Source: an uncultured Candidatus Saccharibacteria bacterium (GTDB taxonomy: Bacteria; Patescibacteriota; Minisyncoccia; UBA6257; HR35). Taken from it: a stretch of 64,000 nt of DNA. Every line of letters starts with the position of its first letter. The stretch's first letter is position 1. The translations under genes and the position numbers were made by a program. The notes under the pieces were generated by a model. The model worked only from the letters and a program-made list of their open reading frames with translations, was not told the DNA's origin and searched no databases. Shown here piece by piece: positions 1 to 64,000 of this stretch. The stretch covers positions 8,564 through 72,563 of the forward strand of contig CAZZNB010000042.1 of assembly GCA_964655375.1 (NCBI GenBank), read 5' to 3'.

Positions 1-1
1 T

Positions 2-343
2 ATGCTTAAAAATTTTGACGGTGCTGTTTTGATTAATAAAGAAGGAATAATAATTGCTAGCGGTATATACTTGATAAATCTAAATCCTAAAAAGGCATTA
101 GAAAAGTTAAAGTTAAGAGGAGAAGATCTTTCTCAGGCATTTGGTTTTAAAGAAAAAGTTCATACTAGGCATATTACTGCTATTACTGCATCTTTAATTC
201 TAGATAGTACTACGGTCTATACTGTATCTGAAGAAAGTCAGGTTATTAGAATGTATGAAAATGGTCATATAATTTATTCTACTTTAAAAGAAGAACAAAA
301 GTATTTGATTCAAAAAATTAAAGAAAATAATAAGAATAAGTAA
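2..343 (+). CDS. Diadenylate cyclase (DAC domain), C-terminal fragment; the 5' end lies outside the window
   Basis: DAC motifs are present: FDGAVLI, HTRHITA (compare GTRHRAA) and TVSEES (compare VVSEETG). The ORF runs in from the window edge. Confidence 0.7.
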   Translation: MLKNFDGAVLINKEGIIIASGIYLINLNPKKALEKLKLRGEDLSQAFGFKEKVHTRHITAITASLILDSTTVYTVSEESQVIRMYENGHIIYSTLKEEQKYLIQKIKENNKNK

Positions 344-442
344 ATATAATAGTTCTTGAAATTTTATAAAGATTTGAGTATAATTTTTAATAAAGCAATT
401 TTTGTGTTTGTTGTAAAAATTGCACCCTTATGACTTTTTAAG

Positions 443-470
443 AAAGATTCTTAATTATCCGGGCTGGACT
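443..470. repeat. Left arm of a 28-bp perfect inverted repeat flanking the 16S gene; candidate pre-rRNA processing stem, partner at 2036-2063
   Basis: AAAGATTCTTAATTATCCGGGCTGGACT at 443-470 is the exact reverse complement of 2036-2063. Confidence 0.8.
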
Positions 471-471
471 T

Positions 472-2004
<1,533 letters not shown>

Positions 2005-2035
2005 TTTAAAATATCCATAACTATATTCTTAGCTG

Positions 2036-2063
2036 AGTCCAGCCCGGATAATTAAGAATCTTT
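2036..2063. repeat. Right arm of the 16S-flanking inverted repeat; candidate processing stem
   Basis: AGTCCAGCCCGGATAATTAAGAATCTTT is the reverse complement of 443-470. It lies about 30 nt after the 16S 3' end. Confidence 0.8.
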
Positions 2064-2096
2064 TTATTTTGTAATTTTTTTATAATTTTTGTTATA

Positions 2097-2489
2097 ATGA
2101 CAATAATAATGAAAATCTTAATAGTAGAAGACGACAAATTTTTGAGATTATTATTGGAAAGAAAATTAAAAAATGAAAATTTTGAAGTTATTTCTGCAGA
2201 AGATGGAGAAGAAGCTTTAGAAAAAATTGTTACTGAAAAACCTGATCTGATTTTACTGGATATTATATTACCTAAAAAAAGCGGATTTTCTGTTTTAGAA
2301 GAAATCAATAAAGATGAAAATTTAAAAAAAATTCCTGTTTTTATAATATCAAATTTAGGACAACCAGAGGATATCGAAAGAGGAAAGAATTTAGGAGCAA
2401 AAGAATATTTTGTAAAAGCAGGTTTGTCTTTGGAAGAACTTATTAAAAAAATTAAAATCTTTGCTGTAGAATTTTTATCCACAAAATAA
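2097..2489 (+). CDS. Stand-alone response-regulator receiver protein, CheY/PilH-like
   Basis: MKILIVEDD...PDLILLDIILP...K motif set, 130 aa, no output domain. It sits next to a pilin gene. Confidence 0.8.
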   Translation: MTIIMKILIVEDDKFLRLLLERKLKNENFEVISAEDGEEALEKIVTEKPDLILLDIILPKKSGFSVLEEINKDENLKKIPVFIISNLGQPEDIERGKNLGAKEYFVKAGLSLEELIKKIKIFAVEFLSTK

Positions 2490-2518
2490 CTTGATTTTTT
2501 GTAATTTAGTATTATAAT
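2476..2518 (+). promoter_or_regulatory. Candidate sigma70-type promoter for the pilin gene, preceded by a TTATCCACA box
   Basis: TTATCCACA at 2476-2484, then 7 nt, then TTGATT at 2491-2496, a 16-nt spacer, and TATAAT at 2513-2518. Confidence 0.5.
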
Positions 2519-2579
2519 TTTATAAATAAATTAAATAATAAAATTTAAAAGGCCGTGATTAAAAATTAATTTTTTATAA

Positions 2580-3215
2580 ATGCAAAATAAAAAAGTCGGG
2601 TTTACCTTAATTGAGTTAATAGTTGTTTTAGCTATAATCGGAGTATTAGTCGGTATATTAGTGGCAGTTATAAAACCACAACAAATATTTGCAAGATTAA
2701 GAGACACACAAAGACAATCTGATTTAAATAGATTAGCAAACGCAATACAAACATATATCGCAGAATTTGCTCAAGATCCTTCTGCTATTGTTTTAACAGG
2801 AGATCCAGGAATAGGAGGGACAAACGGATGTGTAGGAGGAAGCACCTCTACAGTTTATTATTCAGCTAATACTCAACCAACTAGTACACCTTCTGGCTTT
2901 GCTCGTGTAAGAGCTTCAACATCTACAGCAGTTGATGGTACAGGTTGGTTACCAGTTAAGTTTGCTTCAGCAACAACACTTAATTTGGCTGCTTTACCTA
3001 TTGATCCAAGAAATTCTAATTATGATGCTAACCCATCTTTTTATTACACTTATGCTTGCAGAACTGATTTTAATTTCGAATTAAATGCTAATCTAGAAGT
3101 AATGACTGATGCAGAACAAAATGATGGTGGGGATATTACCACCCTGTATGAAGTAGGCCCAGATAAAACTATATTACCTACTACAACATCTGCTAACTTT
3201 TATCCTAATCCTTAA
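2580..3215 (+). CDS. Type IV pilin-like protein, class III signal peptide
   Basis: N-terminus MQNKKVGFTLIELIVVLAIIGVL. The C-terminal part is Thr/Ser/Gly-rich. G+C content is higher than in neighbouring genes. Confidence 0.8.
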   Translation: MQNKKVGFTLIELIVVLAIIGVLVGILVAVIKPQQIFARLRDTQRQSDLNRLANAIQTYIAEFAQDPSAIVLTGDPGIGGTNGCVGGSTSTVYYSANTQPTSTPSGFARVRASTSTAVDGTGWLPVKFASATTLNLAALPIDPRNSNYDANPSFYYTYACRTDFNFELNANLEVMTDAEQNDGGDITTLYEVGPDKTILPTTTSANFYPNP

Positions 3216-3226
3216 TCGCAATTTTA

Positions 3227-3694
3227 ATGGAAATTGTTGTTATTCTTGATAATATAAGATCAGGTTTTAATGTTGGTAATATTTTAAGAACAGCTGAGTT
3301 TTTAGGAGTTAAAAAAATAATAGGAGTTGGTATAACACCCCTACCTCCTCATAAAGAAGTAATTAAAACATCCTTAGGCGCTGAAAATAATTTAGAATTC
3401 GAAAGAAAATTTAGACTAAGTCCCCTAATTAAAGAATTGAGAAATAAAAAATATAAAATAATTGCTATTGAACAAGCAAAAAAATCTATCCCTTATTATA
3501 AATTTAATAAGAAATTTAAAAAAATTGCTTTAATCGTAGGAAATGAAATAAAAGGAATAAAAAAAGATAATTTAAAGTTATGTGATTATATTTTAGAAAT
3601 TCCTAAAAAAGGAAAGATAAAAGAATCATTAAATGTTGGAATTGCTTTTTCTATTGTTCTGAGTCATTTAGTTTTTAATCTTAAAACTACCTAG
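3227..3694 (+). CDS. SpoU/TrmH-family RNA 2'-O-methyltransferase, TrmL-like size
   Basis: SpoU motifs NVGNILRTAEFLG and IVGNE, 155 aa. Confidence 0.7.
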   Translation: MEIVVILDNIRSGFNVGNILRTAEFLGVKKIIGVGITPLPPHKEVIKTSLGAENNLEFERKFRLSPLIKELRNKKYKIIAIEQAKKSIPYYKFNKKFKKIALIVGNEIKGIKKDNLKLCDYILEIPKKGKIKESLNVGIAFSIVLSHLVFNLKTT

Positions 3695-4606
3695 TTTATA
3701 ACCATTTAAGAATTCTTTTGAACTCATTCTCTTTTTATCTTGTAATTGTAATTCTTTAATAAGTATGAAAGCATTTTTTAATCTTAAACCGAGCTCATTT
3801 TTATATTGGAAAAATTCTCCTATTTTTAAATTTTTAACTTTTAAATTTTTCTCATTTAACTTTTCTATTGAAAAAATTTTTAGAATTTTTTCTTCTCCTT
3901 TTAAATTAATTACTATAAAAGTACCAGGCCAAGGATTTAAGGCTCTAATTTTTCTATCCCAAACTATATAATCTTCATCTAATTTTAATTCTCCATCTTC
4001 TTTTGTAATTTTTCTTGTATAAGTTGCTAAAGAATCATTTTGGGGAATTGGTTCAATTAATCCATTTAAATATTTTTCTATAGTGTCATTAAATAATTTC
4101 CCTCCTAATATTCCTAATTTTTCTTCTAATTTTGAATAATCTTCATTTCCTTTTAATTCTATTTTTTCTTGAGCAATGATGGGGCCATGGTCAACTAATT
4201 CATCAATTAAAAATAAAGTTACTCCAGTTTCCTTTTCCCCATTTAAAATTACTTCTCTTATAGGATTAGGCCCTCTATATTTAGGCAATAAAGAAGGATG
4301 AACATTAATAATACCCTTTTTGAACTTATCAATAATTTCTTTAGGAATGATTTTGCCAAATCCTGCTAATAATCCAAATTCAAAACTGAAATTAAAATTA
4401 CTAAAATCTTTTACTTCTATTACAGGCAATTTTTCTTTTAAAGCATAAGAATAAACTATGTTTGGTTCTAACTTATAACCCCTTCCTTTTGGTTTAGCAG
4501 GTAAAGTAAAAACTAACTCAGGTTTATATTTCTTTAGAACATTTCTTAAAACATAAATCGAAAAATTGCTTGAGCCAAAAAAACAAAAGTTTAGTCTTTT
4601 AGTCAT
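3668..4606 (-). CDS. fmt: Methionyl-tRNA formyltransferase
   Basis: Formyltransferase motifs INVHPSLLPKYRG and LDHGPII; 312 aa. Confidence 0.9.
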   Translation of the reverse strand: MTKRLNFCFFGSSNFSIYVLRNVLKKYKPELVFTLPAKPKGRGYKLEPNIVYSYALKEKLPVIEVKDFSNFNFSFEFGLLAGFGKIIPKEIIDKFKKGIINVHPSLLPKYRGPNPIREVILNGEKETGVTLFLIDELVDHGPIIAQEKIELKGNEDYSKLEEKLGILGGKLFNDTIEKYLNGLIEPIPQNDSLATYTRKITKEDGELKLDEDYIVWDRKIRALNPWPGTFIVINLKGEEKILKIFSIEKLNEKNLKVKNLKIGEFFQYKNELGLRLKNAFILIKELQLQDKKRMSSKEFLNGYKLGSFKIKN

Positions 4607-5054
4607 TTGAGTTTATTTCATAAATTTGTGTTGCTTTATCGATAAATAAAATTCCCTTTAAATGGTCATATTCATGCTGAATGATATGAGCTAAAAGCCC
4701 TTTTGCTTTCATAGTTTTTTCTTTGCCAGATAGAGTTTGATATTTTATTTTAATTTCTTTTGCTCTCTTTACAAATCCATATTTATTTTTAATACTTAAA
4801 CAACCTTCCTCTTTTAACTCTTCTCCTTTTGTTTCGATAATTTCAGGATTAATAAAAACATAAAATTTATCTTTCGGTTTAGCAATAAAAATTGCCAAAT
4901 CAATACCTATTTGGTTAGCAGAGATTCCAATACCTCCTTCCCTAACCATAATTTTTTTCATTTTTTCTATTATTTGTTTAATTTCTTTATCAATTTTTTC
5001 AACCTTCCTCGCTTCTTTTTTCAAAATTTTATTTGGATATAGAACTATCTCCAT
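4599..5054 (-). CDS. def: Peptide deformylase
   Basis: Motifs GIGISANQIG, EGCLSI and HEYDHLKG. Overlaps fmt in a def-fmt operon. Confidence 0.9.
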   Translation of the reverse strand: MEIVLYPNKILKKEARKVEKIDKEIKQIIEKMKKIMVREGGIGISANQIGIDLAIFIAKPKDKFYVFINPEIIETKGEELKEEGCLSIKNKYGFVKRAKEIKIKYQTLSGKEKTMKAKGLLAHIIQHEYDHLKGILFIDKATQIYEINSND

Positions 5055-5084
5055 TATAATTTTATAATTATAAAGAAAGGAAAA

Positions 5085-5873
5085 ATGAAAAAAGATATGA
5101 GTTTAGAAGAATTTAAAAAGAGACATGGATATGTAATAAACGGTGTATGGTATCCTAGGGTGACTTCAATCGTTGATATTAAAAGTAAACCAGCCCTTTA
5201 TTATTTCTATGCAGCTCAAGAAAATTTTGAAGTTGCCCAAGAGAAAAAATCAAAAGCTGCAAAAGAAGGAAGTATTGTTCATGAAATTTTAGAAGCAATA
5301 GTTGGAGGGCGAGAAATTATTGTTCCTCCAGAATATATTGGTTTTAAAAACGGATTTGAAAACTTTTTGAAAGAGCATGCCTTTTTCTCAAAGCAAGATT
5401 GGATTGAAAAAAGGATTAAACATTCAGATTATAGATATAGCGGAACTTTTGATATTTTAGCAGAATTAGATGGATTTTTTTCTTTAGTTGATATTAAAAC
5501 AGCTTTAGAAATTTATGATGATTATAGACTTCAAACAGCAGCTTATTTTTATGCTTTGAATGAAGAACCATTCTTAATAGATAGATCAGGTAAAAAAATT
5601 GTCCTACCTAAATATGTGGAAAAACGTTATATTTTGAGAATTAATCAAATTCAAATATGTGAAATTTGTGGTGCTAAAAAATATTTAAGAAGCATGGGAG
5701 ACAAAATAAAAGAAGGAGATTCTAATTGCCAACACAAATTTGGTGAAATTACTTATGAATGGGAGCTTAAAGAATTCGATAGCCCAGAAGAAGATTTTAA
5801 AGGATTTTTAGCTTGTAAAGATTTATGGGAATGGGAATATAGAGATTATCTTAAAGAAATTGGCTATTTATAA
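5085..5873 (+). CDS. PD-(D/E)xK nuclease of the RecB/Cas4-like family with a C-terminal Cys cluster; hypothetical
   Basis: Motifs FDILAELDG...LVDIKT (D...DxK) and QTAAY (QxxxY). C-terminal CEIC...C...C. Confidence 0.55.
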   Translation: MKKDMSLEEFKKRHGYVINGVWYPRVTSIVDIKSKPALYYFYAAQENFEVAQEKKSKAAKEGSIVHEILEAIVGGREIIVPPEYIGFKNGFENFLKEHAFFSKQDWIEKRIKHSDYRYSGTFDILAELDGFFSLVDIKTALEIYDDYRLQTAAYFYALNEEPFLIDRSGKKIVLPKYVEKRYILRINQIQICEICGAKKYLRSMGDKIKEGDSNCQHKFGEITYEWELKEFDSPEEDFKGFLACKDLWEWEYRDYLKEIGYL

Positions 5874-6418
5874 AAAAAATCTCTTGGCAAGTTCAGTTTT
5901 TCTATTGGTAAATTTGCCAATTTTTCTAAAATTTCCTTAAATTTATTTTTAGCCCCCTCCCATTTTATAAGTTTATTTTTAGATAGTTTTTTTAAGATTA
6001 TCTCTTCGGCTTTTTTTCTTATTTTATCTTGAATTCCTATCCTCATTCTCCAGATTTCTGTGCCACAATTTTTATAAATTGATTCAACTCCTTTATGCAT
6101 AGAACTTGATTGATCAAAAGTAAATTTTATATAAAGAAAAGGAAGATCTGCTTCATCATGAATAATTAAGGTTTCTTGCGATTTTATTTTAAATAAAGAT
6201 AACACCTCTTTCAAAGCTTTACCAGATTCGTTCATATATGTTTTCCCAATGGCAAGATAAAGATTTTTATATTTTCCTACAATAGAAAATTTGTTTTCTT
6301 TTACGGGCTTTAAATAAAGTTCAATCAAATCTCTTCCAAAATTATGTGGAGTATTTTTAAATTTTTCTTCAGGATTTCCTAAGCCAAAAATTAATTTGAT
6401 TTTTGAGTGATTTTTCAT
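5864..6418 (-). CDS. pth: Peptidyl-tRNA hydrolase
   Basis: N-terminus LIFGLGNPE...Y..TPHN.G; 184 aa. Confidence 0.85.
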   Translation of the reverse strand: MKNHSKIKLIFGLGNPEEKFKNTPHNFGRDLIELYLKPVKENKFSIVGKYKNLYLAIGKTYMNESGKALKEVLSLFKIKSQETLIIHDEADLPFLYIKFTFDQSSSMHKGVESIYKNCGTEIWRMRIGIQDKIRKKAEEIILKKLSKNKLIKWEGAKNKFKEILEKLANLPIEKLNLPRDFFYK

Positions 6419-6431
6419 TATAATTATTTTA

Positions 6432-6977
6432 ATGAAAAAATTAGAAATTCTAGAAATTATAGAAATAATTTTAACTTTTCTTTTAATTTTTTTGCCTGTG
6501 AGATTTTTTATTTTCGAACCATTTATTGTAATGGGAGAAAGTATGGAACCTAATTATCATACAGCAGATTATTTGATTATTTGTAAAATTTGTACTAAAA
6601 TTCAAGATCCCCAAAGAGGTGATGTAATAGTTTTTATACCACCAGTTGATGAGAGAAAGTATTATATAAAAAGAATTATAGGATTACCAGGAGAAACAAT
6701 TTATTTGAAAGGAAAAAATATCTATATTTATAACAAAGAAAATCCACAAGGATTTAAATTAGAAGAATCATATATTCAAGATGAAAATTTTGATTTGGGA
6801 GAAGAGAGAATACAATTAAAAGATGATGAATATTTTGTTTTAGGAGATAATAGAGATGAAAGTTTTGATTCAAGAAAATGGGGGCCTCTTAAAAAAGACA
6901 GAATAATAGGCAAAGTTTCATTCAAAATAAGCCCATTAGGAAAGTTAATTAAAGTAATTAAATTTAATAATTTATGA
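6432..6977 (+). CDS. lepB: Signal peptidase I
   Basis: Motifs GESMEP, GDVIVF, YIKRIIGLPGE and VLGDNRD.S.DSR. Confidence 0.9.
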   Translation: MKKLEILEIIEIILTFLLIFLPVRFFIFEPFIVMGESMEPNYHTADYLIICKICTKIQDPQRGDVIVFIPPVDERKYYIKRIIGLPGETIYLKGKNIYIYNKENPQGFKLEESYIQDENFDLGEERIQLKDDEYFVLGDNRDESFDSRKWGPLKKDRIIGKVSFKISPLGKLIKVIKFNNL

Positions 6978-8248
6978 AAAAATTTAAAATAGTACCCCAA
7001 TCTCCAAGAGGGATGCATGATTTAATAAAAGAAGATGCTGAGCTTTTCTTAAGGTTATTCAACGAAATAGTAAGACATTCATATTTATATGGTTTTGAAT
7101 ATATAAGAACTCCTACAGTAGAAAAAGAAGAAATTTTTACAGCTTCTTTAGGGGCATCTACTGATGTTATAGAAAAAGAAATGTTTTACGTCGGGAGAAA
7201 AGAAAAAGGCGAAAAATATGTCTTAAGACCTGAAGGAACAGCGTCAATAGCAAGAGCTTATCTTCAAAATGGCATGCACTCTTGGCCTCAACCAGTCCGC
7301 CTTTTTTATTTTGGGCCAATGTTTAGATACGAAAGACCACAAGCAGGTAGATACAGAGAGCATTATCAATGGGGTATTGAAGTTTTAAGTTCGGAAGATC
7401 CTATTTACGACGCTAAGATTATCCAGGTTTTTGATAGATTTTTGAAAAAAATGAAATTAAAAGATTTTACCTTCAAAATAAATAGTATAGGTTGCTTAAA
7501 TGACAGAAATAAATATAAGCAAGCTCTTAAAAGATATTATAGAAAATATCTAAAAAATCTATGTGAAGATTGTAAAAGAAGATACACTACTAACCCTTTA
7601 AGAATGCTTGATTGTAAAAATGAAAAAGATCAAGAAATTAAAAAAAATGCTCCTATTTTAGTGAATTATTTATGTAAACAATGTGAAGAACATTTTAAAA
7701 AAGTTTTGGAATATATAGAAGAATTAGAAATCTCATATGAATTAGATCCCCATCTTGTAAGAGGTTTTGATTATTACTCTAGGACTGTTTTTGAAATATT
7801 TTTTATTGAATCTCCTATTGCTATTGGTGGTGGAGGAAGATATGATTATTTAATTAAATTTTTAGGCGGTAAGCAAACTCCTGGGGTTGGAGGAGCTATT
7901 GGTATAGAAAGATTGATGGAAATTGTTAAACTTCATCAGATAGACTTAAAAATCAGTAAAAAACCTGAAATTTTCATAGCTTATGCTGCTGAAAGAGCAA
8001 AACCTTATGCCCTTTCTGTTTATGATTTACTTTTGAAACATAATATAAGTGTAGCAGAAAATTTTGCTAAAAATAGCTTAACTTCTCAACTGGAATACGC
8101 AGATAAACTTGGTGTAAAATATTGTATAATAATAGGACATCAAGAAATGGGGAGCAAGTCAGTTATTTTAAAGAATATGGCTGATAAAATTCAGGAAACT
8201 ATCCCTGTAGATAAATTAATAGAAGAATTAAAAATTAGATTAAAATGA
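6974..8248 (+). CDS. hisS: Histidyl-tRNA synthetase carrying a CxxC...C...CxxC insertion
   Basis: Class II motifs FRYERPQAGRYREH and GGGRYD. Insertion CEDCKRR...LDCKN...LCKQCEEH. Confidence 0.9.
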   Translation: MKKFKIVPQSPRGMHDLIKEDAELFLRLFNEIVRHSYLYGFEYIRTPTVEKEEIFTASLGASTDVIEKEMFYVGRKEKGEKYVLRPEGTASIARAYLQNGMHSWPQPVRLFYFGPMFRYERPQAGRYREHYQWGIEVLSSEDPIYDAKIIQVFDRFLKKMKLKDFTFKINSIGCLNDRNKYKQALKRYYRKYLKNLCEDCKRRYTTNPLRMLDCKNEKDQEIKKNAPILVNYLCKQCEEHFKKVLEYIEELEISYELDPHLVRGFDYYSRTVFEIFFIESPIAIGGGGRYDYLIKFLGGKQTPGVGGAIGIERLMEIVKLHQIDLKISKKPEIFIAYAAERAKPYALSVYDLLLKHNISVAENFAKNSLTSQLEYADKLGVKYCIIIGHQEMGSKSVILKNMADKIQETIPVDKLIEELKIRLK

Positions 8249-8655
8249 ATTGTATATTTTGTAAAATTGCAAAAAAAGAAATAAGTAGTTACATGATTGA
8301 TGAAACTAAAAATTTTATTGCAGTTCTTGATATAAATCCTCATGCTCCTATGCATACCATGATTATTCCTAAAGATCATATAGAGAACTTTGTTGATTTA
8401 CCTGATGAGTATGGAGAAGAATTAATAAAATTCGTTAAATCTATAATGAAAAAAATTAGCAATAAGTTAAATACAAGAGATTTCACTATTGGGATAAATG
8501 AAGGCAAAAATGCAGGAAGAGCTATAGACCATTTGCATATCCATATAATTCCAAGGTTTAAAAATGATAAAGGAGGCTCAATTCATTCAGTAGTTTATAA
8601 TCCACCTAAAGAACCATTAGAAAAAATTTATGAGATTTTAAAAAATGAGGGTTAA
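8245..8655 (+). CDS. HIT-family (histidine triad) hydrolase
   Basis: HLHIHIIPR histidine triad. Confidence 0.85.
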   Translation: MNCIFCKIAKKEISSYMIDETKNFIAVLDINPHAPMHTMIIPKDHIENFVDLPDEYGEELIKFVKSIMKKISNKLNTRDFTIGINEGKNAGRAIDHLHIHIIPRFKNDKGGSIHSVVYNPPKEPLEKIYEILKNEG

Positions 8656-8917
8656 AGTAAAAAAACAAAAAAAAGAAACAACACAGCAACTTTTAAAAAG
8701 ATTTTTAACAAGATTCCAAAAATCAGGAACGGTTATTGAAGTTAAAAAAAATATGTATAAATCAAGGCCTATGAATGAAAGGAGAAAGAAAGAATATAGA
8801 ATGTATAGACTAAAAATTCAAAGCTTTATTCAAAAGAAGGTAAAAGAAGGTTGGCCGTTGGAAAAAGCATTAGATATGGCAAAGAGATATATTCAATATA
8901 TTAAATACGAAGGATGA
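8645..8917 (+). CDS. rpsU: Ribosomal protein S21-like
   Basis: Basic 90-aa protein; the segment LKRF..FQKSG...E.KK...Y.KP...R resembles S21. Confidence 0.55.
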   Translation: MRVKVKKQKKETTQQLLKRFLTRFQKSGTVIEVKKNMYKSRPMNERRKKEYRMYRLKIQSFIQKKVKEGWPLEKALDMAKRYIQYIKYEG

Positions 8918-10077
8918 GAAATTTTTATTTTGGATTAGATTTAGGACATTATGAGATAAAATTTACTATTTTAGAAGAAACTTATGATGGGAGGTTAATA
9001 TCTTATAATACCTCTCTAAAAAATGAATATTTTAGGAAAAATGATATAATAGATCAAGAAAACCTAGTCTCTTTATTAAGTAATATTTTAGAAAATACAT
9101 TAGAAACTTTTGATATTAAAAAGATTGATAAACTTAATGTTAGTTTAACATTGCCTAGTTTTCAGAAACATGTACAAAAAGGACACGCTATATTTGAAGA
9201 TAATGTTAAGGAAGAAGACATTAAAAAAACTATAAGAACTGCTAAAAACTTTTTGCTTTTGAACAATCAAGAAATCTTAATTGAGGAACCTTTAAGATTT
9301 TTAATAGATGGCATACAGGAAGTAAGAGATCCTTTAGGGTTTGCAGGTAAAAGATTGGACGCAGATGTTCTTTTTATAACTTGTTATAAATCTCTTTATG
9401 AAAAAATTAAAAATCTTTTTAAAACCTTGAATTTAGAAATAACTAACATTTTCCCCTCTATTTATTCTTCTAGTAAAGTTTGTTTATCTAAAAAAGATAA
9501 AGAGATAGGAGTAGGCCTGATTGATATCGGTGGTGAAACTACAAGTATAGGAATTTTTAATGAAGGAAAACTTGTTGAGATGATAGTATTTGATTTTGGT
9601 TCAGAGATTTTATACCAAGATTTAGCTTTATATTTAAAAGTAGATCTTGAAGAAATAGAAAAAATTAAAACAGAATTACATAAACCACCAACTACTGTAG
9701 GAGGGAAAATAAATAAAAAAGAAGAAAAATTAAAACAACAAATTTTCAAGTTTATAGAAAAAAAATTAAAAGAATATTTTGAAGAATTTAAGATTAAAGA
9801 TTATATAAAGAATATTAAAAAAGAATATAAATTACCAGCAGGCTTAGTAATGATAGGAGGCTTTTCTTTGTATGAAAATAGTTTAAATTTGCTAAAAAAT
9901 ATTTTAGAAATTTCAGTAAAATTTCCTAAAGATGAACTTAATATATTTGAAAATGAGTATGAAGTAAGAAAGTTTTCAGCCTCAGCAGGTTCGGCTCTAA
10001 TATCAAAAGAATTTTCAAGAGAATATGGTTTACTTGAAAAAATTAAAAAATTCTTTTATAGTTTTTGGACTAAGTAG
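8914..10077 (+). CDS. Actin-fold ATPase, FtsA/PilM-like (likely FtsA)
   Basis: Motifs FGLDLGHYEIKF, GLIDIGGETTSIGIF and LVMIGGFS. A separate PilM is encoded at 47697. Confidence 0.5.
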   Translation: MRNFYFGLDLGHYEIKFTILEETYDGRLISYNTSLKNEYFRKNDIIDQENLVSLLSNILENTLETFDIKKIDKLNVSLTLPSFQKHVQKGHAIFEDNVKEEDIKKTIRTAKNFLLLNNQEILIEEPLRFLIDGIQEVRDPLGFAGKRLDADVLFITCYKSLYEKIKNLFKTLNLEITNIFPSIYSSSKVCLSKKDKEIGVGLIDIGGETTSIGIFNEGKLVEMIVFDFGSEILYQDLALYLKVDLEEIEKIKTELHKPPTTVGGKINKKEEKLKQQIFKFIEKKLKEYFEEFKIKDYIKNIKKEYKLPAGLVMIGGFSLYENSLNLLKNILEISVKFPKDELNIFENEYEVRKFSASAGSALISKEFSREYGLLEKIKKFFYSFWTK

Positions 10078-10459
10078 TTTAACATTTTTTATTTTTTTAT
10101 TTTATAAAATAGGTTTTTTGCAAACAGAGAATTGCGTACATTATAGAAATGGTTATTTAGAATCTCCTATTTTTGATTTTGGTACAACTTCGAAATTTAA
10201 TAAATTTTTTTGGTTTGGAACAAAAGAAGATTCTATGGTAACTTTTATATTTTGTATTAATGACAATATTTCTTCTCTCGATGAATCTTGTTTTTATATT
10301 GAAAATAGCAATCCTGGAGAAATTATTTTATTAGACAAAGAAACAGAGGGAAATAATAAAGGGAGATATATGCGCTATAGAGTTGAAATGACAAGTTGTG
10401 ATGAGTTCAGTATTCCTCGCGTTGATAGAATATTTTTGTATTATAATAAAGTTCAATAA
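10025..10459 (+). CDS. Hypothetical small membrane-anchored protein
   Basis: One N-terminal TM segment and no recognisable motif. Overlaps the 3' end of the preceding ORF, so the true start may be internal. Confidence 0.3.
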   Translation: MVYLKKLKNSFIVFGLSSLTFFIFLFYKIGFLQTENCVHYRNGYLESPIFDFGTTSKFNKFFWFGTKEDSMVTFIFCINDNISSLDESCFYIENSNPGEIILLDKETEGNNKGRYMRYRVEMTSCDEFSIPRVDRIFLYYNKVQ

Positions 10460-10460
10460 C

Positions 10461-10784
10461 TCAAGTTGTACATTTTCTACATAGCTCTGTTGTAGGGTCA
10501 ATTTTTAATCGAGCCTCTTCAATATGATTATTACATTTTATGCATATTCCATAAGTGCCATTTTCTATTTTTTGCAACGCCCTCTTTATGTTCTCTAGTC
10601 TTCTTTCTAAAATTTCTTTTTTCGAATAAAAATCACTTTTCTCTTCATATTTTTCTGCAATATCAGATGTTTCAAATTCATCACTTTCTTTTACTTTTTC
10701 CAATTCAGAATTTATCTCATCTAGAAGCAATTCAACTTCTTCTTTTTCTTTTAACAATCTATTTTTGATTTCTTCTAAATCCAT
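10461..10784 (-). CDS. DksA/TraR-family C4 zinc-finger protein
   Basis: C-terminal CIKC...CRKC with an N-terminal coiled coil; 107 aa. Confidence 0.75.
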   Translation of the reverse strand: MDLEEIKNRLLKEKEEVELLLDEINSELEKVKESDEFETSDIAEKYEEKSDFYSKKEILERRLENIKRALQKIENGTYGICIKCNNHIEEARLKIDPTTELCRKCTT

Positions 10785-12148
10785 TATTTAAAATTTTTAA
10801 TAATATATTTAAATGCGTTTAAGCTCGTTGAAATTATTAAGTTATTATTATAAATTGTCCATATAAATTTATAATCATTATCGTAATAAGCTATTTTATA
10901 TTTAACACCTTCATACTCTTCTGTAATTGTATAAAGCCTAATTAATTTCCCCTTTGGTAATCCTAAATATAATTTTTTAAAATCATCTAACAAGCTTTCT
11001 TTATCCCACAACCTCATAAAAGGAACAACAACATTTTCATCTTTTATTGTAAATATTATAACAGGAAATTTGCGAGTATAAGTATAATACATTAAAATTA
11101 CATAAGAATCCCCTAAGCTATTTTTAAAAGCCTCTTGATATTTTTTTTCTATAAAAGATGGAGTTATGAAATAATCCTTAATAAAATCTGATAGCAAAAC
11201 TTGATTATTATAAAAAAAATTAATTTTATATAAACTACCTGCAGATTTTTGAATTTTTATTAAATCAAGCCATTTTAGTCTAAAATCATTTGTAGTAAGT
11301 TCATCTAAAGAAATATTAATCTCTGGTACTTTTAAATAAGGAAAAACAGTTTTTGTTCCTTGCTTTTCAATATCCTCTATTTTTATTTCTTTAATCTCTT
11401 CTGATTTAGGAGAAGGTGTTTCCAATTTTTCCTCTTCAGCTTTAGGGAGTTCTTTAATTTCAGTTTTGGTTGGAGCAGAAGAAGTTAGGGGTGTTAAAGT
11501 AGATATTGTAGATAAAGTAGGTGTTGTAGTTAATTGAGAAGTAGTTGATATAGTAGATTCAGTAGAAGTAGTAATTGTAGATTCAGTTAATTGCGTTAAT
11601 GAAGCTGTAGCCACTTCTTCAGTTTGAGTAGATATTATATCTGTAGGTGTAGTTTGTTGAAAAATGCTAGTAATTATTTTTTCTTCGGTTCCCCCTCTTT
11701 CTTCTTTTGGTGTCTCTTTTTTAAAAATATTATTAAAAACATCTATTTTATTAAGAGCATAAAATCCGCCATAAATAATAAAAGGAATTAATATCAAAAA
11801 AGCCAATAAAGTTAAAAGTTTTTTATTTATTTTGAAAGAAGGCTTTATTTGAATTTTAGGAATTTCTATATTAGGAATTTTAAGTTTTACACTCGGAGTT
11901 TTTTTTGTCTCTGATTTTATCAATTTTTCTTCAGTAGGTTCAGGAATTTCAATTGGTTCTATTTCTGGTAATTTCTCAGGAATAGGTTCTTTCTTTGTAA
12001 TCTTAAAGGTGGGTATTGTTTTTTCCGGAGGAATACTTTCAGCTTCAATTTTCTCTTTTTTTATAAGAATATCTTTAGATGTTTTTAACTCTTTTTCTTC
12101 TTCCTCTCCTCTCCCTTTTATTATTCTATATTTAATCTCATCTGGCAT
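10784..12148 (-). CDS. Hypothetical membrane protein with a Thr/Ser-rich linker and an unknown C-terminal domain
   Basis: One TM (LLTLLAFLILIPFIIYGGFYAL) and a T/S-rich low-complexity stretch. Starts and stops overlap with pnp and the dksA-like gene. Confidence 0.4.
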   Translation of the reverse strand: MPDEIKYRIIKGRGEEEEKELKTSKDILIKKEKIEAESIPPEKTIPTFKITKKEPIPEKLPEIEPIEIPEPTEEKLIKSETKKTPSVKLKIPNIEIPKIQIKPSFKINKKLLTLLAFLILIPFIIYGGFYALNKIDVFNNIFKKETPKEERGGTEEKIITSIFQQTTPTDIISTQTEEVATASLTQLTESTITTSTESTISTTSQLTTTPTLSTISTLTPLTSSAPTKTEIKELPKAEEEKLETPSPKSEEIKEIKIEDIEKQGTKTVFPYLKVPEINISLDELTTNDFRLKWLDLIKIQKSAGSLYKINFFYNNQVLLSDFIKDYFITPSFIEKKYQEAFKNSLGDSYVILMYYTYTRKFPVIIFTIKDENVVVPFMRLWDKESLLDDFKKLYLGLPKGKLIRLYTITEEYEGVKYKIAYYDNDYKFIWTIYNNNLIISTSLNAFKYIIKNFK

Positions 12149-14207
12149 CTTTTAAAGATACATAAATTTTCCCATCTTCAGAAATATTTTTTATCCTTAC
12201 TTTTAGTTTTTCTCCTAATTTTATTTCTTTTTCAATGTTATCTATTCTTTTATTTGCAATTTCAGAAATATGTAATAAAGCAGTACGATTACCTCCTAAA
12301 TTTAATATAGCACCAAATGGCATAATTTTTATAACTTCCCCCTCTATTAACTCGCCTATTTCATAGGAATTAGTATAGGACTTTATTAACTTTTCAGTTT
12401 CTTTAAGTAATTCTTCATTTTCTGCAGAAATATAAACAGTTCCATCTGGTTTTATATCTATTTTTGCATTTGTAATTGCTATTATTTCATGAATGTTTCT
12501 GCCACCAGGACCTATTAGTAATCCAATCTTTGAAGGATCTATTTTAAGCAATGAGACATAAGGCACTCCCTCTTTCAATATTTTTCTTGGCTCGTTTATT
12601 TTTTCATACATCATATCTAAAATTTTATTTATAGCATCTATTGCTCTTTTTAATGATTCCTCTATAATTTTAGGTGTTAAGCCATCTATTTTTACATCAA
12701 GCTGAATAGCGGTAATTCCATCTTTTGTGCTAGCAATTTTAAAATCCATTCCCCCAAAGAAATCTTCAGGCCCTTGGATATCAGTTAGTAATTCATAATT
12801 TTCTTCATCTTGATATACAATTCCTATGCTTATTCCTGCAGCATGTTTTTTAATAGGAACACCTGCATCAAAAAGAGCTAAAGAAGAAGCACAAACACTT
12901 CCCATAGAGGTAGAACCATTTGAAGATAAAACATCAGATACTACTCGGATGGTGTAAGGAAATTTTTCTTCAGAAGGAACTAAATTCTTTAAAGCTTTTT
13001 CAACTAAATTTCCATGTCCAATTTCTCTTCTTGATGGGGCCCTAGGTGAACCTGTTTCTCCTACTGAATATGGAGGGAAATTATAATGGTGCATAAACCT
13101 TTTAAAGCCTTCAAATTCAATTTCTCTAACCCATAATTCTTCTCCTAATGATGCCAAAGTTACTGTAGAAAGAATATGTGTTAGTCCTCTTTTAAATAAT
13201 GCAGATCCATGAGTCTTAGGCAAAACACCTACTTCAATCTCTATTTTTCTTATTTCATCTAACTTCCTTCCATCTGGTCTAATTTTATTTTCTAAAACTC
13301 TCCTTTTAAAAATATCTTCTATTTTTAATAAAATCCCCTTATAAACTAAATCAAAATTATCTATAAATTCCCTTTCTTCATTTAATATATCAAAAATTTG
13401 ATATAGCTCAGGTCTTTCTTGAAAATTAAATAATGCTTTTTCTATATCTAAGTTATGCTTTTTTAAAAATTCCTCCCCATACTTTATGAAATTTTTAGTG
13501 TCAATTGTAATAGGCACAAATTTATTGATGTTTTCTTTAATGACATCCTCTAAAAAACTTATAACTTTATTTATCTCTTTTATTCCTATTTCACAAGCTT
13601 TAACAATATCTTCTTTCTTAACTTCTTGCCCCTCTAATTCAATCATATTAATCTTATTTTTAATTCCTCCTAAAAATATAGTAAAATCTGCACCAGATCT
13701 TTCAAGTTCTGTCGGATAAAAAATAAAATTATTGTTTTTTTTACATATTTTAACTGCTCCTACAGGCCCCTTCCATTCAAATCCTAAAAGTCCAACTGCC
13801 AAAGATGAACCCAAAAATGCCAATATGTCTGGATCAATTTCAGGGTCTAAAGAAAAAATAGTATTTGTAATTTGGAGTTCATAATTAAAATTTTTCAAAG
13901 TAGGTCTTATAGATCTATCAATTAATCTTGCATTTAAAATAGCTGTTTCAGACGGCCTACCTTCTCTTCTAATGAATCTACTTCCGTAAATTTTTCCAGC
14001 AGCATAATATTTTTCTTCATAGTCTACAGTTAAAGGAGTAAAATCAATACCCTCTTTTTTATCACCCAAAACAACTGTTGTTAAAACTAATGTCCCTTTA
14101 CATTTTGATAACAAAGAGACATTAGCCCTTTGTGCCCAATCATTTATTTCAAATTCAATCTCAAAACCATTTTCTGGATTTAATGTTATTTTATACTTCT
14201 TTTTCAT
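12138..14207 (-). CDS. pnp: Polynucleotide phosphorylase
   Basis: Two RNase PH domains followed by KH (GPGGRNI) and S1 domains; 689 aa. Confidence 0.95.
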   Translation of the reverse strand: MKKKYKITLNPENGFEIEFEINDWAQRANVSLLSKCKGTLVLTTVVLGDKKEGIDFTPLTVDYEEKYYAAGKIYGSRFIRREGRPSETAILNARLIDRSIRPTLKNFNYELQITNTIFSLDPEIDPDILAFLGSSLAVGLLGFEWKGPVGAVKICKKNNNFIFYPTELERSGADFTIFLGGIKNKINMIELEGQEVKKEDIVKACEIGIKEINKVISFLEDVIKENINKFVPITIDTKNFIKYGEEFLKKHNLDIEKALFNFQERPELYQIFDILNEEREFIDNFDLVYKGILLKIEDIFKRRVLENKIRPDGRKLDEIRKIEIEVGVLPKTHGSALFKRGLTHILSTVTLASLGEELWVREIEFEGFKRFMHHYNFPPYSVGETGSPRAPSRREIGHGNLVEKALKNLVPSEEKFPYTIRVVSDVLSSNGSTSMGSVCASSLALFDAGVPIKKHAAGISIGIVYQDEENYELLTDIQGPEDFFGGMDFKIASTKDGITAIQLDVKIDGLTPKIIEESLKRAIDAINKILDMMYEKINEPRKILKEGVPYVSLLKIDPSKIGLLIGPGGRNIHEIIAITNAKIDIKPDGTVYISAENEELLKETEKLIKSYTNSYEIGELIEGEVIKIMPFGAILNLGGNRTALLHISEIANKRIDNIEKEIKLGEKLKVRIKNISEDGKIYVSLKDAR

Positions 14208-14713
14208 TTTCTTATTAAAATGTAATCTTTTAATTCATCTAGATCATAAAAAAAATCTGCTAACTCTTTTAATTTTACAGAAGTATTTCTTCCAAATCCA
14301 GCTATTTCTACAATATTACCTTGATTTTTTAAATATTCTACTAAAGGTGCAAAATCTCCATCACCAGATACTATTATTATTACATCTAAAAACTTAGAAA
14401 GTCTAATTGTATCTACTGCTATACCTACATCCCAATCTGCCTTTTTTTCGCCACTTGGTAAATAAATTATATCTTTGATCCTTAATTCTATTCCTTTTAA
14501 AATTAAAGCTTCAAAAAACGAAATCTCTTTAGGACTAAGATCGGATTTTATAACATAAGCGATGCTTCTTATAAGATTCCTTCCTTGGTTTAAAATTTCA
14601 ACTAATTTCCCAAAATCTACATTTTTCCCGTAAAAATTTTTTGCAGAATGATAAATATTCTGGGTATCAATGAAAATACCTACTCTTTGTGAAGAAGAAG
14701 CAAATGGATTCAT
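14204..14713 (-). CDS. NYN-domain (LabA-like, PIN-fold) predicted RNase
   Basis: VGIFIDTQN...[10 protein letters not shown]. The protein is translationally coupled between rpsO and pnp. Confidence 0.7.
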
Positions 14714-14967
14714 AACTTCAATAATTCTTTAAGTTTTTTATATCTAGTAACAGATTTTCTTTCTAAATACTTCAACAATTTTCTTCTTTGTGCTATTTTT
14801 AATATGAGCCCTCTTTTAGAATTATAATCCTTTGGATGTTTTTGTAAATGCTTAGTCAAATTAATAATTTCTTCAGTCAAAATAGCAATTTGAACCTCGC
14901 AAGATCCTGTGTCTTTTTCATGTTTCCCAAATTTTTTTATTATTTCTTGAACTTTACTATTTGCCAT
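14710..14967 (-). CDS. rpsO: Ribosomal protein S15
   Basis: MANSK...[20 protein letters not shown]; 85 aa. Confidence 0.9.
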
Positions 14968-15893
14968 TAAATAATTTTAAAATATTAAATATGAAAAAGC
15001 AAGAAGGGGAAAATTACCTTAAATCTTTGATTTTTCAATTTGTAAAATATTTAGAAATAGTTAAAGGAAGATCGGAAAGCACAAGAAAGATCTATGTTAA
15101 TAGACTGCTGAAATTTTTTGAATGGTTTGATAAGAATCAATATAAAAAGATTAATAAAGATGTAATTTGGCAATTTAGGATATATTTATCAGAACAAAAA
15201 TTGAGCAAAAGAACTCAAGTACATTATTTAATAGTTCTTAGGAATTTTTTAAAATTTTTAAAAAAAGAATTAAACTTAGATGTGATAGATTTTACTCAAG
15301 TAGAGTTACCTAAATTACCAGAAAGAGAAATTAAGATTTTAAATGAATCAGAATTAGAAAAATTATTAAATGCTCCTAAGGGGAATGACCTTAAATCATT
15401 AAGAGATAAAGCTATATTAGAAGTTTTATTTAGTACAGGATTGAGGGTTTCTGAACTATGTTCTTTAAATAGAGATATAGATATAGAAAAAGGGGAAATT
15501 ATCATAAGGGGTAAAGGAAATAAAATAAGAACTGTCTTTTTATCTGAAAGAGCCAAAAAAGCAATTAAAGACTATCTGGAAAATAGAAATGATAACCATC
15601 CAGCATTATTTATTTCTTTAGCTCGAAATACAGAACCTAGAAGATTGTCTGTAAGAGCTATTCAAAAAATTATCAAATCTTACGCTACCAAAGTAGGAAT
15701 TATTAAAAATGTTCATCCACATGTTTTAAGACATCAATTAGCTACCTTTTTGATTTCAGCAGGAGTTAATCTAAGAGCTGTTCAAGAAATCTTAGGCCAT
15801 AAAAATATCTCTACAACACAACTTTATACTCATATTTCTAAGCCTGAATTGAAAGAAATTTATGAAAAAATTATTAATAAAAAATTAAGATAA
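14961..15893 (+). CDS. Tyrosine site-specific recombinase of the XerC/XerD type
   Basis: C-terminal catalytic motifs HVLRHQLAT and [14 protein letters not shown]. The start is probably the internal ATG near 14991. Confidence 0.8.
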
Positions 15894-15895
15894 TA

Positions 15896-15923
15896 TTGAC
15901 TTTTAAAGATAATTCTTTATAAT
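15896..15923 (+). promoter_or_regulatory. Candidate sigma70-type promoter for rplJ-rplL
   Basis: TTGACT, a 16-nt spacer, then TATAAT. Confidence 0.5.
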
Positions 15924-15933
15924 ATTTTAATTT

Positions 15934-15984
15934 GGTCGAAGAAATGAGGCAGGCTTAAAAGCCGTAAGGCCTCATGAGATCAAA
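15934..15984 (+). promoter_or_regulatory. Candidate L10 leader, an autoregulatory 5' UTR structure
   Basis: Hairpin ATGAGGCAGGCTTAAAAGCCGTAAGGCCTCAT at 15944-15975 immediately upstream of rplJ. This is the position where the L10(L12) leader is normally found. Confidence 0.45.
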
Positions 15985-16494
15985 ATGAAGACAAGGGAAG
16001 AAAAACAAAAAATTATAGAAGAATTAAAACATTTTTTTGAAAGATCGAAGAAGATTTTTTTTATTTGCTTATCTAATATAAATTTTGAAATCCAAAGTTC
16101 TTTAAGAGATCAAATTAAAAAAGCTGGAGGTATTTTTAGAGTGGTCAAAAAAACTTTATTAAAATTAGCTAATAAAAATTTAGATTTAGAAGGAGATGAA
16201 TTTAAAGTACCCCTAGGAATAATTTTTGATTTCAATGATTTAAACAATATTGAAATATTTAAAATTCTTACAGAATTTAATAAAACAAAAAATTTAGTAT
16301 TAGTACAAGCTTTAGTAGGTAATAAAATATTAAGACCAGAAGAAATAATTAAAATAGGCAATTTGCCACCTAAAGAAGTATTAATTCAAAAATATAATAT
16401 AATTTTGAAATCTTTATTAAGAAAATTAGTTCTAACTTTAAAAAATCCTATAATAAAATTAAATCTGGTCGTAAATAATGTTAAAAAGAAATAA
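15985..16494 (+). CDS. rplJ: Ribosomal protein L10
   Basis: N-terminal KTREEKQKII.EL sequence and gene context. Confidence 0.85.
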   Translation: MKTREEKQKIIEELKHFFERSKKIFFICLSNINFEIQSSLRDQIKKAGGIFRVVKKTLLKLANKNLDLEGDEFKVPLGIIFDFNDLNNIEIFKILTEFNKTKNLVLVQALVGNKILRPEEIIKIGNLPPKEVLIQKYNIILKSLLRKLVLTLKNPIIKLNLVVNNVKKK

Positions 16495-16868
16495 TGGATG
16501 AAAAAGTTAGGAAAATAGTTGAAGAAATAGAAAGCTTAACAGTTATTGAGCTAAATGAATTGATAAAGATGTTAGAAGAAAAATTTGGGCCAGCAAACAT
16601 ACCAGTTCAAGCAACAATTCCACAAGCATCTCCTGAAGCTCCTTCAGCTGGTCCATCAAAAGTTAATATTATTTTAGTTGATGCTGGAGCGAATAAGATC
16701 CAAGTAATAAAGGCTTTAAGAGAAATAAATCCAAATCTTGGGCTTAAAGAAGCAAAGGATATTGTTGATAATCCTCCTCAAACGATTAAAGAAAATGTTG
16801 ATGTTGAAGAAGCAAATAAAATAAAAGAAAAAATAGAAAGTGCAGGTGGCAAAGTTGAATTTAAATAA
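16494..16868 (+). CDS. rplL: Ribosomal protein L7/L12
   Basis: Motifs IVEEI..LTV.EL..L...EEKFG and VIKALREI..LGLKEAKD. Confidence 0.95.
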   Translation: MDEKVRKIVEEIESLTVIELNELIKMLEEKFGPANIPVQATIPQASPEAPSAGPSKVNIILVDAGANKIQVIKALREINPNLGLKEAKDIVDNPPQTIKENVDVEEANKIKEKIESAGGKVEFK

Positions 16869-16916
16869 AATATTTTTTAAAATCTTAAAAGGTCGTGATT
16901 AAAATTAATTTTCAAA

Positions 16917-17171
16917 ATGGAAAATAAAAATTTAGTTACAATAGTCGTTGTATTAGTAGTTCTTGTCGTTTTAGGTTTATTAGCTTGGTGGTATTTGCAA
17001 CAAAGAGCTCAAGTAGCTCCTACACCAACATCTATTCCAACAGAAGTTCCTCAGCCACCAGTTCCTCCAGCTCCAGAAATGGTTCCACCTGCTCCCGAAG
17101 GGACTGTAAGTCCTGAAGTTCCTGCACCAGAAGGAGTTCCTACACCAGAAGCACCAGTTCCAGAGCCATAA
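16917..17171 (+). CDS. Small membrane-anchored protein with a Pro-rich (PAPE/VPxP) repeat tail
   Basis: N-terminal TM helix followed by a PPVPPAPEMVPPAPE...VPAPEGVPTPEAPVPEP tail. The AAGGTCG 5' element lies upstream and a hairpin terminator lies downstream. Confidence 0.5.
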   Translation: MENKNLVTIVVVLVVLVVLGLLAWWYLQQRAQVAPTPTSIPTEVPQPPVPPAPEMVPPAPEGTVSPEVPAPEGVPTPEAPVPEP

Positions 17172-17200
17172 AAAAGAACTTTAAGATATTTAATTTAAAA

Positions 17201-17230
17201 AGAGGGAGCATTTATGCTCCCTCTTTTATT
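17201..17230 (+). terminator. Rho-independent terminator, possibly bidirectional
   Basis: AGAGGGAGCA, loop TTTA, TGCTCCCTCT, then a T-run. Confidence 0.7.
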
Positions 17231-17232
17231 TG

Positions 17233-17304
17233 TGGCCCCGACGGGAGTCGAACCCGTATTTCCGCCTTGAAAGAGCGGTGTCCTAGCCCTTAGACGACGG
17301 GGCC
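17233..17304 (-). tRNA. tRNA-Glu (anticodon TTC), no encoded CCA
   Basis: GGCCCCGTCGTCTAAGGGCTAGGACACCGCTCTTTCAAGGCGG...GGTTCGACTCCCGTCGGGGCCA folds as a cloverleaf. Anticodon loop CTTTCAA. Confidence 0.85.
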
Positions 17305-17314
17305 TATAATAAAT

Positions 17315-17386
17315 AGGCACGGGTGGGATTCGAACCCACGTTGAACGGTTTTGCAGACCGTCCCCTAACCACTCGGGCACCGTGCC
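17315..17386 (-). tRNA. tRNA-Cys (anticodon GCA), no encoded CCA
   Basis: GGCACGGTGCCCGAGTGG...ACGGTCTGCAAAACCGT...GGGTTCGAATCCCACCCGTGCCT. Anticodon loop CTGCAAA. Confidence 0.75.
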
Positions 17387-17430
17387 GATTAATTTAAATT
17401 ATAATAAATTTTTTAAAAAATTACAATAAA

Positions 17431-19305
17431 TTATTCACAAGAATTACTTTGAGAAAATTCAGCGTAAGAAATTCGATTAGTGTGTATTGAAGCTAAAGAA
17501 ATAGCAAAATATAAACTAGAAACATCTTCAACTGTTAAGGGTAAATCAGTAGATAGAAAAACTCCTAGATAAGAAATAGTTAAATTAATATTATTCATAA
17601 TAACCGAAGTTGTGTTAAAGTTAATGTTACCAGAAGAATTTGTTTTTACTAACCATATATCATCAGAACCAGCCCCAATAGAAGCAGTATATCCTGAAAG
17701 CAAAATTCCTCCATCTGAACCTATAATAGCTCCTCTAGCATAATCTGCTCCACTCCCTCCATATATTTTTTGGAAAATTATAGAAAAATTATCAAAATTT
17801 TTGGCAACTTTTGTTAGTAAATAATCGTGCGACAAAGCAGGAGACGAATTAGTATGCCCTACAATTAAATACCCATCATCTATATTAAGAATTTTTCTTA
17901 TATCTTCAGTAGCAGAAGCACTTAAAACTTTATTAGAAATTATATTACCTTGATTATCAATCTTTAATAATAAAATATCCTGTGTGCCATTTACTCCTGT
18001 AGTTCTAGCTCCAATAATGAAATTGCTTCCATCTATGTCTAAAGTTACTCCAATATTATTTCCATTTGATGAATAATATTTACTTAAAAGTACTTCGCCA
18101 TTTTTATTAATTTTAGAAAACCAAATCATCGAATTATTATATACACCAACTATAGCAATATTACCATCTGGTAATAGTTTCATTTCGTAAATTTCTAATG
18201 GGCCAGTAGAAGTTCCATATAATTTTTGCCATAAAGGCTCTCCAGTATTTTTGTTTACTTTTACAATATAAGCTTTGCCAATTTCAGAAATATACCCACC
18301 CAAAATATAGCCATCATCTACCTCAACTGCAGTTCTAAAATAATCAGTTGTAGAAGTACCATAAAACTTTAACCAATTAAGATTTAAAGAGCTACTTAAC
18401 TTGGCTGCAACTGCATCATTTGTTCCACTATAGCTTTTACTCCATCCCATTAATAAATATCCTCCGTCAGATGTTTGAATTATATTGTAGAAATAATCAT
18501 GATTATCACCTCCAAAATTATTTTGAGCAATGATATAACCTTGATTATCTAATTTTAGTACCCAAAAGTCAAAATCACTTCCAGATGAATATCTTCCATA
18601 TCCAGCAACTACATAATTATTATTAGAATCTTTGATAACATGCATAGCTTGTTGTTTATCAACTGTTCCAAAAGTTTTTGCAAAACAGGAAGGAGTTATA
18701 ATTCCTGATCTAGAATTTAAGAAAGAAATAGGAGAAATATTAGAATTTCCTGTTTCATAAACATAATCTGATTTCCCTTTATCATTACTGGAAATACTAT
18801 TAGGCCCTTTATTAGTCTCACTTTCTAAATAAGCTGTAAATTCAAAGTTTGTTCCATCTGTAATAAAAGAGTAAAAATAAGGTGGGGAATTTTGTGGATC
18901 TACTAGAAGCTTTGTTAGATTCACTAAGGTAGAATTTATTAAATCTACAGGAAGCCACCCATTAATAATATCTTCTGGATCATTAGAACATCTGTATTCA
19001 TAGCCAGAAGGAGGGGGTGATAATAATCCAGAATTTATGTAAGTGCTACAAGTAGGAGAGTTATCTTTTAATGATAAAAATATAATATTATTTGTAGAAG
19101 TAGTAAGGGTTAAAATTCCTTTATTTTCAGCAATAATCAATTCTAGAGCTTTTTTTAGATTTTCTAAGTCTCCAATTCTTTTTGTATCTCTTGTTTTTCG
19201 AAAAAACTCTAGGGGTTTTATAGCCCAAATAGAAATAGCAAAAAGAATTGCAAGAATACTTAAAACCATTATGAGCTCAATTAGAGTGAAACTTAACTTT
19301 CTCAT
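17431..19305 (-). CDS. Large pilin-like protein: a type IV pilin N-terminus fused to an SBBP-type beta-propeller repeat domain
   Basis: N-terminus MRKLSFTLIELIMVLSILAIL. The rest carries repeated YGTS..DY....DGGYIL.GY blades. Start and stop overlap rbfA. Confidence 0.65.
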   Translation of the reverse strand: MRKLSFTLIELIMVLSILAILFAISIWAIKPLEFFRKTRDTKRIGDLENLKKALELIIAENKGILTLTTSTNNIIFLSLKDNSPTCSTYINSGLLSPPPSGYEYRCSNDPEDIINGWLPVDLINSTLVNLTKLLVDPQNSPPYFYSFITDGTNFEFTAYLESETNKGPNSISSNDKGKSDYVYETGNSNISPISFLNSRSGIITPSCFAKTFGTVDKQQAMHVIKDSNNNYVVAGYGRYSSGSDFDFWVLKLDNQGYIIAQNNFGGDNHDYFYNIIQTSDGGYLLMGWSKSYSGTNDAVAAKLSSSLNLNWLKFYGTSTTDYFRTAVEVDDGYILGGYISEIGKAYIVKVNKNTGEPLWQKLYGTSTGPLEIYEMKLLPDGNIAIVGVYNNSMIWFSKINKNGEVLLSKYYSSNGNNIGVTLDIDGSNFIIGARTTGVNGTQDILLLKIDNQGNIISNKVLSASATEDIRKILNIDDGYLIVGHTNSSPALSHDYLLTKVAKNFDNFSIIFQKIYGGSGADYARGAIIGSDGGILLSGYTASIGAGSDDIWLVKTNSSGNINFNTTSVIMNNINLTISYLGVFLSTDLPLTVEDVSSLYFAISLASIHTNRISYAEFSQSNSCE

Positions 19306-19634
19306 TTTTCTTTGTTTAATTCTTGTAAAATTTTATCAATTTCTTGAGCTTCTTTCAAATCTTTAGAGTATCGAAATATAATTTTTCTAGGTAAATATCT
19401 TAAATAAATGCTTTTTTTAAGCTCATTTTTGATTTTGATAGAATCTTTATTTAACTCAGAAACTACTTTTTTTGCTTTTTCATCAGGGAAAATGCTGATT
19501 TTAACTTTCATAACCCCTCCTTTTTGAGGCAAACTAACATCTAAAATTGTAAAAATTATTTTTGGGTCAATTCTATCTTTTAAAATTTTTGATAAAGTTT
19601 CAATAATTAAAAATCTCTTTCTTTCTGATCTCAT
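19302..19634 (-). CDS. rbfA: Ribosome-binding factor A
   Basis: About 110 aa and in the position downstream of infB. Confidence 0.7.
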   Translation of the reverse strand: MRSERKRFLIIETLSKILKDRIDPKIIFTILDVSLPQKGGVMKVKISIFPDEKAKKVVSELNKDSIKIKNELKKSIYLRYLPRKIIFRYSKDLKEAQEIDKILQELNKEK

Positions 19635-21076
19635 TGAAAAACTAAAATATCACCTATTTCAATATCTGTTTTTGTGTTTATAATTAAACCACAAAGATTT
19701 CCTTCTAAAACTTCCTTTACAGGTATTTTATTAGATTCTAAGCTTATAACTTTTCCTTTGCCTATTATGCTATTATCTCTTATAATAAGAGCTCTATCAT
19801 TTAAAGCTACCTTACCAGAAATTACCTTACCGCCAATTGTCTTTTTTGTAGAAGTTTTGCTAAAAGTCGCTAAAACTTCTAATTTTCCTTTTTCTGGTGA
19901 TTCTGTTCTTTTAATTTGGACAATTTCATTTAAAATATCTTCTAATTCATAAATTACTTTTACATCAATCAAGCTGAGGTTTAATGTTTTAACTTCTTCA
20001 TAAATAGCTTTAGGATTTTTTAGGTTAAAGGAAATTATAATAGAATTCGTATTTTTTGCTAATTTTAAATCTTCTGCAGTAACAATTCCTAAATCTCTTT
20101 TTATGATTTTAATGCCAATTTTTTGTTCTTCAGCAATTTTTCTTAATAATTTTTCGATTCCTTCTAAAGAACCTATAAGATCTGCTTTGATAATTAAAGA
20201 AATATCTAATGTTTTTTCTAGAGGTTCAATAATTATTGGTTTTTTGAAATTTAATTCTATCTCTTGTAATTCTTCTTTGATATTTTTTATGCTTGTTTTA
20301 TCTCCTATCTTAAAAATTTCTCCAGCAATAGGTAAATTTTCAAAAGTACCAATTAAAATAGGTGAAGAAGGCTCAGCATAATTTAAAGGCTTGCCAAATG
20401 GATTTTCAATAAATTTAATTTTTCCATAACTTGATGATGTAATTATGTAATCACCTATTTTAACTTTACCATCTAAAACTATACATCCTGCTAAAATTCC
20501 TCTTCTTGGATCTTTAATAGCTTCTAAAATATATCCTTCACCATCTTTATTTTCATCATATCTAAGCTCTAACATTTCAGCCATTATTAGAATGATTTCA
20601 AGCAAATCATCTATTCCTATTCCTTTTAAGGCTGAAATATTAACTGAAGGAATATCTCCTCCCCAATCTTCTAAAATTACTCCTAAATTACTTAGTTCCT
20701 TTTTTACTTTTTCTGGGTTAGCATTAGGTTTATCAATTTTATTTATAGCTACTATAAAAGGTAAATTGTTATTTTTGATAAGTTCTAATGATTCAATTGT
20801 CTGCGGTTTTACACCTTCATCGGCAGCAATGATTAAAATAGCGATATCAGCAACTTTTGCCCCCTTTTCTCTTAATTTTTCAAAAGCTGCATGACCCGGA
20901 GTATCTATGAAAGTTATTCTTTCTCCTTTGTATTCAATTTCATAAGCACTTACTTTTTGAGTAATTCCTCCTGCTTCTTCTTCGGTAATTTTTGTATTCT
21001 GAATAGTATCAAGTAAAGTAGTTTTCCCATGATCAATATGCCCAAATATTGTCACAATTGGTGGTCTTTTTTTCAT
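19631..21076 (-). CDS. infB: Translation initiation factor IF-2, short form beginning at the G domain
   Basis: [23 protein letters not shown], then DTPGH and NKID; 481 aa. Confidence 0.85.
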   Translation of the reverse strand: MKKRPPIVTIFGHIDHGKTTLLDTIQNTKITEEEAGGITQKVSAYEIEYKGERITFIDTPGHAAFEKLREKGAKVADIAILIIAADEGVKPQTIESLELIKNNNLPFIVAINKIDKPNANPEKVKKELSNLGVILEDWGGDIPSVNISALKGIGIDDLLEIILIMAEMLELRYDENKDGEGYILEAIKDPRRGILAGCIVLDGKVKIGDYIITSSSYGKIKFIENPFGKPLNYAEPSSPILIGTFENLPIAGEIFKIGDKTSIKNIKEELQEIELNFKKPIIIEPLEKTLDISLIIKADLIGSLEGIEKLLRKIAEEQKIGIKIIKRDLGIVTAEDLKLAKNTNSIIISFNLKNPKAIYEEVKTLNLSLIDVKVIYELEDILNEIVQIKRTESPEKGKLEVLATFSKTSTKKTIGGKVISGKVALNDRALIIRDNSIIGKGKVISLESNKIPVKEVLEGNLCGLIINTKTDIEIGDILVFQ

Positions 21077-21138
21077 GAAGTTATTAAAAATTAATTTGGT
21101 TAATTCAGATTAGACGTTTAATAGTAAAGAATTTTTAA

Positions 21139-21224
21139 GTGCCCGGGGAGGGATTCGAACCCTCACAGGCTTTAAAGCCCACTGGTCCCTAAAACCAGCG
21201 CGTCTTCCAATTCCGCCACCCGGG
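21139..21224 (-). tRNA. tRNA-Leu (anticodon TAG), class II with a long variable arm
   Basis: GCCCGGGTGGCGGAATTGG...CTGGTTTTAGGGACCAG...GAGGGTTCGAATCCCTCCCCGGGCA. Confidence 0.85.
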
Positions 21225-21337
21225 CAATTTAAAATTCCTTTCAATAAAATTATAAAAAATAAAACTTAAGAACCAAATTTTTTATTAAAATATTTTTAAA
21301 CCTTGAACATCCTAAGATGAATTTAAATATTTCAACT

Positions 21338-21369
21338 GGGACTATAAGGACATATGTTCTTATAGTCCC
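21338..21369. promoter_or_regulatory. 32-bp near-perfect palindrome in the divergent intergenic region; candidate operator
   Basis: GGGACTATAAG GACATATGTT CTTATAGTCCC. Confidence 0.35.
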
Positions 21370-21462
21370 AAGGTAATATTTTTATTCAAGTACAGAGTTA
21401 AATATTGTAATAAACCTAAAATTTTTCAGAAGTAAATAATTAATATCTTTTAAAATTATTAA

Positions 21463-22464
21463 ATGTATAAAATAGGAACCTGTGGATTACCAAATTCTGG
21501 GAAATCTACATTTTTGAAAACTGTTTCTAAAATAGATTTAGAAATAGGAAATTATCCCTTTACCACAAAAAAGCCTAAAATAGTAACAGCTTTAGTAATT
21601 TCAAAAAATTTATTAGATTTACATGCTATTACAAAAACTAAAGAATTAATTCCTGCTTATTTAGAATTTTCGGATATACCAGGACTTATAAGAGGTTCTC
21701 ATAAAGGATTAGGTTTAGGAAATGAATTTTTAAGTTATTTGAGAGCATGTGATATTATATTGGAAATAGTAAGAAATTTTGAAAGAATAGATGTTCCTCA
21801 TGTAGAAGGTAATATTGATCCAGAAAGGGATATTTTAATAATTGAAGAAGAAATAATTAAATCAGATCAAGTAATCATTGAAGAAGCTATAAAAAAATTA
21901 GAAAAAACTAAAAAAGATAAAGAAAAATTGGAAGCCTTGAAATTTATTTATGAAAAATTAGGACCATTTAAAAGATTTGAAGAATACCAAAGCCAATTGA
22001 AAGAATATAATCTTTTGATAACAAAAAAATGGTTTCTTTTAATTAATGGTAATAAGCAAATAGATTTAAATAAATTCAAAAATTTATGTTTTCATAATGT
22101 TTACCAATTAGATTGTTTATTTGAATTAGAAATAGAAGAAGATGAAGAAATTAAAAAAGAAATAGGTTCAAATATCCAGTGGTTTTTAAATGAATTTCGT
22201 AAAGATATAGACCTGATCGAGTTTTTTACTTTTACTAAAGAAATAACACAAAGCTGGTTTATAGAAAAAAATTCCTCAATTCTTGATTGTGCAAAAAAAA
22301 TCCACTCTGATTTTTATAATAAATTTAAAAGTGCAGAAGTTATTAATTTGGATAATTTTTTAAGTTTTTCAAATTGGGACGAAGCAAAAAGTAGGGGGGC
22401 TATAAAACAAGTAGGCAAAGATTATGTTATTCAAGAAGGTGATATTATTAAAATAATTATTTAA
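21463..22464 (+). CDS. YchF/Obg-family P-loop GTPase (ribosome-associated ATPase-like)
   Basis: MYKIGTCGLPNSGKSTF...NYPFTT; 333 aa. Confidence 0.65.
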   Translation: MYKIGTCGLPNSGKSTFLKTVSKIDLEIGNYPFTTKKPKIVTALVISKNLLDLHAITKTKELIPAYLEFSDIPGLIRGSHKGLGLGNEFLSYLRACDIILEIVRNFERIDVPHVEGNIDPERDILIIEEEIIKSDQVIIEEAIKKLEKTKKDKEKLEALKFIYEKLGPFKRFEEYQSQLKEYNLLITKKWFLLINGNKQIDLNKFKNLCFHNVYQLDCLFELEIEEDEEIKKEIGSNIQWFLNEFRKDIDLIEFFTFTKEITQSWFIEKNSSILDCAKKIHSDFYNKFKSAEVINLDNFLSFSNWDEAKSRGAIKQVGKDYVIQEGDIIKIII

Positions 22465-23057
22465 TAATAATAAATAGTTAAAATTACTGTATGCCTTAAG
22501 CCAAAATAATTTTCAGCTTCAAGGACAAATTTATTTGCGCCTTTTTTTAAAATTGCCTCTTTCTCAAAATATCCTTTTTCATCGTAAACAACAATTTCTC
22601 TATTTATAAAAAATTTGCTTCTTGGGTCTACATACCCCTTGATTTTAATAATTTTAGAATAGGAAATTGTATTATTTAGAGGAGAAATTATTTTTATTTT
22701 TGGAGGAATTATTAGAGTGAAAATCTGATATAAAACAAGAATAAGAAAACAAAAAAAGATGATTAGAATCATAGGCACTTCAAATTTAAGCTTATCTTTT
22801 ACAAGTGGTTTTTCCTTGTAAAAATTAACAAAGCTAATATTTCTTTCTTTGATAATTAAATCTTCTTTAGGCTTGAAAAAATCTTTATATTTTTTTAAAA
22901 TTTGTTTCAAAATAAAAGGAGGTAATTTATTAAATTCTCCTTTTTCTAATATTTCTACTTGACTAAGAGTTATTTTTAAAATTTTAGCTAATTCCTCTTT
23001 TGATAAATTAGCATTTTCTCTTAATTCTTTTAAATATTCATTCAATTTCACTTCCAT
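22461..23057 (-). CDS. RodZ-like protein: XRE-type HTH, one TM, then an extracytoplasmic domain
   Basis: N-terminal LKELRENANLSKEELAKILKITLSQVEILEKGEFNKLP followed by one TM. Confidence 0.5.
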   Translation of the reverse strand: MEVKLNEYLKELRENANLSKEELAKILKITLSQVEILEKGEFNKLPPFILKQILKKYKDFFKPKEDLIIKERNISFVNFYKEKPLVKDKLKFEVPMILIIFFCFLILVLYQIFTLIIPPKIKIISPLNNTISYSKIIKIKGYVDPRSKFFINREIVVYDEKGYFEKEAILKKGANKFVLEAENYFGLRHTVILTIYYY

Positions 23058-25221
23058 TTATATTTTCTTTAAATTCTTCTATATTTTCAATTAATATTTT
23101 GCGAGGTTTAGTTCCCTCCTGTGGGCCTACTATTCCTTTTTCTTCTAAAATATCCAAAATTCTAGCTGCTCTTGAATATCCTATCTTTAATTTTCTTTGT
23201 AAAAGCGAAGTAGAAGCCTTCCCTGTTTCTAAAATTATTTGAAATGCAGCTTTAACTAATTCCTCCTCTGTCTCTTCAGTTTCTAAAGTATCTTTTGGTT
23301 TTTCATATTCTTCTAAAGAAATTTCTTCTTTTTCAAAATCTTCTTTTTCTAAAGCTTGTTTTGCCCAAAAATCAACAATCCTTTCTATCTCTTTTTCTGT
23401 AACAAGTGGTGCCTGTATTCTTTTCATGCCGCCAAATATATTACTTATAAAAAGCATATCTCCTGCACCTATTAATTTTTCAGCTCCACTATAATCTAAG
23501 ACAGTTCTTGAATCAACTTGAGAAGCAACTTTGAAACATATCCTATTAGGAATATTAGCTTTGATTAAACCCGTAACAACATTTACTGAAGGCCTTTGTG
23601 TAGCTAAAACTAAATGGATCCCTGTTGCTCGTGCCATTTGAGCTAATCTAACTATAGCAGATTCTATAAGGTTTCCTTGTTTTATCATAAGGTCAGCCAT
23701 CTCATCTATAATAAAGATAATTCTCGGCATTATTTTCCTCTTTTTTTGAATTTGTAACTTATTATAAGAATCAATATCGCGCACTCTATAATTTTGAAAT
23801 TCTTTATATCTTTTTTCCATTTCATCTATCAACCAGTTCATCACTGAAACAACTTTTTTGACATCTAAAATAGGATCCATCAGAAGATGGGGCAAATTTT
23901 CATATCTAACAAGCTCTATCCTTTTAGGATCTACTAATACTAAATTTAAAACTTCTGGTGTGTTTTTCATTAAGAGAGATATTAATAAAGAATGAATAAA
24001 AACTGATTTTCCTGCGCCTGTAGTTCCAGCTATCAAAATATGTGGCATAAGCGCAAGATCCGCATAAAATGGCTCTCCTGTTATTAATCTTCCTAAGGGG
24101 AAAAGTAATAAACTTTCACTTTCCAAAAATTCAGGGTTTTCAATTAAAGATCTTAATCTTACAATTGCTGATTTAATATTTGGAACCTCAATCCCTATTA
24201 AGGCCCTTCCAGGAATAGGAGCTTCCATTCTTATATTTTGGACTGCTAAGGCTAAAGCTAAATCATTTTGCAAAGCTAAAATTTTAGAAAGTTTTACTCC
24301 CTCTGGCGGTTTTATTGCATATCTTGTTACAGTTGGCCCAATTGTAACCTCTACTACCTCTACATTAATTCCAAAATTTTCAAATGTAGTTTTAATAATT
24401 TCTATATTTTCTTTAATATCACCGCTATCAGGCCTGCTTTCTGTTTTATCTAATAAAGAAATAGGTGGTAGTTCCCATGATGTTTTTATTGGCAATTTTT
24501 TCAACCTTATTTCTTCTTTAACTTCTTGTTTTATTTTTGTTGGCCTTATGATTTCCGGAGACTTTGTAATTTCCTTCTTTTCTTTAATCTCCTTCTTTAC
24601 TTCTTTTGTATAATCTTCTATTTCAACTCCCTCCTTTTTGAATCTTTGTAAAATTAAACTTAAAATTTCTGAAAAGGGTTTTTGGAAAATAATACTTAAA
24701 GATATAAATGATAAAATAATTAAAACAATAGCCAACCCTAATCTTCCTAAATAATTTTCAAAAGATAATAACCATTTACCAATAACCCCTCCATCTTGAA
24801 AAATAATTTCAGAAAAAACAGAGAACACTAAAAACAAAACTAAAAGAGCTAGCGAACTACTTATCTTCCAATTAATATTAAATCTTAATAACCAGCTTAT
24901 TCCTAAAAATAGAAATAGTAAAATTAGTCCAAAATGTGATATTCCAAAAATTTTAATAATAAAATTTTTATAATAATTTCCTAAAACTCCGCCCTTATTA
25001 AAGTCTGAAATGACTGTAAAGATTGATAAAAATATAAATAGCCATCCTAAAATCTCTGTAAACAAATAGCTGTCTTTTAATTTATTTAAGGCCTCTAAAA
25101 TCTCTTTTATTTTTTGAGGCTTTTCTTTATTGTTTTTTTTCATAAAAATATTATAAAACTTGACAAAAAAATATATAAGCTTTAAAATTTTATTAGAAAT
25201 TTGAAATTTAGTTATCCACAA
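23038..25221 (-). CDS. ftsK: DNA translocase FtsK/SpoIIIE
   Basis: N-terminal TM helices, Walker A AGTTGAGKSVF and a gamma winged-helix domain at the C-terminus. The likely true start is the MKKNNKEK methionine near 25143. Confidence 0.9.
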   Translation of the reverse strand: MWITKFQISNKILKLIYFFVKFYNIFMKKNNKEKPQKIKEILEALNKLKDSYLFTEILGWLFIFLSIFTVISDFNKGGVLGNYYKNFIIKIFGISHFGLILLFLFLGISWLLRFNINWKISSSLALLVLFLVFSVFSEIIFQDGGVIGKWLLSFENYLGRLGLAIVLIILSFISLSIIFQKPFSEILSLILQRFKKEGVEIEDYTKEVKKEIKEKKEITKSPEIIRPTKIKQEVKEEIRLKKLPIKTSWELPPISLLDKTESRPDSGDIKENIEIIKTTFENFGINVEVVEVTIGPTVTRYAIKPPEGVKLSKILALQNDLALALAVQNIRMEAPIPGRALIGIEVPNIKSAIVRLRSLIENPEFLESESLLLFPLGRLITGEPFYADLALMPHILIAGTTGAGKSVFIHSLLISLLMKNTPEVLNLVLVDPKRIELVRYENLPHLLMDPILDVKKVVSVMNWLIDEMEKRYKEFQNYRVRDIDSYNKLQIQKKRKIMPRIIFIIDEMADLMIKQGNLIESAIVRLAQMARATGIHLVLATQRPSVNVVTGLIKANIPNRICFKVASQVDSRTVLDYSGAEKLIGAGDMLFISNIFGGMKRIQAPLVTEKEIERIVDFWAKQALEKEDFEKEEISLEEYEKPKDTLETEETEEELVKAAFQIILETGKASTSLLQRKLKIGYSRAARILDILEEKGIVGPQEGTKPRKILIENIEEFKENINGSEIE

Positions 25222-25256
25222 TTAAAACTTGACTTTTAAAATATATGCCTTATAAT
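25212..25256 (+). promoter_or_regulatory. Candidate sigma70-type promoter for the surface-protein gene, preceded by a TTATCCACA box
   Basis: TTATCCACA at 25212-25220, then 8 nt, then TTGACT at 25229-25234, a 16-nt spacer, and TATAAT at 25251-25256. Confidence 0.5.
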
Positions 25257-25373
25257 TATTCTAAATAACAATTAAGGTCGCAATTAAATAATTAAATTAA
25301 TAAATTGATTAACAAATAACCTACGCTCGTGCCCATAATTGTGGCAGAGCAATAAGGTCGATTAAAAAATAAT

Positions 25374-27335
25374 ATGGAAATGAAAAAATCTTTAGTTTAC
25401 CTTGTAGCCTTTGCTACTTTATTTTATTTTCTATCACCAGTCGGTTTATTAAAAGCACAAACTTGTGATCCAGACGCTTTAAGCGCTGTTAAAAATCCTC
25501 AAAATGTTTTAAGGTTTGGTGCAAGAAATTCAGCAGTTAGAAACTTACAAGCTTGTTTAATAGAAGCAGGATATAATATTCCTGCAGGTGCTACAGGCTA
25601 TTATGGTACTCAAACAAGAAGTGCAGTAAAAGAATTTTATGCGGAATGGTATGGAGCATGGCATGGAAATTGGGTAGGTCCTCAAGGAGTAAGTCAACTT
25701 GTAAGTCTTGTTAAAGGTGTACAAGAAGAAGTTGTAACAGAACAACCTGAACAACCAACAACAGGAATTTCACCAGATTTATTAGCTCAAGTATTACAAA
25801 AAATTCAGGCTGGTGATATTCAAGGAGCTTTAAGCTTATTATTAGCTGCCTTAGGAGGTGCTCAACTTCCTCCAACAACACCTGAACAACCTACAGCTGA
25901 GCAACCAACACAACCTGAGCTTGCAGGAGAAGCAACAGTAGAAGTTAGGCTAGCAGCAGTTCCAGGTGGTGGTGTGGTTATAAAAGAAGGTGAATCAGCT
26001 GATGTTTTAGGTGTTAGAGTTATTTCTAAAAATGCACCTTCTGAAGTTCAAAGATTAAGAATGGTTTTGACCTCTAATGTAGTACCTACAAAATTGTTCA
26101 ATTCCTTTGATCTATATGTTGGTAATGAAAAAGTTGCTTCTCTTCCTGCAAATGAATATAATCGAACTGACGTCTCAACATATGAATACACATTTACAGG
26201 CTTAAAAGTAAGAGTACCTGCTAATGGAGAAGTAACTTTAGTTGTAAGAGTTAATGTCAACCCAACAGTAGATAGCGGAGATATTAATAATGCTGGTACC
26301 TTATCTTTAGAAGTTAGAAGTGGCGACTTAAGAGCTGTAGATGGCGCTGGAATTCAACACACTCCTAGCGTAACTGGTACAGTAAAAAGAGAGTTTTCTG
26401 TAGAAAAAATCACTCCATCTGGAGTAGCTTTAGTAATCTACAAAGATCAAGCATCACCTGCTTCAAATAATTTTGCTGCTGATGCAAACAGAGATGTTAA
26501 AAATGTAGAACTTGTAAGATTTGTTTTAAGAGCAGATAATGATACTCTAAAGGTATTAAAAATAGAAATTCTTCCTACTTTTAGTAACTTAACTGTATCT
26601 TCTCTTAAGTTAGTTGATGCTAATGATAATACTATTGATAGTGTAACTAATGTTACTTCTGGGACAACCACTGAATTTGCTGCAGTAGATTTTGCTACTC
26701 CATTAATAACTATTAATAAAGATCAAAAAGTTGTTTTGAAAGTTGTGGGTGACTTAAAAGTTGATCAAAGTCTAGCTACTGAAACACCAGCTACCATTCA
26801 AGTGACAGTAACAGCAGCTGAAGCAGAACGAGCATCAGATCAAGGCGGTCAACCTTCTACTGGTAGTGCTACAGGAGATACTCAATATATCTATAGGGTA
26901 GTAGCTGCTCAGTGGAAAGTATTAGAAGCTTTAGCTTCTGCTACAAGGGGTGAAAATGAGCCCACTTCTACATTAAATGCAGTCTTTAAAGTTCAAATAA
27001 CTGCTCAAAGAGGCGATGTATATATCCCTCAAAGTGGTGCCTTTACTGCTTCATCTACAGGAGCAGCTACAGTCGATATGGGAAGCCCAGATGTTACTCC
27101 AATTAGCGGAGTTGAAACTAGTGGTGCCTATTACGTAGTTAGAAATGGAAATACTGGTGTATTAGAAGTAAAATTTGCTAAGACACCAGATTCATGGACT
27201 CCAGGATGGTATCAAGTTAAATTAAATACTATGAAGTGGGATAATGACGAGACTCCTAGTACAGAAATGTCTACAACTTTCCCAGGAACTGTTGAAACTA
27301 AGACTCTAACAAATTCTGTGTATATTTCTAAGTAA
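25374..27335 (+). CDS. Secreted surface or cell-wall-associated protein with an N-terminal peptidoglycan-binding (PG_binding_1-like) domain, a Pro/Thr/Gln linker and a beta-rich body
   Basis: Signal peptide, then a PG-binding-like segment (LRFGARNSAVRNLQ...GYYGTQTRSAVKEF) and a linker (EQPEQPTT...PPTTPEQPTAEQPTQPE). G+C content is visibly higher than in flanking genes. A strong terminator follows. Confidence 0.6.
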   Translation: MEMKKSLVYLVAFATLFYFLSPVGLLKAQTCDPDALSAVKNPQNVLRFGARNSAVRNLQACLIEAGYNIPAGATGYYGTQTRSAVKEFYAEWYGAWHGNWVGPQGVSQLVSLVKGVQEEVVTEQPEQPTTGISPDLLAQVLQKIQAGDIQGALSLLLAALGGAQLPPTTPEQPTAEQPTQPELAGEATVEVRLAAVPGGGVVIKEGESADVLGVRVISKNAPSEVQRLRMVLTSNVVPTKLFNSFDLYVGNEKVASLPANEYNRTDVSTYEYTFTGLKVRVPANGEVTLVVRVNVNPTVDSGDINNAGTLSLEVRSGDLRAVDGAGIQHTPSVTGTVKREFSVEKITPSGVALVIYKDQASPASNNFAADANRDVKNVELVRFVLRADNDTLKVLKIEILPTFSNLTVSSLKLVDANDNTIDSVTNVTSGTTTEFAAVDFATPLITINKDQKVVLKVVGDLKVDQSLATETPATIQVTVTAAEAERASDQGGQPSTGSATGDTQYIYRVVAAQWKVLEALASATRGENEPTSTLNAVFKVQITAQRGDVYIPQSGAFTASSTGAATVDMGSPDVTPISGVETSGAYYVVRNGNTGVLEVKFAKTPDSWTPGWYQVKLNTMKWDNDETPSTEMSTTFPGTVETKTLTNSVYISK

Positions 27336-27357
27336 GTTTTTGGTAGTTTTTTGCACT

Positions 27358-27395
27358 AAAGGCCCCGGCTAACAACGCCGGGGCCTTTAGTTTCA
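27358..27395 (+). terminator. Rho-independent terminator
   Basis: GGCCCCGGC, loop TAACAAC, GCCGGGGCC, then TTTAGTTTC. Confidence 0.85.
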
Positions 27396-27672
27396 TATTT
27401 AAAAAATATATAAATTTTAAACTTAAAATAATCAGCACGCTACAATTAATTTATAAAAAAAGAATTACCTCACATCAAAGAAAAAAATTATTTACATCTA
27501 ATAAAATTAAAAAATATAATGAAATTTTAATTCCATAAACTTGTTAATTGGAATAAATCAAGTTTATTTCCTTTGTTTCCAATGTTCTTTCATAAAACAA
27601 AAGATTTTATAGATTAGAAAATTTTTATCAAATAAGGTTTTGTAGAAATATAAAAACTTTTATAATTAAATA

Positions 27673-29739
27673 ATGACTAAAGAGGAAAAAACAATTTTAT
27701 TTTTAATAAAAATAATTCTTTTTTTAGTACCTTTTAGTTTAGTTTTAGTTTGCCCTGGTTCTTTTTGTTCCTTTAATTTATTTTTCCCATATATAACAGG
27801 GAAAGCTATTTATTTCAGAATCTTGATTGAAATAGCCTTTGCCTTAACTTTAATTTTGATTATCAAAAATATTAATTATCTTCCTAAAAAAAATGAATAT
27901 ATCTTTTGGGCAGCAATAATTTTAGTCTTAGTAAATCTTTTTTTAATTCCTTTTTCTTTAAGGCCCTACTTATCTTTTTGGGGGAATGCTGAGAGGATGG
28001 AAGGTTTTTGGGGGTTATTGCATTTTGTTTTGTGGTTTTTAGTTTTATATATAGTTTTTAGAATAGATCCTGAATTTAAAAAAACAATTTTTTATTCTTT
28101 ATTAATCGTTCATTATATAGTTTCACTAAAAGAAGTATCTCAATACCTTCAAGGAATAAACCGCCCCGATTCAACTTTTGGCAATGCTACTTTTGTAGGG
28201 TTTTTCTCTGTTTTAATGTTTTTTATCTCTTTATACTTTTTAAAAAATTCAACTACTCTCGAGAAATTTTTAATATTTATTGCTATCGCTTTTTCAATTG
28301 GTAATATTATTATTTCAGAAACCAGAGGATCGATCTTGGCTTTAGGTATAGCTATACCAATAGCTCTTCTTTATTATTTCTTAACTTCTAATACAAAGCT
28401 TAGTTATAAAGTTTTATTATTACTTTTAATATTTTCTTTTTTAATATTTGCTTATTATTTTGTTAATTCTGAATATGCAAAATATATTCCTGGAATAAGA
28501 AGAATTTATGATACTTTTAGAGATCCAAGAGCTTATATGGCAAGATATTTAGCTTGGAGTATATTTATAAATGCCTGGAAAGAGAAACCTATTTTAGGGT
28601 ATGGATTAGAAAATTCACCTATAGCCTATTTTAAGGCTTTCAACCCTGAAATTTATAATTATGAAGAAGTTATTTTTGATAGACCTCATAATAAATATAT
28701 AGAAATTTTAGTAACTACAGGAATAATAGGAGCATTAATTTGGTTTATATTTATTCTCGCTATATTTTATGCAATTTTTATAAATCTTAACGATAGATAT
28801 TTAAAGGCAGTTATTTTAGGATTTATTTTAGGTTATTTAGGACAAAATATTACTTTATTTGATATTCAAGCAAGTTATATTCCTTTTTTCTTCGGTCTTT
28901 CTTTATTAGCTCCTAAAATAAATTTCATAAAAGAAAGAAAAAGCTATGAGAGATTATCCTTAACTGTTTTGATCTATGGACTGTTGGTTATAGGAATTAT
29001 TATTAATTTAATGCATTTTTATTTTGTTTATGAAATTATAAAAGCTGTTCAAGCTCAATATCCAAATGGTTTAGAAAAATTCGAAAAGCTAATTTCTTAT
29101 AATACACAATTTATTCCTGAAATAGCAGTAATGACAAGTAGATATATAGAAGCTAACATAGCTAAAATAAGGTTCATAGATGAAGTAAATAGGATTACAA
29201 AAATTTATATTAAAGCCTTAGAAAAAGATCCATATGATGCAAGAATTTACAATATTTTAACTTTTCATTTAAGTAGGGTTGTAAATGCAAAAAGACTTAG
29301 CAATTTAGAGTATCAAGACGATCTAAGGTTGCTTTATGCAATATTTAATAAATATATAGAAATTTATCCTAAATACCCTGATATTCGGATGCAATATGCT
29401 GGTGTTTTACAATCTTTAGGTGAAATGGATAAGGCAAAAGAAATTTTAGAAAATCTTAAAATAACTTATAGAGATTCAACAAGAATCATTTTTCTTTTAG
29501 CTAATTTATATTATCAGATAGGTGAAAAAGAAAAAGCTTTGGAGCTTTTAAGAGAAAATTTTGCACGGAAATTTTATCCTCAAACACCAGTTCAATATCT
29601 TATTGCCATAAGAATCTTAAAAGAGACAGAAAATTTAGACGAAGCTTATAAGTTAATAGAGGAATATAAAAACAAGTTCAAAGATGCAGATTCTATAGAA
29701 ATTCTTAATCAAATTTTAAAACAAAATAAAAATCCTTAA
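27673..29739 (+). CDS. O-antigen-ligase (Wzy_C)-family polytopic membrane protein with C-terminal TPR repeats; possible O-oligosaccharyltransferase
   Basis: More than 10 TM helices. Wzy_C signature DRPHNKYIEILVTTGIIG. The TPR-like C-terminal half includes YYQIGEKEKALELL. Confidence 0.5.
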   Translation: MTKEEKTILFLIKIILFLVPFSLVLVCPGSFCSFNLFFPYITGKAIYFRILIEIAFALTLILIIKNINYLPKKNEYIFWAAIILVLVNLFLIPFSLRPYLSFWGNAERMEGFWGLLHFVLWFLVLYIVFRIDPEFKKTIFYSLLIVHYIVSLKEVSQYLQGINRPDSTFGNATFVGFFSVLMFFISLYFLKNSTTLEKFLIFIAIAFSIGNIIISETRGSILALGIAIPIALLYYFLTSNTKLSYKVLLLLLIFSFLIFAYYFVNSEYAKYIPGIRRIYDTFRDPRAYMARYLAWSIFINAWKEKPILGYGLENSPIAYFKAFNPEIYNYEEVIFDRPHNKYIEILVTTGIIGALIWFIFILAIFYAIFINLNDRYLKAVILGFILGYLGQNITLFDIQASYIPFFFGLSLLAPKINFIKERKSYERLSLTVLIYGLLVIGIIINLMHFYFVYEIIKAVQAQYPNGLEKFEKLISYNTQFIPEIAVMTSRYIEANIAKIRFIDEVNRITKIYIKALEKDPYDARIYNILTFHLSRVVNAKRLSNLEYQDDLRLLYAIFNKYIEIYPKYPDIRMQYAGVLQSLGEMDKAKEILENLKITYRDSTRIIFLLANLYYQIGEKEKALELLRENFARKFYPQTPVQYLIAIRILKETENLDEAYKLIEEYKNKFKDADSIEILNQILKQNKNP

Positions 29740-29760
29740 TTTTAATAGAAAATAAAAGTA

Positions 29761-29789
29761 TTGACATTTAAAAATTCATCGATTATAAT
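29761..29789 (+). promoter_or_regulatory. Candidate sigma70-type promoter for rpoB
   Basis: TTGACA, a 17-nt spacer, then TATAAT. Confidence 0.55.
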
Positions 29790-29865
29790 TTTAGTATATA
29801 ATCTTATTTTTTAATGAAAAAATAAATATTTTTTCTAGTATAAAGCTTTTATTCAAAAAGTTTAT

Positions 29866-32800
29866 ATGATTTTGCAAAAAAAATTTTTCTCTAAATTCAA
29901 AATAGACTATCCTGAAGATCTTTTAGAATATCAAAAAGAAAGTTTTGAGAATTTTATCAATAAGGGCCTGAAAAAGGTTTTTTTGGAATATTTCCCAATA
30001 TTTGATTATTCTGAAAAAGAACTTAGGCTAGATTTTGTAGACTGTTATTTAGGAAAGCCAAAATATTCAGAAGAAGAATGCAAAGAAAAAGGATGGACAT
30101 ACTCTGCTCCATTAAGGGGGAAATTGAGATTAACAAATCTAATAAATAATGAATCATCTGAACAAGATGTTTATTTAGGTGAGATTCCTATCTTAACAGA
30201 TAGATGCACATTTATAATAAATGGAAATGAAAGAATTATCGTAAGTCAACTTTTGAGATCCCCAGGTGTTTATTTTACAGCTATTCCATATGGTGAAAGA
30301 AAATTGTTTGGGGCTAAAATAATTCCTTTTAGAGGAGCCTGGTTAGAATTTCAAGTAGAACCTAGTAATATATTACAAGTTAAGATAGATAGAAGGAAAA
30401 AAGTATACGCTACTATATTATTAAAAGCCTTCGGGATCTCTTTAGAAGAAATAAAAGATCAGTTTAAAGAACTAGATGAAGGAGTAAATATAATAAGAGA
30501 TACTTTAAAAAAAGATGATACTGAAGATACCGAAGATGCTTTACTCTATATCCACTTAAAACTTAGAAGTTTTGAGCCTAATACTTATGATAATGCACTG
30601 CTGTTATTTGAAAATATGTTTAGAAGGGCTGATAGATATTCTTTGTCTGAGGTTGGAAGATACCATATAAATAGAAGACTTAATTTGAGTTTAAATTCTC
30701 TTTTTATAGAAAAAGATGATCTTATAGAAATAGTTAAAGAAATATTAAGATTACAGAAAAATCCAAAAGCAGAACCAGACGATATAGATGCATTATGGAA
30801 TAGAAGAGTTAAAGGGATAGGAGAACTTTTAGAAAACCAAACAAGGATAGGGCTTATAAGAATGGTAAAAGCTATTAAAGATAAAATGGCTGTTTTAGAT
30901 AAGACACAAAAGCTTGTTCCTGGGCAGGTAATTTATTCTAAGGTGTTTTCTAATGCCATAAACGAATTTTTTAATACTTCTCCTCTTTCTCAGATTGCTA
31001 CACAAATAAATATATTAGCAGAACTAGAACATAAAAGAAGATTAACAGCAAGCGGTCCTGGAGGTTTAACAAAAGAAAGAGCAGGTTTTGATGTAAGAGA
31101 TGTCCATCCAAGTCATTATGGGAGAATATGCCCTGTTCAAACTCCTGAAGGACAAAATATTGGCCTTATAACTTATAGAGCTCTTTATTCCAAAATCAAT
31201 GAATTCGGATTTTTAATAACCCCTTATTATAAAGTCAAAGAAGGAAAAGTTAATAGAAAAGAAATAATTTATCTCTCTTCATTAGAAGAAAAAAATTTCA
31301 AAATTGCAAGTGGCACAACAAGTCTTAATGAAAATGACGAAATAATTGATGAATATGTAGAAGGTAGGGTAAATGGAGAACCTACTTTGATCCATAAAGA
31401 TGAAGTTGAATTAATAGATGTTTCGCCTATACAGCCATTTTCAGTAGCTACAAATTTAATACCATTTTTAGTTCATGATGATGCAAATAGATCACAAATG
31501 GGCTCTAATATGCAAAAACAAGCTGTTCCTTTGATTAAGCCAGAAATCCCTATAATTAGCACAGGTTTAGAAGAAATAGTTGCAAAAAATAGCGGGTATT
31601 TAATTTTAGCAGAAGATGATGGAGAAGTGTTAGAAGTTGATGGTTCGCATCTTACAGTAGTTTATTATAGAAAAGGTGGTAAAAAAGAAAAGAAAACCTA
31701 TATTCTTAAGAAATATCAAAGAACTAATGATTTTACTTGTATAAATCAAAAACCTATTGTAGAAAAGGGACAAAAATTTAAAAAAGGTGATGTTTTAGTA
31801 GATGGCCCTAGTATGAAAAATGGGATTCTTGCTTTAGGAGCAAATCTTTTAGTAGCATTTTTAAGTTTTAGAGGATACAATTTTGAAGATGCTATAGTAG
31901 TTTCAGAAAGATTATTAAAAGAAGATACTTTTACTTCTATTTCTATTGAGGAGTTTTCTATAGATGTAAGAGATACAAAATTAGGCATGGAGGAGGTTAC
32001 TAATGATATACCTGGTGTTCCTGAAGCGAAGTTAAGAAATTTGGATGAGGAAGGAATAATAAGAATTGGAGCTAGAGTAAGACCGGGCGATATACTTGTT
32101 GGTAAAATAACACCCAAAAAAGAAGTAGAATTAACTCCAGAAGAAAAATTATTAAAGGCAATATTTGGTGAAAAAGTTGAAGAAGTGAAAGATTCATCTT
32201 TGTATTTAGAACCAGGTAAATCAGGAAGAGTTATAAGGGTAAAAGTTTTAGAAAGAAATAGAGGAGAAATATCTGAGCCTGGGGTTATTAAAAGAATCTC
32301 TGTTGAAGTAGCTAAACTTAAAAGACTTCAAATAGGAGATAAATTAGCAAATAGACATGGTAATAAAGGCGTAATCTCGGTAATTTTACCAGAAGAAGAC
32401 ATGCCATTTTTGAAAGATGGTAGACCCGTAGATATAATTTTATCACCATTAGGTGTTGTATCTAGAATGAACTTAGGTCAAATTTTAGAACTGCATTTAG
32501 GATATGCTGCTAAAGTTTTAGGATATAGAGCAATAGTACCATCAATTTCAAAAGTTGGCGAAGAAGAAATAAGAGAAGAACTTAAAAAAGCAGGATTACC
32601 AGAAGATGGGAAAGTAGAATTATATGATGGAAGAACCGGTGAGAAATTTAAAGATAGAATAAGTGTAGGAGTAATGTATATAATGAAATTAATTCATATG
32701 GCGGAAGATAAAATTCACGCAAGATCAATTGGTCCATATTCATTAATAACTCAACAACCATTAGGAGGTAAAGCACAATTTGGCGGACAAAGATTAGGAG

Positions 32801-33108
32801 AAATGGAAGTATGGGCTTTAGAAGCATATTCTGCAGTCAATAATTTACAAGAAATGTTAACTATAAAATCAGATGATGTTTATGGAAGAGGCAAGGCGTA
32901 TACAAGCATTATAAAAGGAGAACCCATACAGACACCTGCTATTCCATCTTCATTTAATCTTTTAATAAAAGAATTAAATGGTTTAGGATTTTCTATTGAT
33001 GTCAAAAAAGAAGAAATGCCTCCTAAAAAGGAAGAAATACCAAAAGTTGAGACTGAAAAAGAAAAACTACCTGAAGCAGGCGCAGAAGTAAAAGAAGAGA
33101 TTAAATAA
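29866..33108 (+). CDS. rpoB: DNA-directed RNA polymerase beta subunit
   Basis: 1080 aa with conserved RpoB blocks, for example [18 protein letters not shown] and [16 protein letters not shown]. Confidence 0.97.
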
Positions 33109-33110
33109 AA

Positions 33111-36100
33111 ATGAGATATATTAAACAAGAAGATATAAAATCAATTTTAATAAAGTTAGCTTCTCCTGAAGAGATTTTAAATTGGTCTCATGGTGAAGTT
33201 ACCAAACCAGAAACAATTAATTACAGAACAGGTAAACCTGATAGAGAAGGATTATTTTCTGAAGTCATCTTCGGTCCTATTAAGGATTTTGAATGTTCTT
33301 GTGGCAAATATAAGGGAATTCAATTTGCTAATTTAAGATGTGATAGATGTGGTGTAGATATAATAAGATCGTCTGCTAGAAGAGAAAGAATGGGGCATAT
33401 AATGCTAGCAACGCCTATTATGCATATTTGGTTTCTAAAAGTTTATCCATACCCAGTTTCTTTACTTTTAGGTATTCCTAACAACCAATTAGAAAGAGTA
33501 GTTTATTTTTCAGCTTATATAATTACAAGAGTAAATGAAGAAGAAAAAAATAAATTATTGCAAAGCATAGAGAAAGAATATAAAGAAAAAATAAAGAAAG
33601 CAGAAAGTAAAAAAGCTAGAGAAGAAATTGAAGAAACTTATAAAAAAATCAAAGAGGAATTAAATATGCTAAAACCCAAAAAAGTATTATCTGATGTTGA
33701 ATATTACACTTTTTCCAGAAAGTATCCTAATATTTTTGAAGTCGATACTGGCGCAGAACCAATTAGAAGATTTTTAGAGGAGCTAGATTTAGAAAAAGAA
33801 GCAAAAGAAACAGAAAGTAAGCTTAAAAAATTGAAGGGAGCAGAAAGAAGGAAACTTTCGTTGAAATTAAAATTTCTTAAGGCTTTTATTAAACATAAAA
33901 TAAGACCAGAATGGATGATATTAACTATTTTACCTGTAATTCCTCCAGACCTTAGGCCAATAGTCCAATTAGAAGGTGGTAAATTAGTTTCTTCAGACCT
34001 GAATGATCTTTATAGAAGAGTTATAAATAGAAACAATAGACTCAAAAAGCTTTATGAAATTAAAGCTCCTGATATTATTATAAGAAATGAAAAAAGGATG
34101 CTTCAAGAAGCAGTTGATGCTTTGTTAGATAATACTTTAAGAAGGGAGAAATTAGTAGTAGCCCAAAGAAAGGTTATGAAATCTTTGGCCGATATGTTAA
34201 GAGGTAAACAAGGAAGATTTAGACAAAATTTATTAGGAAAAAGAGTTGATTATTCTGGAAGAGCAGTAATTGTTATAGGACCTGAACTTAACATTGACGA
34301 ATGTGGATTACCTAAAAAAATGGCCTTGGAGATATTTAAACCTTTTATAATTCGTGAACTTATTAAAAAAGGAATAGCTAATACAATTAAACAGGCAAAT
34401 TATTTAATAGAGTCTGAAGATCCTGAAGCTATTCAAGCATTAGATTCAGTTGTTAAGGATAAATATGTGCTTTTAAATAGAGCACCCACATTACATAGAT
34501 TAGGGATTCAAGCATTTAAACCAATTTTAGTAGAAGGTTTAGCTCTCAGAATTCCAGCATTAGTTTGCACCGCTTATAATGCAGATTTCGATGGTGACCA
34601 AATGGCTGTATTTCTTCCCCTTTCTGAAGAAGCACAAAAAGAGGCTAAAGAAATTATGCTTGCATCTAAAAATCATTTAAAGCCAGGAACAGGAGAAGCG
34701 ATAACAAATCCGACAAAGGATATAGTTTTAGGATTATACTATTTAACACAAATAATAAAAGGTAAAAAAGGAGAAGGCAAAAAAGTTTATGATGAAGTTG
34801 AGGCTAAGTTATTATATGAATATGGTGAAATTGACCTAAATGCAGAAATAATTGTTAAAACATGTAAAAATGAAGAGAATGTTAAAACTTCTGTTGGTAG
34901 AATAATATTTAATGAAGCTCTACCTTCAGATTTTCATTATGTTAATAAAACTATTGATAAAAAAACAATAGTAAAACTTATAGATGAAATTTATTCTAAA
35001 TACGGAGCAGAAGAACTTTCTTATATTCTTAATAAAATAAAAGATTTGGGATTCGAATACGCCACACTTTCAGGAATTTCATGGGCTTATTCAGACCTTG
35101 TTATTCCAGAAGAAAAAGAAAAAATTATAGAAGAAACTCGAAAAAAAGAAATGGAAATTAAAAAGACTTATGAAGCGGGTTTATTAAGCGATGAAGAAAA
35201 GAAAATGTTAATTATAGATTTATGGTTAAAAGCTACTTCAGAAATTAATAACTTATTAAAGAAAACCTTAAATGAAGAAAATGGTCCAAGGAGAATGATA
35301 GATTCTGGAGCAAGAGGTTCCTATACTCAATTAGGACAAATGTGTGGAATAAAAGGATTGGTTGAAAATCCAAAAGGAGAAACTATAGATCTTCCTATAT
35401 TGAGTTCATACAAAGAAGGTCTATCCTCATTGGAATACTTCATAAGTACCCATGGAGCAAGAAAAGGAGCCTCTGATACTGCTTTAAAAACAGCAAAAGC
35501 AGGTTATCTTACAAGAAGAATGGTAGATGTAGCTCACGATATTGTTGTAGTAGATGAAGATTGTAAAGATGAAGAAGGAATAGAAATTACTAGAAAAGAA
35601 GCTGAAGAAGTTGGTGAAGAATTTTCTAAAAGGATATATTCAAGAGTTTCTTTAGAAACCATCAAAGATAGTGAAGGAAATATTCTAATTAATAAAGGAG
35701 AATATATTACTAAAGAAATAGCTAAAAAGATAGATGAAGCAGGTGTTGAGAAAATAAGAGTAAGGTCACCGTTTACTTGCAAGTCATTATTTGGAGTCTG
35801 CGCAAAATGTTATGGTTTAGATTTAGCTTATGATAAACCGGTAAAAATAGGTGAAAGTGTTGGTATAATTGCTGCCCAATCTATAGGTGAACCTGCTACT
35901 CAACTTACAATGAGAACGTTTCACGTTGGAGGAGTAGCTGGTGCTGCAGATATTACTCAAGGTGTGCCACGAGCAGAAGAATTGTTAGAAGCTAGAAAGC
36001 CCAAAAATGAAAGTGTTTTATCTCCTGTAAATGGAATCGTAGAATCTATTGAAGAAACACCTAAATATTGGAAAGTAGTTATAAGAGGGCCCAGAAGGAA

Positions 36101-36677
36101 GAAAATTACATTACATATACCAAGATCCTTATCGTTGGTAGTTAAGAAAGGTCAAAAAGTTGAAAAAGGTGATCCATTGAATGAAGGAGCTAAAGATCCT
36201 AAATTAGTATATCTATATCAAGGTAAAATTGCTGCATTTAAATATATTATTAATGAACTAAAGAAAGTATATAATTTCCAAGGAGCCGAGATTCATGATA
36301 AACATATAGAAATAATAATTAGAAAAATGTTCTCAAGAGTTAAAATTAAAGAAGTTGGAGATAGTAATTTTATTTATGATGATATAGTTGAAAAAGATAT
36401 TCTAATATTTACTAATAGAAAATTAAAAGAACAAAATAAAAAACCTGCTAAAGGTATTTTGTTACTTTTAGGAATAACAAAAGTCGCTCTTACTACTCAT
36501 AGCTTTTTATCTGCAGCATCTTTTCAAGAGACTGCAAGAGTTCTTACAAGAAGTTCTTTAGAATGCAAAGAGGATCCACTTAAAGGATTGAAAGAAAATA
36601 TAATTTTGGGTAGAAAACCATATATAGGAAGCAACTTTAAACATCCATTAAAGATTTTAGAAAATATCAATTTATAA
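33111..36677 (+). CDS. rpoC: DNA-directed RNA polymerase beta' subunit
   Basis: 1188 aa with the zinc motif CSCGKY...C..C, the catalytic [11 protein letters not shown] loop and a trigger loop. Confidence 0.97.
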
Positions 36678-36680
36678 ATA

Positions 36681-36709
36681 TTGACTTTTGATTAAATATG
36701 GATTACAAT
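36681..36709 (+). promoter_or_regulatory. Candidate sigma70-type promoter for tuf
   Basis: TTGACT, a 17-nt spacer, then TACAAT. An AAGGTCG element follows 13 nt downstream. Confidence 0.5.
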
Positions 36710-36749
36710 TTTACAATAATTTAAGGTCGCAATAAAAATATATCTAAAA

Positions 36750-37949
36750 ATGGCAGCAGCAAAATTTGAAAGAACAAAACCCCATATAAATGTAGGTACA
36801 ATAGGACACATTGATCATGGGAAAACTACATTGACGGCAGCTATTCAACATGTATTAAAGTTAAAAGGTCTTATAGAAAAAGCAGAAACAGTAGAAGAGA
36901 TAGATAATGCTCCAGAAGAAAAAACAAGAGGTATTACAATAAATATTCATCATTCTGAATACGAAACAGAAAAAAGACACTATGCTCATATTGATTGCCC
37001 TGGACATGCTGATTATGTAAAAAATATGATAATTGGCGCTGCTCAAATGGATGGCGCAATTTTAGTTGTAGCTGCTAATGATGGTGTTATGGCACAGACA
37101 AGAGAACATATTCTTTTAGCAAGACAAGTAAATGTACCTGCAATGATTGTTTTTATCAATAAAATAGATGCAGTCCCTGATAAGGAACTTATAGAATTAG
37201 TAGAAGAAGATGTTAGAAATGAACTAAAAAAATATGGATATCCTGGAGATGAAATTCCAGTTATAAAAGGATCCGCCTTAAAAGCTTTAGAAGCTAAAAG
37301 CTTAGAAGATGAATGGACAAAACCCATTTTAGAATTATTAGATGCTTTAGACAATTATATTCCTGAACCCATAAGAGATGTAGATAAACCATTTTTAATG
37401 CCTATCGAAGATGTATTCTCTATACAAGGTAGAGGTACAGTAGTTACAGGAAGAGTAGAAAGAGGAATATTGAAGTTAAATGAAGAAGTAGAAATTGTGG
37501 GCTTAAGAGAAAAACCAATAAAAACTACAGTAACAGGAATTCAAATGTTTCATAAAGATTTAGATGAAGCTCATCCAGGTGATAATGTTGGTCTTCTTTT
37601 AAGAGGAATAGCGAAAGAAGAAGTAGAAAGAGGTATGGTTGTAGCAAAGCCAGGGACTATTACACCTCATATAGAATTTGAAGCAGAGGTTTATGTGTTA
37701 ACTCCAGAAGAAGGAGGAAGACATACACCATTTCATACAGGATATAAACCTCAATTTTACTTCAGAACAACAGATGTGACAGGCGAAATATTTTTACCAG
37801 AAGGAATCGAAGCAGTTATGCCAGGAGATAATGCTACATTTAAGGTGAAATTGATTTATCCTATTGCTTTAGAAGAAGGATTAAGATTCGCTATTAGAGA
37901 AGGAGGTAAAACAGTAGGAGCAGGTGTAGTAACAAAAGTAATCAAATGA
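36750..37949 (+). CDS. tuf: Elongation factor Tu
   Basis: [32 protein letters not shown]; 399 aa. Confidence 0.97.
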
Positions 37950-37964
37950 CAATAAGTTAATTTT

Positions 37965-38303
37965 TTGCACACAAAAATGTCCACTAAACAAAAAATAGAG
38001 CAGAGATTAAGAATAAGATTGAAATCTTACGATCATAGATTGATAGATAAATATGCAAAACAATTAGTAGATATGCTTTTGAAAGAAGGTATGCAAATAA
38101 AGGGACCTATTCCTTTACCTACAGAAATTAAACGTTTTACTGTTAATAGATCTCCTTTTATTTATAAAGATTCTCGAGAGCAATTTGAGTTAAGGATCCA
38201 TAAAAGATTAATAGATATTTTGAATCCTACTCCTAGAATAATTGAACTTTTTTCTTATTTAGATTTACCAGCAGGTGTTGAAATTGAACTAAAAATGATT
38301 TAA
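37965..38303 (+). CDS. rpsJ: Ribosomal protein S10
   Basis: QKIRIRLKSYDHRLID; the start is probably the MSTKQK methionine. Confidence 0.9.
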   Translation: MHTKMSTKQKIEQRLRIRLKSYDHRLIDKYAKQLVDMLLKEGMQIKGPIPLPTEIKRFTVNRSPFIYKDSREQFELRIHKRLIDILNPTPRIIELFSYLDLPAGVEIELKMI

Positions 38304-38355
38304 AATTTATTTCGATCTATTCCTTAAAATTAATATTTTTTTAATTTTTCCATTT

Positions 38356-38997
38356 ATGTACAAATTTATTTTAGGCAAAAAAATTGGTATGACAACTATT
38401 TTTAAAGATAATAAGGCATATCCTGTAACTTTAATAAGTGTTAACCCTTGTGTAGTAACTAATATTTTGACAAAAGAGAAAAATAAATACTCTGCAGTAC
38501 AATTAGGGTGTGGTGAAAAGAAGAAAATTCCTAAACCTGTTTTAGGCCAAGTACATAACCTTGGTAAATTTGCTGTTATTAAAGAATTTAGAGTTCCTGA
38601 GGATCCTAAAAACTTTAAAATCGGTGATATTATTGATATCAATATTTTTAAAGAAGGCGAAGAAGTAAATGTTACTTCTATAAGCAAAGGTAAGGGTTTT
38701 TTAGGTGTTGTAGCAAGGTGGGGTTTTAGAGATGCTCCAAGAACACATGGTCAAACTACAAAATATAGACACCCAGGATCTATCGGTGCTACTACTCCTC
38801 AAAGAGTAATTAAGGGTTTGAAAATGGCAGGTAAAGAAGGGAACAAAAGAGTAACAGTAAAAAATTTAGAAATAGTTGCTATAGATAAAGAGAATAATTT
38901 AATAGCTTTAAAAGGAAGTGTTCCAGGAAGAAGAGGTACAATTGTAGAGATTAGAAGCGCAAATTTAACAAATAAAGGTAAATTAATTAACAAATAA
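38356..38997 (+). CDS. rplC: Ribosomal protein L3
   Basis: ILGKKIGMTTIF; 213 aa. Confidence 0.9.
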   Translation: MYKFILGKKIGMTTIFKDNKAYPVTLISVNPCVVTNILTKEKNKYSAVQLGCGEKKKIPKPVLGQVHNLGKFAVIKEFRVPEDPKNFKIGDIIDINIFKEGEEVNVTSISKGKGFLGVVARWGFRDAPRTHGQTTKYRHPGSIGATTPQRVIKGLKMAGKEGNKRVTVKNLEIVAIDKENNLIALKGSVPGRRGTIVEIRSANLTNKGKLINK

Positions 38998-39003
38998 ACA
39001 TCC

Positions 39004-39651
39004 ATGAAACTACCTTTGTATAATCAAAAAAACGAGATTATCGGAGAAATTGAAATTCCAGAAATTTTAGAAAAGATAGAAGTAAATATTCCTTTAATCC
39101 ATCAAGTAATGCGATGGCAAATTTTAAATTCTTATTATCCTTATGCTCATACAAAAACCCGTGCAGAAGTAAGAGGAGGAGGTAGAAAGCCTTGGCCGCA
39201 AAAGCATACTGGAAGAGCAAGACATGGCTCTATTAGATCACCTATTTGGAAAGGTGGAGGGGTTACTTTTGGCCCTAGAAAAGAAAAAATAAGAGCTATA
39301 AAAATTAATAAAAAAATGAAAAGAAAAGCTATATTAATGGTATTAGCTGAAAAAATCAGAAAAAACTATGCTAGATTTTTAGAAAGTTTAAAACCTGAAG
39401 AATATAAAACTAAATTTGTTCATAAAATGCTTATAAATTTTTTGTCACCTAGAAAAACAAAAAAGAAATATGAATCAGCACTTTTAATCTTACCCGAAAA
39501 CGATAAAATGCTTATAAAATCAGTTAGGAATTTACCTTATGCTAATGCTATCGAAGCAAGAAATTTAAACATTCTTTCTTTATTAAATCATAAATATATT
39601 TTTTTAGAACCTAAAAGCTTAGAGGTAATTGTTAAAAATTTTGCAAAATAA
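39004..39651 (+). CDS. rplD: Ribosomal protein L4
   Basis: RGGGRKPWPQKHTGRARHGSIRSPIWKGGGV. Confidence 0.9.
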   Translation: MKLPLYNQKNEIIGEIEIPEILEKIEVNIPLIHQVMRWQILNSYYPYAHTKTRAEVRGGGRKPWPQKHTGRARHGSIRSPIWKGGGVTFGPRKEKIRAIKINKKMKRKAILMVLAEKIRKNYARFLESLKPEEYKTKFVHKMLINFLSPRKTKKKYESALLILPENDKMLIKSVRNLPYANAIEARNLNILSLLNHKYIFLEPKSLEVIVKNFAK

Positions 39652-40004
39652 TGGCTATATTTGATAAAAAATCAAAAAGAACAAAAGAAGAGCAAAAAGA
39701 AGTTGAAAAAAAACTACAAATGAACGAAAAAAATGTTGAAATAATACCTATTATTTCTGAAAAAAGCAAAAAATTAATAGAAAAAGACAACATATATGTA
39801 TTTAAAATAAAACCTAAAAATCTAAATAAAACTGAAATTAAGAAGTATATCGAAAAAAAATTTAATGTAAAAGTAGAAAAAGTAAGAACAGTTAATTATC
39901 CGAAAAGAAAAAGAGGTAGAACAAGAATACCTTCTGTAAGACCCGCTTTTAAAAAAGCATATGTTAAACTTAAAAAAGAATATAAAATTCCTATTTTTGA
40001 ATAA
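39651..40004 (+). CDS. rplW: Ribosomal protein L23
   Basis: Size, basic composition and position after rplD. Confidence 0.75.
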   Translation: MAIFDKKSKRTKEEQKEVEKKLQMNEKNVEIIPIISEKSKKLIEKDNIYVFKIKPKNLNKTEIKKYIEKKFNVKVEKVRTVNYPKRKRGRTRIPSVRPAFKKAYVKLKKEYKIPIFE

Positions 40005-40041
40005 TTTTTAATTCTATAAAGTCTTTTATTATAATCTTTAT

Positions 40042-40314
40042 ATGAAAAAAGTTATCAAAAGAAAAGGTTATGAAGAAGAATTTAACCCAGAGAAAATTAA
40101 AATTGCTTTAGAAAAAGCATCTAGAGATGCAGGAGAAACCCAAATTTTTAGGATTGTTGAAGATGTAAGTAGAATAGCTTTAGAATTTTGCGAAGATAAA
40201 GAAATTATAGACTCTCAAGATATTAGAGAAGTAATATTAAGCTATCTTCAGGATAAATATCCAAAAGTATATCAAGCATGGATAGATTACGATAAAAATA
40301 TTAAAAATAAGTAA
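40042..40314 (+). CDS. Stand-alone ATP-cone domain protein
   Basis: VIKRKGYEEEFNPEKIKIALEKA...YPKVYQAWIDY matches the ATP-cone pattern of NrdR and RNR N-terminal domains; 90 aa. Confidence 0.65.
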   Translation: MKKVIKRKGYEEEFNPEKIKIALEKASRDAGETQIFRIVEDVSRIALEFCEDKEIIDSQDIREVILSYLQDKYPKVYQAWIDYDKNIKNK

Positions 40315-40316
40315 AA

Positions 40317-41819
40317 ATGGAAGTTTTACCTTTAGGAAAAGCCTATTTTAGAGATAGAACAATCAATTTTGGCATAAAAAAAGAAGATAGAAGAAGACAT
40401 ATTTATATTTTAGGAAAAACAGGAAGTGGGAAAACTACCCTTATAGAAAATATGATTTTCTATGATGTAAATACTAATCAAGGGATAGGCTATCTTGATC
40501 CTCATGGCGATAGTATTTTAAGAGTTTTGAAATTTATACCAAGACAAAGATTAGAAGATGTAATTTATTTTGATCCATCTGATATTGAATATCCTATAGG
40601 TTTTAATCCTTTAGAAAATGTAGATTTTGAACAGAGACATATAGTAGCTTCTAGTATTTTATCTGTGTTTAAAAAAATATGGGTAGATGCTTGGTCTGCA
40701 AGAATGGAATATATTTTAATGAATACTTTATTAGCTTTGTTAGAATTTCCTGGAACAACATTGCTAGATATTAATCGAATGTTAGGAGATGATCGATTTA
40801 GGAAAACTGTTTTAGATAATTTAAGAGATCCGGTTGTAAAAGCATTTTGGGAAAAAGAATTTGCAAGATACCATACTTCTTTTAGAGTAGAAGCTATAGC
40901 ACCAATTCAAAATAAAGTAGGTCAATTTATTGCTAGTCCCTTAATAAGAAATATAATAGGACAAGAAAAAAGCTCTTTCGATTTGAGAGAAATAATGGAT
41001 CAAGGAAAAATATTTTTAGCTAATCTTTCAAAGGGAAAACTTGGCGAAGAAAATTCAATGCTTTTAGGAGGCCTTTTAATTACAAAATTCCAGCTTGCTG
41101 CAATGAGTAGAGTTGATATCCCCGAAGATGAAAGAAGAGATTTTTATTTATATATAGATGAATTCCAAAATTTTGCTACAGAATCTTTTGTTAATATTTT
41201 ATCTGAAGCTAGAAAATATAGACTAAATTTAATTTTATCTCATCAATATTTAGACCAAGTTCCAGAATCTATTCTAAAAGCAGTTTTTGGTAATGTAGGT
41301 AATTTATTAATTTTTAAATGTGGAAGCTTAGATGCAGAAAGATTCGAAAAAGAGTTTGTAGACATAAAATCTTATGAATTTATAAATTTGCCCAAATTTC
41401 ATATTTATGCAAAAATTATTGTTGATGGAACTCCTACACCTCCATTTTTAGCTACTACTTTTCCTCCTAAAGAAATTCCTGAGATTTCTTATGAAGAAGA
41501 AATTATTAGGCTTTCAAGGATAAAATATGCTAAAAATAGAAGATTAGTAGAAAACAAAATATTTAAAAAATATAAAGAAACAGCTACTTCAGAAGATCAA
41601 GAATTAGCAGAATGTAAATATTGTGGAGAAATGTTTTGGAAAGATAAAAATGCAGATATAGAAATATGTTATGAATGTCAAGAAAAATATAAAAAAGGTG
41701 TAAAACTTTCTGAAATAACTTCTAAAAATTTAGGTGTATCTTTTAAACCAATGAACCCCCGTAAAGAAAAAGAGACAGATATTTTGGAAGATTTATTAAA
41801 AAAATTAAAATCAGAATAA
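40317..41819 (+). CDS. P-loop ATPase of the FtsK/HerA/TraD (VirD4-type coupling protein-like) superfamily, with no TM and a C-terminal CxxC...CxxC zinc ribbon
   Basis: Walker A ILGKTGSGKTTLI at residue 33, then YLDPHGD, Walker B YLYIDEFQNFA and ARKYRLNLILSHQYLDQ. C-terminal CKYCGE...CYEC. Confidence 0.6.
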   Translation: MEVLPLGKAYFRDRTINFGIKKEDRRRHIYILGKTGSGKTTLIENMIFYDVNTNQGIGYLDPHGDSILRVLKFIPRQRLEDVIYFDPSDIEYPIGFNPLENVDFEQRHIVASSILSVFKKIWVDAWSARMEYILMNTLLALLEFPGTTLLDINRMLGDDRFRKTVLDNLRDPVVKAFWEKEFARYHTSFRVEAIAPIQNKVGQFIASPLIRNIIGQEKSSFDLREIMDQGKIFLANLSKGKLGEENSMLLGGLLITKFQLAAMSRVDIPEDERRDFYLYIDEFQNFATESFVNILSEARKYRLNLILSHQYLDQVPESILKAVFGNVGNLLIFKCGSLDAERFEKEFVDIKSYEFINLPKFHIYAKIIVDGTPTPPFLATTFPPKEIPEISYEEEIIRLSRIKYAKNRRLVENKIFKKYKETATSEDQELAECKYCGEMFWKDKNADIEICYECQEKYKKGVKLSEITSKNLGVSFKPMNPRKEKETDILEDLLKKLKSE

Positions 41820-41820
41820 A

Positions 41821-42375
41821 ATGAAAGCTAAATATTTTAAAATAGGAGATGTTATTAAAATAAATGGAGAGATTTGGAAAATTGTTAAAATTATTCACAC
41901 TCATAAAGGAAGAGGAAAGGCTGAGTTGGAATTACATTTAAAAAACTTGAAGAATAATAACTTTATAACAAAAATAATTAATCCTGAAGAAGACTTAGAA
42001 GAGCTAGAGATAGAGAAAAGGCCTATTAAATTTCTATATTCTAAGCAAAATAAATTTTATTTTATAGATGAAAATAATAAAAAATATGAAATAACTGCTG
42101 ATGAATTAGGTGATAAAGCTAAATTTATTAAAAAAGATTTAAATATTACAGGAATTTTTTATGAAAATGATTTAATTAATATAGAATTACCTGTCAAAGC
42201 TGTATATAAAGTAATTTATGCTCCTCCAGGACTTAAGGGTGATTCAGAAAAATCAAATTATAAGACTGTAATTATAGAAACAGGAGCAGAAATAGCAGTT
42301 CCTCTATTTATAAACGAAGGAGATTTAATAATTATAAATACAGAAAAAGAAGAATATGTTGAAAGGGCTAAATAA
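41821..42375 (+). CDS. efp: Elongation factor P
   Basis: MKAKYFKIGDVIKINGEIWKIV..IHTHKGRGKA; 184 aa. Confidence 0.85.
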   Translation: MKAKYFKIGDVIKINGEIWKIVKIIHTHKGRGKAELELHLKNLKNNNFITKIINPEEDLEELEIEKRPIKFLYSKQNKFYFIDENNKKYEITADELGDKAKFIKKDLNITGIFYENDLINIELPVKAVYKVIYAPPGLKGDSEKSNYKTVIIETGAEIAVPLFINEGDLIIINTEKEEYVERAK

Positions 42376-42472
42376 AATATTTATTCTCGCCTGATTATTT
42401 GATCTAACTACAGGGGGTATATCTTTATAGATAATATAGTAGGTTATTTTATTTAATAATCCTTATTGAATC

Positions 42473-43450
42473 TTATAACGTTAAACCAGTTTTTTTGAGT
42501 ACTATTTTTAAAGTCTTGTTTGCTATTGCATTTGCTTTTTTAGCTCCTTGACTTAAAATTTTTTTCACATAACTTTTACTTATTTTCTTTTTAATTTTCC
42601 TGGCTTTATCAAAATACATAAAGAAAGCCTCTATAATTGCTTTTTTGAATTCATAATATCCTTTCCCTTTAAATTCTTCTTCTATCTCTGTATAACTTTT
42701 TTTAGTTAAATATTTATAAATAGTCATCAAATTACTAATAGCTGGTTTATTTATTGGGTCATATTTTACTTCTCTACCAGAATCTGTTACTGCCTTTAAT
42801 ATTTTTTCTTTTATAATTTTTTCATCAGCAAATATTTCCAAACATCCTTCTGGCAAAGATTTCGACATTTTTTTATTTGGGTTATCTAAACTCATTATTT
42901 TTGCTGTTTCTTCTTGAATATACATTTCAGGAATTTTAAATGTTTTACCAAATAGCCTATTAAATTTTCTTGCTAATTCTCTTGTAAGTTCTACATGTTG
43001 TCTTTGGTCTTCTCCTACAGGAACTAAATCTGCATTGTAAATTAAAATGTCTGCTGCCATTAATACTGGATATATCAAGATTCCCCCACCTACTCCTTCT
43101 TTTTTATATCTTTCGCTTTGTTCTTTAAATTCATGCATTCTCATTAAATCACCTACCGAAGCAAGACAAGTTAATATCCATTGCAAATATAAATGAGCAG
43201 GAACATCTGATTGTAGAAATATTGTTGTTTTTTGGGGATCTACACCAAGAGCTATACAAGATGAAACAAGGTCATAAGTTAATCTTCTAATTTCCTTTGG
43301 ATCAAATGGAACTGTCTGAGCGTGTAAATTAGCTATCATTAAGAAAATTTCATATTTATTTTGCATATCTATAATTTCCTTTATCATCCCTAGATAATTC
43401 CCCAATTGTATCTCCCCTGTTGGTTTAATTCCTGTTAAAACTCTTTTCAT
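42473..43450 (-). CDS. trpS: Tryptophanyl-tRNA synthetase, bacterial type
   Basis: VLTGIKPTGEIQLGNYLG and KMSKS. Confidence 0.85.
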   Translation of the reverse strand: MKRVLTGIKPTGEIQLGNYLGMIKEIIDMQNKYEIFLMIANLHAQTVPFDPKEIRRLTYDLVSSCIALGVDPQKTTIFLQSDVPAHLYLQWILTCLASVGDLMRMHEFKEQSERYKKEGVGGGILIYPVLMAADILIYNADLVPVGEDQRQHVELTRELARKFNRLFGKTFKIPEMYIQEETAKIMSLDNPNKKMSKSLPEGCLEIFADEKIIKEKILKAVTDSGREVKYDPINKPAISNLMTIYKYLTKKSYTEIEEEFKGKGYYEFKKAIIEAFFMYFDKARKIKKKISKSYVKKILSQGAKKANAIANKTLKIVLKKTGLTL

Positions 43451-44559
43451 TTTTTAATATTTGCTAATTCATCTTTTAATTTTTTTGCTCTGCCTTTGTT
43501 GAAATGCTTATATATAGGTTCTAAAATTGAAATTAACTCTTGAATTAAACACTCTTTAAGATCTAATGGATGAATTTCTCCTCTTTTATAATCTTCCATT
43601 AATTCATCTCTTTTTTCTTCTTTGTAAATTTTAATACCAGTTAAAGTTTTAACTTTTATTTCTTTTTTAATAGGCAAGATTAGCCAATAAATCCAGTCTA
43701 ATGGGGGATTATATTCTATTTCATTAGGGGGACAAAAAGCTTTAATGATTTTCTTTTCAATTTCTTCTGGGGAATCGTGAATAAATATACAACTATCTGG
43801 CTTAGATTTGCTCATTTTTAAATCTATTGTCATTTCTTTAATTTCTTCTTTTGTAATAGGATATTTAGGTGGTTTTTGTAATCCTAATAAGATATGATGA
43901 TGAAGAGCGATAGGTTTTATTTTGTTTTTTCTTCTATCTAATAATGGATTAAATGATAAGTTCAAAGCAACATCTCTAGCAATAACATGGGCCTTTCTTT
44001 GATCTAAGCCAGCTTGAACTAAATTTGCTTTTAAAAGAAATATATCGGCAACTTGCATTATAGGATAACATAACTTTGCAAAATCTAATATGTCTTTTTC
44101 TTTTCTACCCATAATATCAATACTTCTTTGGACTCTGGATAAAGTTGTATTTTTAGAAATTTCTATAAAAGTAAGCCAATATTTATCATTATTATGATAA
44201 AGTTGGCTTCCTAAAATAAAGTCTAATTTTTGAGAATTACCTCCTAGGGTTTCTAAACAAACACTAAAACCTTCTTTATAATATCCTACAGCAATTTTCT
44301 GAATAGTTTTTAAATCTCCATTTAATTTATCATTAATATAACTATGCCAATCAGCTAAGAAAATTTGGCATTTAACTCCAGCTTTTTGAAAATCTGCTAC
44401 TTTTAGCATTGACATCAAGCCTGTTCCTAAATGAAGGAATCCTGAAATTTCAAAACCAATATAATGAATTAATTTTTCTTTGTTTTTAATTAGATTAACT
44501 AAATCTTCTTTGGTTAAAATTTCCTCTAAATTTTTTGTAATTAACTCTTCTTTAGTCAT
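43447..44559 (-). CDS. tyrS: Tyrosyl-tRNA synthetase, archaeal/eukaryal type (class Ic)
   Basis: HYIGFEISG, YPIMQVADI and KMSKSKPDS; 370 aa. Assignment as TyrRS rather than a second TrpRS is an inference. Confidence 0.55.
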   Translation of the reverse strand: MTKEELITKNLEEILTKEDLVNLIKNKEKLIHYIGFEISGFLHLGTGLMSMLKVADFQKAGVKCQIFLADWHSYINDKLNGDLKTIQKIAVGYYKEGFSVCLETLGGNSQKLDFILGSQLYHNNDKYWLTFIEISKNTTLSRVQRSIDIMGRKEKDILDFAKLCYPIMQVADIFLLKANLVQAGLDQRKAHVIARDVALNLSFNPLLDRRKNKIKPIALHHHILLGLQKPPKYPITKEEIKEMTIDLKMSKSKPDSCIFIHDSPEEIEKKIIKAFCPPNEIEYNPPLDWIYWLILPIKKEIKVKTLTGIKIYKEEKRDELMEDYKRGEIHPLDLKECLIQELISILEPIYKHFNKGRAKKLKDELANIKK

Positions 44560-44585
44560 TTTATTTATAATTATATAACAACAAA

Positions 44586-44975
44586 ATGAGAGAAATAGAA
44601 ATTATAGTTAGGGCTTTAATAAAACATAAAGGTTCACTCCTTCTATGTAAAAATAAAAACAAAGATTACTATTTTCTACCGGGAGGACATATAGAATTTG
44701 GTGAAACTTTAGAAGAAGGTTTAATAAGAGAAATTTCAGAAGAAATTGATTTGAAAATTACAAAGCCTAAATTATTGGCTGTTTTAGAGAATTTTTTTGA
44801 ACAAAACAACAAATTGATTCATGAAATTAATTTTATTTTTGAAGCGAAAGTTACTAAAAGCAATTTTACAGTTAAAGAAAAACATTTGGAATTTAATTGG
44901 TTTTCAAAAAAAGAAATTAAAAAATTAAATATATTACCTGTCGAAATTAAAAATTTTTTGAATAAATATGTATAA
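44586..44975 (+). CDS. NUDIX hydrolase
   Basis: Nudix box GGHIEFGETLEEGLIREISEEIDL. Confidence 0.85.
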   Translation: MREIEIIVRALIKHKGSLLLCKNKNKDYYFLPGGHIEFGETLEEGLIREISEEIDLKITKPKLLAVLENFFEQNNKLIHEINFIFEAKVTKSNFTVKEKHLEFNWFSKKEIKKLNILPVEIKNFLNKYV

Positions 44976-45366
44976 ATTTTTAGAGCATGCTGCAGATTTT
45001 AAAATCCAAGTAATTTCAGATAGTTTAGAGAATCTGTTTAGAGAATCTGTTTTAGCTCTAAATGCTTTTTTAAAACCTAAACTAGGAGAAAAAACAAAAA
45101 AAGAAGAAATTACCTTAGCCTCAGAAAGCATAGAATTGTTATATATAGATTTCTTATCTCAGATTTTAAGCAAGATATATATTGATAAAATGATATTCGA
45201 AGTAATTGACATTAAAATAAATTTAGAAAAAAATTCATTAATTACAAAATTAAAAGGAACTGAATTCAAAAAAATTAAAAAAGATATCAAAGCTGTTACT
45301 TATCACCAAACAAAAATAGAAAAAATTGATAGTGGATATTTAGGAGAGTTTATTATTGATGTATAG
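44968..45366 (+). CDS. Archease
   Basis: [13 protein letters not shown]...[13 protein letters not shown]...GEFIIDV. Confidence 0.7.
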
Positions 45367-45637
45367 GAATAACTTCAACTACTTTTCTCCATCTTCTACT
45401 ACCATCAAAGTTAGTCTTTCTTATTGTTTTAAAATGAACCACTCCTGAAACTTTAGCATATAAAGTATCATCATCTCCCACTTCCACATTTTTACCAGGT
45501 AAATATTTTGTTCCTCTTTGTCTTACAATTATTTCTCCAGCCTTAACAAATTCACCACCAAATCTTTTTACTCCTAGTCTTTTACTCTCGGAATCTCTAA
45601 TTGATTTTGCTGAACCTGAGGCCTTTTTCTCCGCCAT
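45353..45637 (-). CDS. rpmA: Ribosomal protein L27
   Basis: [22 protein letters not shown]. Confidence 0.9.
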
Positions 45638-45645
45638 TTTATCAT

Positions 45646-46359
45646 TTATATTATACCATATTTTTTAATTTTTTCTACAATTTTTTGAAATTTTTTAGTT
45701 TTTAAGCTTTGTGAGCCAATTAAGAATCCTTTTAAGTTTAATTTTAAATAATCTTCAATATTTTTATAAGAAACAGATCCACCATAAAAAATATCTGTAT
45801 CTGTTTTTGTTTTAATCCAATTTAAAAATTCCTCAACTAATTCTATTGGGACAGGACCAATTTTCTCTGTGCTTATAGCCCAAGCAGGTTCATAAACAAT
45901 TTTTATTTTTTTCAATTCACTTATATCTTTGAATAAAATTTCATATTCTTTTTCCCACAATTTTTTTAATTTTATTAAATTAACAATTTTTTGCTGTTCA
46001 CCAAAACAAACTACAGGAATTAATTTATTTTCTAAACACACTTTTATTTTCTGGTTAGCTATTTTTAAATTTTCTCCCATTCTTCTTCTTTCTGAATGAT
46101 TAATAATAACAAATTTACATCCAATATTTTTGAGCATTTTAATAGAGATTTCTCCTGTATAAGCTCCTTTATTTTGATGATGTACATTTTGGGCTCCGAA
46201 AATGAAATATCTTTTATATTTTTTTATCAAGATAGGTAAAAATACAAAAGGAGGAGTTATCCAAATATGCTTATATTTCAGCTTTTTGTAAAAATTAACT
46301 AATTTTAATGCTTGATTGATAGTTAAAGGCTCCATTTTCCAATTAGCTACAAGGATCAT
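45646..46359 (-). CDS. tpiA: Triosephosphate isomerase
   Basis: [13 protein letters not shown] and INHSERR. Confidence 0.85.
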
Positions 46360-47036
46360 TTTAGTGGGAAATTTAATAACGACAAAATTACAAAAATAGC
46401 TGTTTCAGTTTTGAGAGTTATTTTGCCTAAACTTATAATTTTACAATCTTTTTCTTCAAAAATTTTCTTTTCTTTATCAGAGAAACCTCCTTCAGGACCC
46501 ACTACTATATTTATAGGATCTTTAATATTTTTAACATCTAAAACCTCACCATCTTTCTCCAAAATAAAGCAATTTTGTGGAAGATCTTTAACCTTAATAG
46601 GAGTTCCAATCTCAGGTAAATATCCCCACTCTGATACTTCTAAAGAAGAATGTAAAATTTTCTCCCATCTTTTTGAAACTTCAGTTGTTGACCAGGAAGA
46701 TCTTTCTGTAATTAAAGGAATAACCCTTTTCACACCTAATTCACTAGCCTTTTCTAAAATGAGTTCAAAGTTATTCTTTCGAATAAAGCTCAAAAATAAA
46801 TTAACCTCTCTTGGTGGGAGTAATGATCGCTTATAGCATTCTACTCTTTTAAATTTCCATGTAGAAGGATCAATTAAAACATATATTCCTTCGTATAAAT
46901 CATTGCCAACAAAAAATATAGTATCACCTGGTTTTAATTTATAAACTTTTTTAATTCGATGTTGAATTTTTTTATCTTCTATTTCTAAAAATTCTTTGTT
47001 TTGAATTTCTGTTTCTAAAAATATTTTTCTTTTCAT
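46356..47036 (-). CDS. rsmE: 16S rRNA methyltransferase RsmE-like
   Basis: C-terminal IVVGPEGGFS motif. Confidence 0.65.
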   Translation of the reverse strand: MKRKIFLETEIQNKEFLEIEDKKIQHRIKKVYKLKPGDTIFFVGNDLYEGIYVLIDPSTWKFKRVECYKRSLLPPREVNLFLSFIRKNNFELILEKASELGVKRVIPLITERSSWSTTEVSKRWEKILHSSLEVSEWGYLPEIGTPIKVKDLPQNCFILEKDGEVLDVKNIKDPINIVVGPEGGFSDKEKKIFEEKDCKIISLGKITLKTETAIFVILSLLNFPLK

Positions 47037-47773
47037 TTTGCAATAGTAATTAAGATAATATTTTTTGCCCCCTTTTCTTTTAAAATTCTGCTACACTCAA
47101 AAGCAGTAGCTCCTGTAGTTACCACATCATCAATTAAAATTATATTTAAAGGTGGGGTATCTAAGCATTGAAAAGCAGATTTTACATTTTTTATTCTCTC
47201 TTTATATCCTAATTCTGTTTGTAATTTTGTAGGCCTTATTTTAATTAATCCATCCCAAATTCTTAAATTTGTTTTAATTGACAAAATTTGAGCTAATATT
47301 CTAGTTTGGTTAAACCTTCGTTTTCTTTCATCTAAATAATACATAGGTACATAAGTTATATAATAATCTTTAAAGTTTAATTTAGAATTTTCTAATTCTT
47401 TATAGATCAAATTCCCGAAAAATTCAAAAATTTTGTAAAATCTTCCGATTTTTCCTAATTTTATTAAGTTTTTAATTTGTTCTACTTCATAATCACAAAA
47501 TGTCACCAAAGACTTTATAATATTAGAGCAGCATATAGTGCTTATATTTTCTGTAATTGGTTTTCTTCTTTTGCATTTAGGACAAAATATTTTTAAATTA
47601 AAATCAATTTTTTTTAGGCAATCTTTACATAAATATCCATAATTTAAAAATCTTTTACATTCAATGCAAAAGTAGGGGAATAAAAAATCTTCTAAAATGT
47701 TATATAATTTAAAAATGCTTAGCCTAACATTAGGTAAAAGGATTTTAGGAATTGATTTAGGAACAAAAAACAT
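47033..47773 (-). CDS. comFC: ComFC-like competence protein: double zinc ribbon plus phosphoribosyltransferase domain
   Basis: CIECKRF...CKDC...CPKCKRR, then IILIDDVVTTGAT. The annotated start overlaps pilM. Confidence 0.7.
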   Translation of the reverse strand: MFFVPKSIPKILLPNVRLSIFKLYNILEDFLFPYFCIECKRFLNYGYLCKDCLKKIDFNLKIFCPKCKRRKPITENISTICCSNIIKSLVTFCDYEVEQIKNLIKLGKIGRFYKIFEFFGNLIYKELENSKLNFKDYYITYVPMYYLDERKRRFNQTRILAQILSIKTNLRIWDGLIKIRPTKLQTELGYKERIKNVKSAFQCLDTPPLNIILIDDVVTTGATAFECSRILKEKGAKNIILITIAK

Positions 47774-48764
47774 AAAAATAGTAGAAGTAGAAAAATTTAA
47801 AGATTCCCTTATGTTATTAAATTATATTATAATTGAATTCAAAGCTGAAACACAAATCTCTAGTATATTACAAACATCCCAAATTTTTGAAGAAAATTTA
47901 GGTAAAATACTAGAAGAAGCCAGTAAAGAATTCAAAACAAAAAATGTAGTATTTTCAATCCCTTCTTCTTATGTATTTTCCAGTTATTTTTCCTTACCTC
48001 ATATGCCAATTTCTACTTTAAAACAAGCTATTTTTTACGAATCCAAAAAATATCTTCCAACATCAGAAAAAGATTATTATATAGATTGGAGAAATTTATT
48101 ATTACAACCTGTTGGGATAGAAACAACTCCTAAATGGTTTATTTTCTTTTCAGCTACTCCAATAAATTTTATCGAAAAACTTAAAAGTGTATCTAATATA
48201 GCAAGATTGAAATTTAAAGCTGCAGAAGTAGAATTTTATGGATTAGAAAATTTATTTAAAAATGTTAATGATAATATTATAGTTGTGGATATAGGATATG
48301 GATATAGTTACTCTATTCTAATTACAGAAAATAAAGTAATATTCATACAAAAAATTAAAATATCAACTAGGTCTGTAATAGATACTATAAAAAGCTTATT
48401 AGAAATAAGCGATGAAGAAGCAGAAAATTTTTTGATTAAAAAAGGATTTAAATTAATGCCTGAAGAAATTGAGTTAAAGAATAATTTAGAAGAAATTTTA
48501 AATAATTTATCTTTAGAAATTAATAAAACAAAAGATAATTTAGAAGAAAGATTTAATACTAAAATTAAAGGGATATATTTTATAGGTGGATTAAGCTTGG
48601 TACCAGGTTTTTTAGAAAAAATATCTGAAAAAATTCCCACAGTTCCCGTAAATGTATTTAATCCTCTAGATTTTATAAATGTGGATAAATCTCTAAAAAA
48701 TTTACAAATAGGTCCGATACTTACAAATGCTTTAGGAGTTTGTTTAAAATATTTTTATCCTTGA
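47697..48764 (+). CDS. pilM: Type IV pilus assembly protein PilM
   Basis: ILGIDLGTKNIKIVEV with an actin-like fold, followed by pilN and pilO. The true start may be MLSLT near 47715. Confidence 0.75.
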   Translation: MLYNLKMLSLTLGKRILGIDLGTKNIKIVEVEKFKDSLMLLNYIIIEFKAETQISSILQTSQIFEENLGKILEEASKEFKTKNVVFSIPSSYVFSSYFSLPHMPISTLKQAIFYESKKYLPTSEKDYYIDWRNLLLQPVGIETTPKWFIFFSATPINFIEKLKSVSNIARLKFKAAEVEFYGLENLFKNVNDNIIVVDIGYGYSYSILITENKVIFIQKIKISTRSVIDTIKSLLEISDEEAENFLIKKGFKLMPEEIELKNNLEEILNNLSLEINKTKDNLEERFNTKIKGIYFIGGLSLVPGFLEKISEKIPTVPVNVFNPLDFINVDKSLKNLQIGPILTNALGVCLKYFYP

Positions 48765-48794
48765 TATATTTTTGAATTAGGTTATAATTTTTAG

Positions 48795-49307
48795 ATGATA
48801 AAAGAATTTTTAGAAATTTTACCTAAAAAATTAATAGCGGTTCTTTTGTTAATTTTATTTTTCCAAATTTTATTATCTTTTGGCTTAAATCATTTTTCTA
48901 AAATAAATGAAAGAAAGATTCAAGAAATGAATCAAAAAATAATTACATTAACACAAGAATATGCTAATAAATTTTTAGAAAAAGATTATAAAGGAGTTCT
49001 GCATTTAATTGCTATAGATCATCTTTTAACGAAAAGAAAAAAAATAATACCAGTTTTAGAAAATTTACCAAGATATTTACCTAAAAATTTAAAAATAAAT
49101 TCTTTAACAATAGATAATTTGAATTCTCAAATCAAAATTGCTGGAAATATTCCGAATTGGATAGAATATGCAAAGATAAAGAAGTATTTTGAATCCAAGG
49201 GAGATATTTTCCCTAATTTTAAAATTGATAAATTATCTTTTAATCAACAAATGTTTTCGGTTGATTTAGAAATAAGCTTTAATATTAGTCCAATTTTATA
49301 TCAATAA
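48795..49307 (+). CDS. pilN: PilN-like bitopic membrane protein
   Basis: A single N-terminal TM and the position after pilM. Confidence 0.5.
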   Translation: MIKEFLEILPKKLIAVLLLILFFQILLSFGLNHFSKINERKIQEMNQKIITLTQEYANKFLEKDYKGVLHLIAIDHLLTKRKKIIPVLENLPRYLPKNLKINSLTIDNLNSQIKIAGNIPNWIEYAKIKKYFESKGDIFPNFKIDKLSFNQQMFSVDLEISFNISPILYQ

Positions 49308-49882
49308 TGAGGTTATTTATAAATTTGTTAATTATAATTTTGATTTTTGTAAATATACAACAATTTTTTAATAATTTGGCGCCAGCTTATAAAAATTATT
49401 TAAATTCAGTTCAAAACAAGAATGAAGCTTATAATAAATTTCGGCAAGTTGAATTTATTGGTAAGTTTTTTGATGATTTTAAAAATCAAAAAATAAATGA
49501 GCTATCTTCTATAAACCAAATTGAAGAAAAAGGAGAATTAGATATATTACTCCCTAAAAAATTTGAAGATTATGAATTAGTTTTGATTATAAATAGCATC
49601 TTTAGAAGTTCAGGATTTAATGATCCTAATATTTATCAATTTCAAGAAGAAAAATTAAGTCATCCACAATTAAGTTTTTTAAATTTACTTAAAAAGAATT
49701 TTTCATTTAAAATAGAAGGTACCTACGGAGATATGGTCAATCTTATAAAAAATTTTGAAAATCATTCAAGAATTTTCGAAATTAATAATTTAAGTCTAAG
49801 TAGGGAAGAAGACAAAATTAGTCTTGAAGCCAATTTAGGGGTTTATTATTTAGGAGAAATTAAACCATTATTAGAAAAATGA
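49307..49882 (+). CDS. pilO: PilO-like bitopic membrane protein
   Basis: N-terminal TM and gene context. Confidence 0.45.
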   Translation: MRLFINLLIIILIFVNIQQFFNNLAPAYKNYLNSVQNKNEAYNKFRQVEFIGKFFDDFKNQKINELSSINQIEEKGELDILLPKKFEDYELVLIINSIFRSSGFNDPNIYQFQEEKLSHPQLSFLNLLKKNFSFKIEGTYGDMVNLIKNFENHSRIFEINNLSLSREEDKISLEANLGVYYLGEIKPLLEK

Positions 49883-50163
49883 ATATAACAAAAAATCAAT
49901 TATTGAATATAGTTTTTGCATTAGCATCTATTTTTTTAGTTGGGGCAATATTATGGATAGCTTTATGGGAATTTAATATTCTTAAAAAAGAATCATCATT
50001 GCCAGCAGAAATTTTAAAAATTCAACAAGAATTGAAATATATTTCGGAGATGAATTTAAGAGATATTTTAGAAAAATTGGTTAATCTTAATATAATCCCA
50101 CAAGTTTTGGAAATACCAGAAATTAAAGAAGAAGAAATAGGTAAGACTACTTTATTTGAATGA
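49879..50163 (+). CDS. Small TM protein in the pilus operon (PilP-like position)
   Basis: 94 aa, one TM, translationally coupled to pilB. Confidence 0.35.
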   Translation: MNITKNQLLNIVFALASIFLVGAILWIALWEFNILKKESSLPAEILKIQQELKYISEMNLRDILEKLVNLNIIPQVLEIPEIKEEEIGKTTLFE

Positions 50164-51881
50164 AAGAATTCGAAAACTTTATTAAAGAAAAATTGAAAGA
50201 TCAAATTCCTGAGATTGATGAGATAATAAAAGAAGCGAATGAAGCAAAAATTAGCATTGAAGAATTTTTATATTCTTTAGGGAAACTAGATGAAAATTTT
50301 ATAGAATTAAAAAAAGAATTTTTTAACTTACCCATAAAAAAATTTGAAGCAGAAGAGAAAATCCCTAAAGAAATATTAATTTTAATTTCTGAAGACTTTG
50401 CTAAAAAAAATAAAATTGTGTCTTTTGATAAAAGAGAGAATGAGATATACATAGGAGTTGTAGATCCCTCGGTTGAGAATTTTAATGAAATTGTCAATTT
50501 TATAAAGAACTCTCTTAATCTTGAACCAAAGATTTTTTTGATTTCTATAAAAGATTTTTATAATGTAATAAAACAATATAAAGAATTTGCTGATACATTA
50601 AAGGATATACTTTTCCAAATTAGAGAAACTAAAAAACCTATTATAGAAGAAAAAGCCATTGAATTAGGTGCAGAAATCTTACCCTCAGAAGAAGCTCCCA
50701 TTATTAAATTAGTACAATCTTTAATTGAAGAAGCTGTTTATCTAAGAGCTTCAGATATTCATATCGAACCTTTAGCTAAAAAAACAAAGATCAGATTTAG
50801 AATTTTAGGAGAACTTAAGACAATTGCTTATTTACCAAAAGATATTCATGAGCAAATTGTAAATAGGATTAAGGTTTTAAGTAGATTAAAGTTAGATGAG
50901 ACAAGAATACCTCAAGATGGAAGGATAAGAGTTATAGTTCAGGGTAGGGAAATAGATCTTAGAATTGGAATTTTACCAACTGTTGCAGGTGAAAAAGTAG
51001 CTATAAGAGTATTAGATCCTTTAGTGGGGTTAAAGAAATTAGAAGATTTAGGAATGTTAGATTATACTCTAGAAAAAGTATATAGAGAAATTACAACACC
51101 CTATGGTTTGATATTGATAACCGGGCCAACGGGTTCAGGTAAAACAACAACTCTTTATGCTATTTTACAAAAATTAAATAGAGAGGACGTTAACATAATA
51201 AGCTTAGAAGATCCTGTTGAATATAGAATAGAAGGTGTTAACCAATCTCAAGTAAGACCTGAGATAGGTTATACATTTGCGACAGGATTAAGAGAAATTT
51301 TAAGACAAGATCCAGATATAATTTTGGTAGGAGAAATAAGAGATTTAGAAACTGCAGAACTTGCAATTCATGCCTCTTTAACTGGCCATATAGTTCTTTC
51401 TACATTACATACAAATAATGCATTAGGGGCAATTACAAGACTTATAGATATAGGAATTGAAAGATATTTATTACCTCCAACCTTAAAACTCGTAATAGCT
51501 CAAAGACTAGCAAAAAAATTATGCGATGAATGCAAAAAAGAATCCAAGCCTTCAGAAGATTTAATAAAAATAATTGGAGAAAACTTAAGTAAATTAGATA
51601 AGAAGATTTTAGATAAATATAAAATAGATTTTAATAATTTAGTTATTTATCATCCTGTAGGATGCAATAAGTGTAATAATAAAGGTTATACGGGAAGAAT
51701 AGGTATATTTGAAGTAGTTATAATTACTGATGAAATGGAAAATGCAATTTATGAAGGTAAAACAGAAACAGAATTAGAAAAATTATTGCCAAAGCAAAGC
51801 TTTATTAATTTAAGACAAGATGGTATTATAAAAGCTTTATTAGGTTATGTTACATTAGAAGAAATATTAAAAATAACTTGA
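50160..51881 (+). CDS. pilB: Type IV pilus assembly ATPase PilB (GspE family)
   Basis: GPTGSGKTTTLYA and a tetracysteine motif CDEC...C..C; 573 aa. Confidence 0.9.
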   Translation: MKEFENFIKEKLKDQIPEIDEIIKEANEAKISIEEFLYSLGKLDENFIELKKEFFNLPIKKFEAEEKIPKEILILISEDFAKKNKIVSFDKRENEIYIGVVDPSVENFNEIVNFIKNSLNLEPKIFLISIKDFYNVIKQYKEFADTLKDILFQIRETKKPIIEEKAIELGAEILPSEEAPIIKLVQSLIEEAVYLRASDIHIEPLAKKTKIRFRILGELKTIAYLPKDIHEQIVNRIKVLSRLKLDETRIPQDGRIRVIVQGREIDLRIGILPTVAGEKVAIRVLDPLVGLKKLEDLGMLDYTLEKVYREITTPYGLILITGPTGSGKTTTLYAILQKLNREDVNIISLEDPVEYRIEGVNQSQVRPEIGYTFATGLREILRQDPDIILVGEIRDLETAELAIHASLTGHIVLSTLHTNNALGAITRLIDIGIERYLLPPTLKLVIAQRLAKKLCDECKKESKPSEDLIKIIGENLSKLDKKILDKYKIDFNNLVIYHPVGCNKCNNKGYTGRIGIFEVVIITDEMENAIYEGKTETELEKLLPKQSFINLRQDGIIKALLGYVTLEEILKIT

Positions 51882-51898
51882 TATATAATTAATTAATA

Positions 51899-52957
51899 AT
51901 GGAAGAAAAATTGAAAAGAATATTTTATACAGCAAGCCAAAGGAATGCCTCTGATGTCCATATAGTGCCTGCAAGATTTCCTACTTTAAGGATAGATGGT
52001 GAACTTATTAATTTAACGGAAGAAGGAATTTTAACTTCTAAAGAAAGCGAAAAAATGCTTCTTTCATTATTGACAGATGAGCAAATTAAATATCTTAATA
52101 AATTTAAAGATATAGACTTCTCTTTTGATGTTGATGAAAAGATAAGATTAAGAGCTAATATTTATTATCAAAGCAACGGCCTTGCAGGAGCTTTTAGAAT
52201 AATTCCTTCACAAATTAAAACAGTTGAAGAATTAAACTTGCCCCCTGTTTTGAAAGAATTTGTTAAAAAAAGACAAGGTTTTATTTTAATTACAGGGCCT
52301 GCAGGGATGGGCAAGTCAACAACATTAGCAGCTTTAGTAGATGAAATAAATCACTCAAGGCCAGCACATATAATAACTATTGAAGAACCAATTGAATATG
52401 TTTTTACGCCAGATTTAGCTTTAATTTCTCAAAGAGAAATACCTAAAGATGCTCCTAATTGGCATAGAGCATTAAGAGCTGCTTTAAGGGAAGATCCAGA
52501 CGTTATTATGATAGGTGAATTAAGAGATGCGGAATCTATTCAAATAGCCTTAACTGCAGCAGAAACAGGGCACTTAGTTTTAGGAACCCTACATACAAAT
52601 TCTGCTTCTCAAACAATTGATAGAATTTTAGATGTTTTGCCTGAAGGTCAAAAAAATCAAGCAAGATTTCAATTAGCTTCAACTTTAATAGGTATAGTTT
52701 CGCAAAGGTTAGTTCCTAGAATAAAAGAAGGCAGAATACCTGCTTGTGAAGTTTTGATTGCAAATGCTGCTGTAAGGAATTTAATAAGAGAAAATAAAAT
52801 TTATCAAATAGATTTAGTAATAGAAACAAGTTTAGAGCAAGGAATGATAACCTTAGAAAGGTCTTTAGCTACACTAGTCAATTTACAAGAAATAACTTTA
52901 GAAACAGCATTGCAGTTTGCTATTAACATGGATAGGCTAAAAAGTTTATTAACATGA
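51899..52957 (+). CDS. pilT: Twitching-motility retraction ATPase PilT
   Basis: ITGPAGMGKSTT, then GHLVLGTLHT. Confidence 0.9.
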   Translation: MEEKLKRIFYTASQRNASDVHIVPARFPTLRIDGELINLTEEGILTSKESEKMLLSLLTDEQIKYLNKFKDIDFSFDVDEKIRLRANIYYQSNGLAGAFRIIPSQIKTVEELNLPPVLKEFVKKRQGFILITGPAGMGKSTTLAALVDEINHSRPAHIITIEEPIEYVFTPDLALISQREIPKDAPNWHRALRAALREDPDVIMIGELRDAESIQIALTAAETGHLVLGTLHTNSASQTIDRILDVLPEGQKNQARFQLASTLIGIVSQRLVPRIKEGRIPACEVLIANAAVRNLIRENKIYQIDLVIETSLEQGMITLERSLATLVNLQEITLETALQFAINMDRLKSLLT

Positions 52958-54162
52958 AAAAATTCGAATTTAGAGGTTTTGACAAAGAAGGAAATTTTAA
53001 AGTGGGTATTATTCAAGCTGTTGATAAAGAATCAGCTATAAAAACATTACACAGTCAAAATTTAGTAGTTACTTTTATAAAAGAAGTTGGGGAAATTCAA
53101 CCATTAATAACTTGGGGGAATATTTCTTTATTAGATTTAGCATTCTTTTATAGAGCCCTTAAATATTTATTAAAATCAGGAACATCCTTAGATGAAGCAA
53201 TAAAATCTTTAGCAAATCAAACAAATAAATTAAATTTTAAAAGAGTTTTAGAAGATGTGTATAATAACATATTAGCAGGAGTTCCACTTTCACAATCATT
53301 AGAAAAGCATCCAAGTATCTTTGATAAATCAGCCATAAGGCTAATCAGAATAGGAGAACTTTCAGGTAATTTAGAAGAAGTTTTAGAAAATTTAGCTAAA
53401 CATTATGAAAACCAACATAAATTTAAAACAAAATTAATTCAATCTATGTATTATCCAATTATTGTAATTTTGATATTTTTAGTAACGATGTTTGTTTTAT
53501 TTTTCAATGTGATACCTAAAATTGCCAATTTGTTTAAAGAAAATAACCTCACTTTACCATTGGTTACTCAATATTTTGTAATTATCTCAGAATTTTTAGT
53601 TAATAATGGAATTTATGTTTTGCTTTTTTTAATTTTTGTAATCTATATATTAGTTGAATATTTCCGCTCTGATGAAGGGAAATTAGTTTTATATAATTTT
53701 TTATCTAATTTGCCTATTTTTGGGATTCTGTTAAAAGAAATTCAAATATTAAATTTTTTGGAATCACTTTCTTATTTAATAAAAGGTGGGGTACCTATTT
53801 CAGAAAGCTTAAAAATTGTTGGAGAAAGCACAACTAATCCATATTATAAATCAGCGGTTTTATTTATAGCAGAAGAAACAGAAAAAGGTAAACCAATATC
53901 TCTTTCTCTTTCTAATTTTTCTGATCTATTTCCTGGTTTAGTTCAACAAGCCTTTGCTACAGGAGAGAGAACAGGTAATTTATATAATTCTTTGATAACA
54001 ATAATAGATTATTATACAGCTGATTTAGAAAATAGAACTAACAATTTAACTGAAGCCCTTCAGCCATTAATGATAGTAATTTTAGCAGCAGGATTAGTCT
54101 TTGTAGAAATGTCTTTATTATTGCCTATTTCACAACTTGCTAAATCATTAAGTACATATTAA
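52954..54162 (+). CDS. pilC: Type IV pilus platform protein PilC
   Basis: GspF-like duplicated domains; 402 aa. Confidence 0.85.
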   Translation: MKKFEFRGFDKEGNFKVGIIQAVDKESAIKTLHSQNLVVTFIKEVGEIQPLITWGNISLLDLAFFYRALKYLLKSGTSLDEAIKSLANQTNKLNFKRVLEDVYNNILAGVPLSQSLEKHPSIFDKSAIRLIRIGELSGNLEEVLENLAKHYENQHKFKTKLIQSMYYPIIVILIFLVTMFVLFFNVIPKIANLFKENNLTLPLVTQYFVIISEFLVNNGIYVLLFLIFVIYILVEYFRSDEGKLVLYNFLSNLPIFGILLKEIQILNFLESLSYLIKGGVPISESLKIVGESTTNPYYKSAVLFIAEETEKGKPISLSLSNFSDLFPGLVQQAFATGERTGNLYNSLITIIDYYTADLENRTNNLTEALQPLMIVILAAGLVFVEMSLLLPISQLAKSLSTY

Positions 54163-54163
54163 G

Positions 54164-54207
54164 TTATCCACAATTTAATTTTCAATTAAATTTTTTTATT
54201 GTATAAT
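54164..54207 (+). promoter_or_regulatory. Candidate promoter for the pilin gene, preceded by a TTATCCACA box
   Basis: TTATCCACA at 54164-54172, then 8 nt, then TTCAAT, a 15-nt spacer, and TATAAT at 54202-54207. AGAGGTCG lies at 54226-54233. Confidence 0.45.
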
Positions 54208-54262
54208 TTATTATATAAATAATTTAGAGGTCGAATTAATAAAAAAATAAAATAATTAAAAA

Positions 54263-54742
54263 ATGAATAAAAAAGCATTTACTTTAGTCGAATTAGCAGT
54301 AGTTCTTTTAGTAATAGGTATTTTAGCAGGTCTATTATTAAGAAACTTAGGAGGCTTTACATCTTCAGCTAGGGATCAAAGAAGAATAGGAGATTTAAGG
54401 AATGTTTCTGCGTATATTACATCTTATTATTCAAGACAAGGTCAATATCCAACTGCCACCAATTGGGCTGATTTAGAAAATCAATTAAGGAATGCAGGTG
54501 TATTAGGGCCTGGCGTTAATTTACCAAGAGATCCATCTTCTCCTAATAGAGATTATGAATATGCTCATTGTACTTCAGCAGGAGGAGTAATCACTAATTA
54601 TATATTGAGAGCTGTCTTAGAAGCTTCAAGAGACCAAGCTCCTCAATTATACCAAGGTGCTATAACAAACATCCCACCTGAACTAACGTGCAATCCTAGT
54701 ATTACTTGTGGTGGAAATAACGAGTATTGCCTCTTATTCTAA
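54263..54742 (+). CDS. Type IV pilin, candidate major pilin
   Basis: MNKKAFTLVELAVVLLVIGILAGLLL with C-terminal Cys pairs. Relatively G+C-rich. Confidence 0.8.
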   Translation: MNKKAFTLVELAVVLLVIGILAGLLLRNLGGFTSSARDQRRIGDLRNVSAYITSYYSRQGQYPTATNWADLENQLRNAGVLGPGVNLPRDPSSPNRDYEYAHCTSAGGVITNYILRAVLEASRDQAPQLYQGAITNIPPELTCNPSITCGGNNEYCLLF

Positions 54743-54760
54743 AATTTAAATAATTAATTA

Positions 54761-55606
54761 ATGTTATATTTTATATGGGGATTATTTTGGGGTTCATTTT
54801 TAAATACTGCTGCATATAGATTAGTTAGAAAGGAAGAGTTTATTTATACTAAATCTAAATGTCCGTATTGTGGGAAAATTTTGAAGTGGTATGAGTTAAT
54901 TCCTTTGATAAGTTTCATTGTTCAAAAAGGAAAATGTAGAAATTGTAAAAATAAAATATCTTTAAGATATCCTATAGCCGAGTTAATAACAGGATTGTTT
55001 ACTTATGGTTGTGCAGCAAAAGCTGGATTATTGATGAATTTAAATTTTTATAATTTTGCTTTTTTCCTTTATGTTTTATTTTTTTATTCAATTTTATTTG
55101 TTTTAGCATTATATGATTTAGAAACTTTTTATATTGAAGAAAAAACATTTTATTTCGGAATAATTGGTTGGTTAATTTTTGCAATTATTTTTTTATTTAT
55201 TCCTCCACCTAAATTTGAATTAACCAATGGTTTTAACTATTTTTTAAATTTACCCGTAAAGCAAACAAAGTTTTCTTTTATATTAAACTCTTTATTTAGA
55301 GGATTCATTTTTTCTGTTTTTATTTTGCTTCTTTTTGTTTTTACTTTGGGGAAAGGTATAGGTTTAGGAGATCTTAAAATCGCTTTCTTTTCAGCTCTTT
55401 TTTTAAATTTTGGAGATATGATTGCTTTAATTTTACTTTCTTCATTTTTAGGAAGTATTATAGGTATATATAAAATAATTAAAAATAAAAAATTTTTTAA
55501 TGAAATTCCTTTTATCCCTTTAGTTTTTGCAAGCGCTTTTATATTGTTATTTTTAGGAGAATATTTGTTTTATCAATTTAATAATTTTATGTTAAAATTA
55601 AATTGA
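54761..55606 (+). CDS. pilD: Prepilin peptidase PilD (A24 family)
   Basis: N-terminal CPYCGK...CRNCKN zinc motif and polytopic membrane domains. Confidence 0.8.
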   Translation: MLYFIWGLFWGSFLNTAAYRLVRKEEFIYTKSKCPYCGKILKWYELIPLISFIVQKGKCRNCKNKISLRYPIAELITGLFTYGCAAKAGLLMNLNFYNFAFFLYVLFFYSILFVLALYDLETFYIEEKTFYFGIIGWLIFAIIFLFIPPPKFELTNGFNYFLNLPVKQTKFSFILNSLFRGFIFSVFILLLFVFTLGKGIGLGDLKIAFFSALFLNFGDMIALILLSSFLGSIIGIYKIIKNKKFFNEIPFIPLVFASAFILLFLGEYLFYQFNNFMLKLN

Positions 55607-56220
55607 TGAATAGAAAAAGCTTTACCTTATTTGAGTCAACCGTAGTTTTACTTATTTCAACACTTATTTTAGGAACAGCATTTACCTTAACGATGATAAA
55701 TAAAAAATTTTATGAATTTCAAAAAACAAAATTATTGTTAGCTGAAAATTTAAAAATAGCACAAGATTTGAGCTTTAAAAAAATTGAATTATCCGATCCT
55801 ACTTCAACTGTTTGCGGGGTAGGTATTTTAATAACAAAATCAGGTTATATAGGAATAGCTTATGCTACAGCTACTTTAGATTGCTATAAAATAGCAAGTA
55901 ATACGCCGGAAGAATTTAATTTTACTTCAAAAAAACCAGATCTATTTTTTACGAAAACATTGCAAATTGTTAGAGATGAAAATCACCCCTTACTAGTAAG
56001 AGAAGGCTTTGAAAATATTCAAATTCAATATTCTACTGGAACTGCTTTAAATGACTTTAACTCATCTTCTATTCTATTCATACATCCTTATGGAGATCCT
56101 CTAATATATATTGATAATAATAAAATAGATTTTGATAGAGAATTTAAGCTAATATTCAAAGAAAATAATGAGCATGCAACAATTACAATCACAACAGCAG
56201 GGCAGATTATTGCTAAATAG
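55603..56220 (+). CDS. Pseudopilin / minor pilin
   Basis: MMNRKSFTLFESTVVLLI. Confidence 0.65.
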   Translation: MMNRKSFTLFESTVVLLISTLILGTAFTLTMINKKFYEFQKTKLLLAENLKIAQDLSFKKIELSDPTSTVCGVGILITKSGYIGIAYATATLDCYKIASNTPEEFNFTSKKPDLFFTKTLQIVRDENHPLLVREGFENIQIQYSTGTALNDFNSSSILFIHPYGDPLIYIDNNKIDFDREFKLIFKENNEHATITITTAGQIIAK

Positions 56221-56668
56221 AAGCCAAACTATAGTAGAAATTTTTATAGCCTTGATGATATTTTCAATTGCCTTTATAAGCTTAATAGTTCTAGTAAATA
56301 ATTACATAAAAATACTTAAAGCAGCTAAAGATAGAATAATAGCCAATTTTTTAGCTCAAGAAGGAATAGATTTAGTAATTGCTAAAAGAAATATAAATAA
56401 AGCTCAAAAACTTAATTGGCTTGATGGTTTTTACAATAATTTTTGTATAGATATAAATTTAAATATCATTCAATCAAATGATATATCAAATTGCCCTCTT
56501 TATATCAATAATAACCAATTTACACATACTCCTTCATCCACTTCTACTACTTTTAGTAGGTTAATATCTTTAACAACCTCTACACATATAGCTACAGTTA
56601 CAAGTATGGTTCAATTTGAAGATCAAACAGTTGAATTGCAAACAATTATTACAGATTGGATACCATGA
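56168..56668 (+). CDS. Pseudopilin / minor pilin; the true start is probably a TTG near 56210
   Basis: A TTG start would give MLNRSQTIVEIFIALMIF, a canonical short prepilin leader. The annotated ATG adds an atypical Gln-rich 14-aa extension. Confidence 0.55.
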   Translation: MSMQQLQSQQQGRLLLNRSQTIVEIFIALMIFSIAFISLIVLVNNYIKILKAAKDRIIANFLAQEGIDLVIAKRNINKAQKLNWLDGFYNNFCIDINLNIIQSNDISNCPLYINNNQFTHTPSSTSTTFSRLISLTTSTHIATVTSMVQFEDQTVELQTIITDWIP

Positions 56669-57182
56669 AAAAAAGAAGCTTTACTGTTTTAGAGGTAATG
56701 ACAGCAATTTTAATATTTTTAATAGGAATTGGTGTAATTGCTGGAATGTACGTCAATTTAGTAAAACATTATTTAATTTCTCAAAATATTCAAATAGCTT
56801 TAGGAAATGTTAAGTTAGCCTTAGAAAAGATTTGGAGAGAAATGAAATACGGTATAAATTTTTCAACTACTACTAATGGATTAATATATCAAAGAATAAC
56901 AGATTGTAAAAAAGTAACAATTAGCTATGAACCAACTTCAAAGTCAATTTTATATATTTTAGATAATAACACATCAACTTTAATAGACCCTGAATATTTT
57001 GAAGTTAACAATTTTTCAGTTTATGCTACAGGTAGCTTAGCTAATTCAGGAGATTACAATATAACTTCTTTCAAGTTAATTACTATTTCTTTAGGAGGAA
57101 TTGCAAGAGCTAAATCTATTGATGTTCCCGTCAATTTACAAATTTCAGTCGCTCCTATTAATAGTGTTTTTGCTTCAACAAC

Positions 57183-57195
<13 letters not shown>
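56656..57195 (+). CDS. Pseudopilin / minor pilin
   Basis: MDTMKKRSFTVLEVMTAILIFLIGIG. Confidence 0.65.
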
Positions 57196-60262
<3,067 letters not shown>

Positions 60263-60275
60263 AAATTTTTTAAAG

Positions 60276-61478
60276 TCAAGACTTGTGGAATTTAGGAATT
60301 ATCTTAAAGGTTAAGAACTTTGTAAAAAATACAGCTGTTAACATGCTTGTTAAAACTCCTAATCCTAATGTTAATGCAAATCCTTTTACAAAAGATGTTG
60401 TTAAAATATACATAAAAATAACCGAGATTATTGTTGATATATTTGAGTCTCTTATAGAAGGCCATGCTCTATTAAATCCTAATTCTAAAGCTGAATTAAT
60501 TTTATTTCTTTTCAGTTCTTCTTTAATTCTTTCAGCAATTAATATGTTAGCGTCAACTGCCATTCCTATCGATAAAATAAAACCTGTTATACCAGCTAAA
60601 GAAAGTACTACTCCCAAGATCTTATATATAAATAAATTAAGAAAAATATACAAAATTAAAGCAATTACAGCTACTACCCCTTGTAGTCGATAATAAAAAA
60701 TCATAAACAGAGCAACTAAAATAAACCCAATAATACCCCCTTTTATTGAAAACATTAAAAATTTTTCACCTAATTCAGGAGCAACTACAGAAACCCCTAT
60801 CAACTTTAAGGGAACAGGTAATGCTCCTTGTTTTAATCTATAAGCCAATTCTTTTGCTTCTAACCAAGTAAAATTTCCTTCTATAATTGCTTTTCCTCCA
60901 GAAATCTTTTCTCTTACTACAGGTACAGAAATGGGTTCATTATCTAAGTAAATAGCAATTGGCTGGTTGATATATTTTTCTGTTAGATTTTCAAATATTT
61001 TAGCGCCTTCTTTATTAAATTCTAATTCCACTACAGGGAAACCTGTTTGTGTATTTAAAACAGCATTAGCATTTATTAAATACTTACCTGTAAGTTCTGA
61101 AGGAACAAAGATAGTAGTTGTTCCTGTTTGTAAGGGAACTCTGAATTCTAAAACAGGAGTAGAGCCTATCATATCAATTGCAATTTTAGGGTCTTTTATA
61201 TGAGGTATTTCTACAATAATTCTTCCTGAATTAGAATAACTTATATTTGTTTCAGAAATTCCTAAAGCATTAATCCTTCTTTCAATTAAATCTTTAATTG
61301 AAACTAATGTATCACCGATCTCATTATTTTTTATATTAGATAAATCTGCATTATAATATAAAATAACACCACCTGCTAAATCTAAACCAAATTTGAACCT
61401 CAAAAAATTAGTAAATACAAAAAATGTACTTATTATAAAAATAACGGTAAAAATAATTAAATAATATTCTGTTTTCAT
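60276..61478 (-). CDS. secD: Protein translocase subunit SecD
   Basis: FGLDLAGGV, GMAVDANILIAERIKEE and 6 C-terminal TM helices. Confidence 0.7.
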   Translation of the reverse strand: MKTEYYLIIFTVIFIISTFFVFTNFLRFKFGLDLAGGVILYYNADLSNIKNNEIGDTLVSIKDLIERRINALGISETNISYSNSGRIIVEIPHIKDPKIAIDMIGSTPVLEFRVPLQTGTTTIFVPSELTGKYLINANAVLNTQTGFPVVELEFNKEGAKIFENLTEKYINQPIAIYLDNEPISVPVVREKISGGKAIIEGNFTWLEAKELAYRLKQGALPVPLKLIGVSVVAPELGEKFLMFSIKGGIIGFILVALFMIFYYRLQGVVAVIALILYIFLNLFIYKILGVVLSLAGITGFILSIGMAVDANILIAERIKEELKRNKINSALELGFNRAWPSIRDSNISTIISVIFMYILTTSFVKGFALTLGLGVLTSMLTAVFFTKFLTFKIIPKFHKS

Positions 61479-61487
61479 AATTTAAAA

Positions 61488-63041
61488 TTATATCAAAGGC
61501 TCTCCCTCCCAATCATGTGGTATTTCTAAATTTAATAATTTTAATATTGTAGGAGCAATATTTATTAAGCTTCCTTTTATTTTTTTCTCTTCAATTCTTC
61601 TTTCATTACTCTTTTTTTCTATATAAAAATTTTTGTTTATTATATAACAAGGTACAGGATTTACATCATGGGTAGTCTGTGGTTCTCCAGTTTTTAAATT
61701 TATCATACTTTCTATATTTCCATGATCACTTGTAAGGATCATAACCCAATCCTCTTTATTTATTATTTCATTGTAAATCCTTTTCATCTCATAATTTAAT
61801 CCCTCAACTACTTTTATAGCTAAATTTATATCTCCTGTATGGCCAATAATATCAGGGGCAGAATAATTAGCAGCAATAAAAGCATAAATATTTTCTTTAA
61901 TGCCATTAATAATAAGCTCAGTAATTAATTTGCTTTGTAAAAGCGGATTTTCTTTAAAACCTTTCTCGCTTGGTGGCAAAATTTTCCAATATTCACCAGG
62001 ATGAGGTTCATTCACAAATCCATTAAAAAAATAAGTCAAATGATAAGCCTTATATCTTTCTGCTATTTTTAGTTGTAATAAATTATTTTCAGAGATAATT
62101 TTAGATATACTGGTATAAATCTTAATAGGAGGAAAAGCTACAGGATAGTCGATATTTTCCAAATATCTTGTCATAGAAGCTATAAATAAATTATTTTTAG
62201 ATGTTCTTTTAAAATATGGGAATTCTATTTCTAAAAAAGCTCTAGCAAGTTGTAACATTCCGTCAGGTCTAAAATTAAAAAAGAAAATTGCATCATTGTC
62301 TTTTACGATTCCATCTTTTTCAATTAAAAGAGGCTCTAAATTTTCATCTATGAAATTAGGATTATTTTCATAAATATTTTTTATATAAGATTTATAGTCT
62401 TCTACTTCTCTGCCTACTCCTTCTGTTATCAAATAAAATGCAACCTGAGTTTTAATCTTCCAATATTCGTTTCTGTCCATCCCATATGTTCTTCCACATA
62501 ATGTAGCTATTTTACCAACCCCGCTTCTTGTTATTTCCTTTTCTAGTTTTTCTAACAAACTCAATCCTGATTGTGGTGGGCTATCTTTACCATCTAAAAA
62601 TAGATGTAAATAGACTCTATAAAAGTTATTTTTTTTAAAAAAATCTAATAGAGCTATTAAATGTTCGTAAGCAGAATGAATTATTCCTTCTGTTAGTAAG
62701 CCTACTAAATGGACTCTACTGTTATATTTTCGAGCATGATCTAAGCAAGCTATTAAAACTTCATTTTTAAAAAAACTACCATCTCTTATTGCTAAAGTTA
62801 TTCTAGGATAGTTTTGATAATAAACTTTCCCAATCCCCATACATAAATGCCCAACTTCACTATTTCCTTCTTCTTTCCAGGGTAATCCTACAGCTATACC
62901 AGAGGCTTGGAGAAGATAAAATGGAAAATGATCTTTTATAAATTCAAAAAAATCTTTTTCTTTTGCTAAATATATAGGATTACTATAATCATTTCTACCT
63001 TCTCCCCAACCATCCAAAATTATTAATAAAACCTTTCTCAT
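61488..63041 (-). CDS. gpmI: 2,3-bisphosphoglycerate-independent phosphoglycerate mutase
   Basis: MRKVLLIILDGWGEG and an alkaline-phosphatase-like core; 517 aa. Confidence 0.85.
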   Translation of the reverse strand: MRKVLLIILDGWGEGRNDYSNPIYLAKEKDFFEFIKDHFPFYLLQASGIAVGLPWKEEGNSEVGHLCMGIGKVYYQNYPRITLAIRDGSFFKNEVLIACLDHARKYNSRVHLVGLLTEGIIHSAYEHLIALLDFFKKNNFYRVYLHLFLDGKDSPPQSGLSLLEKLEKEITRSGVGKIATLCGRTYGMDRNEYWKIKTQVAFYLITEGVGREVEDYKSYIKNIYENNPNFIDENLEPLLIEKDGIVKDNDAIFFFNFRPDGMLQLARAFLEIEFPYFKRTSKNNLFIASMTRYLENIDYPVAFPPIKIYTSISKIISENNLLQLKIAERYKAYHLTYFFNGFVNEPHPGEYWKILPPSEKGFKENPLLQSKLITELIINGIKENIYAFIAANYSAPDIIGHTGDINLAIKVVEGLNYEMKRIYNEIINKEDWVMILTSDHGNIESMINLKTGEPQTTHDVNPVPCYIINKNFYIEKKSNERRIEEKKIKGSLINIAPTILKLLNLEIPHDWEGEPLI

Positions 63042-63110
63042 TTTGAGCTATTTAAAAATATTTATAATATTATAATATGAGGGCCGAAATTTATATTTAC
63101 AAAATTTACC

Positions 63111-64000
63111 ATGAACATTGTATTTCAACTGTCTTTTATGATATTGTATTTTGTAATTTTTACTATAGGTATAATAGTAGGGATTTTAATAAGATATCTT
63201 TTTATCAGGAAAAAAACAGAATCTATAGAATACAAACTTAAGTTAAGAATAGAAGAGCTTAAAAGGAAAGAACAAGAACTTTTACTTGAAGCAGAAAAGA
63301 AGGCATTTGAATTGTTAGAATCTGCTAAAAAAGAAAAAGAAGAGATATTAAAAGATTTGAAAATAAGAGAAGAAAGAATAATTAAAAAAGAAGAACTTAT
63401 TGAGAAGAAGGAAAGAGAAATAGAGGAAGAAAAAGAAAAGTATAAAAATCTGATGCAAGAAATAGAGAATAAAGAGAAGGAATATTTAAGATTAAAAGAA
63501 GAATATGAAAGCAAATTACAAAATATTGCAGAAATAAGCAAAGAAAAAGCCCTTGAAATTTTATTTCAGCAGCTAGAGAAGGAAAATGAAAATATTTTAG
63601 CTAAAAGAATAAGTAAATTGTTAAATAACCAAAGAGAAGAAATAGAAAAGAAAGCCCAAGAGGTGATTTTAGAAGTCCTTCCTAGATATAGTAGATCAGT
63701 GGCGAGTGAATTTAATATAACTGTTGTAAATCTTCCAAGCGAAGAAATGAAAGGCAGAATTATAGGAAAAGAAGGTAGAAATATTAGATATTTTGAAAAA
63801 TTAGCAGGCGTGCAATTGATTATAGATGAAACCCCAGAATTAGTAACAATTTCTTCTTTTGATCCTATAAGAAGAGAGATAGCTAGATTAGCATTAGAAA
63901 AATTGATTAAAGACGGGAGAATTCAACCAGCCACTATAGAAGAAGCAATTTTATCTGCTAAGAATCAAGTAGAGGAAGAAATTAAAAAAGCTGGTAAATC
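63111..64000 (+). CDS. rny: Ribonuclease Y, 5' partial running off the window end; not in the supplied ORF track
   Basis: My own translation gives an N-terminal TM (MNIVFQLSFMILYFVIFTIGIIVGILI), a long coiled coil and a KH domain (GRIIGKEGRNIRYFEKLAGVQLIIDETPE). There is no stop codon before position 64000. Confidence 0.8.
   Translation, partial: MNIVFQLSFMILYFVIFTIGIIVGILIRYLFIRKKTESIEYKLKLRIEELKRKEQELLLEAEKKAFELLESAKKEKEEILKDLKIREERIIKKEELIEKKEREIEEEKEKYKNLMQEIENKEKEYLRLKEEYESKLQNIAEISKEKALEILFQQLEKENENILAKRISKLLNNQREEIEKKAQEVILEVLPRYSRSVASEFNITVVNLPSEEMKGRIIGKEGRNIRYFEKLAGVQLIIDETPELVTISSFDPIRREIARLALEKLIKDGRIQPATIEEAILSAKNQVEEEIKKAGK

Follow-up and report, generated by a model that had tools for sequence, protein, structure and literature searches.

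[quoted passage not shown] Translation of leaderless mRNAs is known from Actinobacteria, Deinococcus-Thermus, archaea, and mitochondria. Furthermore, a catalogue of anti-SD-less bacteria was reportedly drawn up by Lim et al. in 2012, and SD-independent initiation in Bacteroidetes is said to have been described by Nakagawa in 2010 and by Baez in 2019. Examples of anti-SD-less organisms are some Flavobacteriia (such as Blattabacterium), Mycoplasma, Carsonella, and Hodgkinia, and such organisms are devoid of SD sequences and of a compensating motif as well (Amin et al. 2018, PMC6107228). Bacteroidetes initiate independently of SD sequences, yet have kept the anti-SD, which is sequestered (Jha 2021, PMC7797042). 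Concerning the Parcubacteria, a passage of Tsurumaki et al. (2022, RNA 28:1041; PMC9297842) reports that the anti-SD motif was detected in only 48% of them, the remainder overlapping the group that lacks ribosomal protein uL1; helix 26 of the 16S rRNA is described in the same passage as unusually conserved in Parcubacteria, its role there being unexplained. The GTPase Era, which binds GAUCACCUCC, has been lost in most bacteria of the candidate phyla radiation (CPR; PMC10582724). [quoted passage not shown]

The DNA analysed here is a single stretch of 64 kb, referred to below as the window. It very probably represents a case of an inherited anti-SD-less 16S rRNA tail, combined with SD-less genes whose start sites are set by other means. 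As the loss of the anti-SD in this lineage is already published (PMC9297842), the window adds a well-characterised further example and not a discovery. The part most worth following up is a leader element, GGUCG, of its top-expressed genes.

The 16S rRNA gene and its 3' end

A single, full-length 16S rRNA gene was located in the window at positions 471-2005 (+ strand; Rfam RF00177 covariance model, 1442 bits, model positions 1-1533), with a GC content of 56% versus 28% for the genome/window. Neither an LSU nor a 5S rRNA was matched by Rfam anywhere in the 64-kb window, the 23S and 5S rRNA genes being absent downstream of the 16S rRNA gene. The 3' 226 nt of the gene were aligned separately to the covariance model. 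All tail columns were aligned at top posterior probability and free of gaps, the consensus ...ugGAUcACCUCCUUu corresponding to ...UGGACCAAUUCUGUU in the window and the consensus tail GAUcACCUCCUUu to GACCAAUUCUGUU at 1993-2005. Helix 45 is intact (Table 1), and the anti-SD position (1998-2002) reads AUUCU, not CCUCC. A second change in the tail is that of GAUCA into GACCA. An earlier note on this DNA, made from the sequence alone, had described a clear helix 45 and, behind it, a tail whose CCUCC core is replaced by AUUCU, and had named a mis-assigned 3' end as the point to be checked; the structure-aware alignment agrees with this description, the aligned end being without CCUCC. At the level of this alignment, a genuine loss of the canonical anti-SD core from the 16S rRNA of this organism is confirmed. 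The possibility that an anti-SD is hidden beyond the annotated 16S end was considered as well. On the + strand, CCTCC does not occur from 1804 to 3343 (last copy before the 3' end at 1799-1803, next copy at 3344), and in relatives the 3' arm of the pre-16S processing stem is kept, in contrast with the spacer at 2006-2030. Because this stem bounds the possible mature 3' end and no CCUCC lies between helix 45 and the stem, a hidden anti-SD is ruled out.

Tails of the same kind were found in other genomes. With each GTDB species represented by a single genome, 19 loci matched a pattern of helix 45 and then any base but C at position 1535. A metagenome scan with an over-general helix-45 pattern returned, among the matches listed, mostly unrelated canonical 16S rRNA genes and one relative, L037, and a scan of viral contigs for the tail of the window gave no match. 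The tail type of the window is common to L037 (16S identity to the window 96%; tail GGACCAAUUCUGUUU), L003 (a Candidatus Paceibacter MAG; 94.3%; GGACCAUUUCUGUUU), L017 (91%; GGACCAAUUCUUUUU), L145 (GGACCAAUUCUAUUU), and L146 (GGACCACUUCUGUUU), the latter two recovered via pilin homologs. Related tails, likewise without anti-SD, occur in L012 (about 77% identity, 3' 467 nt only; GGACCAUAUCUUUAA) and in the more distant L147 and L149 (both GGAUCAAUUAAACUU), again recovered via pilin homologs. The tail core WWUCU is kept among relatives, and L145, L146, L147, and L149 share the gene order of the window, namely 16S - response regulator - pilin. The presence of the same tail in independent assemblies of relatives shows that the loss is inherited within the lineage and due neither to faulty assembly nor to a pseudogene. 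Judged by its 16S rRNA identity to Candidatus Paceibacter (94.3%) and by its closest EF-Tu sequences, which are labelled Minisyncoccia, Candidatus Parcubacteria, or Patescibacteria, the organism, a bacterium with a tiny genome, is a member of the Parcubacteria (Paceibacteria / Minisyncoccia, CPR).

The window covers 64 kb only and its source is probably a metagenome-assembled genome, so that an artefact has to be weighed, be it a misassembled, chimeric, or pseudogenic 16S end or a second operon, bearing a canonical anti-SD, that supplies the functional ribosomes. Such an artefact is most improbable and already largely refuted: the 16S match is full-length and high-scoring with every helix present, the processing stem is perfect over 28 bp, and the tail together with the 16S - response regulator - pilin order recurs in at least seven independent assemblies. 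In addition, the genes too are without SD, which makes an rRNA sequencing error inadequate as an explanation.

Table 1. Positions of the 16S rRNA elements, leader motifs, and candidate leaderless promoters in the window
Feature	Position	Strand	Description
Pre-16S processing stem, 5' arm	443-470	+	28 nt, 100% complementary to 2036-2063
16S helix 26 hairpin	1304-1331	+	stem CUCUGGGGAG / CUCUCUGGGG (1304-1313 / 1322-1331), apical loop AUUCGACC (1314-1321)
Helix 45	1969-1992	+	10-bp stem UAUCGCUAGG / CCUGGCGAUG, GGAA loop; intact in the covariance-model alignment
Helix 45, parts	1969-1978; 1979-1982; 1983-1992	+	5' strand; GGAA loop; 3' strand
3' tail	1993-2005	+	13 nt, GACCAAUUCUGUU where the canonical tail is GAUCACCUCCUUU
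Pre-16S processing stem, 3' arm	2036-2063	+	perfect 28-bp stem with 443-470; bounds the possible mature 3' end
GGCCG variant, type IV pilin gene (2580)	2551-2555	+	24 nt before ATG
GGTCG, rplJ (L10) leader	15934-15938	+	46 nt before ATG; kept in L151 despite a 4-nt indel between promoter and motif
GGTCG, rplL (L12)	16467-16471	+	22 nt before ATG, within the 3' end of the rplJ coding sequence; kept in L151
GGTCG, 84-aa gene (16917)	16891-16895	+	21 nt before ATG; kept in L151, with an 8-nt insertion between motif and ATG
GGTCG, first of two copies	25276-25280	+	93 nt before ATG 25374
GGTCG, second copy	25356-25360	+	13 nt before ATG 25374 (653-aa protein, peptidoglycan-binding domain)
TATAAT	27661-27666	+	exactly 6 nt before ATG 27673; L140 ortholog TATAAT-N7-ATG; candidate leaderless
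GGTCG, tuf (EF-Tu) leader	36725-36729	+	20 nt before ATG, 15 nt past a TTGACT-17-TACAAT promoter
TATAAT	40030-40035	+	exactly 6 nt before ATG 40042 (ATP-cone protein); identical in L140; candidate leaderless
TATAAT	48783-48788	+	exactly 6 nt before ATG 48795; candidate leaderless
GGTCGAAT, pilin gene (54263)	54229-54233	+	29 nt before ATG; 8/8 complementary to the helix-26 loop AUUCGACC

Gene starts and modes of initiation

The gene set consisted of 66 genes derived from non-overlapping long ORFs, with ORF-based starts; nearly all of them were Pfam-annotated. Their -20 to -4 regions contained no GGAGG, GGAG, or GAGG (0 of 66 in each case), two copies of AGGA, and four of AAGG, all counts of SD words being at or below the composition-based expectation. 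Near the starts, G is down to about 4%. Against the canonical tail, the mean duplex energy of the -20 to -2 regions was -1.11 kcal/mol, compared with -2.53 kcal/mol for intragenic control windows, and duplexes of -4.4 kcal/mol or lower with the canonical anti-SD were found for 6% of the upstream regions versus 23% of these control windows. Pooled with relatives, 4 out of 150 genes carried SD-like words, as against 32 out of 123 in crude control loci; the latter set, made up of unrelated canonical-anti-SD loci with ORF-based starts and three anti-SD-less loci among them, was positive for motif counts, not for duplex energies. Similarly, an unbiased k-mer scan of sense-strand upstream zones revealed no enrichment of any SD-like or tail-complementary word. 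GGAGG/CCTCC is not avoided overall (75 copies versus 48 expected). These data support the view that the genes of the window are without SD and that their initiation would be SD-independent. The earlier note had proposed SD-less genes from a number of inspected starts, and the absence of GGAG and GAGG from all 66 genes, together with duplex energies that are weaker upstream than inside genes, bears this out; the SD-usage statistics that it had suggested, run on the 66 window genes and the pooled relatives, did not reveal normal SD usage. The AAGGAAA that it had mentioned upstream of 5085 is present. Its description of the upstream regions as A/T-only holds in so far as these are G/C-poor, but not for the leaders of the top-expressed genes, which hold a conserved GGYCG island. 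In genomes of this kind, starts will be mis-scored by gene callers and by expression designs built on the presence of an SD.

The new tail (CAAUUCUGUUU) might have become a new anti-SD, co-evolved with AGAAU or AAACAGAAUUG upstream of the starts. The conserved WWUCU core would fit such a pair, as would the AGAA-containing words that, judged by eye, are common upstream, and a precedent exists in the ASD2:SD2 pair at rpsU of Flavobacteriia (PMC7797042). Nevertheless, a co-evolved pair is extremely unlikely. Indeed, duplex energies with the real 13-nt tail are weaker upstream (-1.47 kcal/mol) than inside genes (-2.93 kcal/mol) and about equal to those of shuffled upstream sequence (-1.38 kcal/mol), and the own 20-nt tail gives -2.71 kcal/mol upstream versus -3.81 kcal/mol inside genes. 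The k-mer enrichment is without any tail-complementary word, and no such compensation was seen in 128 anti-SD-less taxa (Amin et al., PMC6107228). An alternative SD able to pair with the real tail is ruled out by the duplex energies together with the k-mer enrichment.

With CCUCC replaced by AUUCU, the 30S subunit would be unable to select starts by SD:anti-SD pairing, and the loss of Era, a reader of GAUCACCUCC, from most CPR bacteria may have eased one constraint on the 16S tail. Start selection in an SD-independent manner may then proceed in three modes. A first mode may consist of direct ribosome loading onto an AUG whose surroundings are depleted in G and C, fold weakly, and have A at -1 to -3, probably with the assistance of bS1 and initiation factors as in Bacteroidetes, the role of bS1 being assumed. 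The 40 nt around the starts have a GC content of 19%, their mean folding energy is -1.73 kcal/mol compared with -2.54 kcal/mol for intragenic regions (p = 0.006), and A occurs at -1, -2, and -3 in 68, 58, and 64% of the genes, respectively, versus a background of 40%. A second mode may apply to a minority of operon-first genes, in which a TATAAT box 6-10 nt before the ATG would yield leaderless or near-leaderless transcripts. TATAAT at exactly N6 before the ATG, which is the geometry of a leaderless or near-leaderless mRNA, was found for 3 of the 24 operon-first genes, the orthologs displaying N6-N10. This promoter geometry suggests leaderless transcripts for a minority of operon-first genes, although TATAAT is a frequent word in a genome so rich in A and T. 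The tuf, rplJ, rpoB, and pilin genes have real leaders, since good TTGACx-16/17-TAnAAT promoters are situated 40-70 nt upstream. Thirdly, re-initiation within operons may occur via stop-start overlap or abutment; for about half of the genes, the start lies within or immediately behind the same-strand gene before it (gaps between -20 and +2), which favours this mode. Leaderless or A-rich-dependent initiation had already been proposed for this DNA, on account of short leaders such as the approximately 6 nt between a -10-like box and the ATG at 40042. That TATAAT-N6-ATG arrangement is present, and the proposal fits the preference for A at -1 to -3, the weak folding, and the three TATAAT-N6-ATG cases. 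An RGGYCG leader island 13-46 nt before the AUG would come in addition to the three modes.

The GGYCG leader element

The total number of GGTCG copies in the window is eight, against 7.5 expected by chance. One of these is the antisense of the 16S rRNA gene; the other seven are all sense-oriented copies on the + strand, each followed by a start codon at a distance of 13-93 nt (Table 1). In an unbiased k-mer scan, the sense-strand intergenic zones upstream of genes, 1,458 nt in all, contained six of the seven non-rRNA copies (p = 1.8e-11). In these zones, GGTCG is the only enriched word that contains G or C, the rest being TATAAT-like and AT-rich. The motif is also conserved. In the tuf leader, it is kept in L140, L141, and L142 (EF-Tu 95, 88, and 85% identical, respectively), while the A/T flanks diverge. 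Similarly, the motifs of rplJ, rplL, and the 84-aa gene are kept in L151 (L10 66% identical), with indels on both sides of the motif. The leader of the 16S-linked pilin gene carries GGCCG in L037 and L017, GGUCG in L003, L012, L147, and L149, and RGUCG in L145 and L146. The GGYCG island is a real cis element. Its presence in the leaders of top-expressed genes was not found described and appears to be new, and no Rfam family was found in the leaders at gathering or E <= 1 thresholds.

The best -35/-10 pairs precede the motif by a distance that varies between 9 and 32 nt, and the indels between promoter and motif in orthologs argue against a fixed promoter element; a role as -35 element or as fixed discriminator is ruled out on these grounds. 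As read from these leaders, GGTCG is most likely transcribed as an element of the 5' UTR whose position is flexible, and not a part of the promoter. Its most likely function would be an auxiliary one, either in recruiting ribosomes or in stabilising the mRNA; in the former case, it would represent a new initiation signal in bacteria.

There is about an even chance that the motif is not a docking site, but a 5'-UTR element for protein binding or for processing/stability, or else an element of strong promoters acting at the DNA level, either as an initial transcribed sequence that begins with G or as a stringently controlled GC-rich discriminator. Indeed, the genes that it marks (tuf, rplJ, rplL, pilins) are exactly those for which regulation by growth rate is expected, the window encodes a DksA/TraR-type protein (10461-10784), and RelA/SpoT is present in relatives. 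Furthermore, several instances display a weaker -10-like box 7 nt upstream that would put the transcription start on the first G. The variable distance to the best -35/-10 pairs and the indels in orthologous leaders speak against this explanation, as do the location of the rplL copy within the rplJ coding sequence and the absence of a GGYCG motif from the 16S promoter.

Docking of the island on the 16S rRNA, as a functional replacement of SD:anti-SD pairing that tethers the 30S subunit, could take place at CGACC of the helix-26 loop or at GACC of the tail (1993-1996). Pairing with the tail would be confined to 4 bp (GGUC:GACC), with mismatching flanks and too long a spacing, and is unlikely. 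[quoted passage not shown] This loop has been maintained in every anti-SD-less relative seen, being identical in L003, L017, L037, L145, and L146 and reading UAUCGACC in the distant L147. Moreover, the copy at 54229 (GGUCGAAU) complements its own loop AUUCGACC 8/8, and GGUCGAUA of L147 complements its own loop UAUCGACC 8/8; the comparison of loops with leader motifs recovered two loop types, with one lineage-specific 8/8 match (L147). [quoted passage not shown] According to the passage cited above, the helix is unusually conserved in Parcubacteria (PMC9297842), and it has a counterpart in the 18S rRNA helix whose apical loop is proposed to tether viral mRNAs (TURBS motif 1; PMC3035654). Several observations do not fit, however. 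The GGCCG of the pilin leader, kept in three genomes, gives a central C.A mismatch, the core is reduced to RGUCG in L143, L145, and L146, and complementarity does not generally extend past the core, A following it in about 6 of 16 cases, which equals background. In addition, an identical loop is present in Verrucomicrobia, where the tail is a near-canonical anti-SD, and the spacing to the AUG is loose (13-46 nt, once 93 nt). A chance complement of a 5-mer is also expected in 1.5 kb of GC-rich rRNA. Likewise, the complement of AAAGGCCG, namely CGGCCUUU at 1860, was rejected as a buried strand of helix 28, which shows that complements arise by chance. On sequence complementarity, it is unlikely that GGUCG (RGGYCG) would be a replacement ribosome-docking signal pairing with the helix-26 loop CGACC in anti-SD-less Parcubacteria; a role in stability, protein binding, or close to the promoter is at least as likely as rRNA pairing.

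Comparison with known systems

The Parcubacteria subgroup of Tsurumaki et al. belongs to the same lineage as the organism studied here and displays the same absence of CCUCCU at the 16S 3' end. The parts of that paper searched give the detection rate of the rRNA motif only, and neither upstream regions of genes, nor leaderless transcripts, nor a leader motif are dealt with in them. In the window, rplJ-rplL (15985-16868) is preceded by a gene for a XerC/D-type recombinase and not by rplK-rplA, as is the case in L151, and rplA (uL1) was not found within the 64 kb; the fact that rplJ-rplL does not follow rplK-rplA is consistent with the uL1-lacking group of Parcubacteria.

The taxa treated by Lim and by Amin share with the window an intact helix 45, a tail without CCUCC, no enrichment of SD sequences, no tail-complementary motif, and a phylogenetic clustering of the trait. 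The four characters of such taxa, namely the tail, the absence of SD, the absence of a tail-complementary motif, and neighbours sharing the trait, were all found here. The window differs from them by its phylum, by the additional change of GAUCA into GACCA, and by a WWUCU core that is conserved across relatives and not decaying. Bacteroidetes resemble the window in their SD-less genes and in their A-rich, unstructured starts with A preferred upstream of the AUG (Kozak-like). In these bacteria, bS1 is the suspected helper; rpsA was not found within the 64-kb window. Bacteroidetes hide their anti-SD under bS21, bS18, and bS6, whereas the 16S rRNA of the window has lost the anti-SD sequence itself; genes for bS21, bS18, and bS6 were not found in the 64-kb window, and a sequestered anti-SD is not what it displays, the anti-SD being absent. 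Leaderless systems are similar by promoter geometry, with a -10 box 6-7 nt before the start at three genes and their orthologs, but such cases are a minority here (3 of 24 operon-first genes at exact N6), the others having leaders of 20-60 nt.

Finally, the TURBS motif is, as is GGUCG, a short single-stranded motif, complementary to the helix-26 loop and located tens of nucleotides upstream of the start. It differs in being eukaryotic, viral, and dependent on termination-reinitiation, whereas the pairing considered for the window is sequence complementarity alone, with counter-evidence. The likeness would therefore be a resemblance of mechanism and not a membership. If the pairing with helix 26 were true, it would represent a bacterial counterpart of eukaryotic viral tethering and a second, independent code of mRNA:rRNA recognition in bacteria.

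Leader motif, hairpin and palindrome

An RGGYCG island, frequently as AAGGTCG followed by zero to two nucleotides and then AATTAA, was found in several leaders of the window, namely those of tuf, rplJ, rplL, the pilin genes, and a gene for a peptidoglycan-binding-domain protein. Every copy of GGTCG outside the rRNA of the window had a leader context (p = 1.8e-11; six out of seven in upstream zones), and the motif was kept in relatives. The rplJ leader further contained, 3' of GGUCG, a conserved hairpin (AUGAGGC...GCCUCAU, folded by eye) around GGCUUAAAAGCC, which was near-identical in L151, a relative at rplJ-rplL. This hairpin is probably an L10/L12 autoregulatory site; the rplJ leader remained below every threshold of the Rfam L10_leader model.

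Between GGYCG and ATG, the pilin leaders also had in common a palindrome of A and T (AAAAATTAATTTTT or AAAATTAATTTT), which was present as well in the pilin leaders of L037 and L017, two relatives with the 16S tail type of the window. This palindrome possibly serves as an operator or folds into a weak hairpin. In L146, another relative with this tail type, a cassette encoding a 227-aa pilin occurred in three tandem copies, each with AUAGUCGAUAUU in its upstream region, these regions being identical at least throughout the 70 nt examined.

Positions of the features in the window and in loci from other assemblies
Feature	Locus	Positions	Strand
RGGYCG sites	window	2551, 15934, 16467, 16891, 25276, 25356, 36725, 54229	+
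A/T palindrome	window	2560-2580, 16897-16915	
rplJ leader with hairpin	window	15939-15984	
Pilin cassettes	L146	10001-13076	
16S region	L147	5980-9335	
LAGLIDADG ORF	L147	8213-8641	
SD upstream of radical-SAM/SPASM gene	L142	4780-4810	
16S rRNA gene	window	471-2005	
Response-regulator gene	window	from 2097	
23S-5S pair	L144	4162-7273	
S10 cluster and genes after it	window	36750-42375	
Recombinase gene and rplJ-rplL	window	14961-16868	
Recombinase gene and rplJ-rplL	L151	8995-10884	
IF2 gene	window	19631-21076	-

Altered 16S tails and an SD exception

The more distant relative L147 contained a 16S region of about 3.3 kb with a LAGLIDADG homing-endonuclease ORF, therefore indicating an insertion or intron in the 16S rRNA gene. 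Its tail, GGAUCAAUUAAACUU, represents a second type devoid of the anti-SD and is shared with L149. Among the matches listed, the 16S rRNA genes of four marine metagenome contigs (L020, L040, L046, and L083) represent a separate group, with a canonical helix 45 and the tail GGAUCAAUGUCGCACCC or GGAUCAAUGCCCGACAAG, lacking CCUCC. The tail GGAUCAUCUCCUUUCU or GGAUCAACUCCUUUCU, changed at the first C of CCUCC, was found in L001, L002, L004, L005, L007-L009, L011, L014, L015, and L019, which were labelled mainly Verrucomicrobia (Akkermansia, Oceaniferula, and others), the bin labels of L008 and L015 being different (Bacteriovoracaceae, Alistipes). CGACC was present in the helix-26 loop of eight of the nine loci of this group with a readable loop, L008 being the exception.

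In L142, a relative at tuf, a perfect AAAGGAGGTGA was located 6 nt upstream of the ATG of a radical-SAM/SPASM gene, possibly a recent horizontal acquisition; the remaining genes of this genome lacked an SD.

rRNA and translation genes

Neither a 23S nor a 5S rRNA gene followed the 16S rRNA gene of the window, and the 23S-5S pair of the relative L144 was isolated, with unrelated genes on both sides, indicating that the rRNA genes are unlinked in this clade. The S10 ribosomal-protein cluster (tuf-rpsJ-rplC-rplD-rplW) ended at rplW, followed by genes coding for an ATP-cone protein, a VirD4/TrwB-like ATPase, and EF-P; the gene order of this region was the same in L140, a relative at tuf. In the window, rpsL-rpsG-fusA were absent between rpoC and tuf. 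IF2 was short (481 aa), comprising the GTPase and C-terminal domains without the long N-terminal region, and was followed by RbfA. Lastly, a XerC/D-type tyrosine recombinase gene, not rplK-rplA, preceded rplJ-rplL in both the window and L151, which is consistent with the uL1-lacking group of Parcubacteria.

Follow-up and report, generated by a model that had tools for sequence, protein, structure and literature searches.

Single consensus DnaA boxes immediately upstream of pilin and surface-protein promoters in a Patescibacteria genome

The function of DnaA as a transcription factor is already well known. In E. coli and B. subtilis, its targets include ribonucleotide reductase and the ftsL (mraZ) operon (PMC8203912). 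DnaA regulates nrdAB in E. coli, and a corresponding role has been put forward for B. subtilis and Caulobacter (PMC8203912). In E. coli nrdAB, consensus DnaA boxes lie just 5' of a sigma-70-type -35 element, and DnaA is an activator at low occupancy and a repressor at high levels of DnaA-ATP. The promoter combines a cooperative pair of boxes with a box specific for ATP-DnaA (PMC8203912, PMC11317965), and the mechanism proposed for its high-affinity boxes is the stabilization or recruitment of RNA polymerase (PMC8203912). The DnaA regulon of B. subtilis (dnaA, sda, and the ftsL operon) ties replication status to division genes through clusters of several boxes; DnaA binds the ftsL promoter region in vivo (PMC8203912), and no pilin or surface-protein targets have been described in this regulon.

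The element reported here comes from a 64-kb stretch of DNA, which was analysed as a whole and is referred to as the window. Three of its promoters resemble that of nrdAB in having a consensus DnaA box just 5' of the -35 element, and ribonucleotide reductase itself is a recurrent target of the same element in Patescibacteria. However, the promoters in the window have one box each, with no recognizable low-affinity neighbours and no evident nucleotide-state switch, and their targets are pilins and an envelope protein. The likeness to B. subtilis is that the Patescibacteria element recurs before mraZ, the first gene of the ftsL operon. In Caulobacter, pilin synthesis is tied to replication and the cell cycle via DnaA, GcrA, CtrA, and pilA, with CtrA boxes at pilA; this link to pilA is indirect, whereas here the initiator's own (predicted) box stands at the pilin promoter. 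The same geometry was found before dnaA in two Clostridia, with TTATCCACA followed by 8 nt (L028) or 7 nt (L046), a -35 element, 16-17 nt, and TATAAT, but there the target is dnaA itself; the binder at these two promoters is presumably DnaA, acting in autorepression. In our literature search, pilin genes were not among the known DnaA targets, and we found no earlier publication that places DnaA boxes at pilin promoters or describes a DnaA regulon for Patescibacteria. What is new are the targets (pilins, an envelope protein, and HU), the phylum, and the regular single-box geometry, with membership in a DnaA regulon provisional.

The three promoters precede the genes at 2580, 25374, and 54263 (Table 1). 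The original prediction, made from the sequence of the window, had described a common arrangement before these genes, and the counts bear this out, as the composite TTATCCACA-N7/8-TTSAHT-N15-17-TATAAT occurs three times in the window against a mean of 0.00 over 100 shuffles. The five exact copies of TTATCCACA, which it had judged to be several-fold above chance, compare with 0.46 expected (a maximum of 2 in the shuffles, with five or more copies in 0 of 100) in DNA with a GC content of 28%. The -35/-10 pattern by itself is matched at no more than seven places in the window; the 9-mer stands at the matching offset in three of the seven and is the top 9-mer that they have in common. All three promoter copies show exact 9-bp identity to the consensus DnaA box and have the same orientation, with 29-30 nt between box and TATAAT and a gap of 7-8 nt between box and -35. 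When the -10 element is set at -12 to -7, the predicted span of the box is about -51 to -42, with its centre at -46/-47. Apart from the motif blocks, the three promoters have no extended mutual similarity. The 14-mer said to be common to the second and third copies was found again as AGTTATCCACAATT, and the descriptions of the downstream genes also held, with methylation motifs in both pilins (2580 and 54263) and a PG_binding_1 domain in the protein of gene 25374; the first copy, placed at 2476-2484, has to be moved by one nucleotide to 2475-2483.

One-mismatch variants of TTATCCACA are not enriched in the window (25 against 17.7 expected), and no degenerate copies with up to two mismatches were found there at the right distance from an intergenic -10 element. 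The flanks of the three sites contain no second DnaA box and no double box with its members 2-3 bp apart. The two remaining exact copies, in the 16S rRNA gene and antisense within pilM, have no downstream -35/-10 elements and are probably incidental. TTATCCACA is absent from the rRNA (16S), rpoB, EF-Tu, and rplJ promoters of the window. A DnaA-box cluster of the oriC type was considered and rejected, since the promoter boxes lie 23-29 kb apart, one at each promoter, with no dnaA nearby. A DNA uptake sequence or repeat element was rejected on the grounds that the copies are too sparse and too specifically placed.

Table 1. Coordinates of the promoter elements, leader motifs, and associated genes in the 64-kb window
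Feature	Position	Strand	Details
16S rRNA gene	471-2005		no 23S gene after it; 3' end near 1990-2005
9-mer copy in 16S rRNA gene	513-521	-	exact; without promoter context
DnaA-box 9-mer, promoter 1	2475-2483	+	TTATCCACA; overlaps last codons of CheY-like response-regulator gene 2097-2489
Core promoter 1	2491-2518	+	-35 TTGATT 2491-2496, 16-nt spacer, -10 TATAAT 2513-2518
Promoter 1, whole layout	2475-2518	+	box-to--35 gap 7 nt
Leader motif AGGCCG	2550-2555	+	24 nt 5' of ATG
Pilin-like gene	2580-3215	+	211 aa, N-terminal methylation motif
DnaA-box 9-mer, promoter 2	25212-25220	+	exact TTATCCACA
Core promoter 2	25229-25256	+	-35 TTGACT 25229-25234, 16-nt spacer, -10 TATAAT 25251-25256
Promoter 2, whole layout	25212-25256	+	box-to--35 gap 8 nt
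5' leader of surface-protein gene	25275-25360	+	AGGTCG twice (25275-25280, 25355-25360), hairpin 25325-25350
Secreted 'surface protein' gene	25374-27335	+	653 aa, PG_binding_1 domain
9-mer copy in pilM coding region, antisense	48680-48688	-	exact; without downstream -35/-10
DnaA-box 9-mer, promoter 3	54164-54172	+	2 nt 3' of pilC stop codon
Core promoter 3	54181-54207	+	-35 TTCAAT 54181-54186, 15-nt spacer, -10 TATAAT 54202-54207
Promoter 3, whole layout	54164-54207	+	box-to--35 gap 8 nt
Leader motif AGGTCG	54228-54233	+	29 nt 5' of ATG
Pilin gene	54263-54742	+	159 aa, N-terminal methylation motif
AGGYCG leader copies	2550-2555, 16890-16895, 25275-25280, 25355-25360, 36724-36729, 54228-54233	sense	also GGTCG near 15935

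Promoter 3 lies in a pilus gene cluster with the order pilM and three unannotated ORFs (together pilM-N-O-like), two genes for T2SSE-family ATPases (pilB/pilT-like), pilC, pilin 54263, and prepilin peptidase. When PilC was used as the query against metagenomes, nine loci were obtained, eight of which include the pilC-pilin spacer. TTATCCACA is exact in all eight orthologous spacers, with PilC identities from 99% down to 54%; it is the sole nine-column invariant run in the alignment, while flanks and spacers drift, and the borders of the invariant block are exactly those of the 9-bp DnaA box. The distance from box to TATAAT is held at 29-30 nt in the orthologs, even in two that have a poor -35 element (L125 and L126), and a box-to--10 distance that is held despite a poor -35 is typical of activator-dependent promoters. 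The box of promoter 2 is kept in the orthologs L024 and L114, whose proteins are 61% and 37% identical to that of the window, and the box of promoter 1 is kept in Ca. Paceibacter KUB_Bin06 (L037), where it also follows the 16S and response-regulator genes. Orthologs of all three promoters have thus retained the 9-mer, contrary to the loss from orthologous upstream regions that the original prediction had named as speaking against it. Candidatus Paceibacter sp. KUB_Bin06 is the closest named relative among the matches listed, with about 88% identity over the 16S-to-pilin region. Together with the features of the 16S gene, this places the organism among Patescibacteria (CPR) of the Paceibacteria type.

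The surface-protein promoter of KUB_Bin06 (L114) is identical to positions 25212-25256 of the window at 44 of 45 nucleotides, spacers included, although the protein is only 37% identical and the 16S region about 88%. This near-identity indicates either an unusually strong constraint on the promoter or an exchange of promoters between lineages. The leader hairpin of the surface-protein gene is also conserved in L114 and L024, with two compensatory base-pair changes among the three sequences, and AGGTCG stands directly 3' of it.

A fourth TTATCCACA with the same spacing was found in the same organism before the gene of the nucleoid protein HU (L001, 20389-20480), about 650 nt past the right end of the window and after the RNase Y gene. 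In this promoter, the -10 element TAAAAT is 29 nt 3' of TTATCCACA, and the leader contains AGGTCG.

The composite pattern was also scanned for in one genome per species (GTDB), which gave at least 116 matching loci. At least 50 of the 116 matches listed have Patescibacteria labels, in a phylum that accounts for no more than a few percent of species and for still less of the total bases; the scan pattern required a downstream promoter, and this estimate of enrichment is semi-quantitative. The lineages among the matches listed are Paceibacterota, Uhr-, Nealson-, Nomura-, Niyogi-, Magasanikii-, and Taylorbacteria, Minisyncoccia, and "Saccharibacteria". Genomes with several different sites among the matches listed have Patescibacteria-group labels or the generic label 'bacterium' (AUK069), and KUB_Bin06 has four such sites (L037, L076, L085, and L114); the only non-Patescibacteria genome that was matched twice among them is a Bacteroidales genome, with two identical sites. 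At the same mean GC of 0.38, 44 of the 50 Patescibacteria matches listed lie outside long open frames, as against 32 of the 66 from other taxa. Downstream genes were tallied by Pfam for 43 proteins, from the Patescibacteria-group matches and ten matches with generic or doubtful taxon labels. Among the matches listed, these comprise pilins (5), class II ribonucleotide reductase (4), MraZ (4), LexA (2), C5 DNA methylase (2), PG_binding_1 protein (2), rpoB (1), and EF-Tu (1).

At 32 further strong promoter-like sites, taken from the window and from Patescibacteria loci, nothing close to the box stands at its offset. The box is thus selective and marks a subset of promoters, that is, a regulon, rather than serving as a promoter element in general. 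The co-regulation of pilins and the surface protein that was originally suggested finds support in their common, position-fixed, and oriented element; its restriction to surface structures does not hold, as reductase, mraZ, lexA-type, and HU promoters carry the element as well. The positions directly 5' of the box weakly favor A and G (31 and 23 of 53 Patescibacteria sites). No inverted box was found upstream of promoters in 130 loci, a set that had been selected for the forward form and so gives no useful background.

On balance, we lean towards the interpretation that the three promoters each carry a single high-affinity DnaA box near -46 and that DnaA most likely activates their transcription, a view that we hold with modest confidence. 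We infer both the binding by DnaA and the activating effect from sequence. As to the binder, the original prediction had allowed for DnaA or another regulator; the exact consensus and the overlap of regulons make DnaA the most plausible candidate, an identification that stays putative. DnaA is favored because the conserved block is the exact 9-bp consensus and because the gene classes overlap known DnaA regulons. Selective constraint is confined to the 9-bp box, in the eight orthologs and at 53 sites with weak flank preferences, and the targets of the element share nrd, dnaA, and the division operon with known DnaA regulons. E. coli DnaA prefers pairs of boxes in vivo, with a preferred spacing of 2 bp (PMC11317965). 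A match in Minisyncoccia (L093, minus strand, near 1203-1222) has two consensus DnaA boxes 2 bp apart, TTATCCACAagTTATCCACA, directly 5' of the -35 element, and this double box at the spacing preferred in E. coli also favors DnaA, as does the report that Paceibacterota encode DnaA (bioRxiv 10.1101/2025.01.22.634366). A tblastn search for dnaA in the window and all fetched loci found only the two Clostridia genes and none from Patescibacteria, and the 8 kb to the left of the window contain ClpB, LytR, Mur ligase, and diadenylate cyclase genes and no dnaA. The single-box nature of the sites in the window and the absence of pilins from the known targets count against DnaA as the binder.

These last points lead to a rather unlikely alternative, in which the 9-mer is the operator of another regulator, either an uncharacterized Patescibacteria factor or a small paralog that consists only of the C-terminal domain of DnaA. 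Such a factor would control pilin, envelope, DNA-metabolism, and division genes. It would account for targets as unclassical for DnaA as pilins and for the weak A/G preference, which lies outside the classical DnaA box, and it would fit the single boxes, since in E. coli cells DnaA was bound at only 13 of 32 consensus boxes that stand alone, a poor occupancy (PMC11317965). However, the conserved block corresponds to the exact DnaA consensus with no further invariant flank, and another regulator would compete with the DnaA reported in Paceibacterota for DnaA's own highest-affinity site. Moreover, the nrd and ftsL operon targets overlap known DnaA regulons, and the same layout precedes dnaA in Clostridia.

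If DnaA is the binder, a monomer of this lineage's protein would occupy the single box with its C-terminal DNA-binding domain and, from there, would touch RNA polymerase (sigma region 4 or the alpha C-terminal domain), most likely stimulating transcription. A recruiter in contact with RNA polymerase is proposed because orientation and distance are fixed and because the box is kept at promoters with a weak -35 element. Class I activator sites of the CAP type have their centres at about -61.5 or farther from the start, and they keep to the same helix face. The original prediction of a class-I-type site does not agree with this, since the box abuts the -35 element, with its predicted centre at -46/-47 and 29-30 nt from the -10; as judged from these distances, its position appears closer to class II or proximal-UP than to class I.

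A second alternative, which we regard as unlikely, is that DnaA binds the box but does not activate, and instead either represses, in that it blocks the -35 element or the alpha-CTD/UP contacts, or is titrated by boxes along the chromosome. DnaA does repress many of its known targets, for example dnaA, mioC, and guaB (PMC8203912, PMC11317965), titration by dispersed boxes is an established model (PMC12371093), and the lexA-type promoters with a box have consensus -35 and -10 elements and seem not to need an activator. However, titration needs neither a fixed orientation nor a fixed distance of 29-30 nt to the -10 element, and in the case of repression the box is clear of the -35, the -10, and the start site, the usual places of DnaA repression. 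The box is also kept where the -35 element is poor (L125, L126, and TTCAAT in the window), which speaks against both. Repression and titration would fit the geometry less well than activation by DnaA.

It is very improbable that the 9-mer is the binding site of the division-cluster regulator MraZ, a reading suggested by the resemblance of its GTGG-type repeats to an inverted DnaA box. MraZ operators share the GTGG/CCAC core with the 9-mer, some of their repeats in relatives are inverted DnaA boxes, and the mraZ leaders of L076, L032, and L071 contain arrays with exact TGTGGATAA units. However, MraZ operators are phased arrays of at least three direct repeats at about 10 bp, and those in the mraZ leaders comprise 4-6 direct repeats with a period of about 10 bp, which read along the sense strand and either follow the promoter or overlap it, whereas the boxes of the pilin and surface-protein genes are single, in the opposite orientation, and 5' of the -35 element, without phased CCAC neighbours. 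All nine positions, beyond the CCAC core, are invariant in orthologs, and in L069 the repeats (GTGAAG/GTGGGG/GTGGAA) are unlike DnaA boxes while the upstream element is still exact TTATCCACA. After examination of four mraZ leaders, MraZ was rejected as the binder on repeat number, phasing, and orientation.

Finally, it is hardly credible that the 9-mer arose by chance, belongs to promoters in general (as an UP element would), or was left over when one promoter was duplicated. The AT-rich genome and the incidental look of two of the five copies (16S and pilM) speak for such a reading, but it was effectively refuted by the 32 promoter-like sites without a box, the conservation in orthologs with diverging flanks, and the zero composite sites expected from shuffling. 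UP elements are A/T-rich, lie at -40 to -60, and occur at the strongest (rRNA) promoters, whereas the 9-mer contains three cytosines and is absent from the rRNA (16S), rpoB, EF-Tu, and rplJ promoters and from the 32 other sites. Outside the motif blocks, the three promoters also have no extended similarity.

With activation by DnaA as the preferred reading, the pilin, surface-protein, and HU genes would be expressed in step with the cellular DnaA level, i.e., replication status. Across Patescibacteria, the ribonucleotide reductase, mraZ/cell-division, and lexA-type promoters with the same device would make up a replication-linked regulon, into which the lineage of the window would have recruited type IV pilins and its major envelope protein. 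We put forward only tentatively, as a generalization that may well prove too broad, that DnaA is a phylum-wide promoter-proximal activator which, via a single box at -46, times pili and envelope, HU, dNTP supply, the SOS repressor, and division. If true, cell-cycle control would here be reduced to a minimal circuit, and this circuit could be the basis on which epibionts change between cells that are attached and replicate and cells that are piliated and disperse. Patescibacteria have very few transcription factors, and their regulation is almost unknown. For attachment to the host, for motility, and for the uptake of DNA, Patescibacteria depend centrally on type IV pili (PMC10633639). A conserved and readily recognizable cis-element before pilin, envelope, ribonucleotide reductase, lexA, and mraZ genes allows a concrete hypothesis of a regulon through which replication and the epibiotic way of life would be connected. 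Saccharibacteria can now be transformed and carry reporters, so that this hypothesis is directly testable.

All three leaders also contain the motif AGGYCG followed by an A/T-rich tract (ATTAA-like), which the original prediction had missed. Outside the 16S gene, AGGYCG has eight copies in the window, six of them in sense-strand 5' leaders; five leader copies lie 13-29 nt 5' of start codons, namely those of the two pilins, the surface protein, EF-Tu, and an ORF of 84 aa that follows rplL. Orthologous leaders have kept the motif, and it is also present in the leaders of Uhrbacteria ribonucleotide reductase. A role as a substitute Shine-Dalgarno sequence was rejected, since its spacing to ATG (13-37 nt) is too variable and it could pair with the 16S tail over only 4 bp. 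Rfam gave no RNA family in the leaders, including those of loci without an ORF after the promoter. The 3' tail of the 16S rRNA reads GGACCAATTC, not GGATCACCTCCTTA, and the CCUCC anti-Shine-Dalgarno is missing; about half of Parcubacteria have been reported to be without it (PMC9297842).

The scan gave several further observations on individual promoters. The lexA-type Patescibacteria promoters (L019, L049, L053/L119, and L008) have a common -35/-10 spacer, TTTCGGTTTTTGTTCGG, in which a LexA operator probably lies. In the Uhrbacteria ribonucleotide reductase promoters (L021 and L091), NrdR-like palindromes flank the -10 element, as NrdR palindromes lie around the -10 of E. coli nrd. The class II ribonucleotide reductase gene that follows a box promoter in L007 (3996-7871) contains an intein with a LAGLIDADG endonuclease domain.

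The mraZ leaders of L076 (4534-4610), L032 (3445-3530), L071, and L069 have phased GTGG-type arrays, presumably MraZ operators; the promoter with exact forward TTATCCACA lies 5' of these arrays, and in some lineages the repeats read TGTGGATAA, the inverted DnaA box. In L076 (about 4780-4980) and L032 (minus strand), the box promoter is about 400 nt upstream of mraZ and first drives a tiny lysine-rich ORF (MAKKKAAAAKK...), which is followed by a terminator-like hairpin.

Single-cell genomes of Pelagibacteraceae were also matched (L013, L020, L051, L058, L067, L074, L102, and L121). In at least six of these eight (L013, L020, L051, L074, L102, and L121), the box promoter precedes one and the same 436-aa gene (MLDLIIKNG...), which, judged by the match to the box, is a separate conserved case of a putative DnaA-box promoter outside Patescibacteria.

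Two other genes of the window were noted, one for an NYN-domain protein (14204-14713) and one for a tyrosine recombinase (14961-15893; phage integrase family, possibly XerC/D-like), the latter adjoining the rplJ-rplL operon.

Follow-up and report, generated by a model that had tools for sequence, protein, structure and literature searches.

A conserved GGYCG element in the mRNA leaders of Parcubacteria without an anti-Shine-Dalgarno sequence: a candidate signal for ribosome recruitment

The window, i.e., the whole 64,000-nt stretch of DNA that was analyzed, is a very compact genome segment with a G+C content of 27%. It contains a 16S rRNA gene (471–2005), and the 3′ tail of this gene, GGACCAAUUCUGUU (1992..2005, + strand), is found where GGAUCACCUCCUUA would stand. 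The 16S rRNA terminates in ...GGCGAUGGACCAAUUCUGUU, and CCUCC, the anti-Shine-Dalgarno (anti-SD) sequence, is missing. No Shine-Dalgarno (SD)-like sequence was found before the start codons of the window genes. The original prediction had assumed an SD-less organism, which the 16S tail bears out: the host belongs to a Parcubacteria (Minisyncoccia) lineage that has lost the anti-SD from its 16S rRNA. The assignment to the Minisyncoccia/Parcubacteria, within the Patescibacteria or CPR, comes from EF-Tu homologues. Such a loss is already on record for a subgroup of the Parcubacteria (PMC9297842).

Eight sites of a recurrent element, AGGYCG followed by (A/T)ATTAAA, had been proposed upstream of two pilin genes, the gene of a Pro-rich mini-protein, a surface-protein gene (twice), tuf, rny, and rplJ. 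All eight sequences are present, and all of these gene assignments hold; every copy lies on the + strand. The first copy, AAAAGGCCGTGATTAAAA (2547..2564), is a GGCCG variant (GGCCG at 2551) located 24 nt before the ATG of a pilin gene (2580–3215) and about 30 nt after TTGATT-N-TATAAT. The second pilin gene (54263–54742) is preceded by AGAGGTCGAATTAATAAAA (54226..54244), 29 nt before the ATG, and the pilins encoded at 2580 and 54263 are both N_methyl pilins. The rplJ (L10) leader is structured, and TTGGTCGAAG (15932..15941) lies at its 5′ edge, 46 nt before the rplJ ATG (15985) and 10 nt after TATAAT. The mini-protein gene (16917–17171), which encodes a Pro-rich transmembrane protein of 84 aa, carries AAAAGGTCGTGATTAAAA (16887..16904) 21 nt before its ATG and 7 nt after TTGAAT-17-TAAAAT. 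The surface protein, a 653-aa protein with PG_binding_1, starts at 25374 and has two copies in its leader. The distal copy, TTAAGGTCGCAATTAAA (25272..25288), is 93 nt from the ATG and 19 nt after TATAAT; the proximal copy, AATAAGGTCGATTAAAA (25351..25367), is 13 nt from the ATG. Between them lies a hairpin, GCTCGTGCC-CATAATTGT-GGCAGAGC (25325..25350, + strand). In the tuf leader, TTAAGGTCGCAATAAAA (36721..36737) is located 20 nt before the EF-Tu ATG (36750) and 15 nt after TTGACT-17-TACAAT (36681–36709). Finally, GAGGGCCGAAATTTA (63079..63093), again a GGCCG variant (GGCCG at 63082), precedes the ATG of rny by 24 nt. The rny gene (RNase Y) begins at 63111 and extends past the end of the window, and the adjacent minus-strand gene encodes iPGM (phosphoglycerate mutase).

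Contigs carrying identical proteins allowed the genome to be extended by 11 kb, to 75 kb. Beyond the window, a further upstream-sense GGTCG was found 22 nt before the start of the HU gene, and the only other new GGTCG lies on the antisense strand within a coding region. About 9 of about 76 genes bear the motif. These genes have a promoter of their own and encode proteins that are presumably abundant, namely EF-Tu, L10/L12, HU, the pilins, the surface protein, and RNase Y.

The position of the element was compared with both ends of the leader. In this genome, GGYCG is separated from the ATG by 13, 20, 21, 22, 24, 24, 29, and 46 nt, with the distal second copy at 93 nt; the gap is mostly 20–33 nt. 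The previously proposed spacing of 18–35 nt is therefore roughly right but too narrow. The strong −35/−10 pairs of motif-bearing genes lie 40–80 nt upstream of the ATG, and the element is found downstream of the recognizable boxes, in the 5′ leader, as had been noted. Placing it at or just after the transcription start, however, went too far: GG follows the −10 box at 5 to 22 nt with no peak, and some copies are 30–57 nt from the only good promoter. Judged from these predicted promoters, the element is a sense-strand feature within the 5′ UTR that keeps no constant distance to either the transcription start or the start codon. GGYCG is absent from the 16S promoter and leader of the window and from all 16S leaders examined. 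Both this absence and the variable distance from the −10 box point to an mRNA-specific role.

A different arrangement is seen in 10 motif-free genes, in which TATAAT lies 6–7 nt before the ATG with a sharp peak. These genes look like leaderless transcripts, whereas the motif-bearing genes do not fit the pattern of a −10 box about 6–7 nt before the ATG. Most of the remaining genes abut or overlap the preceding gene. By its sequence, the genome thus looks largely leaderless apart from the motif-bearing genes, and the leaderless look of the 10 genes makes the leadered mRNAs a distinct class. Among the leaders tested, those of tuf and the pilins are predicted to be unstructured; the motif would therefore be single-stranded there. 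The rplJ leader, on the other hand, is strongly folded (z = −4.5). No known RNA family in Rfam covers any motif leader, and the L10 leader family (RF00557) gave no match at the 15933 site, either at the gathering threshold or at E ≤ 1.

The original prediction held that repeated chance occurrence was unlikely. In the whole window, the count of AGGYCG is not striking (12 observed vs. 7.2 expected), because the 16S rRNA adds copies. Outside rRNA, GGTCG occurs seven times in the window, and 6/7 of these copies lie within 2,965 nt of intergenic DNA, all of them sense to the next gene. In the 75-kb genome, 7/9 of the non-RNA copies fall in upstream-sense space, which comprises 1.4% of positions (hypergeometric p = 3.6e-12). 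In this blind 5-mer test on the 75 kb, GGTCG ranks with the −10 box words, and no other word containing G or C comes near the top. Pooling 15 AT-rich sources (the extended genome and 14 relative loci, with tRNAs masked) gave GGTCG densities of 2.1 per kb in upstream-sense DNA, 0.09 per kb in coding sense, 0.03 per kb in coding antisense, and 0.17 per kb in other intergenic DNA. The motif is enriched far beyond chance. Avoidance of GGTCG inside coding regions was not seen (15 observed vs. 12.9 expected). Alignment of 25 instances yielded a consensus of purines at −2 and −1, GGYCG, a stretch of about 3 nt, and a weak TTAA. The Y position is T in 22 instances and C in 3, and TTAA occurs within +5 to +18 in 18/25 instances, compared with a background of 32%. 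The consensus proposed earlier was thus essentially right.

Conservation in related genomes, which the original prediction had suggested as a check, was found before tuf, pilin, and surface-protein genes. In the tuf leaders of nine loci (L081–L089, with L087 from GCA_026004515.1 and L089 from GCA_026004535.1), which represent five distinct leader variants and encode EF-Tu proteins that are 85–95% identical, GGTCG is kept, although the flanking A/T-rich sequence is unalignable and the upstream gene differs in 2/5 variants. Two distant Parcubacteria-like contigs (69% EF-Tu identity) carry GGTCG or GGCCG 14 nt before tuf. Both motif copies are kept in the surface-protein orthologues L220 and L221 (44% and 31% protein identity, respectively), where the proximal copy is 19 nt (L220) and 26 nt (L221) from the ATG. 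The leader hairpin is also kept in these orthologues, and in L221 its stem persists through changes on both sides (CUGUC/GACAG). In a third orthologue, L219, the surface-protein gene is preceded only by the degenerate forms GGTCA and GGCG, and the rplJ leader of L219 contains GGCCGAAGAAAAGAGGC, which reads GGCCG. Other Parcubacteria lineages were collected by a metagenome scan with a 16S word, and those with enough flanking DNA were examined. In these lineages, AAAAGGTCGA is located 27–28 nt before the ATG of 16S-linked orthologous pilin genes. More widely, it precedes pilin, ATP-cone, and MscS-like genes by 27–33 nt and a KhpA gene by 53 nt. Searches of the literature yielded no account of the motif.

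The distribution of the motif follows the loss of the anti-SD. The 16S tails GGUGAAACUUUUCUUUU, GGAAUAUUUCUUUU, and GGACCAUUCAAUUU of the other lineages collected are all without CCUCC, and wherever a 16S was available for an enriched locus, its tail lacks CCUCC. As controls, a scan of genome contigs for tuf supplied loci from many phyla with 65–72% identical EF-Tu. The CPR loci with anti-SD or SD sequences show no GGTCG enrichment (0.63 per kb upstream vs. 0.70 per kb in coding DNA), and the AT-rich non-CPR loci contain zero upstream GGTCG copies. Collectively, these observations indicate that the motif is restricted to Parcubacteria lineages without the anti-SD and that it is a genuine, conserved, clade-specific leader signal. 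The Bacteroidetes are a whole lineage without SD use, but their anti-SD is kept and sequestered (PMC7797042), whereas the motif-bearing lineage has lost the anti-SD itself and has a distinct motif; no G/C-containing leader motif has been reported for the Bacteroidetes.

The original prediction had offered three functions for the element: an mRNA stability or processing signal, a translation enhancer in an SD-less organism, or a protein-binding site. On sequence grounds, the analysis favors a role at the RNA level that is connected with anti-SD loss, but it does not separate the three functions. In the preferred reading, RR-GGYCG, loosely followed by UUAA, would be a short linear RNA signal in 5′ untranslated leaders. 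It would act as a surrogate SD, holding the 30S subunit on a featureless A/U-rich leader 13–45 nt upstream of the AUG. That the motif is such an RNA-level ribosome-recruitment signal for leadered mRNAs is plausible, if somewhat short of probable. Like an SD, the motif is short, rich in purines, and G-containing, it lies on the sense strand in the leader, and a ribosome-docking site is a plausible role for it. An SD sequence itself was rejected, as there is no CCUCC tail to pair with, the distance from the AUG is 13–46 nt instead of 4–12 nt, and few genes carry the motif. The earlier statement that the element is not accounted for by complementarity to the 16S tail stands: the tail offers only GACC here, and GGUGAAACUUUUCUUUU and GGAAUAUUUCUUUU have no complementarity to the motif. 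Several features weigh against recruitment. The AUG spacing is broad (13–46 nt, once 93 nt), unlike that of an SD; only about 9 of about 76 genes (about one gene in eight) carry the motif; GGTCG is not avoided in coding regions; and the motif is absent from some SD-poor Parcubacteria-like loci (L010).

Signals that raise initiation by other means are known in bacteria and include the epsilon sequence of phage T7 gene 10 and A/U-rich bS1-binding leaders. Like the motif, these enhancers are located upstream of the usual SD position, and they raise initiation through a contact other than that with the anti-SD. However, they act beside an SD in ribosomes that have the anti-SD, and their sequences are unrelated to the motif. 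None of them is known to be conserved as a clade-wide signature. The present motif is a concrete, clade-wide, and testable candidate signal on leadered mRNAs, and it comes with a specific candidate rRNA partner.

This candidate partner is the apical hairpin of 16S helix 26 (h26; 1303..1332, + strand), whose 8-nt loop, AUUCGACC, is located at 1314–1321. GGUCG(A) is complementary over 5–6 nt to this loop (AUUCGACC / UAUCGACC, with UCGACC), a complement that the original prediction had missed. CGACC occurs once in this 16S rRNA, and both the Rfam alignment and a separate, independent fold place it in the h26 apical loop. No other CGACC is common to the 16S rRNAs of all motif-bearing lineages. Tsurumaki et al. 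reported that E. coli positions 837–850, which span the h26 loop, are unexpectedly conserved in Parcubacteria (PMC9297842). In addition, h26 contacts the SD helix (PMC4611024) and lies close to OB2 of bS1 and to the 5′ end of the mRNA (PMC10123108). In the proposed mechanism, GGUCG(A) would base-pair with the h26 apical loop 5′-UCGACC-3′, which, in known ribosome structures, adjoins the site where the SD helix and the 5′ portion of the mRNA are normally found. The strength of this pairing would be comparable to that of a 5-bp SD. We infer action on RNA, action in translation, and h26 as the partner.

Several observations temper this proposal. A single CGACC in a 1.5-kb rRNA is expected by chance, with a rough 2–4% for its falling in the relevant loop. 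The loop sequence YCGACC is common in many phyla, SD users included, and the h26 loop is therefore not a lineage-specific adaptation. The loop core CGACC does not vary among the CPR-like (low-GC) 16S rRNAs recovered with the h26 region. Outside the core, loop positions vary between lineages, and the matching leader positions do not follow; among the 25 instances, no selection for longer complementarity to the h26 loop was seen at the positions flanking the core. The GGCCG variants, which comprise 3/25 of the tabulated instances (2551, 63082, and the L015 tuf leader) as well as the L219 rplJ leader, would place a C·A mismatch at the center of the 5-bp helix, which argues against simple pairing with the h26 loop. 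It is accordingly doubtful, as far as sequence can tell, that the leadered mRNAs of anti-SD-less Parcubacteria dock on the 30S subunit through pairing of GGUCG(A) with UCGACC of the h26 loop.

The closest parallel to such docking comes from viruses. Loop IIId of the HCV IRES base-pairs through its GGG with CCC in the h26/ES7 loop of the 18S rRNA (PMC3794592, PMC4756818). In both cases, the G-rich core of a leader element has its complement in the homologous h26 apical loop, and the small subunit is, or in Parcubacteria would be, recruited unconventionally. Yet the HCV-type element is eukaryotic/viral and consists of a triplet within a large structured IRES, whereas the motif is a plain linear sequence whose leader is unstructured, and its pairing with h26 is so far a coincidence of sequence only. 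If h26 docking is true, it would constitute a second, independent mRNA–rRNA docking code in bacteria, mirroring the HCV-type IRES–h26/ES7 contact. It would also explain the unusual conservation of the loop in Parcubacteria, where anti-SD loss and h26 loop conservation have been reported with no mechanism given (PMC9297842).

Recruitment of the ribosome has to be weighed against a site for a trans-acting protein that would co-regulate the genes of abundant proteins with no rRNA pairing. RNA-binding proteins of the KH, S1, or CSD type (e.g., KhpA/B, ribosomal proteins, or initiation factors) are possible binders, and so is an asymmetric regulator that binds DNA. The middle position of the core is a pyrimidine only (22 T, 3 C), which suits a recognition pocket better than Watson–Crick pairing with A. 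The invariant core is very short and is accompanied by purines at −1 and −2 and by a TTAA at loose spacing, which is in line with a protein site, as is the flexible distance to both the −10 box and the ATG. Moreover, copies stand before the genes of the RNA-binding proteins RNase Y (rny) and KhpA (L147), which hints at autoregulation. However, a strict link with the loss of the anti-SD is not predicted by a protein site. The motif is non-palindromic and always on the sense strand, which is atypical for dimeric DNA-binding regulators, though compatible with RNA-binding proteins. A protein site is thus rather unlikely, but it deserves serious consideration. A CsrA/RsmA site, whose GGA core mostly sits in the loop of a hairpin, was rejected, since the core GGYCG contains no GGA and the tuf and pilin leaders tested are unstructured.

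Alternatively, the motif may determine mRNA stability or processing, either as a 5′-proximal stabilizer or as an RNase Y cleavage site through which abundant transcripts would be matured or metered. RNase Y is reported to prefer cutting after G in A/U-rich RNA, and the motif is the only G-containing patch in leaders that otherwise consist of A/U only. In most predicted transcripts, it lies within roughly the first 15 nt. The surface-protein leader, with its two copies and conserved hairpin, resembles known long-lived surface-protein mRNAs, and rny itself bears a variant copy. On the other hand, it is hard to see why the mRNAs that are needed most should have a conserved cleavage site in their leaders. 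A precedent for stabilization is the STAB-SD of Bacillus (cryIIIA type), an SD-like sequence far upstream, near the 5′ end of highly expressed mRNAs, which is thought to hold a ribosomal subunit. Stabilizers of this type depend on a 16S 3′ end to which they can pair, and the motif-bearing lineage does not offer one; a STAB-SD was rejected for want of complementarity to the 16S 3′ end. Since a role in stability or processing also leaves the confinement to anti-SD-less lineages unexplained, it is considered unlikely. If the motif nevertheless proves to be a decay signal or a protein site, it would define a previously undescribed regulon of abundant-protein genes.

A promoter-proximal DNA element, acting as the transcription start or as the initial transcribed sequence, was considered as well. 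In Bacillus subtilis, a GG start at +1 is reported to couple strong promoters to the GTP level. GG could likewise be +1 at 16891, L154:2053, L089, and L122:9698, where a −10-like hexamer lies 6–9 nt upstream, and the genes concerned are growth-related. However, the distance between the −10 box and GG shows no peak, compared with the sharp 6–7 nt of the leaderless-like genes. Second copies occur 30–90 nt inside the same leader, and the motif is missing from the 16S promoter, on which control of this kind classically acts. A promoter-proximal DNA element is thus improbable. A core promoter element (discriminator, start element, or CRE) was rejected, as no fixed distance from the −10 hexamer was found.

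A boxA-like signal for Nus-factor antitermination in protein-coding leaders is extremely improbable: some tuf leaders do read GGTCG(T/C)TTTTAAT, which resembles GCUCUUUAA, and boxA is likewise a leader element of flexible position before translation genes, but the invariant part of boxA is a different one from GGYCG, short genes that stand alone make up many of the targets, and the recognizable rRNA leaders of relatives carry a separate, canonical boxA-like G(C/T)TCTTTGA(T/C)AAT and no GGTCG, by which boxA (consensus G(C/U)UCUUUAAC/GAYAA) was rejected.

The motif marks the promoters and leaders of what are presumably the most expressed genes; it may therefore aid the annotation of starts and operons in uncultured tiny bacteria, and, should these organisms become tractable, the design of expression constructs could draw on it. 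A culturable relative, Minisyncoccus archaeiphilus, is grown in co-culture (PMC12281837). AGGUCG is also read across the variable loop and T-stem of tRNAs, which was judged to be a coincidence.

The promoters of the two pilin genes and of the surface-protein gene share a DnaA-box-like word, TTATCCACA(A), located before the −35 region. The word occurs in five exact copies, three of which (window 2475–2483, 25212–25220, and 54164–54172, all on the plus strand) are placed 7–8 nt upstream of the −35 region. Related boxes, TATCCACAAT and two copies of TTTTCCACAAT, are found in the equivalent position in L220 and L219, two loci with surface-protein orthologues. The box was not found in the inspected pilin promoters of more distant lineages. 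The word may serve as a site through which genes for the cell surface are activated.

Several leaders in the window are predicted to be structured. In the surface-protein leader, a hairpin (25325–25350) lies between the two GGYCG motif copies, as indicated by the predicted fold and by comparison with the orthologues. It is kept in L220 and in L221, a further locus of this kind, and both sides of the stem carry changes. The rplJ leader (15926–15990) has a stable predicted fold (−20.8 kcal/mol, z = −4.5), in which GGUC is paired with a GAUC adjoining the start codon. This closing pairing is not obviously conserved in L219, and the leader gave no match to the Rfam L10_leader model. Just past the window end, the HU gene carries AGAGGTCGAATTAAAG 22 nt 5′ of its ATG (window-equivalent 64707, in the right extension given by the reverse complement of contig L091), and this copy is nearly identical to the pilin motif copy at 54226.

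The rpoB leader, from which GGYCG is absent, contains a three-codon mini-ORF (ATG AAA AAA TAA; 29814–29825), followed by a conserved A/U hairpin (29842–29863) that abuts the rpoB ATG. The ATG and TAA of the mini-ORF are retained in four of the loci that keep GGTCG in the tuf leader (L081, L085, L087, and L088), while its inner codons vary. In more distant CPR contigs, a common hairpin, GGCTGGTTGC...GCC / AGCTGGTTCAGCT, was recognized upstream of the tuf start by leader comparison (L011, about 6080–6150; L015, about 9890–9960; and L001, upstream of tuf). In ten window genes, a TATAAT/TAAAAT box ends exactly 6–7 nt 5′ of the ATG, for example, upstream of 14710(−), 14991, 21463, 23038(−), 27673, 40042, and 48795; this spacing suggests that leaderless transcripts are widespread in the genome.

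The 3′ tail of the 16S rRNA is GGACCAAUUCUGUU (1992–2005), and the CCUCC anti-SD is absent from it. The gene is bracketed by a long processing stem, in which about 445–470 is paired with about 2029–2060, and no 23S gene directly follows it in the window. The gene order is 16S rRNA, a receiver-only response regulator, and a pilin gene (471–3215), an order kept in the distant Parcubacteria lineages represented by loci L154, L148, L143, and L122. Insertion-bearing parcubacterial 16S genes, 1.8–2.8 kb in length, were observed in L143, L122, L178, L107, L148, and L111; group I introns are among these insertions (Rfam matches in L143). In L143 and L122, the insertions also comprise a second hairpin resembling helix h26, with the loop UCGACCC, about 230 nt 3′ of the first.

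What the first reader, a model, noticed from the sequence alone, without database searches (positions are those of the whole stretch)
40005..42375. S10 ribosomal-protein operon truncated after rplW by an ATP-cone + TraD/VirD4-like ATPase + efp module
The usual order after S10-L3-L4-L23 is L2-S19-L22-S3 and so on. Here a separate -10-like box follows L23. It heads three tightly coupled genes.

- A 90-aa stand-alone ATP-cone protein, from the nucleotide-sensing fold of NrdR and RNR.
- A 500-aa soluble P-loop ATPase with TraD/TrwB/VirD4-like motifs (GKTGSGKT, DPHGD, YIDEFQNF, RKYRLNLILSHQ), a C-terminal zinc ribbon and no membrane anchor.
- efp.

No other conjugation or T4SS genes are in the window. 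A nucleotide-sensor plus coupling-protein-like ATPase pair placed in a translation-gene context is not a described system. Defence, DNA processing linked to the nearby DNA-uptake pilus, and a regulatory ATPase are all conceivable roles.
Basis: partly seen in the sequence, partly recalled or inferred. Interest (0 to 1): 0.7.

Follow-up and report, generated by a model that had tools for sequence, protein, structure and literature searches.

The report
Core CPR translocase ATPase beside ATP-cone
In one small clade of ultra-small (Patescibacteria) bacteria, a genome rearrangement placed a phylum-wide, very conserved but uncharacterised secretion-type motor ATPase and the translation factor EF-P behind the first four genes of a ribosomal-protein operon. 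A small stand-alone nucleotide-sensing (ATP-cone) gene sits between them, and nothing shows yet that this gene and the ATPase work together.

Summary
The window reads rpoB-rpoC-tuf-rpsJ-rplC-rplD-rplW, then a 90-aa ATP-cone protein, a 500-aa soluble VirD4/VirB4-type P-loop ATPase with a C-terminal zinc ribbon, and efp. The same order occurs in at least five independent assemblies, so it is not an artefact.

The interpretation needs correcting.
- The ATPase is not an inserted conjugation or defence gene. It is the orthologue of a vertically inherited, Patescibacteria-wide family that evolves more slowly than r-proteins L4 and L23. A 2025 paper already counts such genes as orphan "T4CP homologues".
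- In 59 of 78 related loci it follows a sigma70-r4/HARE-HTH protein and a membrane protein (DUF8128). The DUF8128 model resembles the N-terminal half of VirB4, and the ATPase model best matches the VirB4 C-terminal domain. The ancestral unit therefore looks like a split VirB4-like motor.
- The efp adjacency and the S10 break after rplW are both older than the ATP-cone.
- The ATP-cone belongs to a broad family of stand-alone ~90-aa cones. It sits next to this ATPase only in this narrow clade, which is one evolutionary event: 0 of 66 distant cone loci, 0 of 3 close outgroups and 0 of 79 other ATPase loci show the pair.

Both genes are under purifying selection. Functional coupling is possible but unproven. 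Interest is moderate.

The parts
37965..40004 (+). rpsJ (37965-38303), rplC (38356-38997), rplD (39004-39651) and rplW (39651-40004). These are the first four genes of the S10 operon, preceded by rpoB-rpoC-tuf. The operon ends here.
   Evidence: ORFs. Ribosomal_L23 Pfam 76.9 bits. Orthologous genes in L081 carry precomputed Pfam S10, L3, L4 and L23. No L2/S19/L14/L16/S3 motifs anywhere in the window.
40005..40041 (+). The 37-nt rplW-to-cone spacer. It contains TTATAAT (40029-40035) 6 nt before the ATG. This is a candidate internal -10 element that would give a leaderless or very short-leader transcript. No terminator is predicted here.
   Evidence: Sequence. TTATAAT is kept in 4 of 5 orthologous spacers, and reads TTAAAAT in the fifth, while the rest of the spacer varies. 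No + strand terminator in 36600-42600, and promoter-like sites are not enriched over shuffles.
40042..40314 (+). Stand-alone 90-aa ATP-cone protein with an intact N-terminal V-x-K-R-x-G...E-x-F...K-I nucleotide-binding motif and a C-terminal AW-x-x-YDK helix.
   Evidence: Pfam PF03477, E 6.4e-12. 19 close clusters, 18 of 90 aa and one of 92 aa, at 66-100% identity. dN/dS 0.10-0.29. A deep HMM search finds 267 representative clusters; of the 150 listed, nearly all are 88-105-aa stand-alone cones. A profile of distant stand-alone cones from that search (A3) matches the ATP-cones of NrdD, NrdR and NrdB in the PDB.
40317..41819 (+). 500-aa soluble VirB4-CTD/VirD4(TrwB)-like P-loop ATPase. It is the orthologue of the Patescibacteria-wide orphan 'T4CP homologue' family.
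40413..40436 (+). Walker A motif GKTGSGKT (residues 33-40).
   Evidence: Invariant columns G33, T35, G36, G38, K39 and T40. Walker A is present in 17 of 17 aligned homologues.
41148..41174 (+). Walker B region LYIDEFQNF (residues 278-286).
   Evidence: Invariant columns L278, Y279, D281, E282, F283, Q284, N285 and F286.
41613..41678 (+). C-terminal zinc ribbon CKYC-x14-CYEC (residues 433-454), followed by a disordered, charged tail.
   Evidence: Regex and sequence. Two short strand pairs in the AF2 model at 428-443 and low pLDDT at 460-490. A CxxC...CxxC motif is present in 53 of 81 family members. Many relatives carry PF23477.
41821..42375 (+). efp (elongation factor P), the last gene of the co-directional run. 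Convergent trpS (42473-43450, minus strand) closes the unit.
   Evidence: NCBIfam NF001810 171.9 bits against a cut-off of 161; three EF-P Pfam domains. ORFs.

Best explanation
This is a lineage-specific gene-order rearrangement in a reduced Patescibacteria (Paceibacter-like) genome. It is not an inserted mobile or defence module.

SHOWN
- The 500-aa protein is the orthologue of a vertically inherited, phylum-wide ATPase under very strong purifying selection.
- Its fold is that of the VirB4 C-terminal domain and of VirD4/TrwB: a RecA-like nucleotide-binding domain with an inserted all-alpha domain. It also has a C-terminal zinc ribbon and no membrane anchor.
- Its ancestral neighbours are a sigma70-r4/HARE-HTH protein and a membrane-anchored DUF8128 protein whose predicted fold resembles the VirB4 N-terminal domain.
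- In the branch leading to this genome the ATPase first became paired with efp. It then lost its upstream neighbours and came to lie after S10-L3-L4-L23, where the r-protein operon is broken in the whole clade. Last, a stand-alone ATP-cone gene was placed directly in front of it.
- All three genes remain under purifying selection.

INFERRED
- The ATPase works as a ring-shaped NTP-driven motor. It docks at the membrane through a DUF8128-type partner encoded elsewhere in this genome, and it energises an envelope translocation step. That step would be either the phylum's T4SS-like apparatus or nucleic-acid traffic.
- The three genes are co-transcribed with, or from a weak internal promoter just behind, the ribosomal genes, so they are expressed in step with growth.
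- The ATP-cone protein binds ATP or dATP like other cones. Most probably it is an independent small sensor that merely shares the transcript. Direct regulation of the ATPase is the minority reading.
For: Family breadth and vertical descent:
- More than 8000 homologous clusters, the best 120 of them ~480-580 aa, nearly all from Patescibacteria MAGs.
- 594 of 600 pattern matches in species-representative genomes encode a relative.
- In a neighbour-joining tree, gene contexts track the ATPase phylogeny.

Selection:
- ATPase dN/dS 0.035-0.14, with dN lower than L4, L23 and EF-P.
- ATP-cone dN/dS 0.10-0.29.

Fold:
- AF2 model pLDDT 83.5.
- Foldseek: TrwB E 2.6e-13.

Ancestral cassette:
- DUF8128 lies at -1 or -2 in 59 of 78 loci, and the sigma70_r4+HARE-HTH protein lies upstream in 56.
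- PF26449 is assigned to the partner family.

Order of events:
- P0023: HTH-DUF8128-ATPase-efp.
- P0007: ychF-ATPase-efp, with no cone.
- P0012: S10-L3-L4-L23, then three genes on the minus strand, then ATPase-efp-trpS, with no cone.
- L081, L088, L089 and L001: full synteny with the cone.

The cone is a member of a broad stand-alone family with no fixed neighbour. The window is otherwise entirely housekeeping and holds a separate true FtsK. The literature reports 5,713 VirD4-type homologues in 2,918 of 3,035 Patescibacteria genomes. Only 148 of them lie near virB4, and their function is open (PMC12102498).
Against: - No experiment exists for this family, so substrate, oligomeric state and membrane docking are all inferred from fold and neighbours.
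- The DUF8128 partner is absent from the 64-kb window, and I could not check the rest of the genome. The ATPase may work without it here.
- The tight 1-6-nt spacing of cone and ATPase is kept over synonymous divergence of about 0.5-1.4. nrdR-nrdD-nrdG sits just upstream of the ATPase in another lineage, and nrdG does so in a third. Both observations hint that the link to adenine-nucleotide or dNTP sensing may not be accidental.
- The S. epibionticum t4cp homologue is reported as non-essential (PMC12102498). That fits poorly with the extreme conservation seen here, although it may concern the other paralogue.
Confidence: 0.55

Rival explanations
1. The pair is a true two-component system. The stand-alone ATP-cone binds ATP or dATP and, through nucleotide-dependent oligomerisation, switches the VirB4/VirD4-like motor on or off in trans. 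In a nucleotide-scavenging epibiont this would couple a translocation step, possibly nucleic-acid import, to the adenylate or dNTP pool.
For: - The nucleotide-binding motif of the cone is intact and invariant, and the gene is under purifying selection.
- The cone stop and ATPase start lie 1-6 nt apart in all five sequenced relatives, despite near-saturated synonymous change.
- ATP-cone-bearing RNR genes (nrdR-nrdD-nrdG) lie directly upstream of the same ATPase family in a separate lineage of 6 loci, and an nrdG lies upstream in a third lineage, L024.
- A precedent exists for a small protein regulating a VirD4-type ATPase: the PDB entry 8dol on CagZ and Cagbeta, by its title.
Against: - The pairing arose once. 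ATPase relatives at 68-74% identity (P0007, P0012, P0014) lack the cone where checked.
- None of the other 79 ATPase loci has a stand-alone cone next to it.
- None of 66 loci of distant stand-alone cones has the ATPase within 4 kb.
- The three closest outgroup cones sit next to transketolase or a tRNA methyltransferase.
- Tight spacing is the norm for unrelated genes in this genome, for example ATPase-efp at 1 nt.
- A prediction of the complex could not be run.
Confidence: 0.25
2. The ATPase has a translation- or ribosome-linked role, for example as an assembly or quality-control NTPase with a zinc ribbon. Its placement with S10-L23, efp, tuf and ychF would then reflect function.
For: - efp lies directly downstream in 7 of 80 loci.
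- tuf lies within about 6 kb downstream in 8 loci, and ychF lies upstream in P0007.
- The conservation level equals or exceeds that of r-proteins.
- Source annotations of the zinc ribbon read 'L37AE/L43A' or 'RpoP'.
Against: - The fold is that of membrane-associated translocation ATPases.
- The ancestral partner is a membrane protein with a VirB4-NTD-like fold.
- The efp adjacency is confined to one clade, so it is one event.
- Other common neighbours are secDF, pgk-recJ and dnaG-rpoD.
Confidence: 0.08
3. A conjugative, ICE or anti-phage defence element inserted into the S10 operon.
For: - Pfam T4SS coupling-protein domains.
- A PADLOC hit to the mad8 ATPase at E 2.5e-16, plus HerA models.
- A tyrosine recombinase elsewhere in the window at 14961-15893.
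Against: - There is no relaxase, VirB4, other T4SS gene or further defence gene next to the locus or among the window ORFs scanned.
- GC content and skew are uniform across the locus.
- The family is phylum-wide, vertically inherited and under strong purifying selection.
- The recombinase is 24 kb away and is of XerC/D type.
- The PADLOC hits cover only the generic ATPase core.
Confidence: 0.03
4. The 90-aa ORF is a decaying remnant of the N-terminus of nrdD (or of nrdR), not a gene.
For: - Its best NCBIfam hits are to the N-terminus of anaerobic RNR.
- nrdD lies upstream of the ATPase in another lineage.
Against: - The length is a constant 90 aa in 18 of 19 clusters, with 41 invariant residues and dN/dS of 0.10-0.29.
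- The nearest relatives in a search of 1.84 billion proteins are almost all 88-105-aa stand-alone cones sharing a specific C-terminal motif, not RNRs.
Confidence: 0.02

Closest known systems
Orphan VirD4-type 'T4CP homologues' of Patescibacteria (Quinonero-Coronel et al. 2025, PMC12102498)
   Same: Same phylum and the same Pfam and HMM signature. They occur in nearly every genome (5,713 in 2,918 of 3,035 genomes), are usually far from virB4, have no relaxase, and their function is unknown. The window protein fits this description.
   Different: That paper does not separate the ~500-aa anchor-less, zinc-ribbon subfamily. As far as I read it, it also does not describe its DUF8128 and sigma70r4-HARE-HTH neighbours or any ATP-cone partner. 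I did not verify that its HMM hits include this exact family.
VirB4 (TrwK; Thermoanaerobacter VirB4 C-terminal domain, PDB 4ag5 and 7o42)
   Different: Only 12% sequence identity. The NCBIfam VirB4 model is not matched (12.2 bits against 643). The N-terminal domain is not part of this protein, and no DUF8128 gene is in the window. There are no VirB3, VirB6 or VirB8 neighbours. It carries an extra C-terminal zinc ribbon.
TrwB/VirD4/TraD type IV coupling proteins (PDB 1e9r; DotL 6sz9; Cagbeta 8dol)
   Different: No N-terminal transmembrane domain. No relaxase or T4SS genes nearby. NCBIfam TraD and VirD4 equivalogs score far below cut-off (36.8 against 366). The gene is chromosomal, vertically inherited and far more conserved than plasmid T4CPs.
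ATP-cone domains of NrdD, NrdA, NrdB and NrdR
   Same: Same domain (Pfam 46.3 bits) with the N-terminal K-R...E...K-I nucleotide-binding motif. A profile of distant stand-alone cones (A3) matches the NrdD, NrdR and NrdB cones in the PDB at E 2.7e-7 to 1.3e-5. In those proteins the cone senses ATP or dATP and changes oligomeric state (PMC9110341 and PMC11226230 abstracts).
   Different: It has no catalytic or DNA-binding domain attached. There is no zinc ribbon, so it is not NrdR (TIGR00244 16.8 bits against 124.65). No RNR gene is in the window. It belongs to a separate family of stand-alone ~90-aa cones with a C-terminal AWRxYDK motif.

Membership tests
Type IV coupling protein (VirD4/TraD/TrwB) | P-loop nucleotide-binding domain with Walker A and B motifs and an inserted all-alpha domain | tested here: met
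   Walker A residues 33-40 and Walker B 278-286 are invariant. The AF2 model has a helical insert at 104-214. Alignment to TrwB covers 344-411 residues. Pfam PF10412 scores 29.1 against 20.5, and PF02534 28.1 against 20.1.
Type IV coupling protein (VirD4/TraD/TrwB) | N-terminal transmembrane anchor | tested here: not met
   The highest 19-residue hydropathy mean is 1.33, and it lies in an internal helix. The N-terminus is modelled as beta-hairpins at pLDDT of about 90.
Type IV coupling protein (VirD4/TraD/TrwB) | Genetic linkage to a relaxase and/or a VirB4-based T4SS | tested here: not met
   No such gene was found among the 64-kb window ORFs scanned, nor among the recurrent neighbour clusters of the 80 related loci. 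The literature reports only 148 of 5,713 near virB4.
Type IV coupling protein (VirD4/TraD/TrwB) | Curated equivalog score (NCBIfam TraD / VirD4-like models) | tested here: not met
   TIGR03743 scores 36.8 bits against 366, and NF045973 33.3 against 250. The matches cover the N-terminal ~100 residues only.
VirB4 | C-terminal ATPase domain of VirB4 type | tested here: met
   [not shown]
VirB4 | N-terminal VirB4 domain in the same polypeptide, and a match to the sequence model | tested here: not met
   [not shown]
FtsK/SpoIIIE | FtsK motor domain plus alpha and gamma domains | tested here: not met
   PF01580 scores 17.0 bits against 24. A complete FtsK with 4TM, alpha, motor and gamma domains is encoded at 23038-25221 on the minus strand.
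HerA | HerA central domain with a HAS-barrel N-terminus and a NurA or defence-effector partner | tested here: inconclusive
   [not shown]
ATP-cone (PF03477) | Domain model match and N-terminal nucleotide-binding residues | tested here: met
   46.3 bits against 25.8, covering profile positions 1-84 of 88. K6, R7, E12, K18 and I19 are invariant in 18 sequences. Nucleotide binding itself cannot be tested here.
NrdR | N-terminal zinc ribbon plus ATP-cone, and adjacent or regulated RNR genes | tested here: not met
   No zinc ribbon is present; the protein is the cone alone. TIGR00244 scores 16.8 against 124.65. No nrdD or nrdG homologue is in the window.
Known anti-phage defence systems (PADLOC) | A full set of system components | tested here: not met
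   Only ATPase-core hits were found (mad8 at 2.5e-16, and HerA models), and the cone has no hit. No other system genes are nearby.
Elongation factor P | Three EF-P domains and the curated model score | tested here: met
   NF001810 scores 171.9 against 161, while TIGR00038 scores 170.2, just under its 185.8 cut-off. PF08207, PF01132 and PF09285 are all above cut-off.

The most novel reading that the evidence does not exclude
The stand-alone ATP-cone protein is a trans-acting allosteric switch for a VirB4/VirD4-like translocation motor. This would be the first ATP-cone shown to control something other than ribonucleotide reduction or its transcription. In a nucleotide-auxotrophic epibiont it would let the ATP/dATP pool gate an envelope translocation step, such as uptake of host nucleic acid. 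The independent nrdR-nrdD-nrdG adjacency to the same ATPase family in another lineage would then reflect the same functional link.
Probability: 0.15. Interest if true: 0.75.

Novelty: new variant of a known kind. Interest (0 to 1): 0.4.

Why it matters
Patescibacteria make up a large share of bacterial diversity, yet most of their conserved genes have no known role. This ATPase is one of them. It is present almost phylum-wide, evolves more slowly than ribosomal proteins, and has so far only been counted as an orphan 'coupling protein' homologue.

Two results here make its function more testable. First, its ancestral partners are a membrane protein with a VirB4-N-terminal-like fold and a sigma70r4/HARE-HTH protein. 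That points to a split VirB4-like membrane motor rather than a classical coupling protein. Second, in one clade it is co-transcribed with a nucleotide-sensing ATP-cone protein, which gives a concrete, cheap biochemical hypothesis: does the cone bind the motor, and does ATP or dATP change its activity?

The locus also documents fragmentation of the otherwise very stable S10/str ribosomal superoperon. This matters for marker-gene binning and for phylogenies that assume these genes are syntenic.

Tried and rejected
No interface test was possible.
- A metagenome scan with the broad 36-sequence cone alignment failed because it had no conserved stretch. A 6-sequence subset was used instead.
- I looked for the DUF8128 partner in the window by HMM and by profile comparison with the unannotated 454-aa ORF at 10784-12148. 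Neither found anything.
- I tried to place DUF8128 on window-clade contigs by matching contig lengths against those. There was no match, which is uninformative because the search is word-limited.
- Pfam scans of DUF8128 members found nothing, although the precomputed tables assign PF26449. Sequence searches of the PDB with DUF8128 profiles were empty. The close-clade cone profile A2 also found nothing in the PDB, whereas the distant-cone profile A3 did.
- Literature searches for stand-alone ATP-cone, ATP-cone + Patescibacteria, and DUF8128 returned no papers.
- Rejected readings: a mobile or defence element, an nrdD remnant, and an assembly artefact (see the rival explanations). An FtsK paralogue was also rejected, because a true FtsK lies elsewhere in the window.
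- The location of rplB-rpsS-rplV-rpsC could not be determined. They are not in the window by motif search, and whole genomes could not be fetched.
Full report
**1. What is in the sequence**

The window is a 27% GC stretch, with a 16S rRNA gene at 471-2005. From 29.9 kb it reads on the + strand: rpoB, rpoC, tuf, rpsJ, rplC, rplD and rplW (39651-40004). After a 37-nt spacer come a 90-aa ORF (40042-40314), a 500-aa ORF (40317-41819) 2 nt later, and a 184-aa ORF (41821-42375) 1 nt after that. Convergent trpS and tyrS follow.

- ATP-cone: 46.3 bits against a cut-off of 25.8.
- ATPase: TrwB_AAD_bind and T4SS-DNA_transf just above their cut-offs, with a partial DUF87 match.
- EF-P: NF001810 at 171.9 bits against 161.
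- L23 is also confirmed.

The quoted motifs are invariant columns in an alignment of 17 homologues. The ATPase has no hydrophobic segment, and it carries a C-x2-C-x14-C-x2-C ribbon at residues 433-454.

No signature motifs of L2, S19, L14, L16, S3, S12, L11 or L1 occur in any frame of the window. Every other window ORF I annotated that matched a Pfam family is a housekeeping or type IV pilus gene.
- A true FtsK lies at 23038-25221.
- A type IV pilus cluster (pilM, pilB, pilT, pilC, pilin, pilD) spans 47.7-55.6 kb.
- A comFC-like gene lies at 47033-47773.
- The ORFs I scanned, which include all those of 387 aa or more, contain no VirB4, relaxase or defence genes. About 20 shorter ORFs were not scanned.

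**2. The arrangement is real and inherited**

The same order, rpoC-tuf-S10-L3-L4-L23-cone-ATPase-efp-trpS-tyrS, occurs in independent assemblies.
- L001: Candidatus Paceibacter sp., ATPase 88% identical.
- L081-L083: 81% identical.
- L088 and L089.

The organism is therefore a Paceibacter-like member of the Patescibacteria/Minisyncoccota.

**3. The ATPase is a core Patescibacteria gene**

A word-indexed search returned the capped maximum of 8000 homologous clusters. The best 120 are about 480-580 aa, apart from one 277-aa fragment, and 52-96% identical. Nearly all the source names that give an organism place them in Patescibacteria. In the species-representative genome set, 594 of the first 600 pattern matches encode a relative, and the best 80 are still 50-61% identical across different candidate phyla.

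A neighbour-joining tree of the 81 proteins groups them by gene context, as vertical descent predicts. Pairwise dN/dS in the window clade is 0.035-0.14. dN is lower than for L4, L23 and EF-P in the same genomes.

The AF2 model (pLDDT 83.5, pTM 0.78) matches known translocation ATPases.
- Foldseek: TrwBΔN70 at E 2.6e-13.

The published census of Patescibacteria T4SS genes reports 5,713 VirD4-type T4CP homologues in 2,918 of 3,035 genomes, and only 148 of them lie near virB4. It also notes that the S. epibionticum copy is not essential and may have been exapted (PMC12102498). The family is therefore recorded but uncharacterised.

**4. Its ancestral neighbourhood is different from the window's**

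In 59 of 78 loci with upstream sequence, the gene directly before the ATPase encodes a ~430-440-aa protein with one N-terminal hydrophobic helix. In 56 loci that gene is itself preceded by a ~340-aa protein with Sigma70_r4 and HARE-HTH domains, often after secD/secF.

Together the two genes look like a split VirB4-like ATPase: a membrane-anchored N-terminal-domain protein plus a soluble motor with a zinc ribbon.

**5. Order of events leading to the window**

- P0023 (61% identity) has HTH-DUF8128-ATPase-efp-dnaG-rpoD.
- P0007 (74%) has ychF-ATPase-efp, with no DUF8128 and no cone.
- P0012 (69%) has tuf-S10-L3-L4-L23, then three unknown genes on the opposite strand, then ATPase-efp-trpS.

Downstream efp on the same strand occurs in 7 of 80 genome loci, and these form a single clade with the window. 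The efp pairing and the break of the S10 operon after L23 therefore both predate the ATP-cone. The cone was the last gene to arrive, and the three genes are not a module that truncated the operon.

**6. The ATP-cone**

Only 19 close clusters exist, at 66-100% identity. Eighteen are 90 aa long and one is 92 aa. An alignment of 18 of these sequences has 41 invariant residues, including the N-terminal K-R-x-G...E-E-x-F...K-I motif. dN/dS is 0.10-0.29, so this is a functional gene and not an nrdD remnant.

An exhaustive profile search of 1.84 billion representative proteins found 267 clusters at E ≤ 1e-3. Of the 150 listed, almost all are 88-105-aa stand-alone cones, and the members I retrieved and aligned share a C-terminal AWRxYDK-like motif. 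A profile built from the more distant of these cones matches the cones of NrdD (8p23), NrdR and NrdB in the PDB.

I tested whether such cones accompany the ATPase elsewhere.
- None of 66 metagenome loci of a distant subgroup has the ATPase within 4 kb, and these loci share no fixed neighbour.
- The three closest outgroup cones follow a transketolase C-subunit gene (two cases) or a tRNA methyltransferase (one case).
- None of the other 79 ATPase loci has a stand-alone cone next to it.

The pairing is one event in one narrow clade.

One observation points the other way. In a separate lineage of six loci, nrdR-nrdD-nrdG and a small membrane protein lie immediately upstream of the ATPase. In L024, from another clade, an nrdG does. 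This is too little for statistics, but it keeps a nucleotide link alive.

**7. Transcription**

No terminator-like site is predicted on the + strand between tuf and efp. Promoter-like matches are no more frequent than in shuffled sequence. Even so, TTATAAT lies 6 nt before the cone ATG and is conserved in 4 of 5 orthologous spacers, while the rest of the spacer varies. That spacing would suit a leaderless transcript. Whether the three genes are read through from rplW, from this box, or from both cannot be decided from sequence.

**8. Verdict**

The best-supported account is a rearranged housekeeping operon. It joins four ribosomal genes, a lineage-specific stand-alone ATP-cone sensor, the phylum's core VirB4/VirD4-like motor ATPase (here separated from its usual membrane partner) and efp.

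I infer that the ATPase is a ring-forming, membrane-docking translocation motor. This rests on its fold and ancestral neighbours, not on experiment. Direct regulation of the motor by the cone is possible (about 0.25 including the strongest form), but no independent co-occurrence supports it. Conjugation, defence, pseudogene and artefact readings are rejected.

The result is a new variant of a known, uncharacterised kind, of moderate interest. The more general lead is the DUF8128 + ATPase 'split VirB4' cassette.

Noticed in passing
[not shown]
   Followed up: partly
L037, L046, L047, L052, L055, L058 (about 2000-5900 in each); L024:1318-2175: In a separate lineage a complete nrdR-nrdD-nrdG operon and a small membrane protein lie directly upstream of the same ATPase family. 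In L024, from another clade, an nrdG-type activase does. This is a possible recurrent link between the ATPase and dNTP metabolism, or it may be coincidence.
   Followed up: partly
window 15985-40004: The ribosomal/RNAP superoperon is fragmented in several places. rplJ-rplL (15985-16868) lie 13 kb from rpoB, separated by tRNAs, infB, ychF, ftsK and envelope genes. rpoC is followed directly by tuf, with no rpsL-rpsG-fusA. S10-L3-L4-L23 is cut off from L2 onwards. No S12, L2, S19, S3, L14 or L16 motifs were found anywhere in the 64 kb. rplL was assigned from size and position only.
   Followed up: partly
window 40029-40044: TTATAAT lies exactly 6 nt before the ATG of the ATP-cone gene and is conserved in 4 of 5 orthologous loci while the rest of the spacer varies. 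This geometry would give a leaderless mRNA.
   Followed up: partly
L090:1559-3000; L172:670-1987: Two of the three closest outgroup stand-alone ATP-cone genes lie immediately downstream of a transketolase C-terminal-subunit gene (pentose-phosphate and ribose supply). This hints that the stand-alone cone family may be tied to nucleotide-precursor metabolism rather than to the ATPase.
   Followed up: no
L095:1508-1684 and three other loci of L091-L170: Small (~58 aa) CxxC-x17-CxxC zinc-ribbon proteins lie next to stand-alone ATP-cone genes in 4 metagenome loci. This looks like the same type of ribbon that is fused to the C-terminus of many ATPase family members (PF23477). The ribbon type was judged by eye from one sequence, not by a domain scan.
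   Followed up: no
window 41821-42375 (EF-P residues 26-34, HTHKGRGKA): The loop that carries the modified Lys34 in E. coli EF-P appears to have Arg at its tip here (KGRGK). This rests on my own alignment from memory and was not checked with tools. It may bear on which EF-P modification system, if any, this lineage uses.
   Followed up: no
window 10784-12148 (-): A 454-aa ORF next to pnp has no Pfam match. It has a Pro/Glu/Lys-rich N-terminus, one hydrophobic helix and a Thr/Ser-rich linker. It is unrelated to DUF8128 (hhalign probability 0.2).
   Followed up: partly
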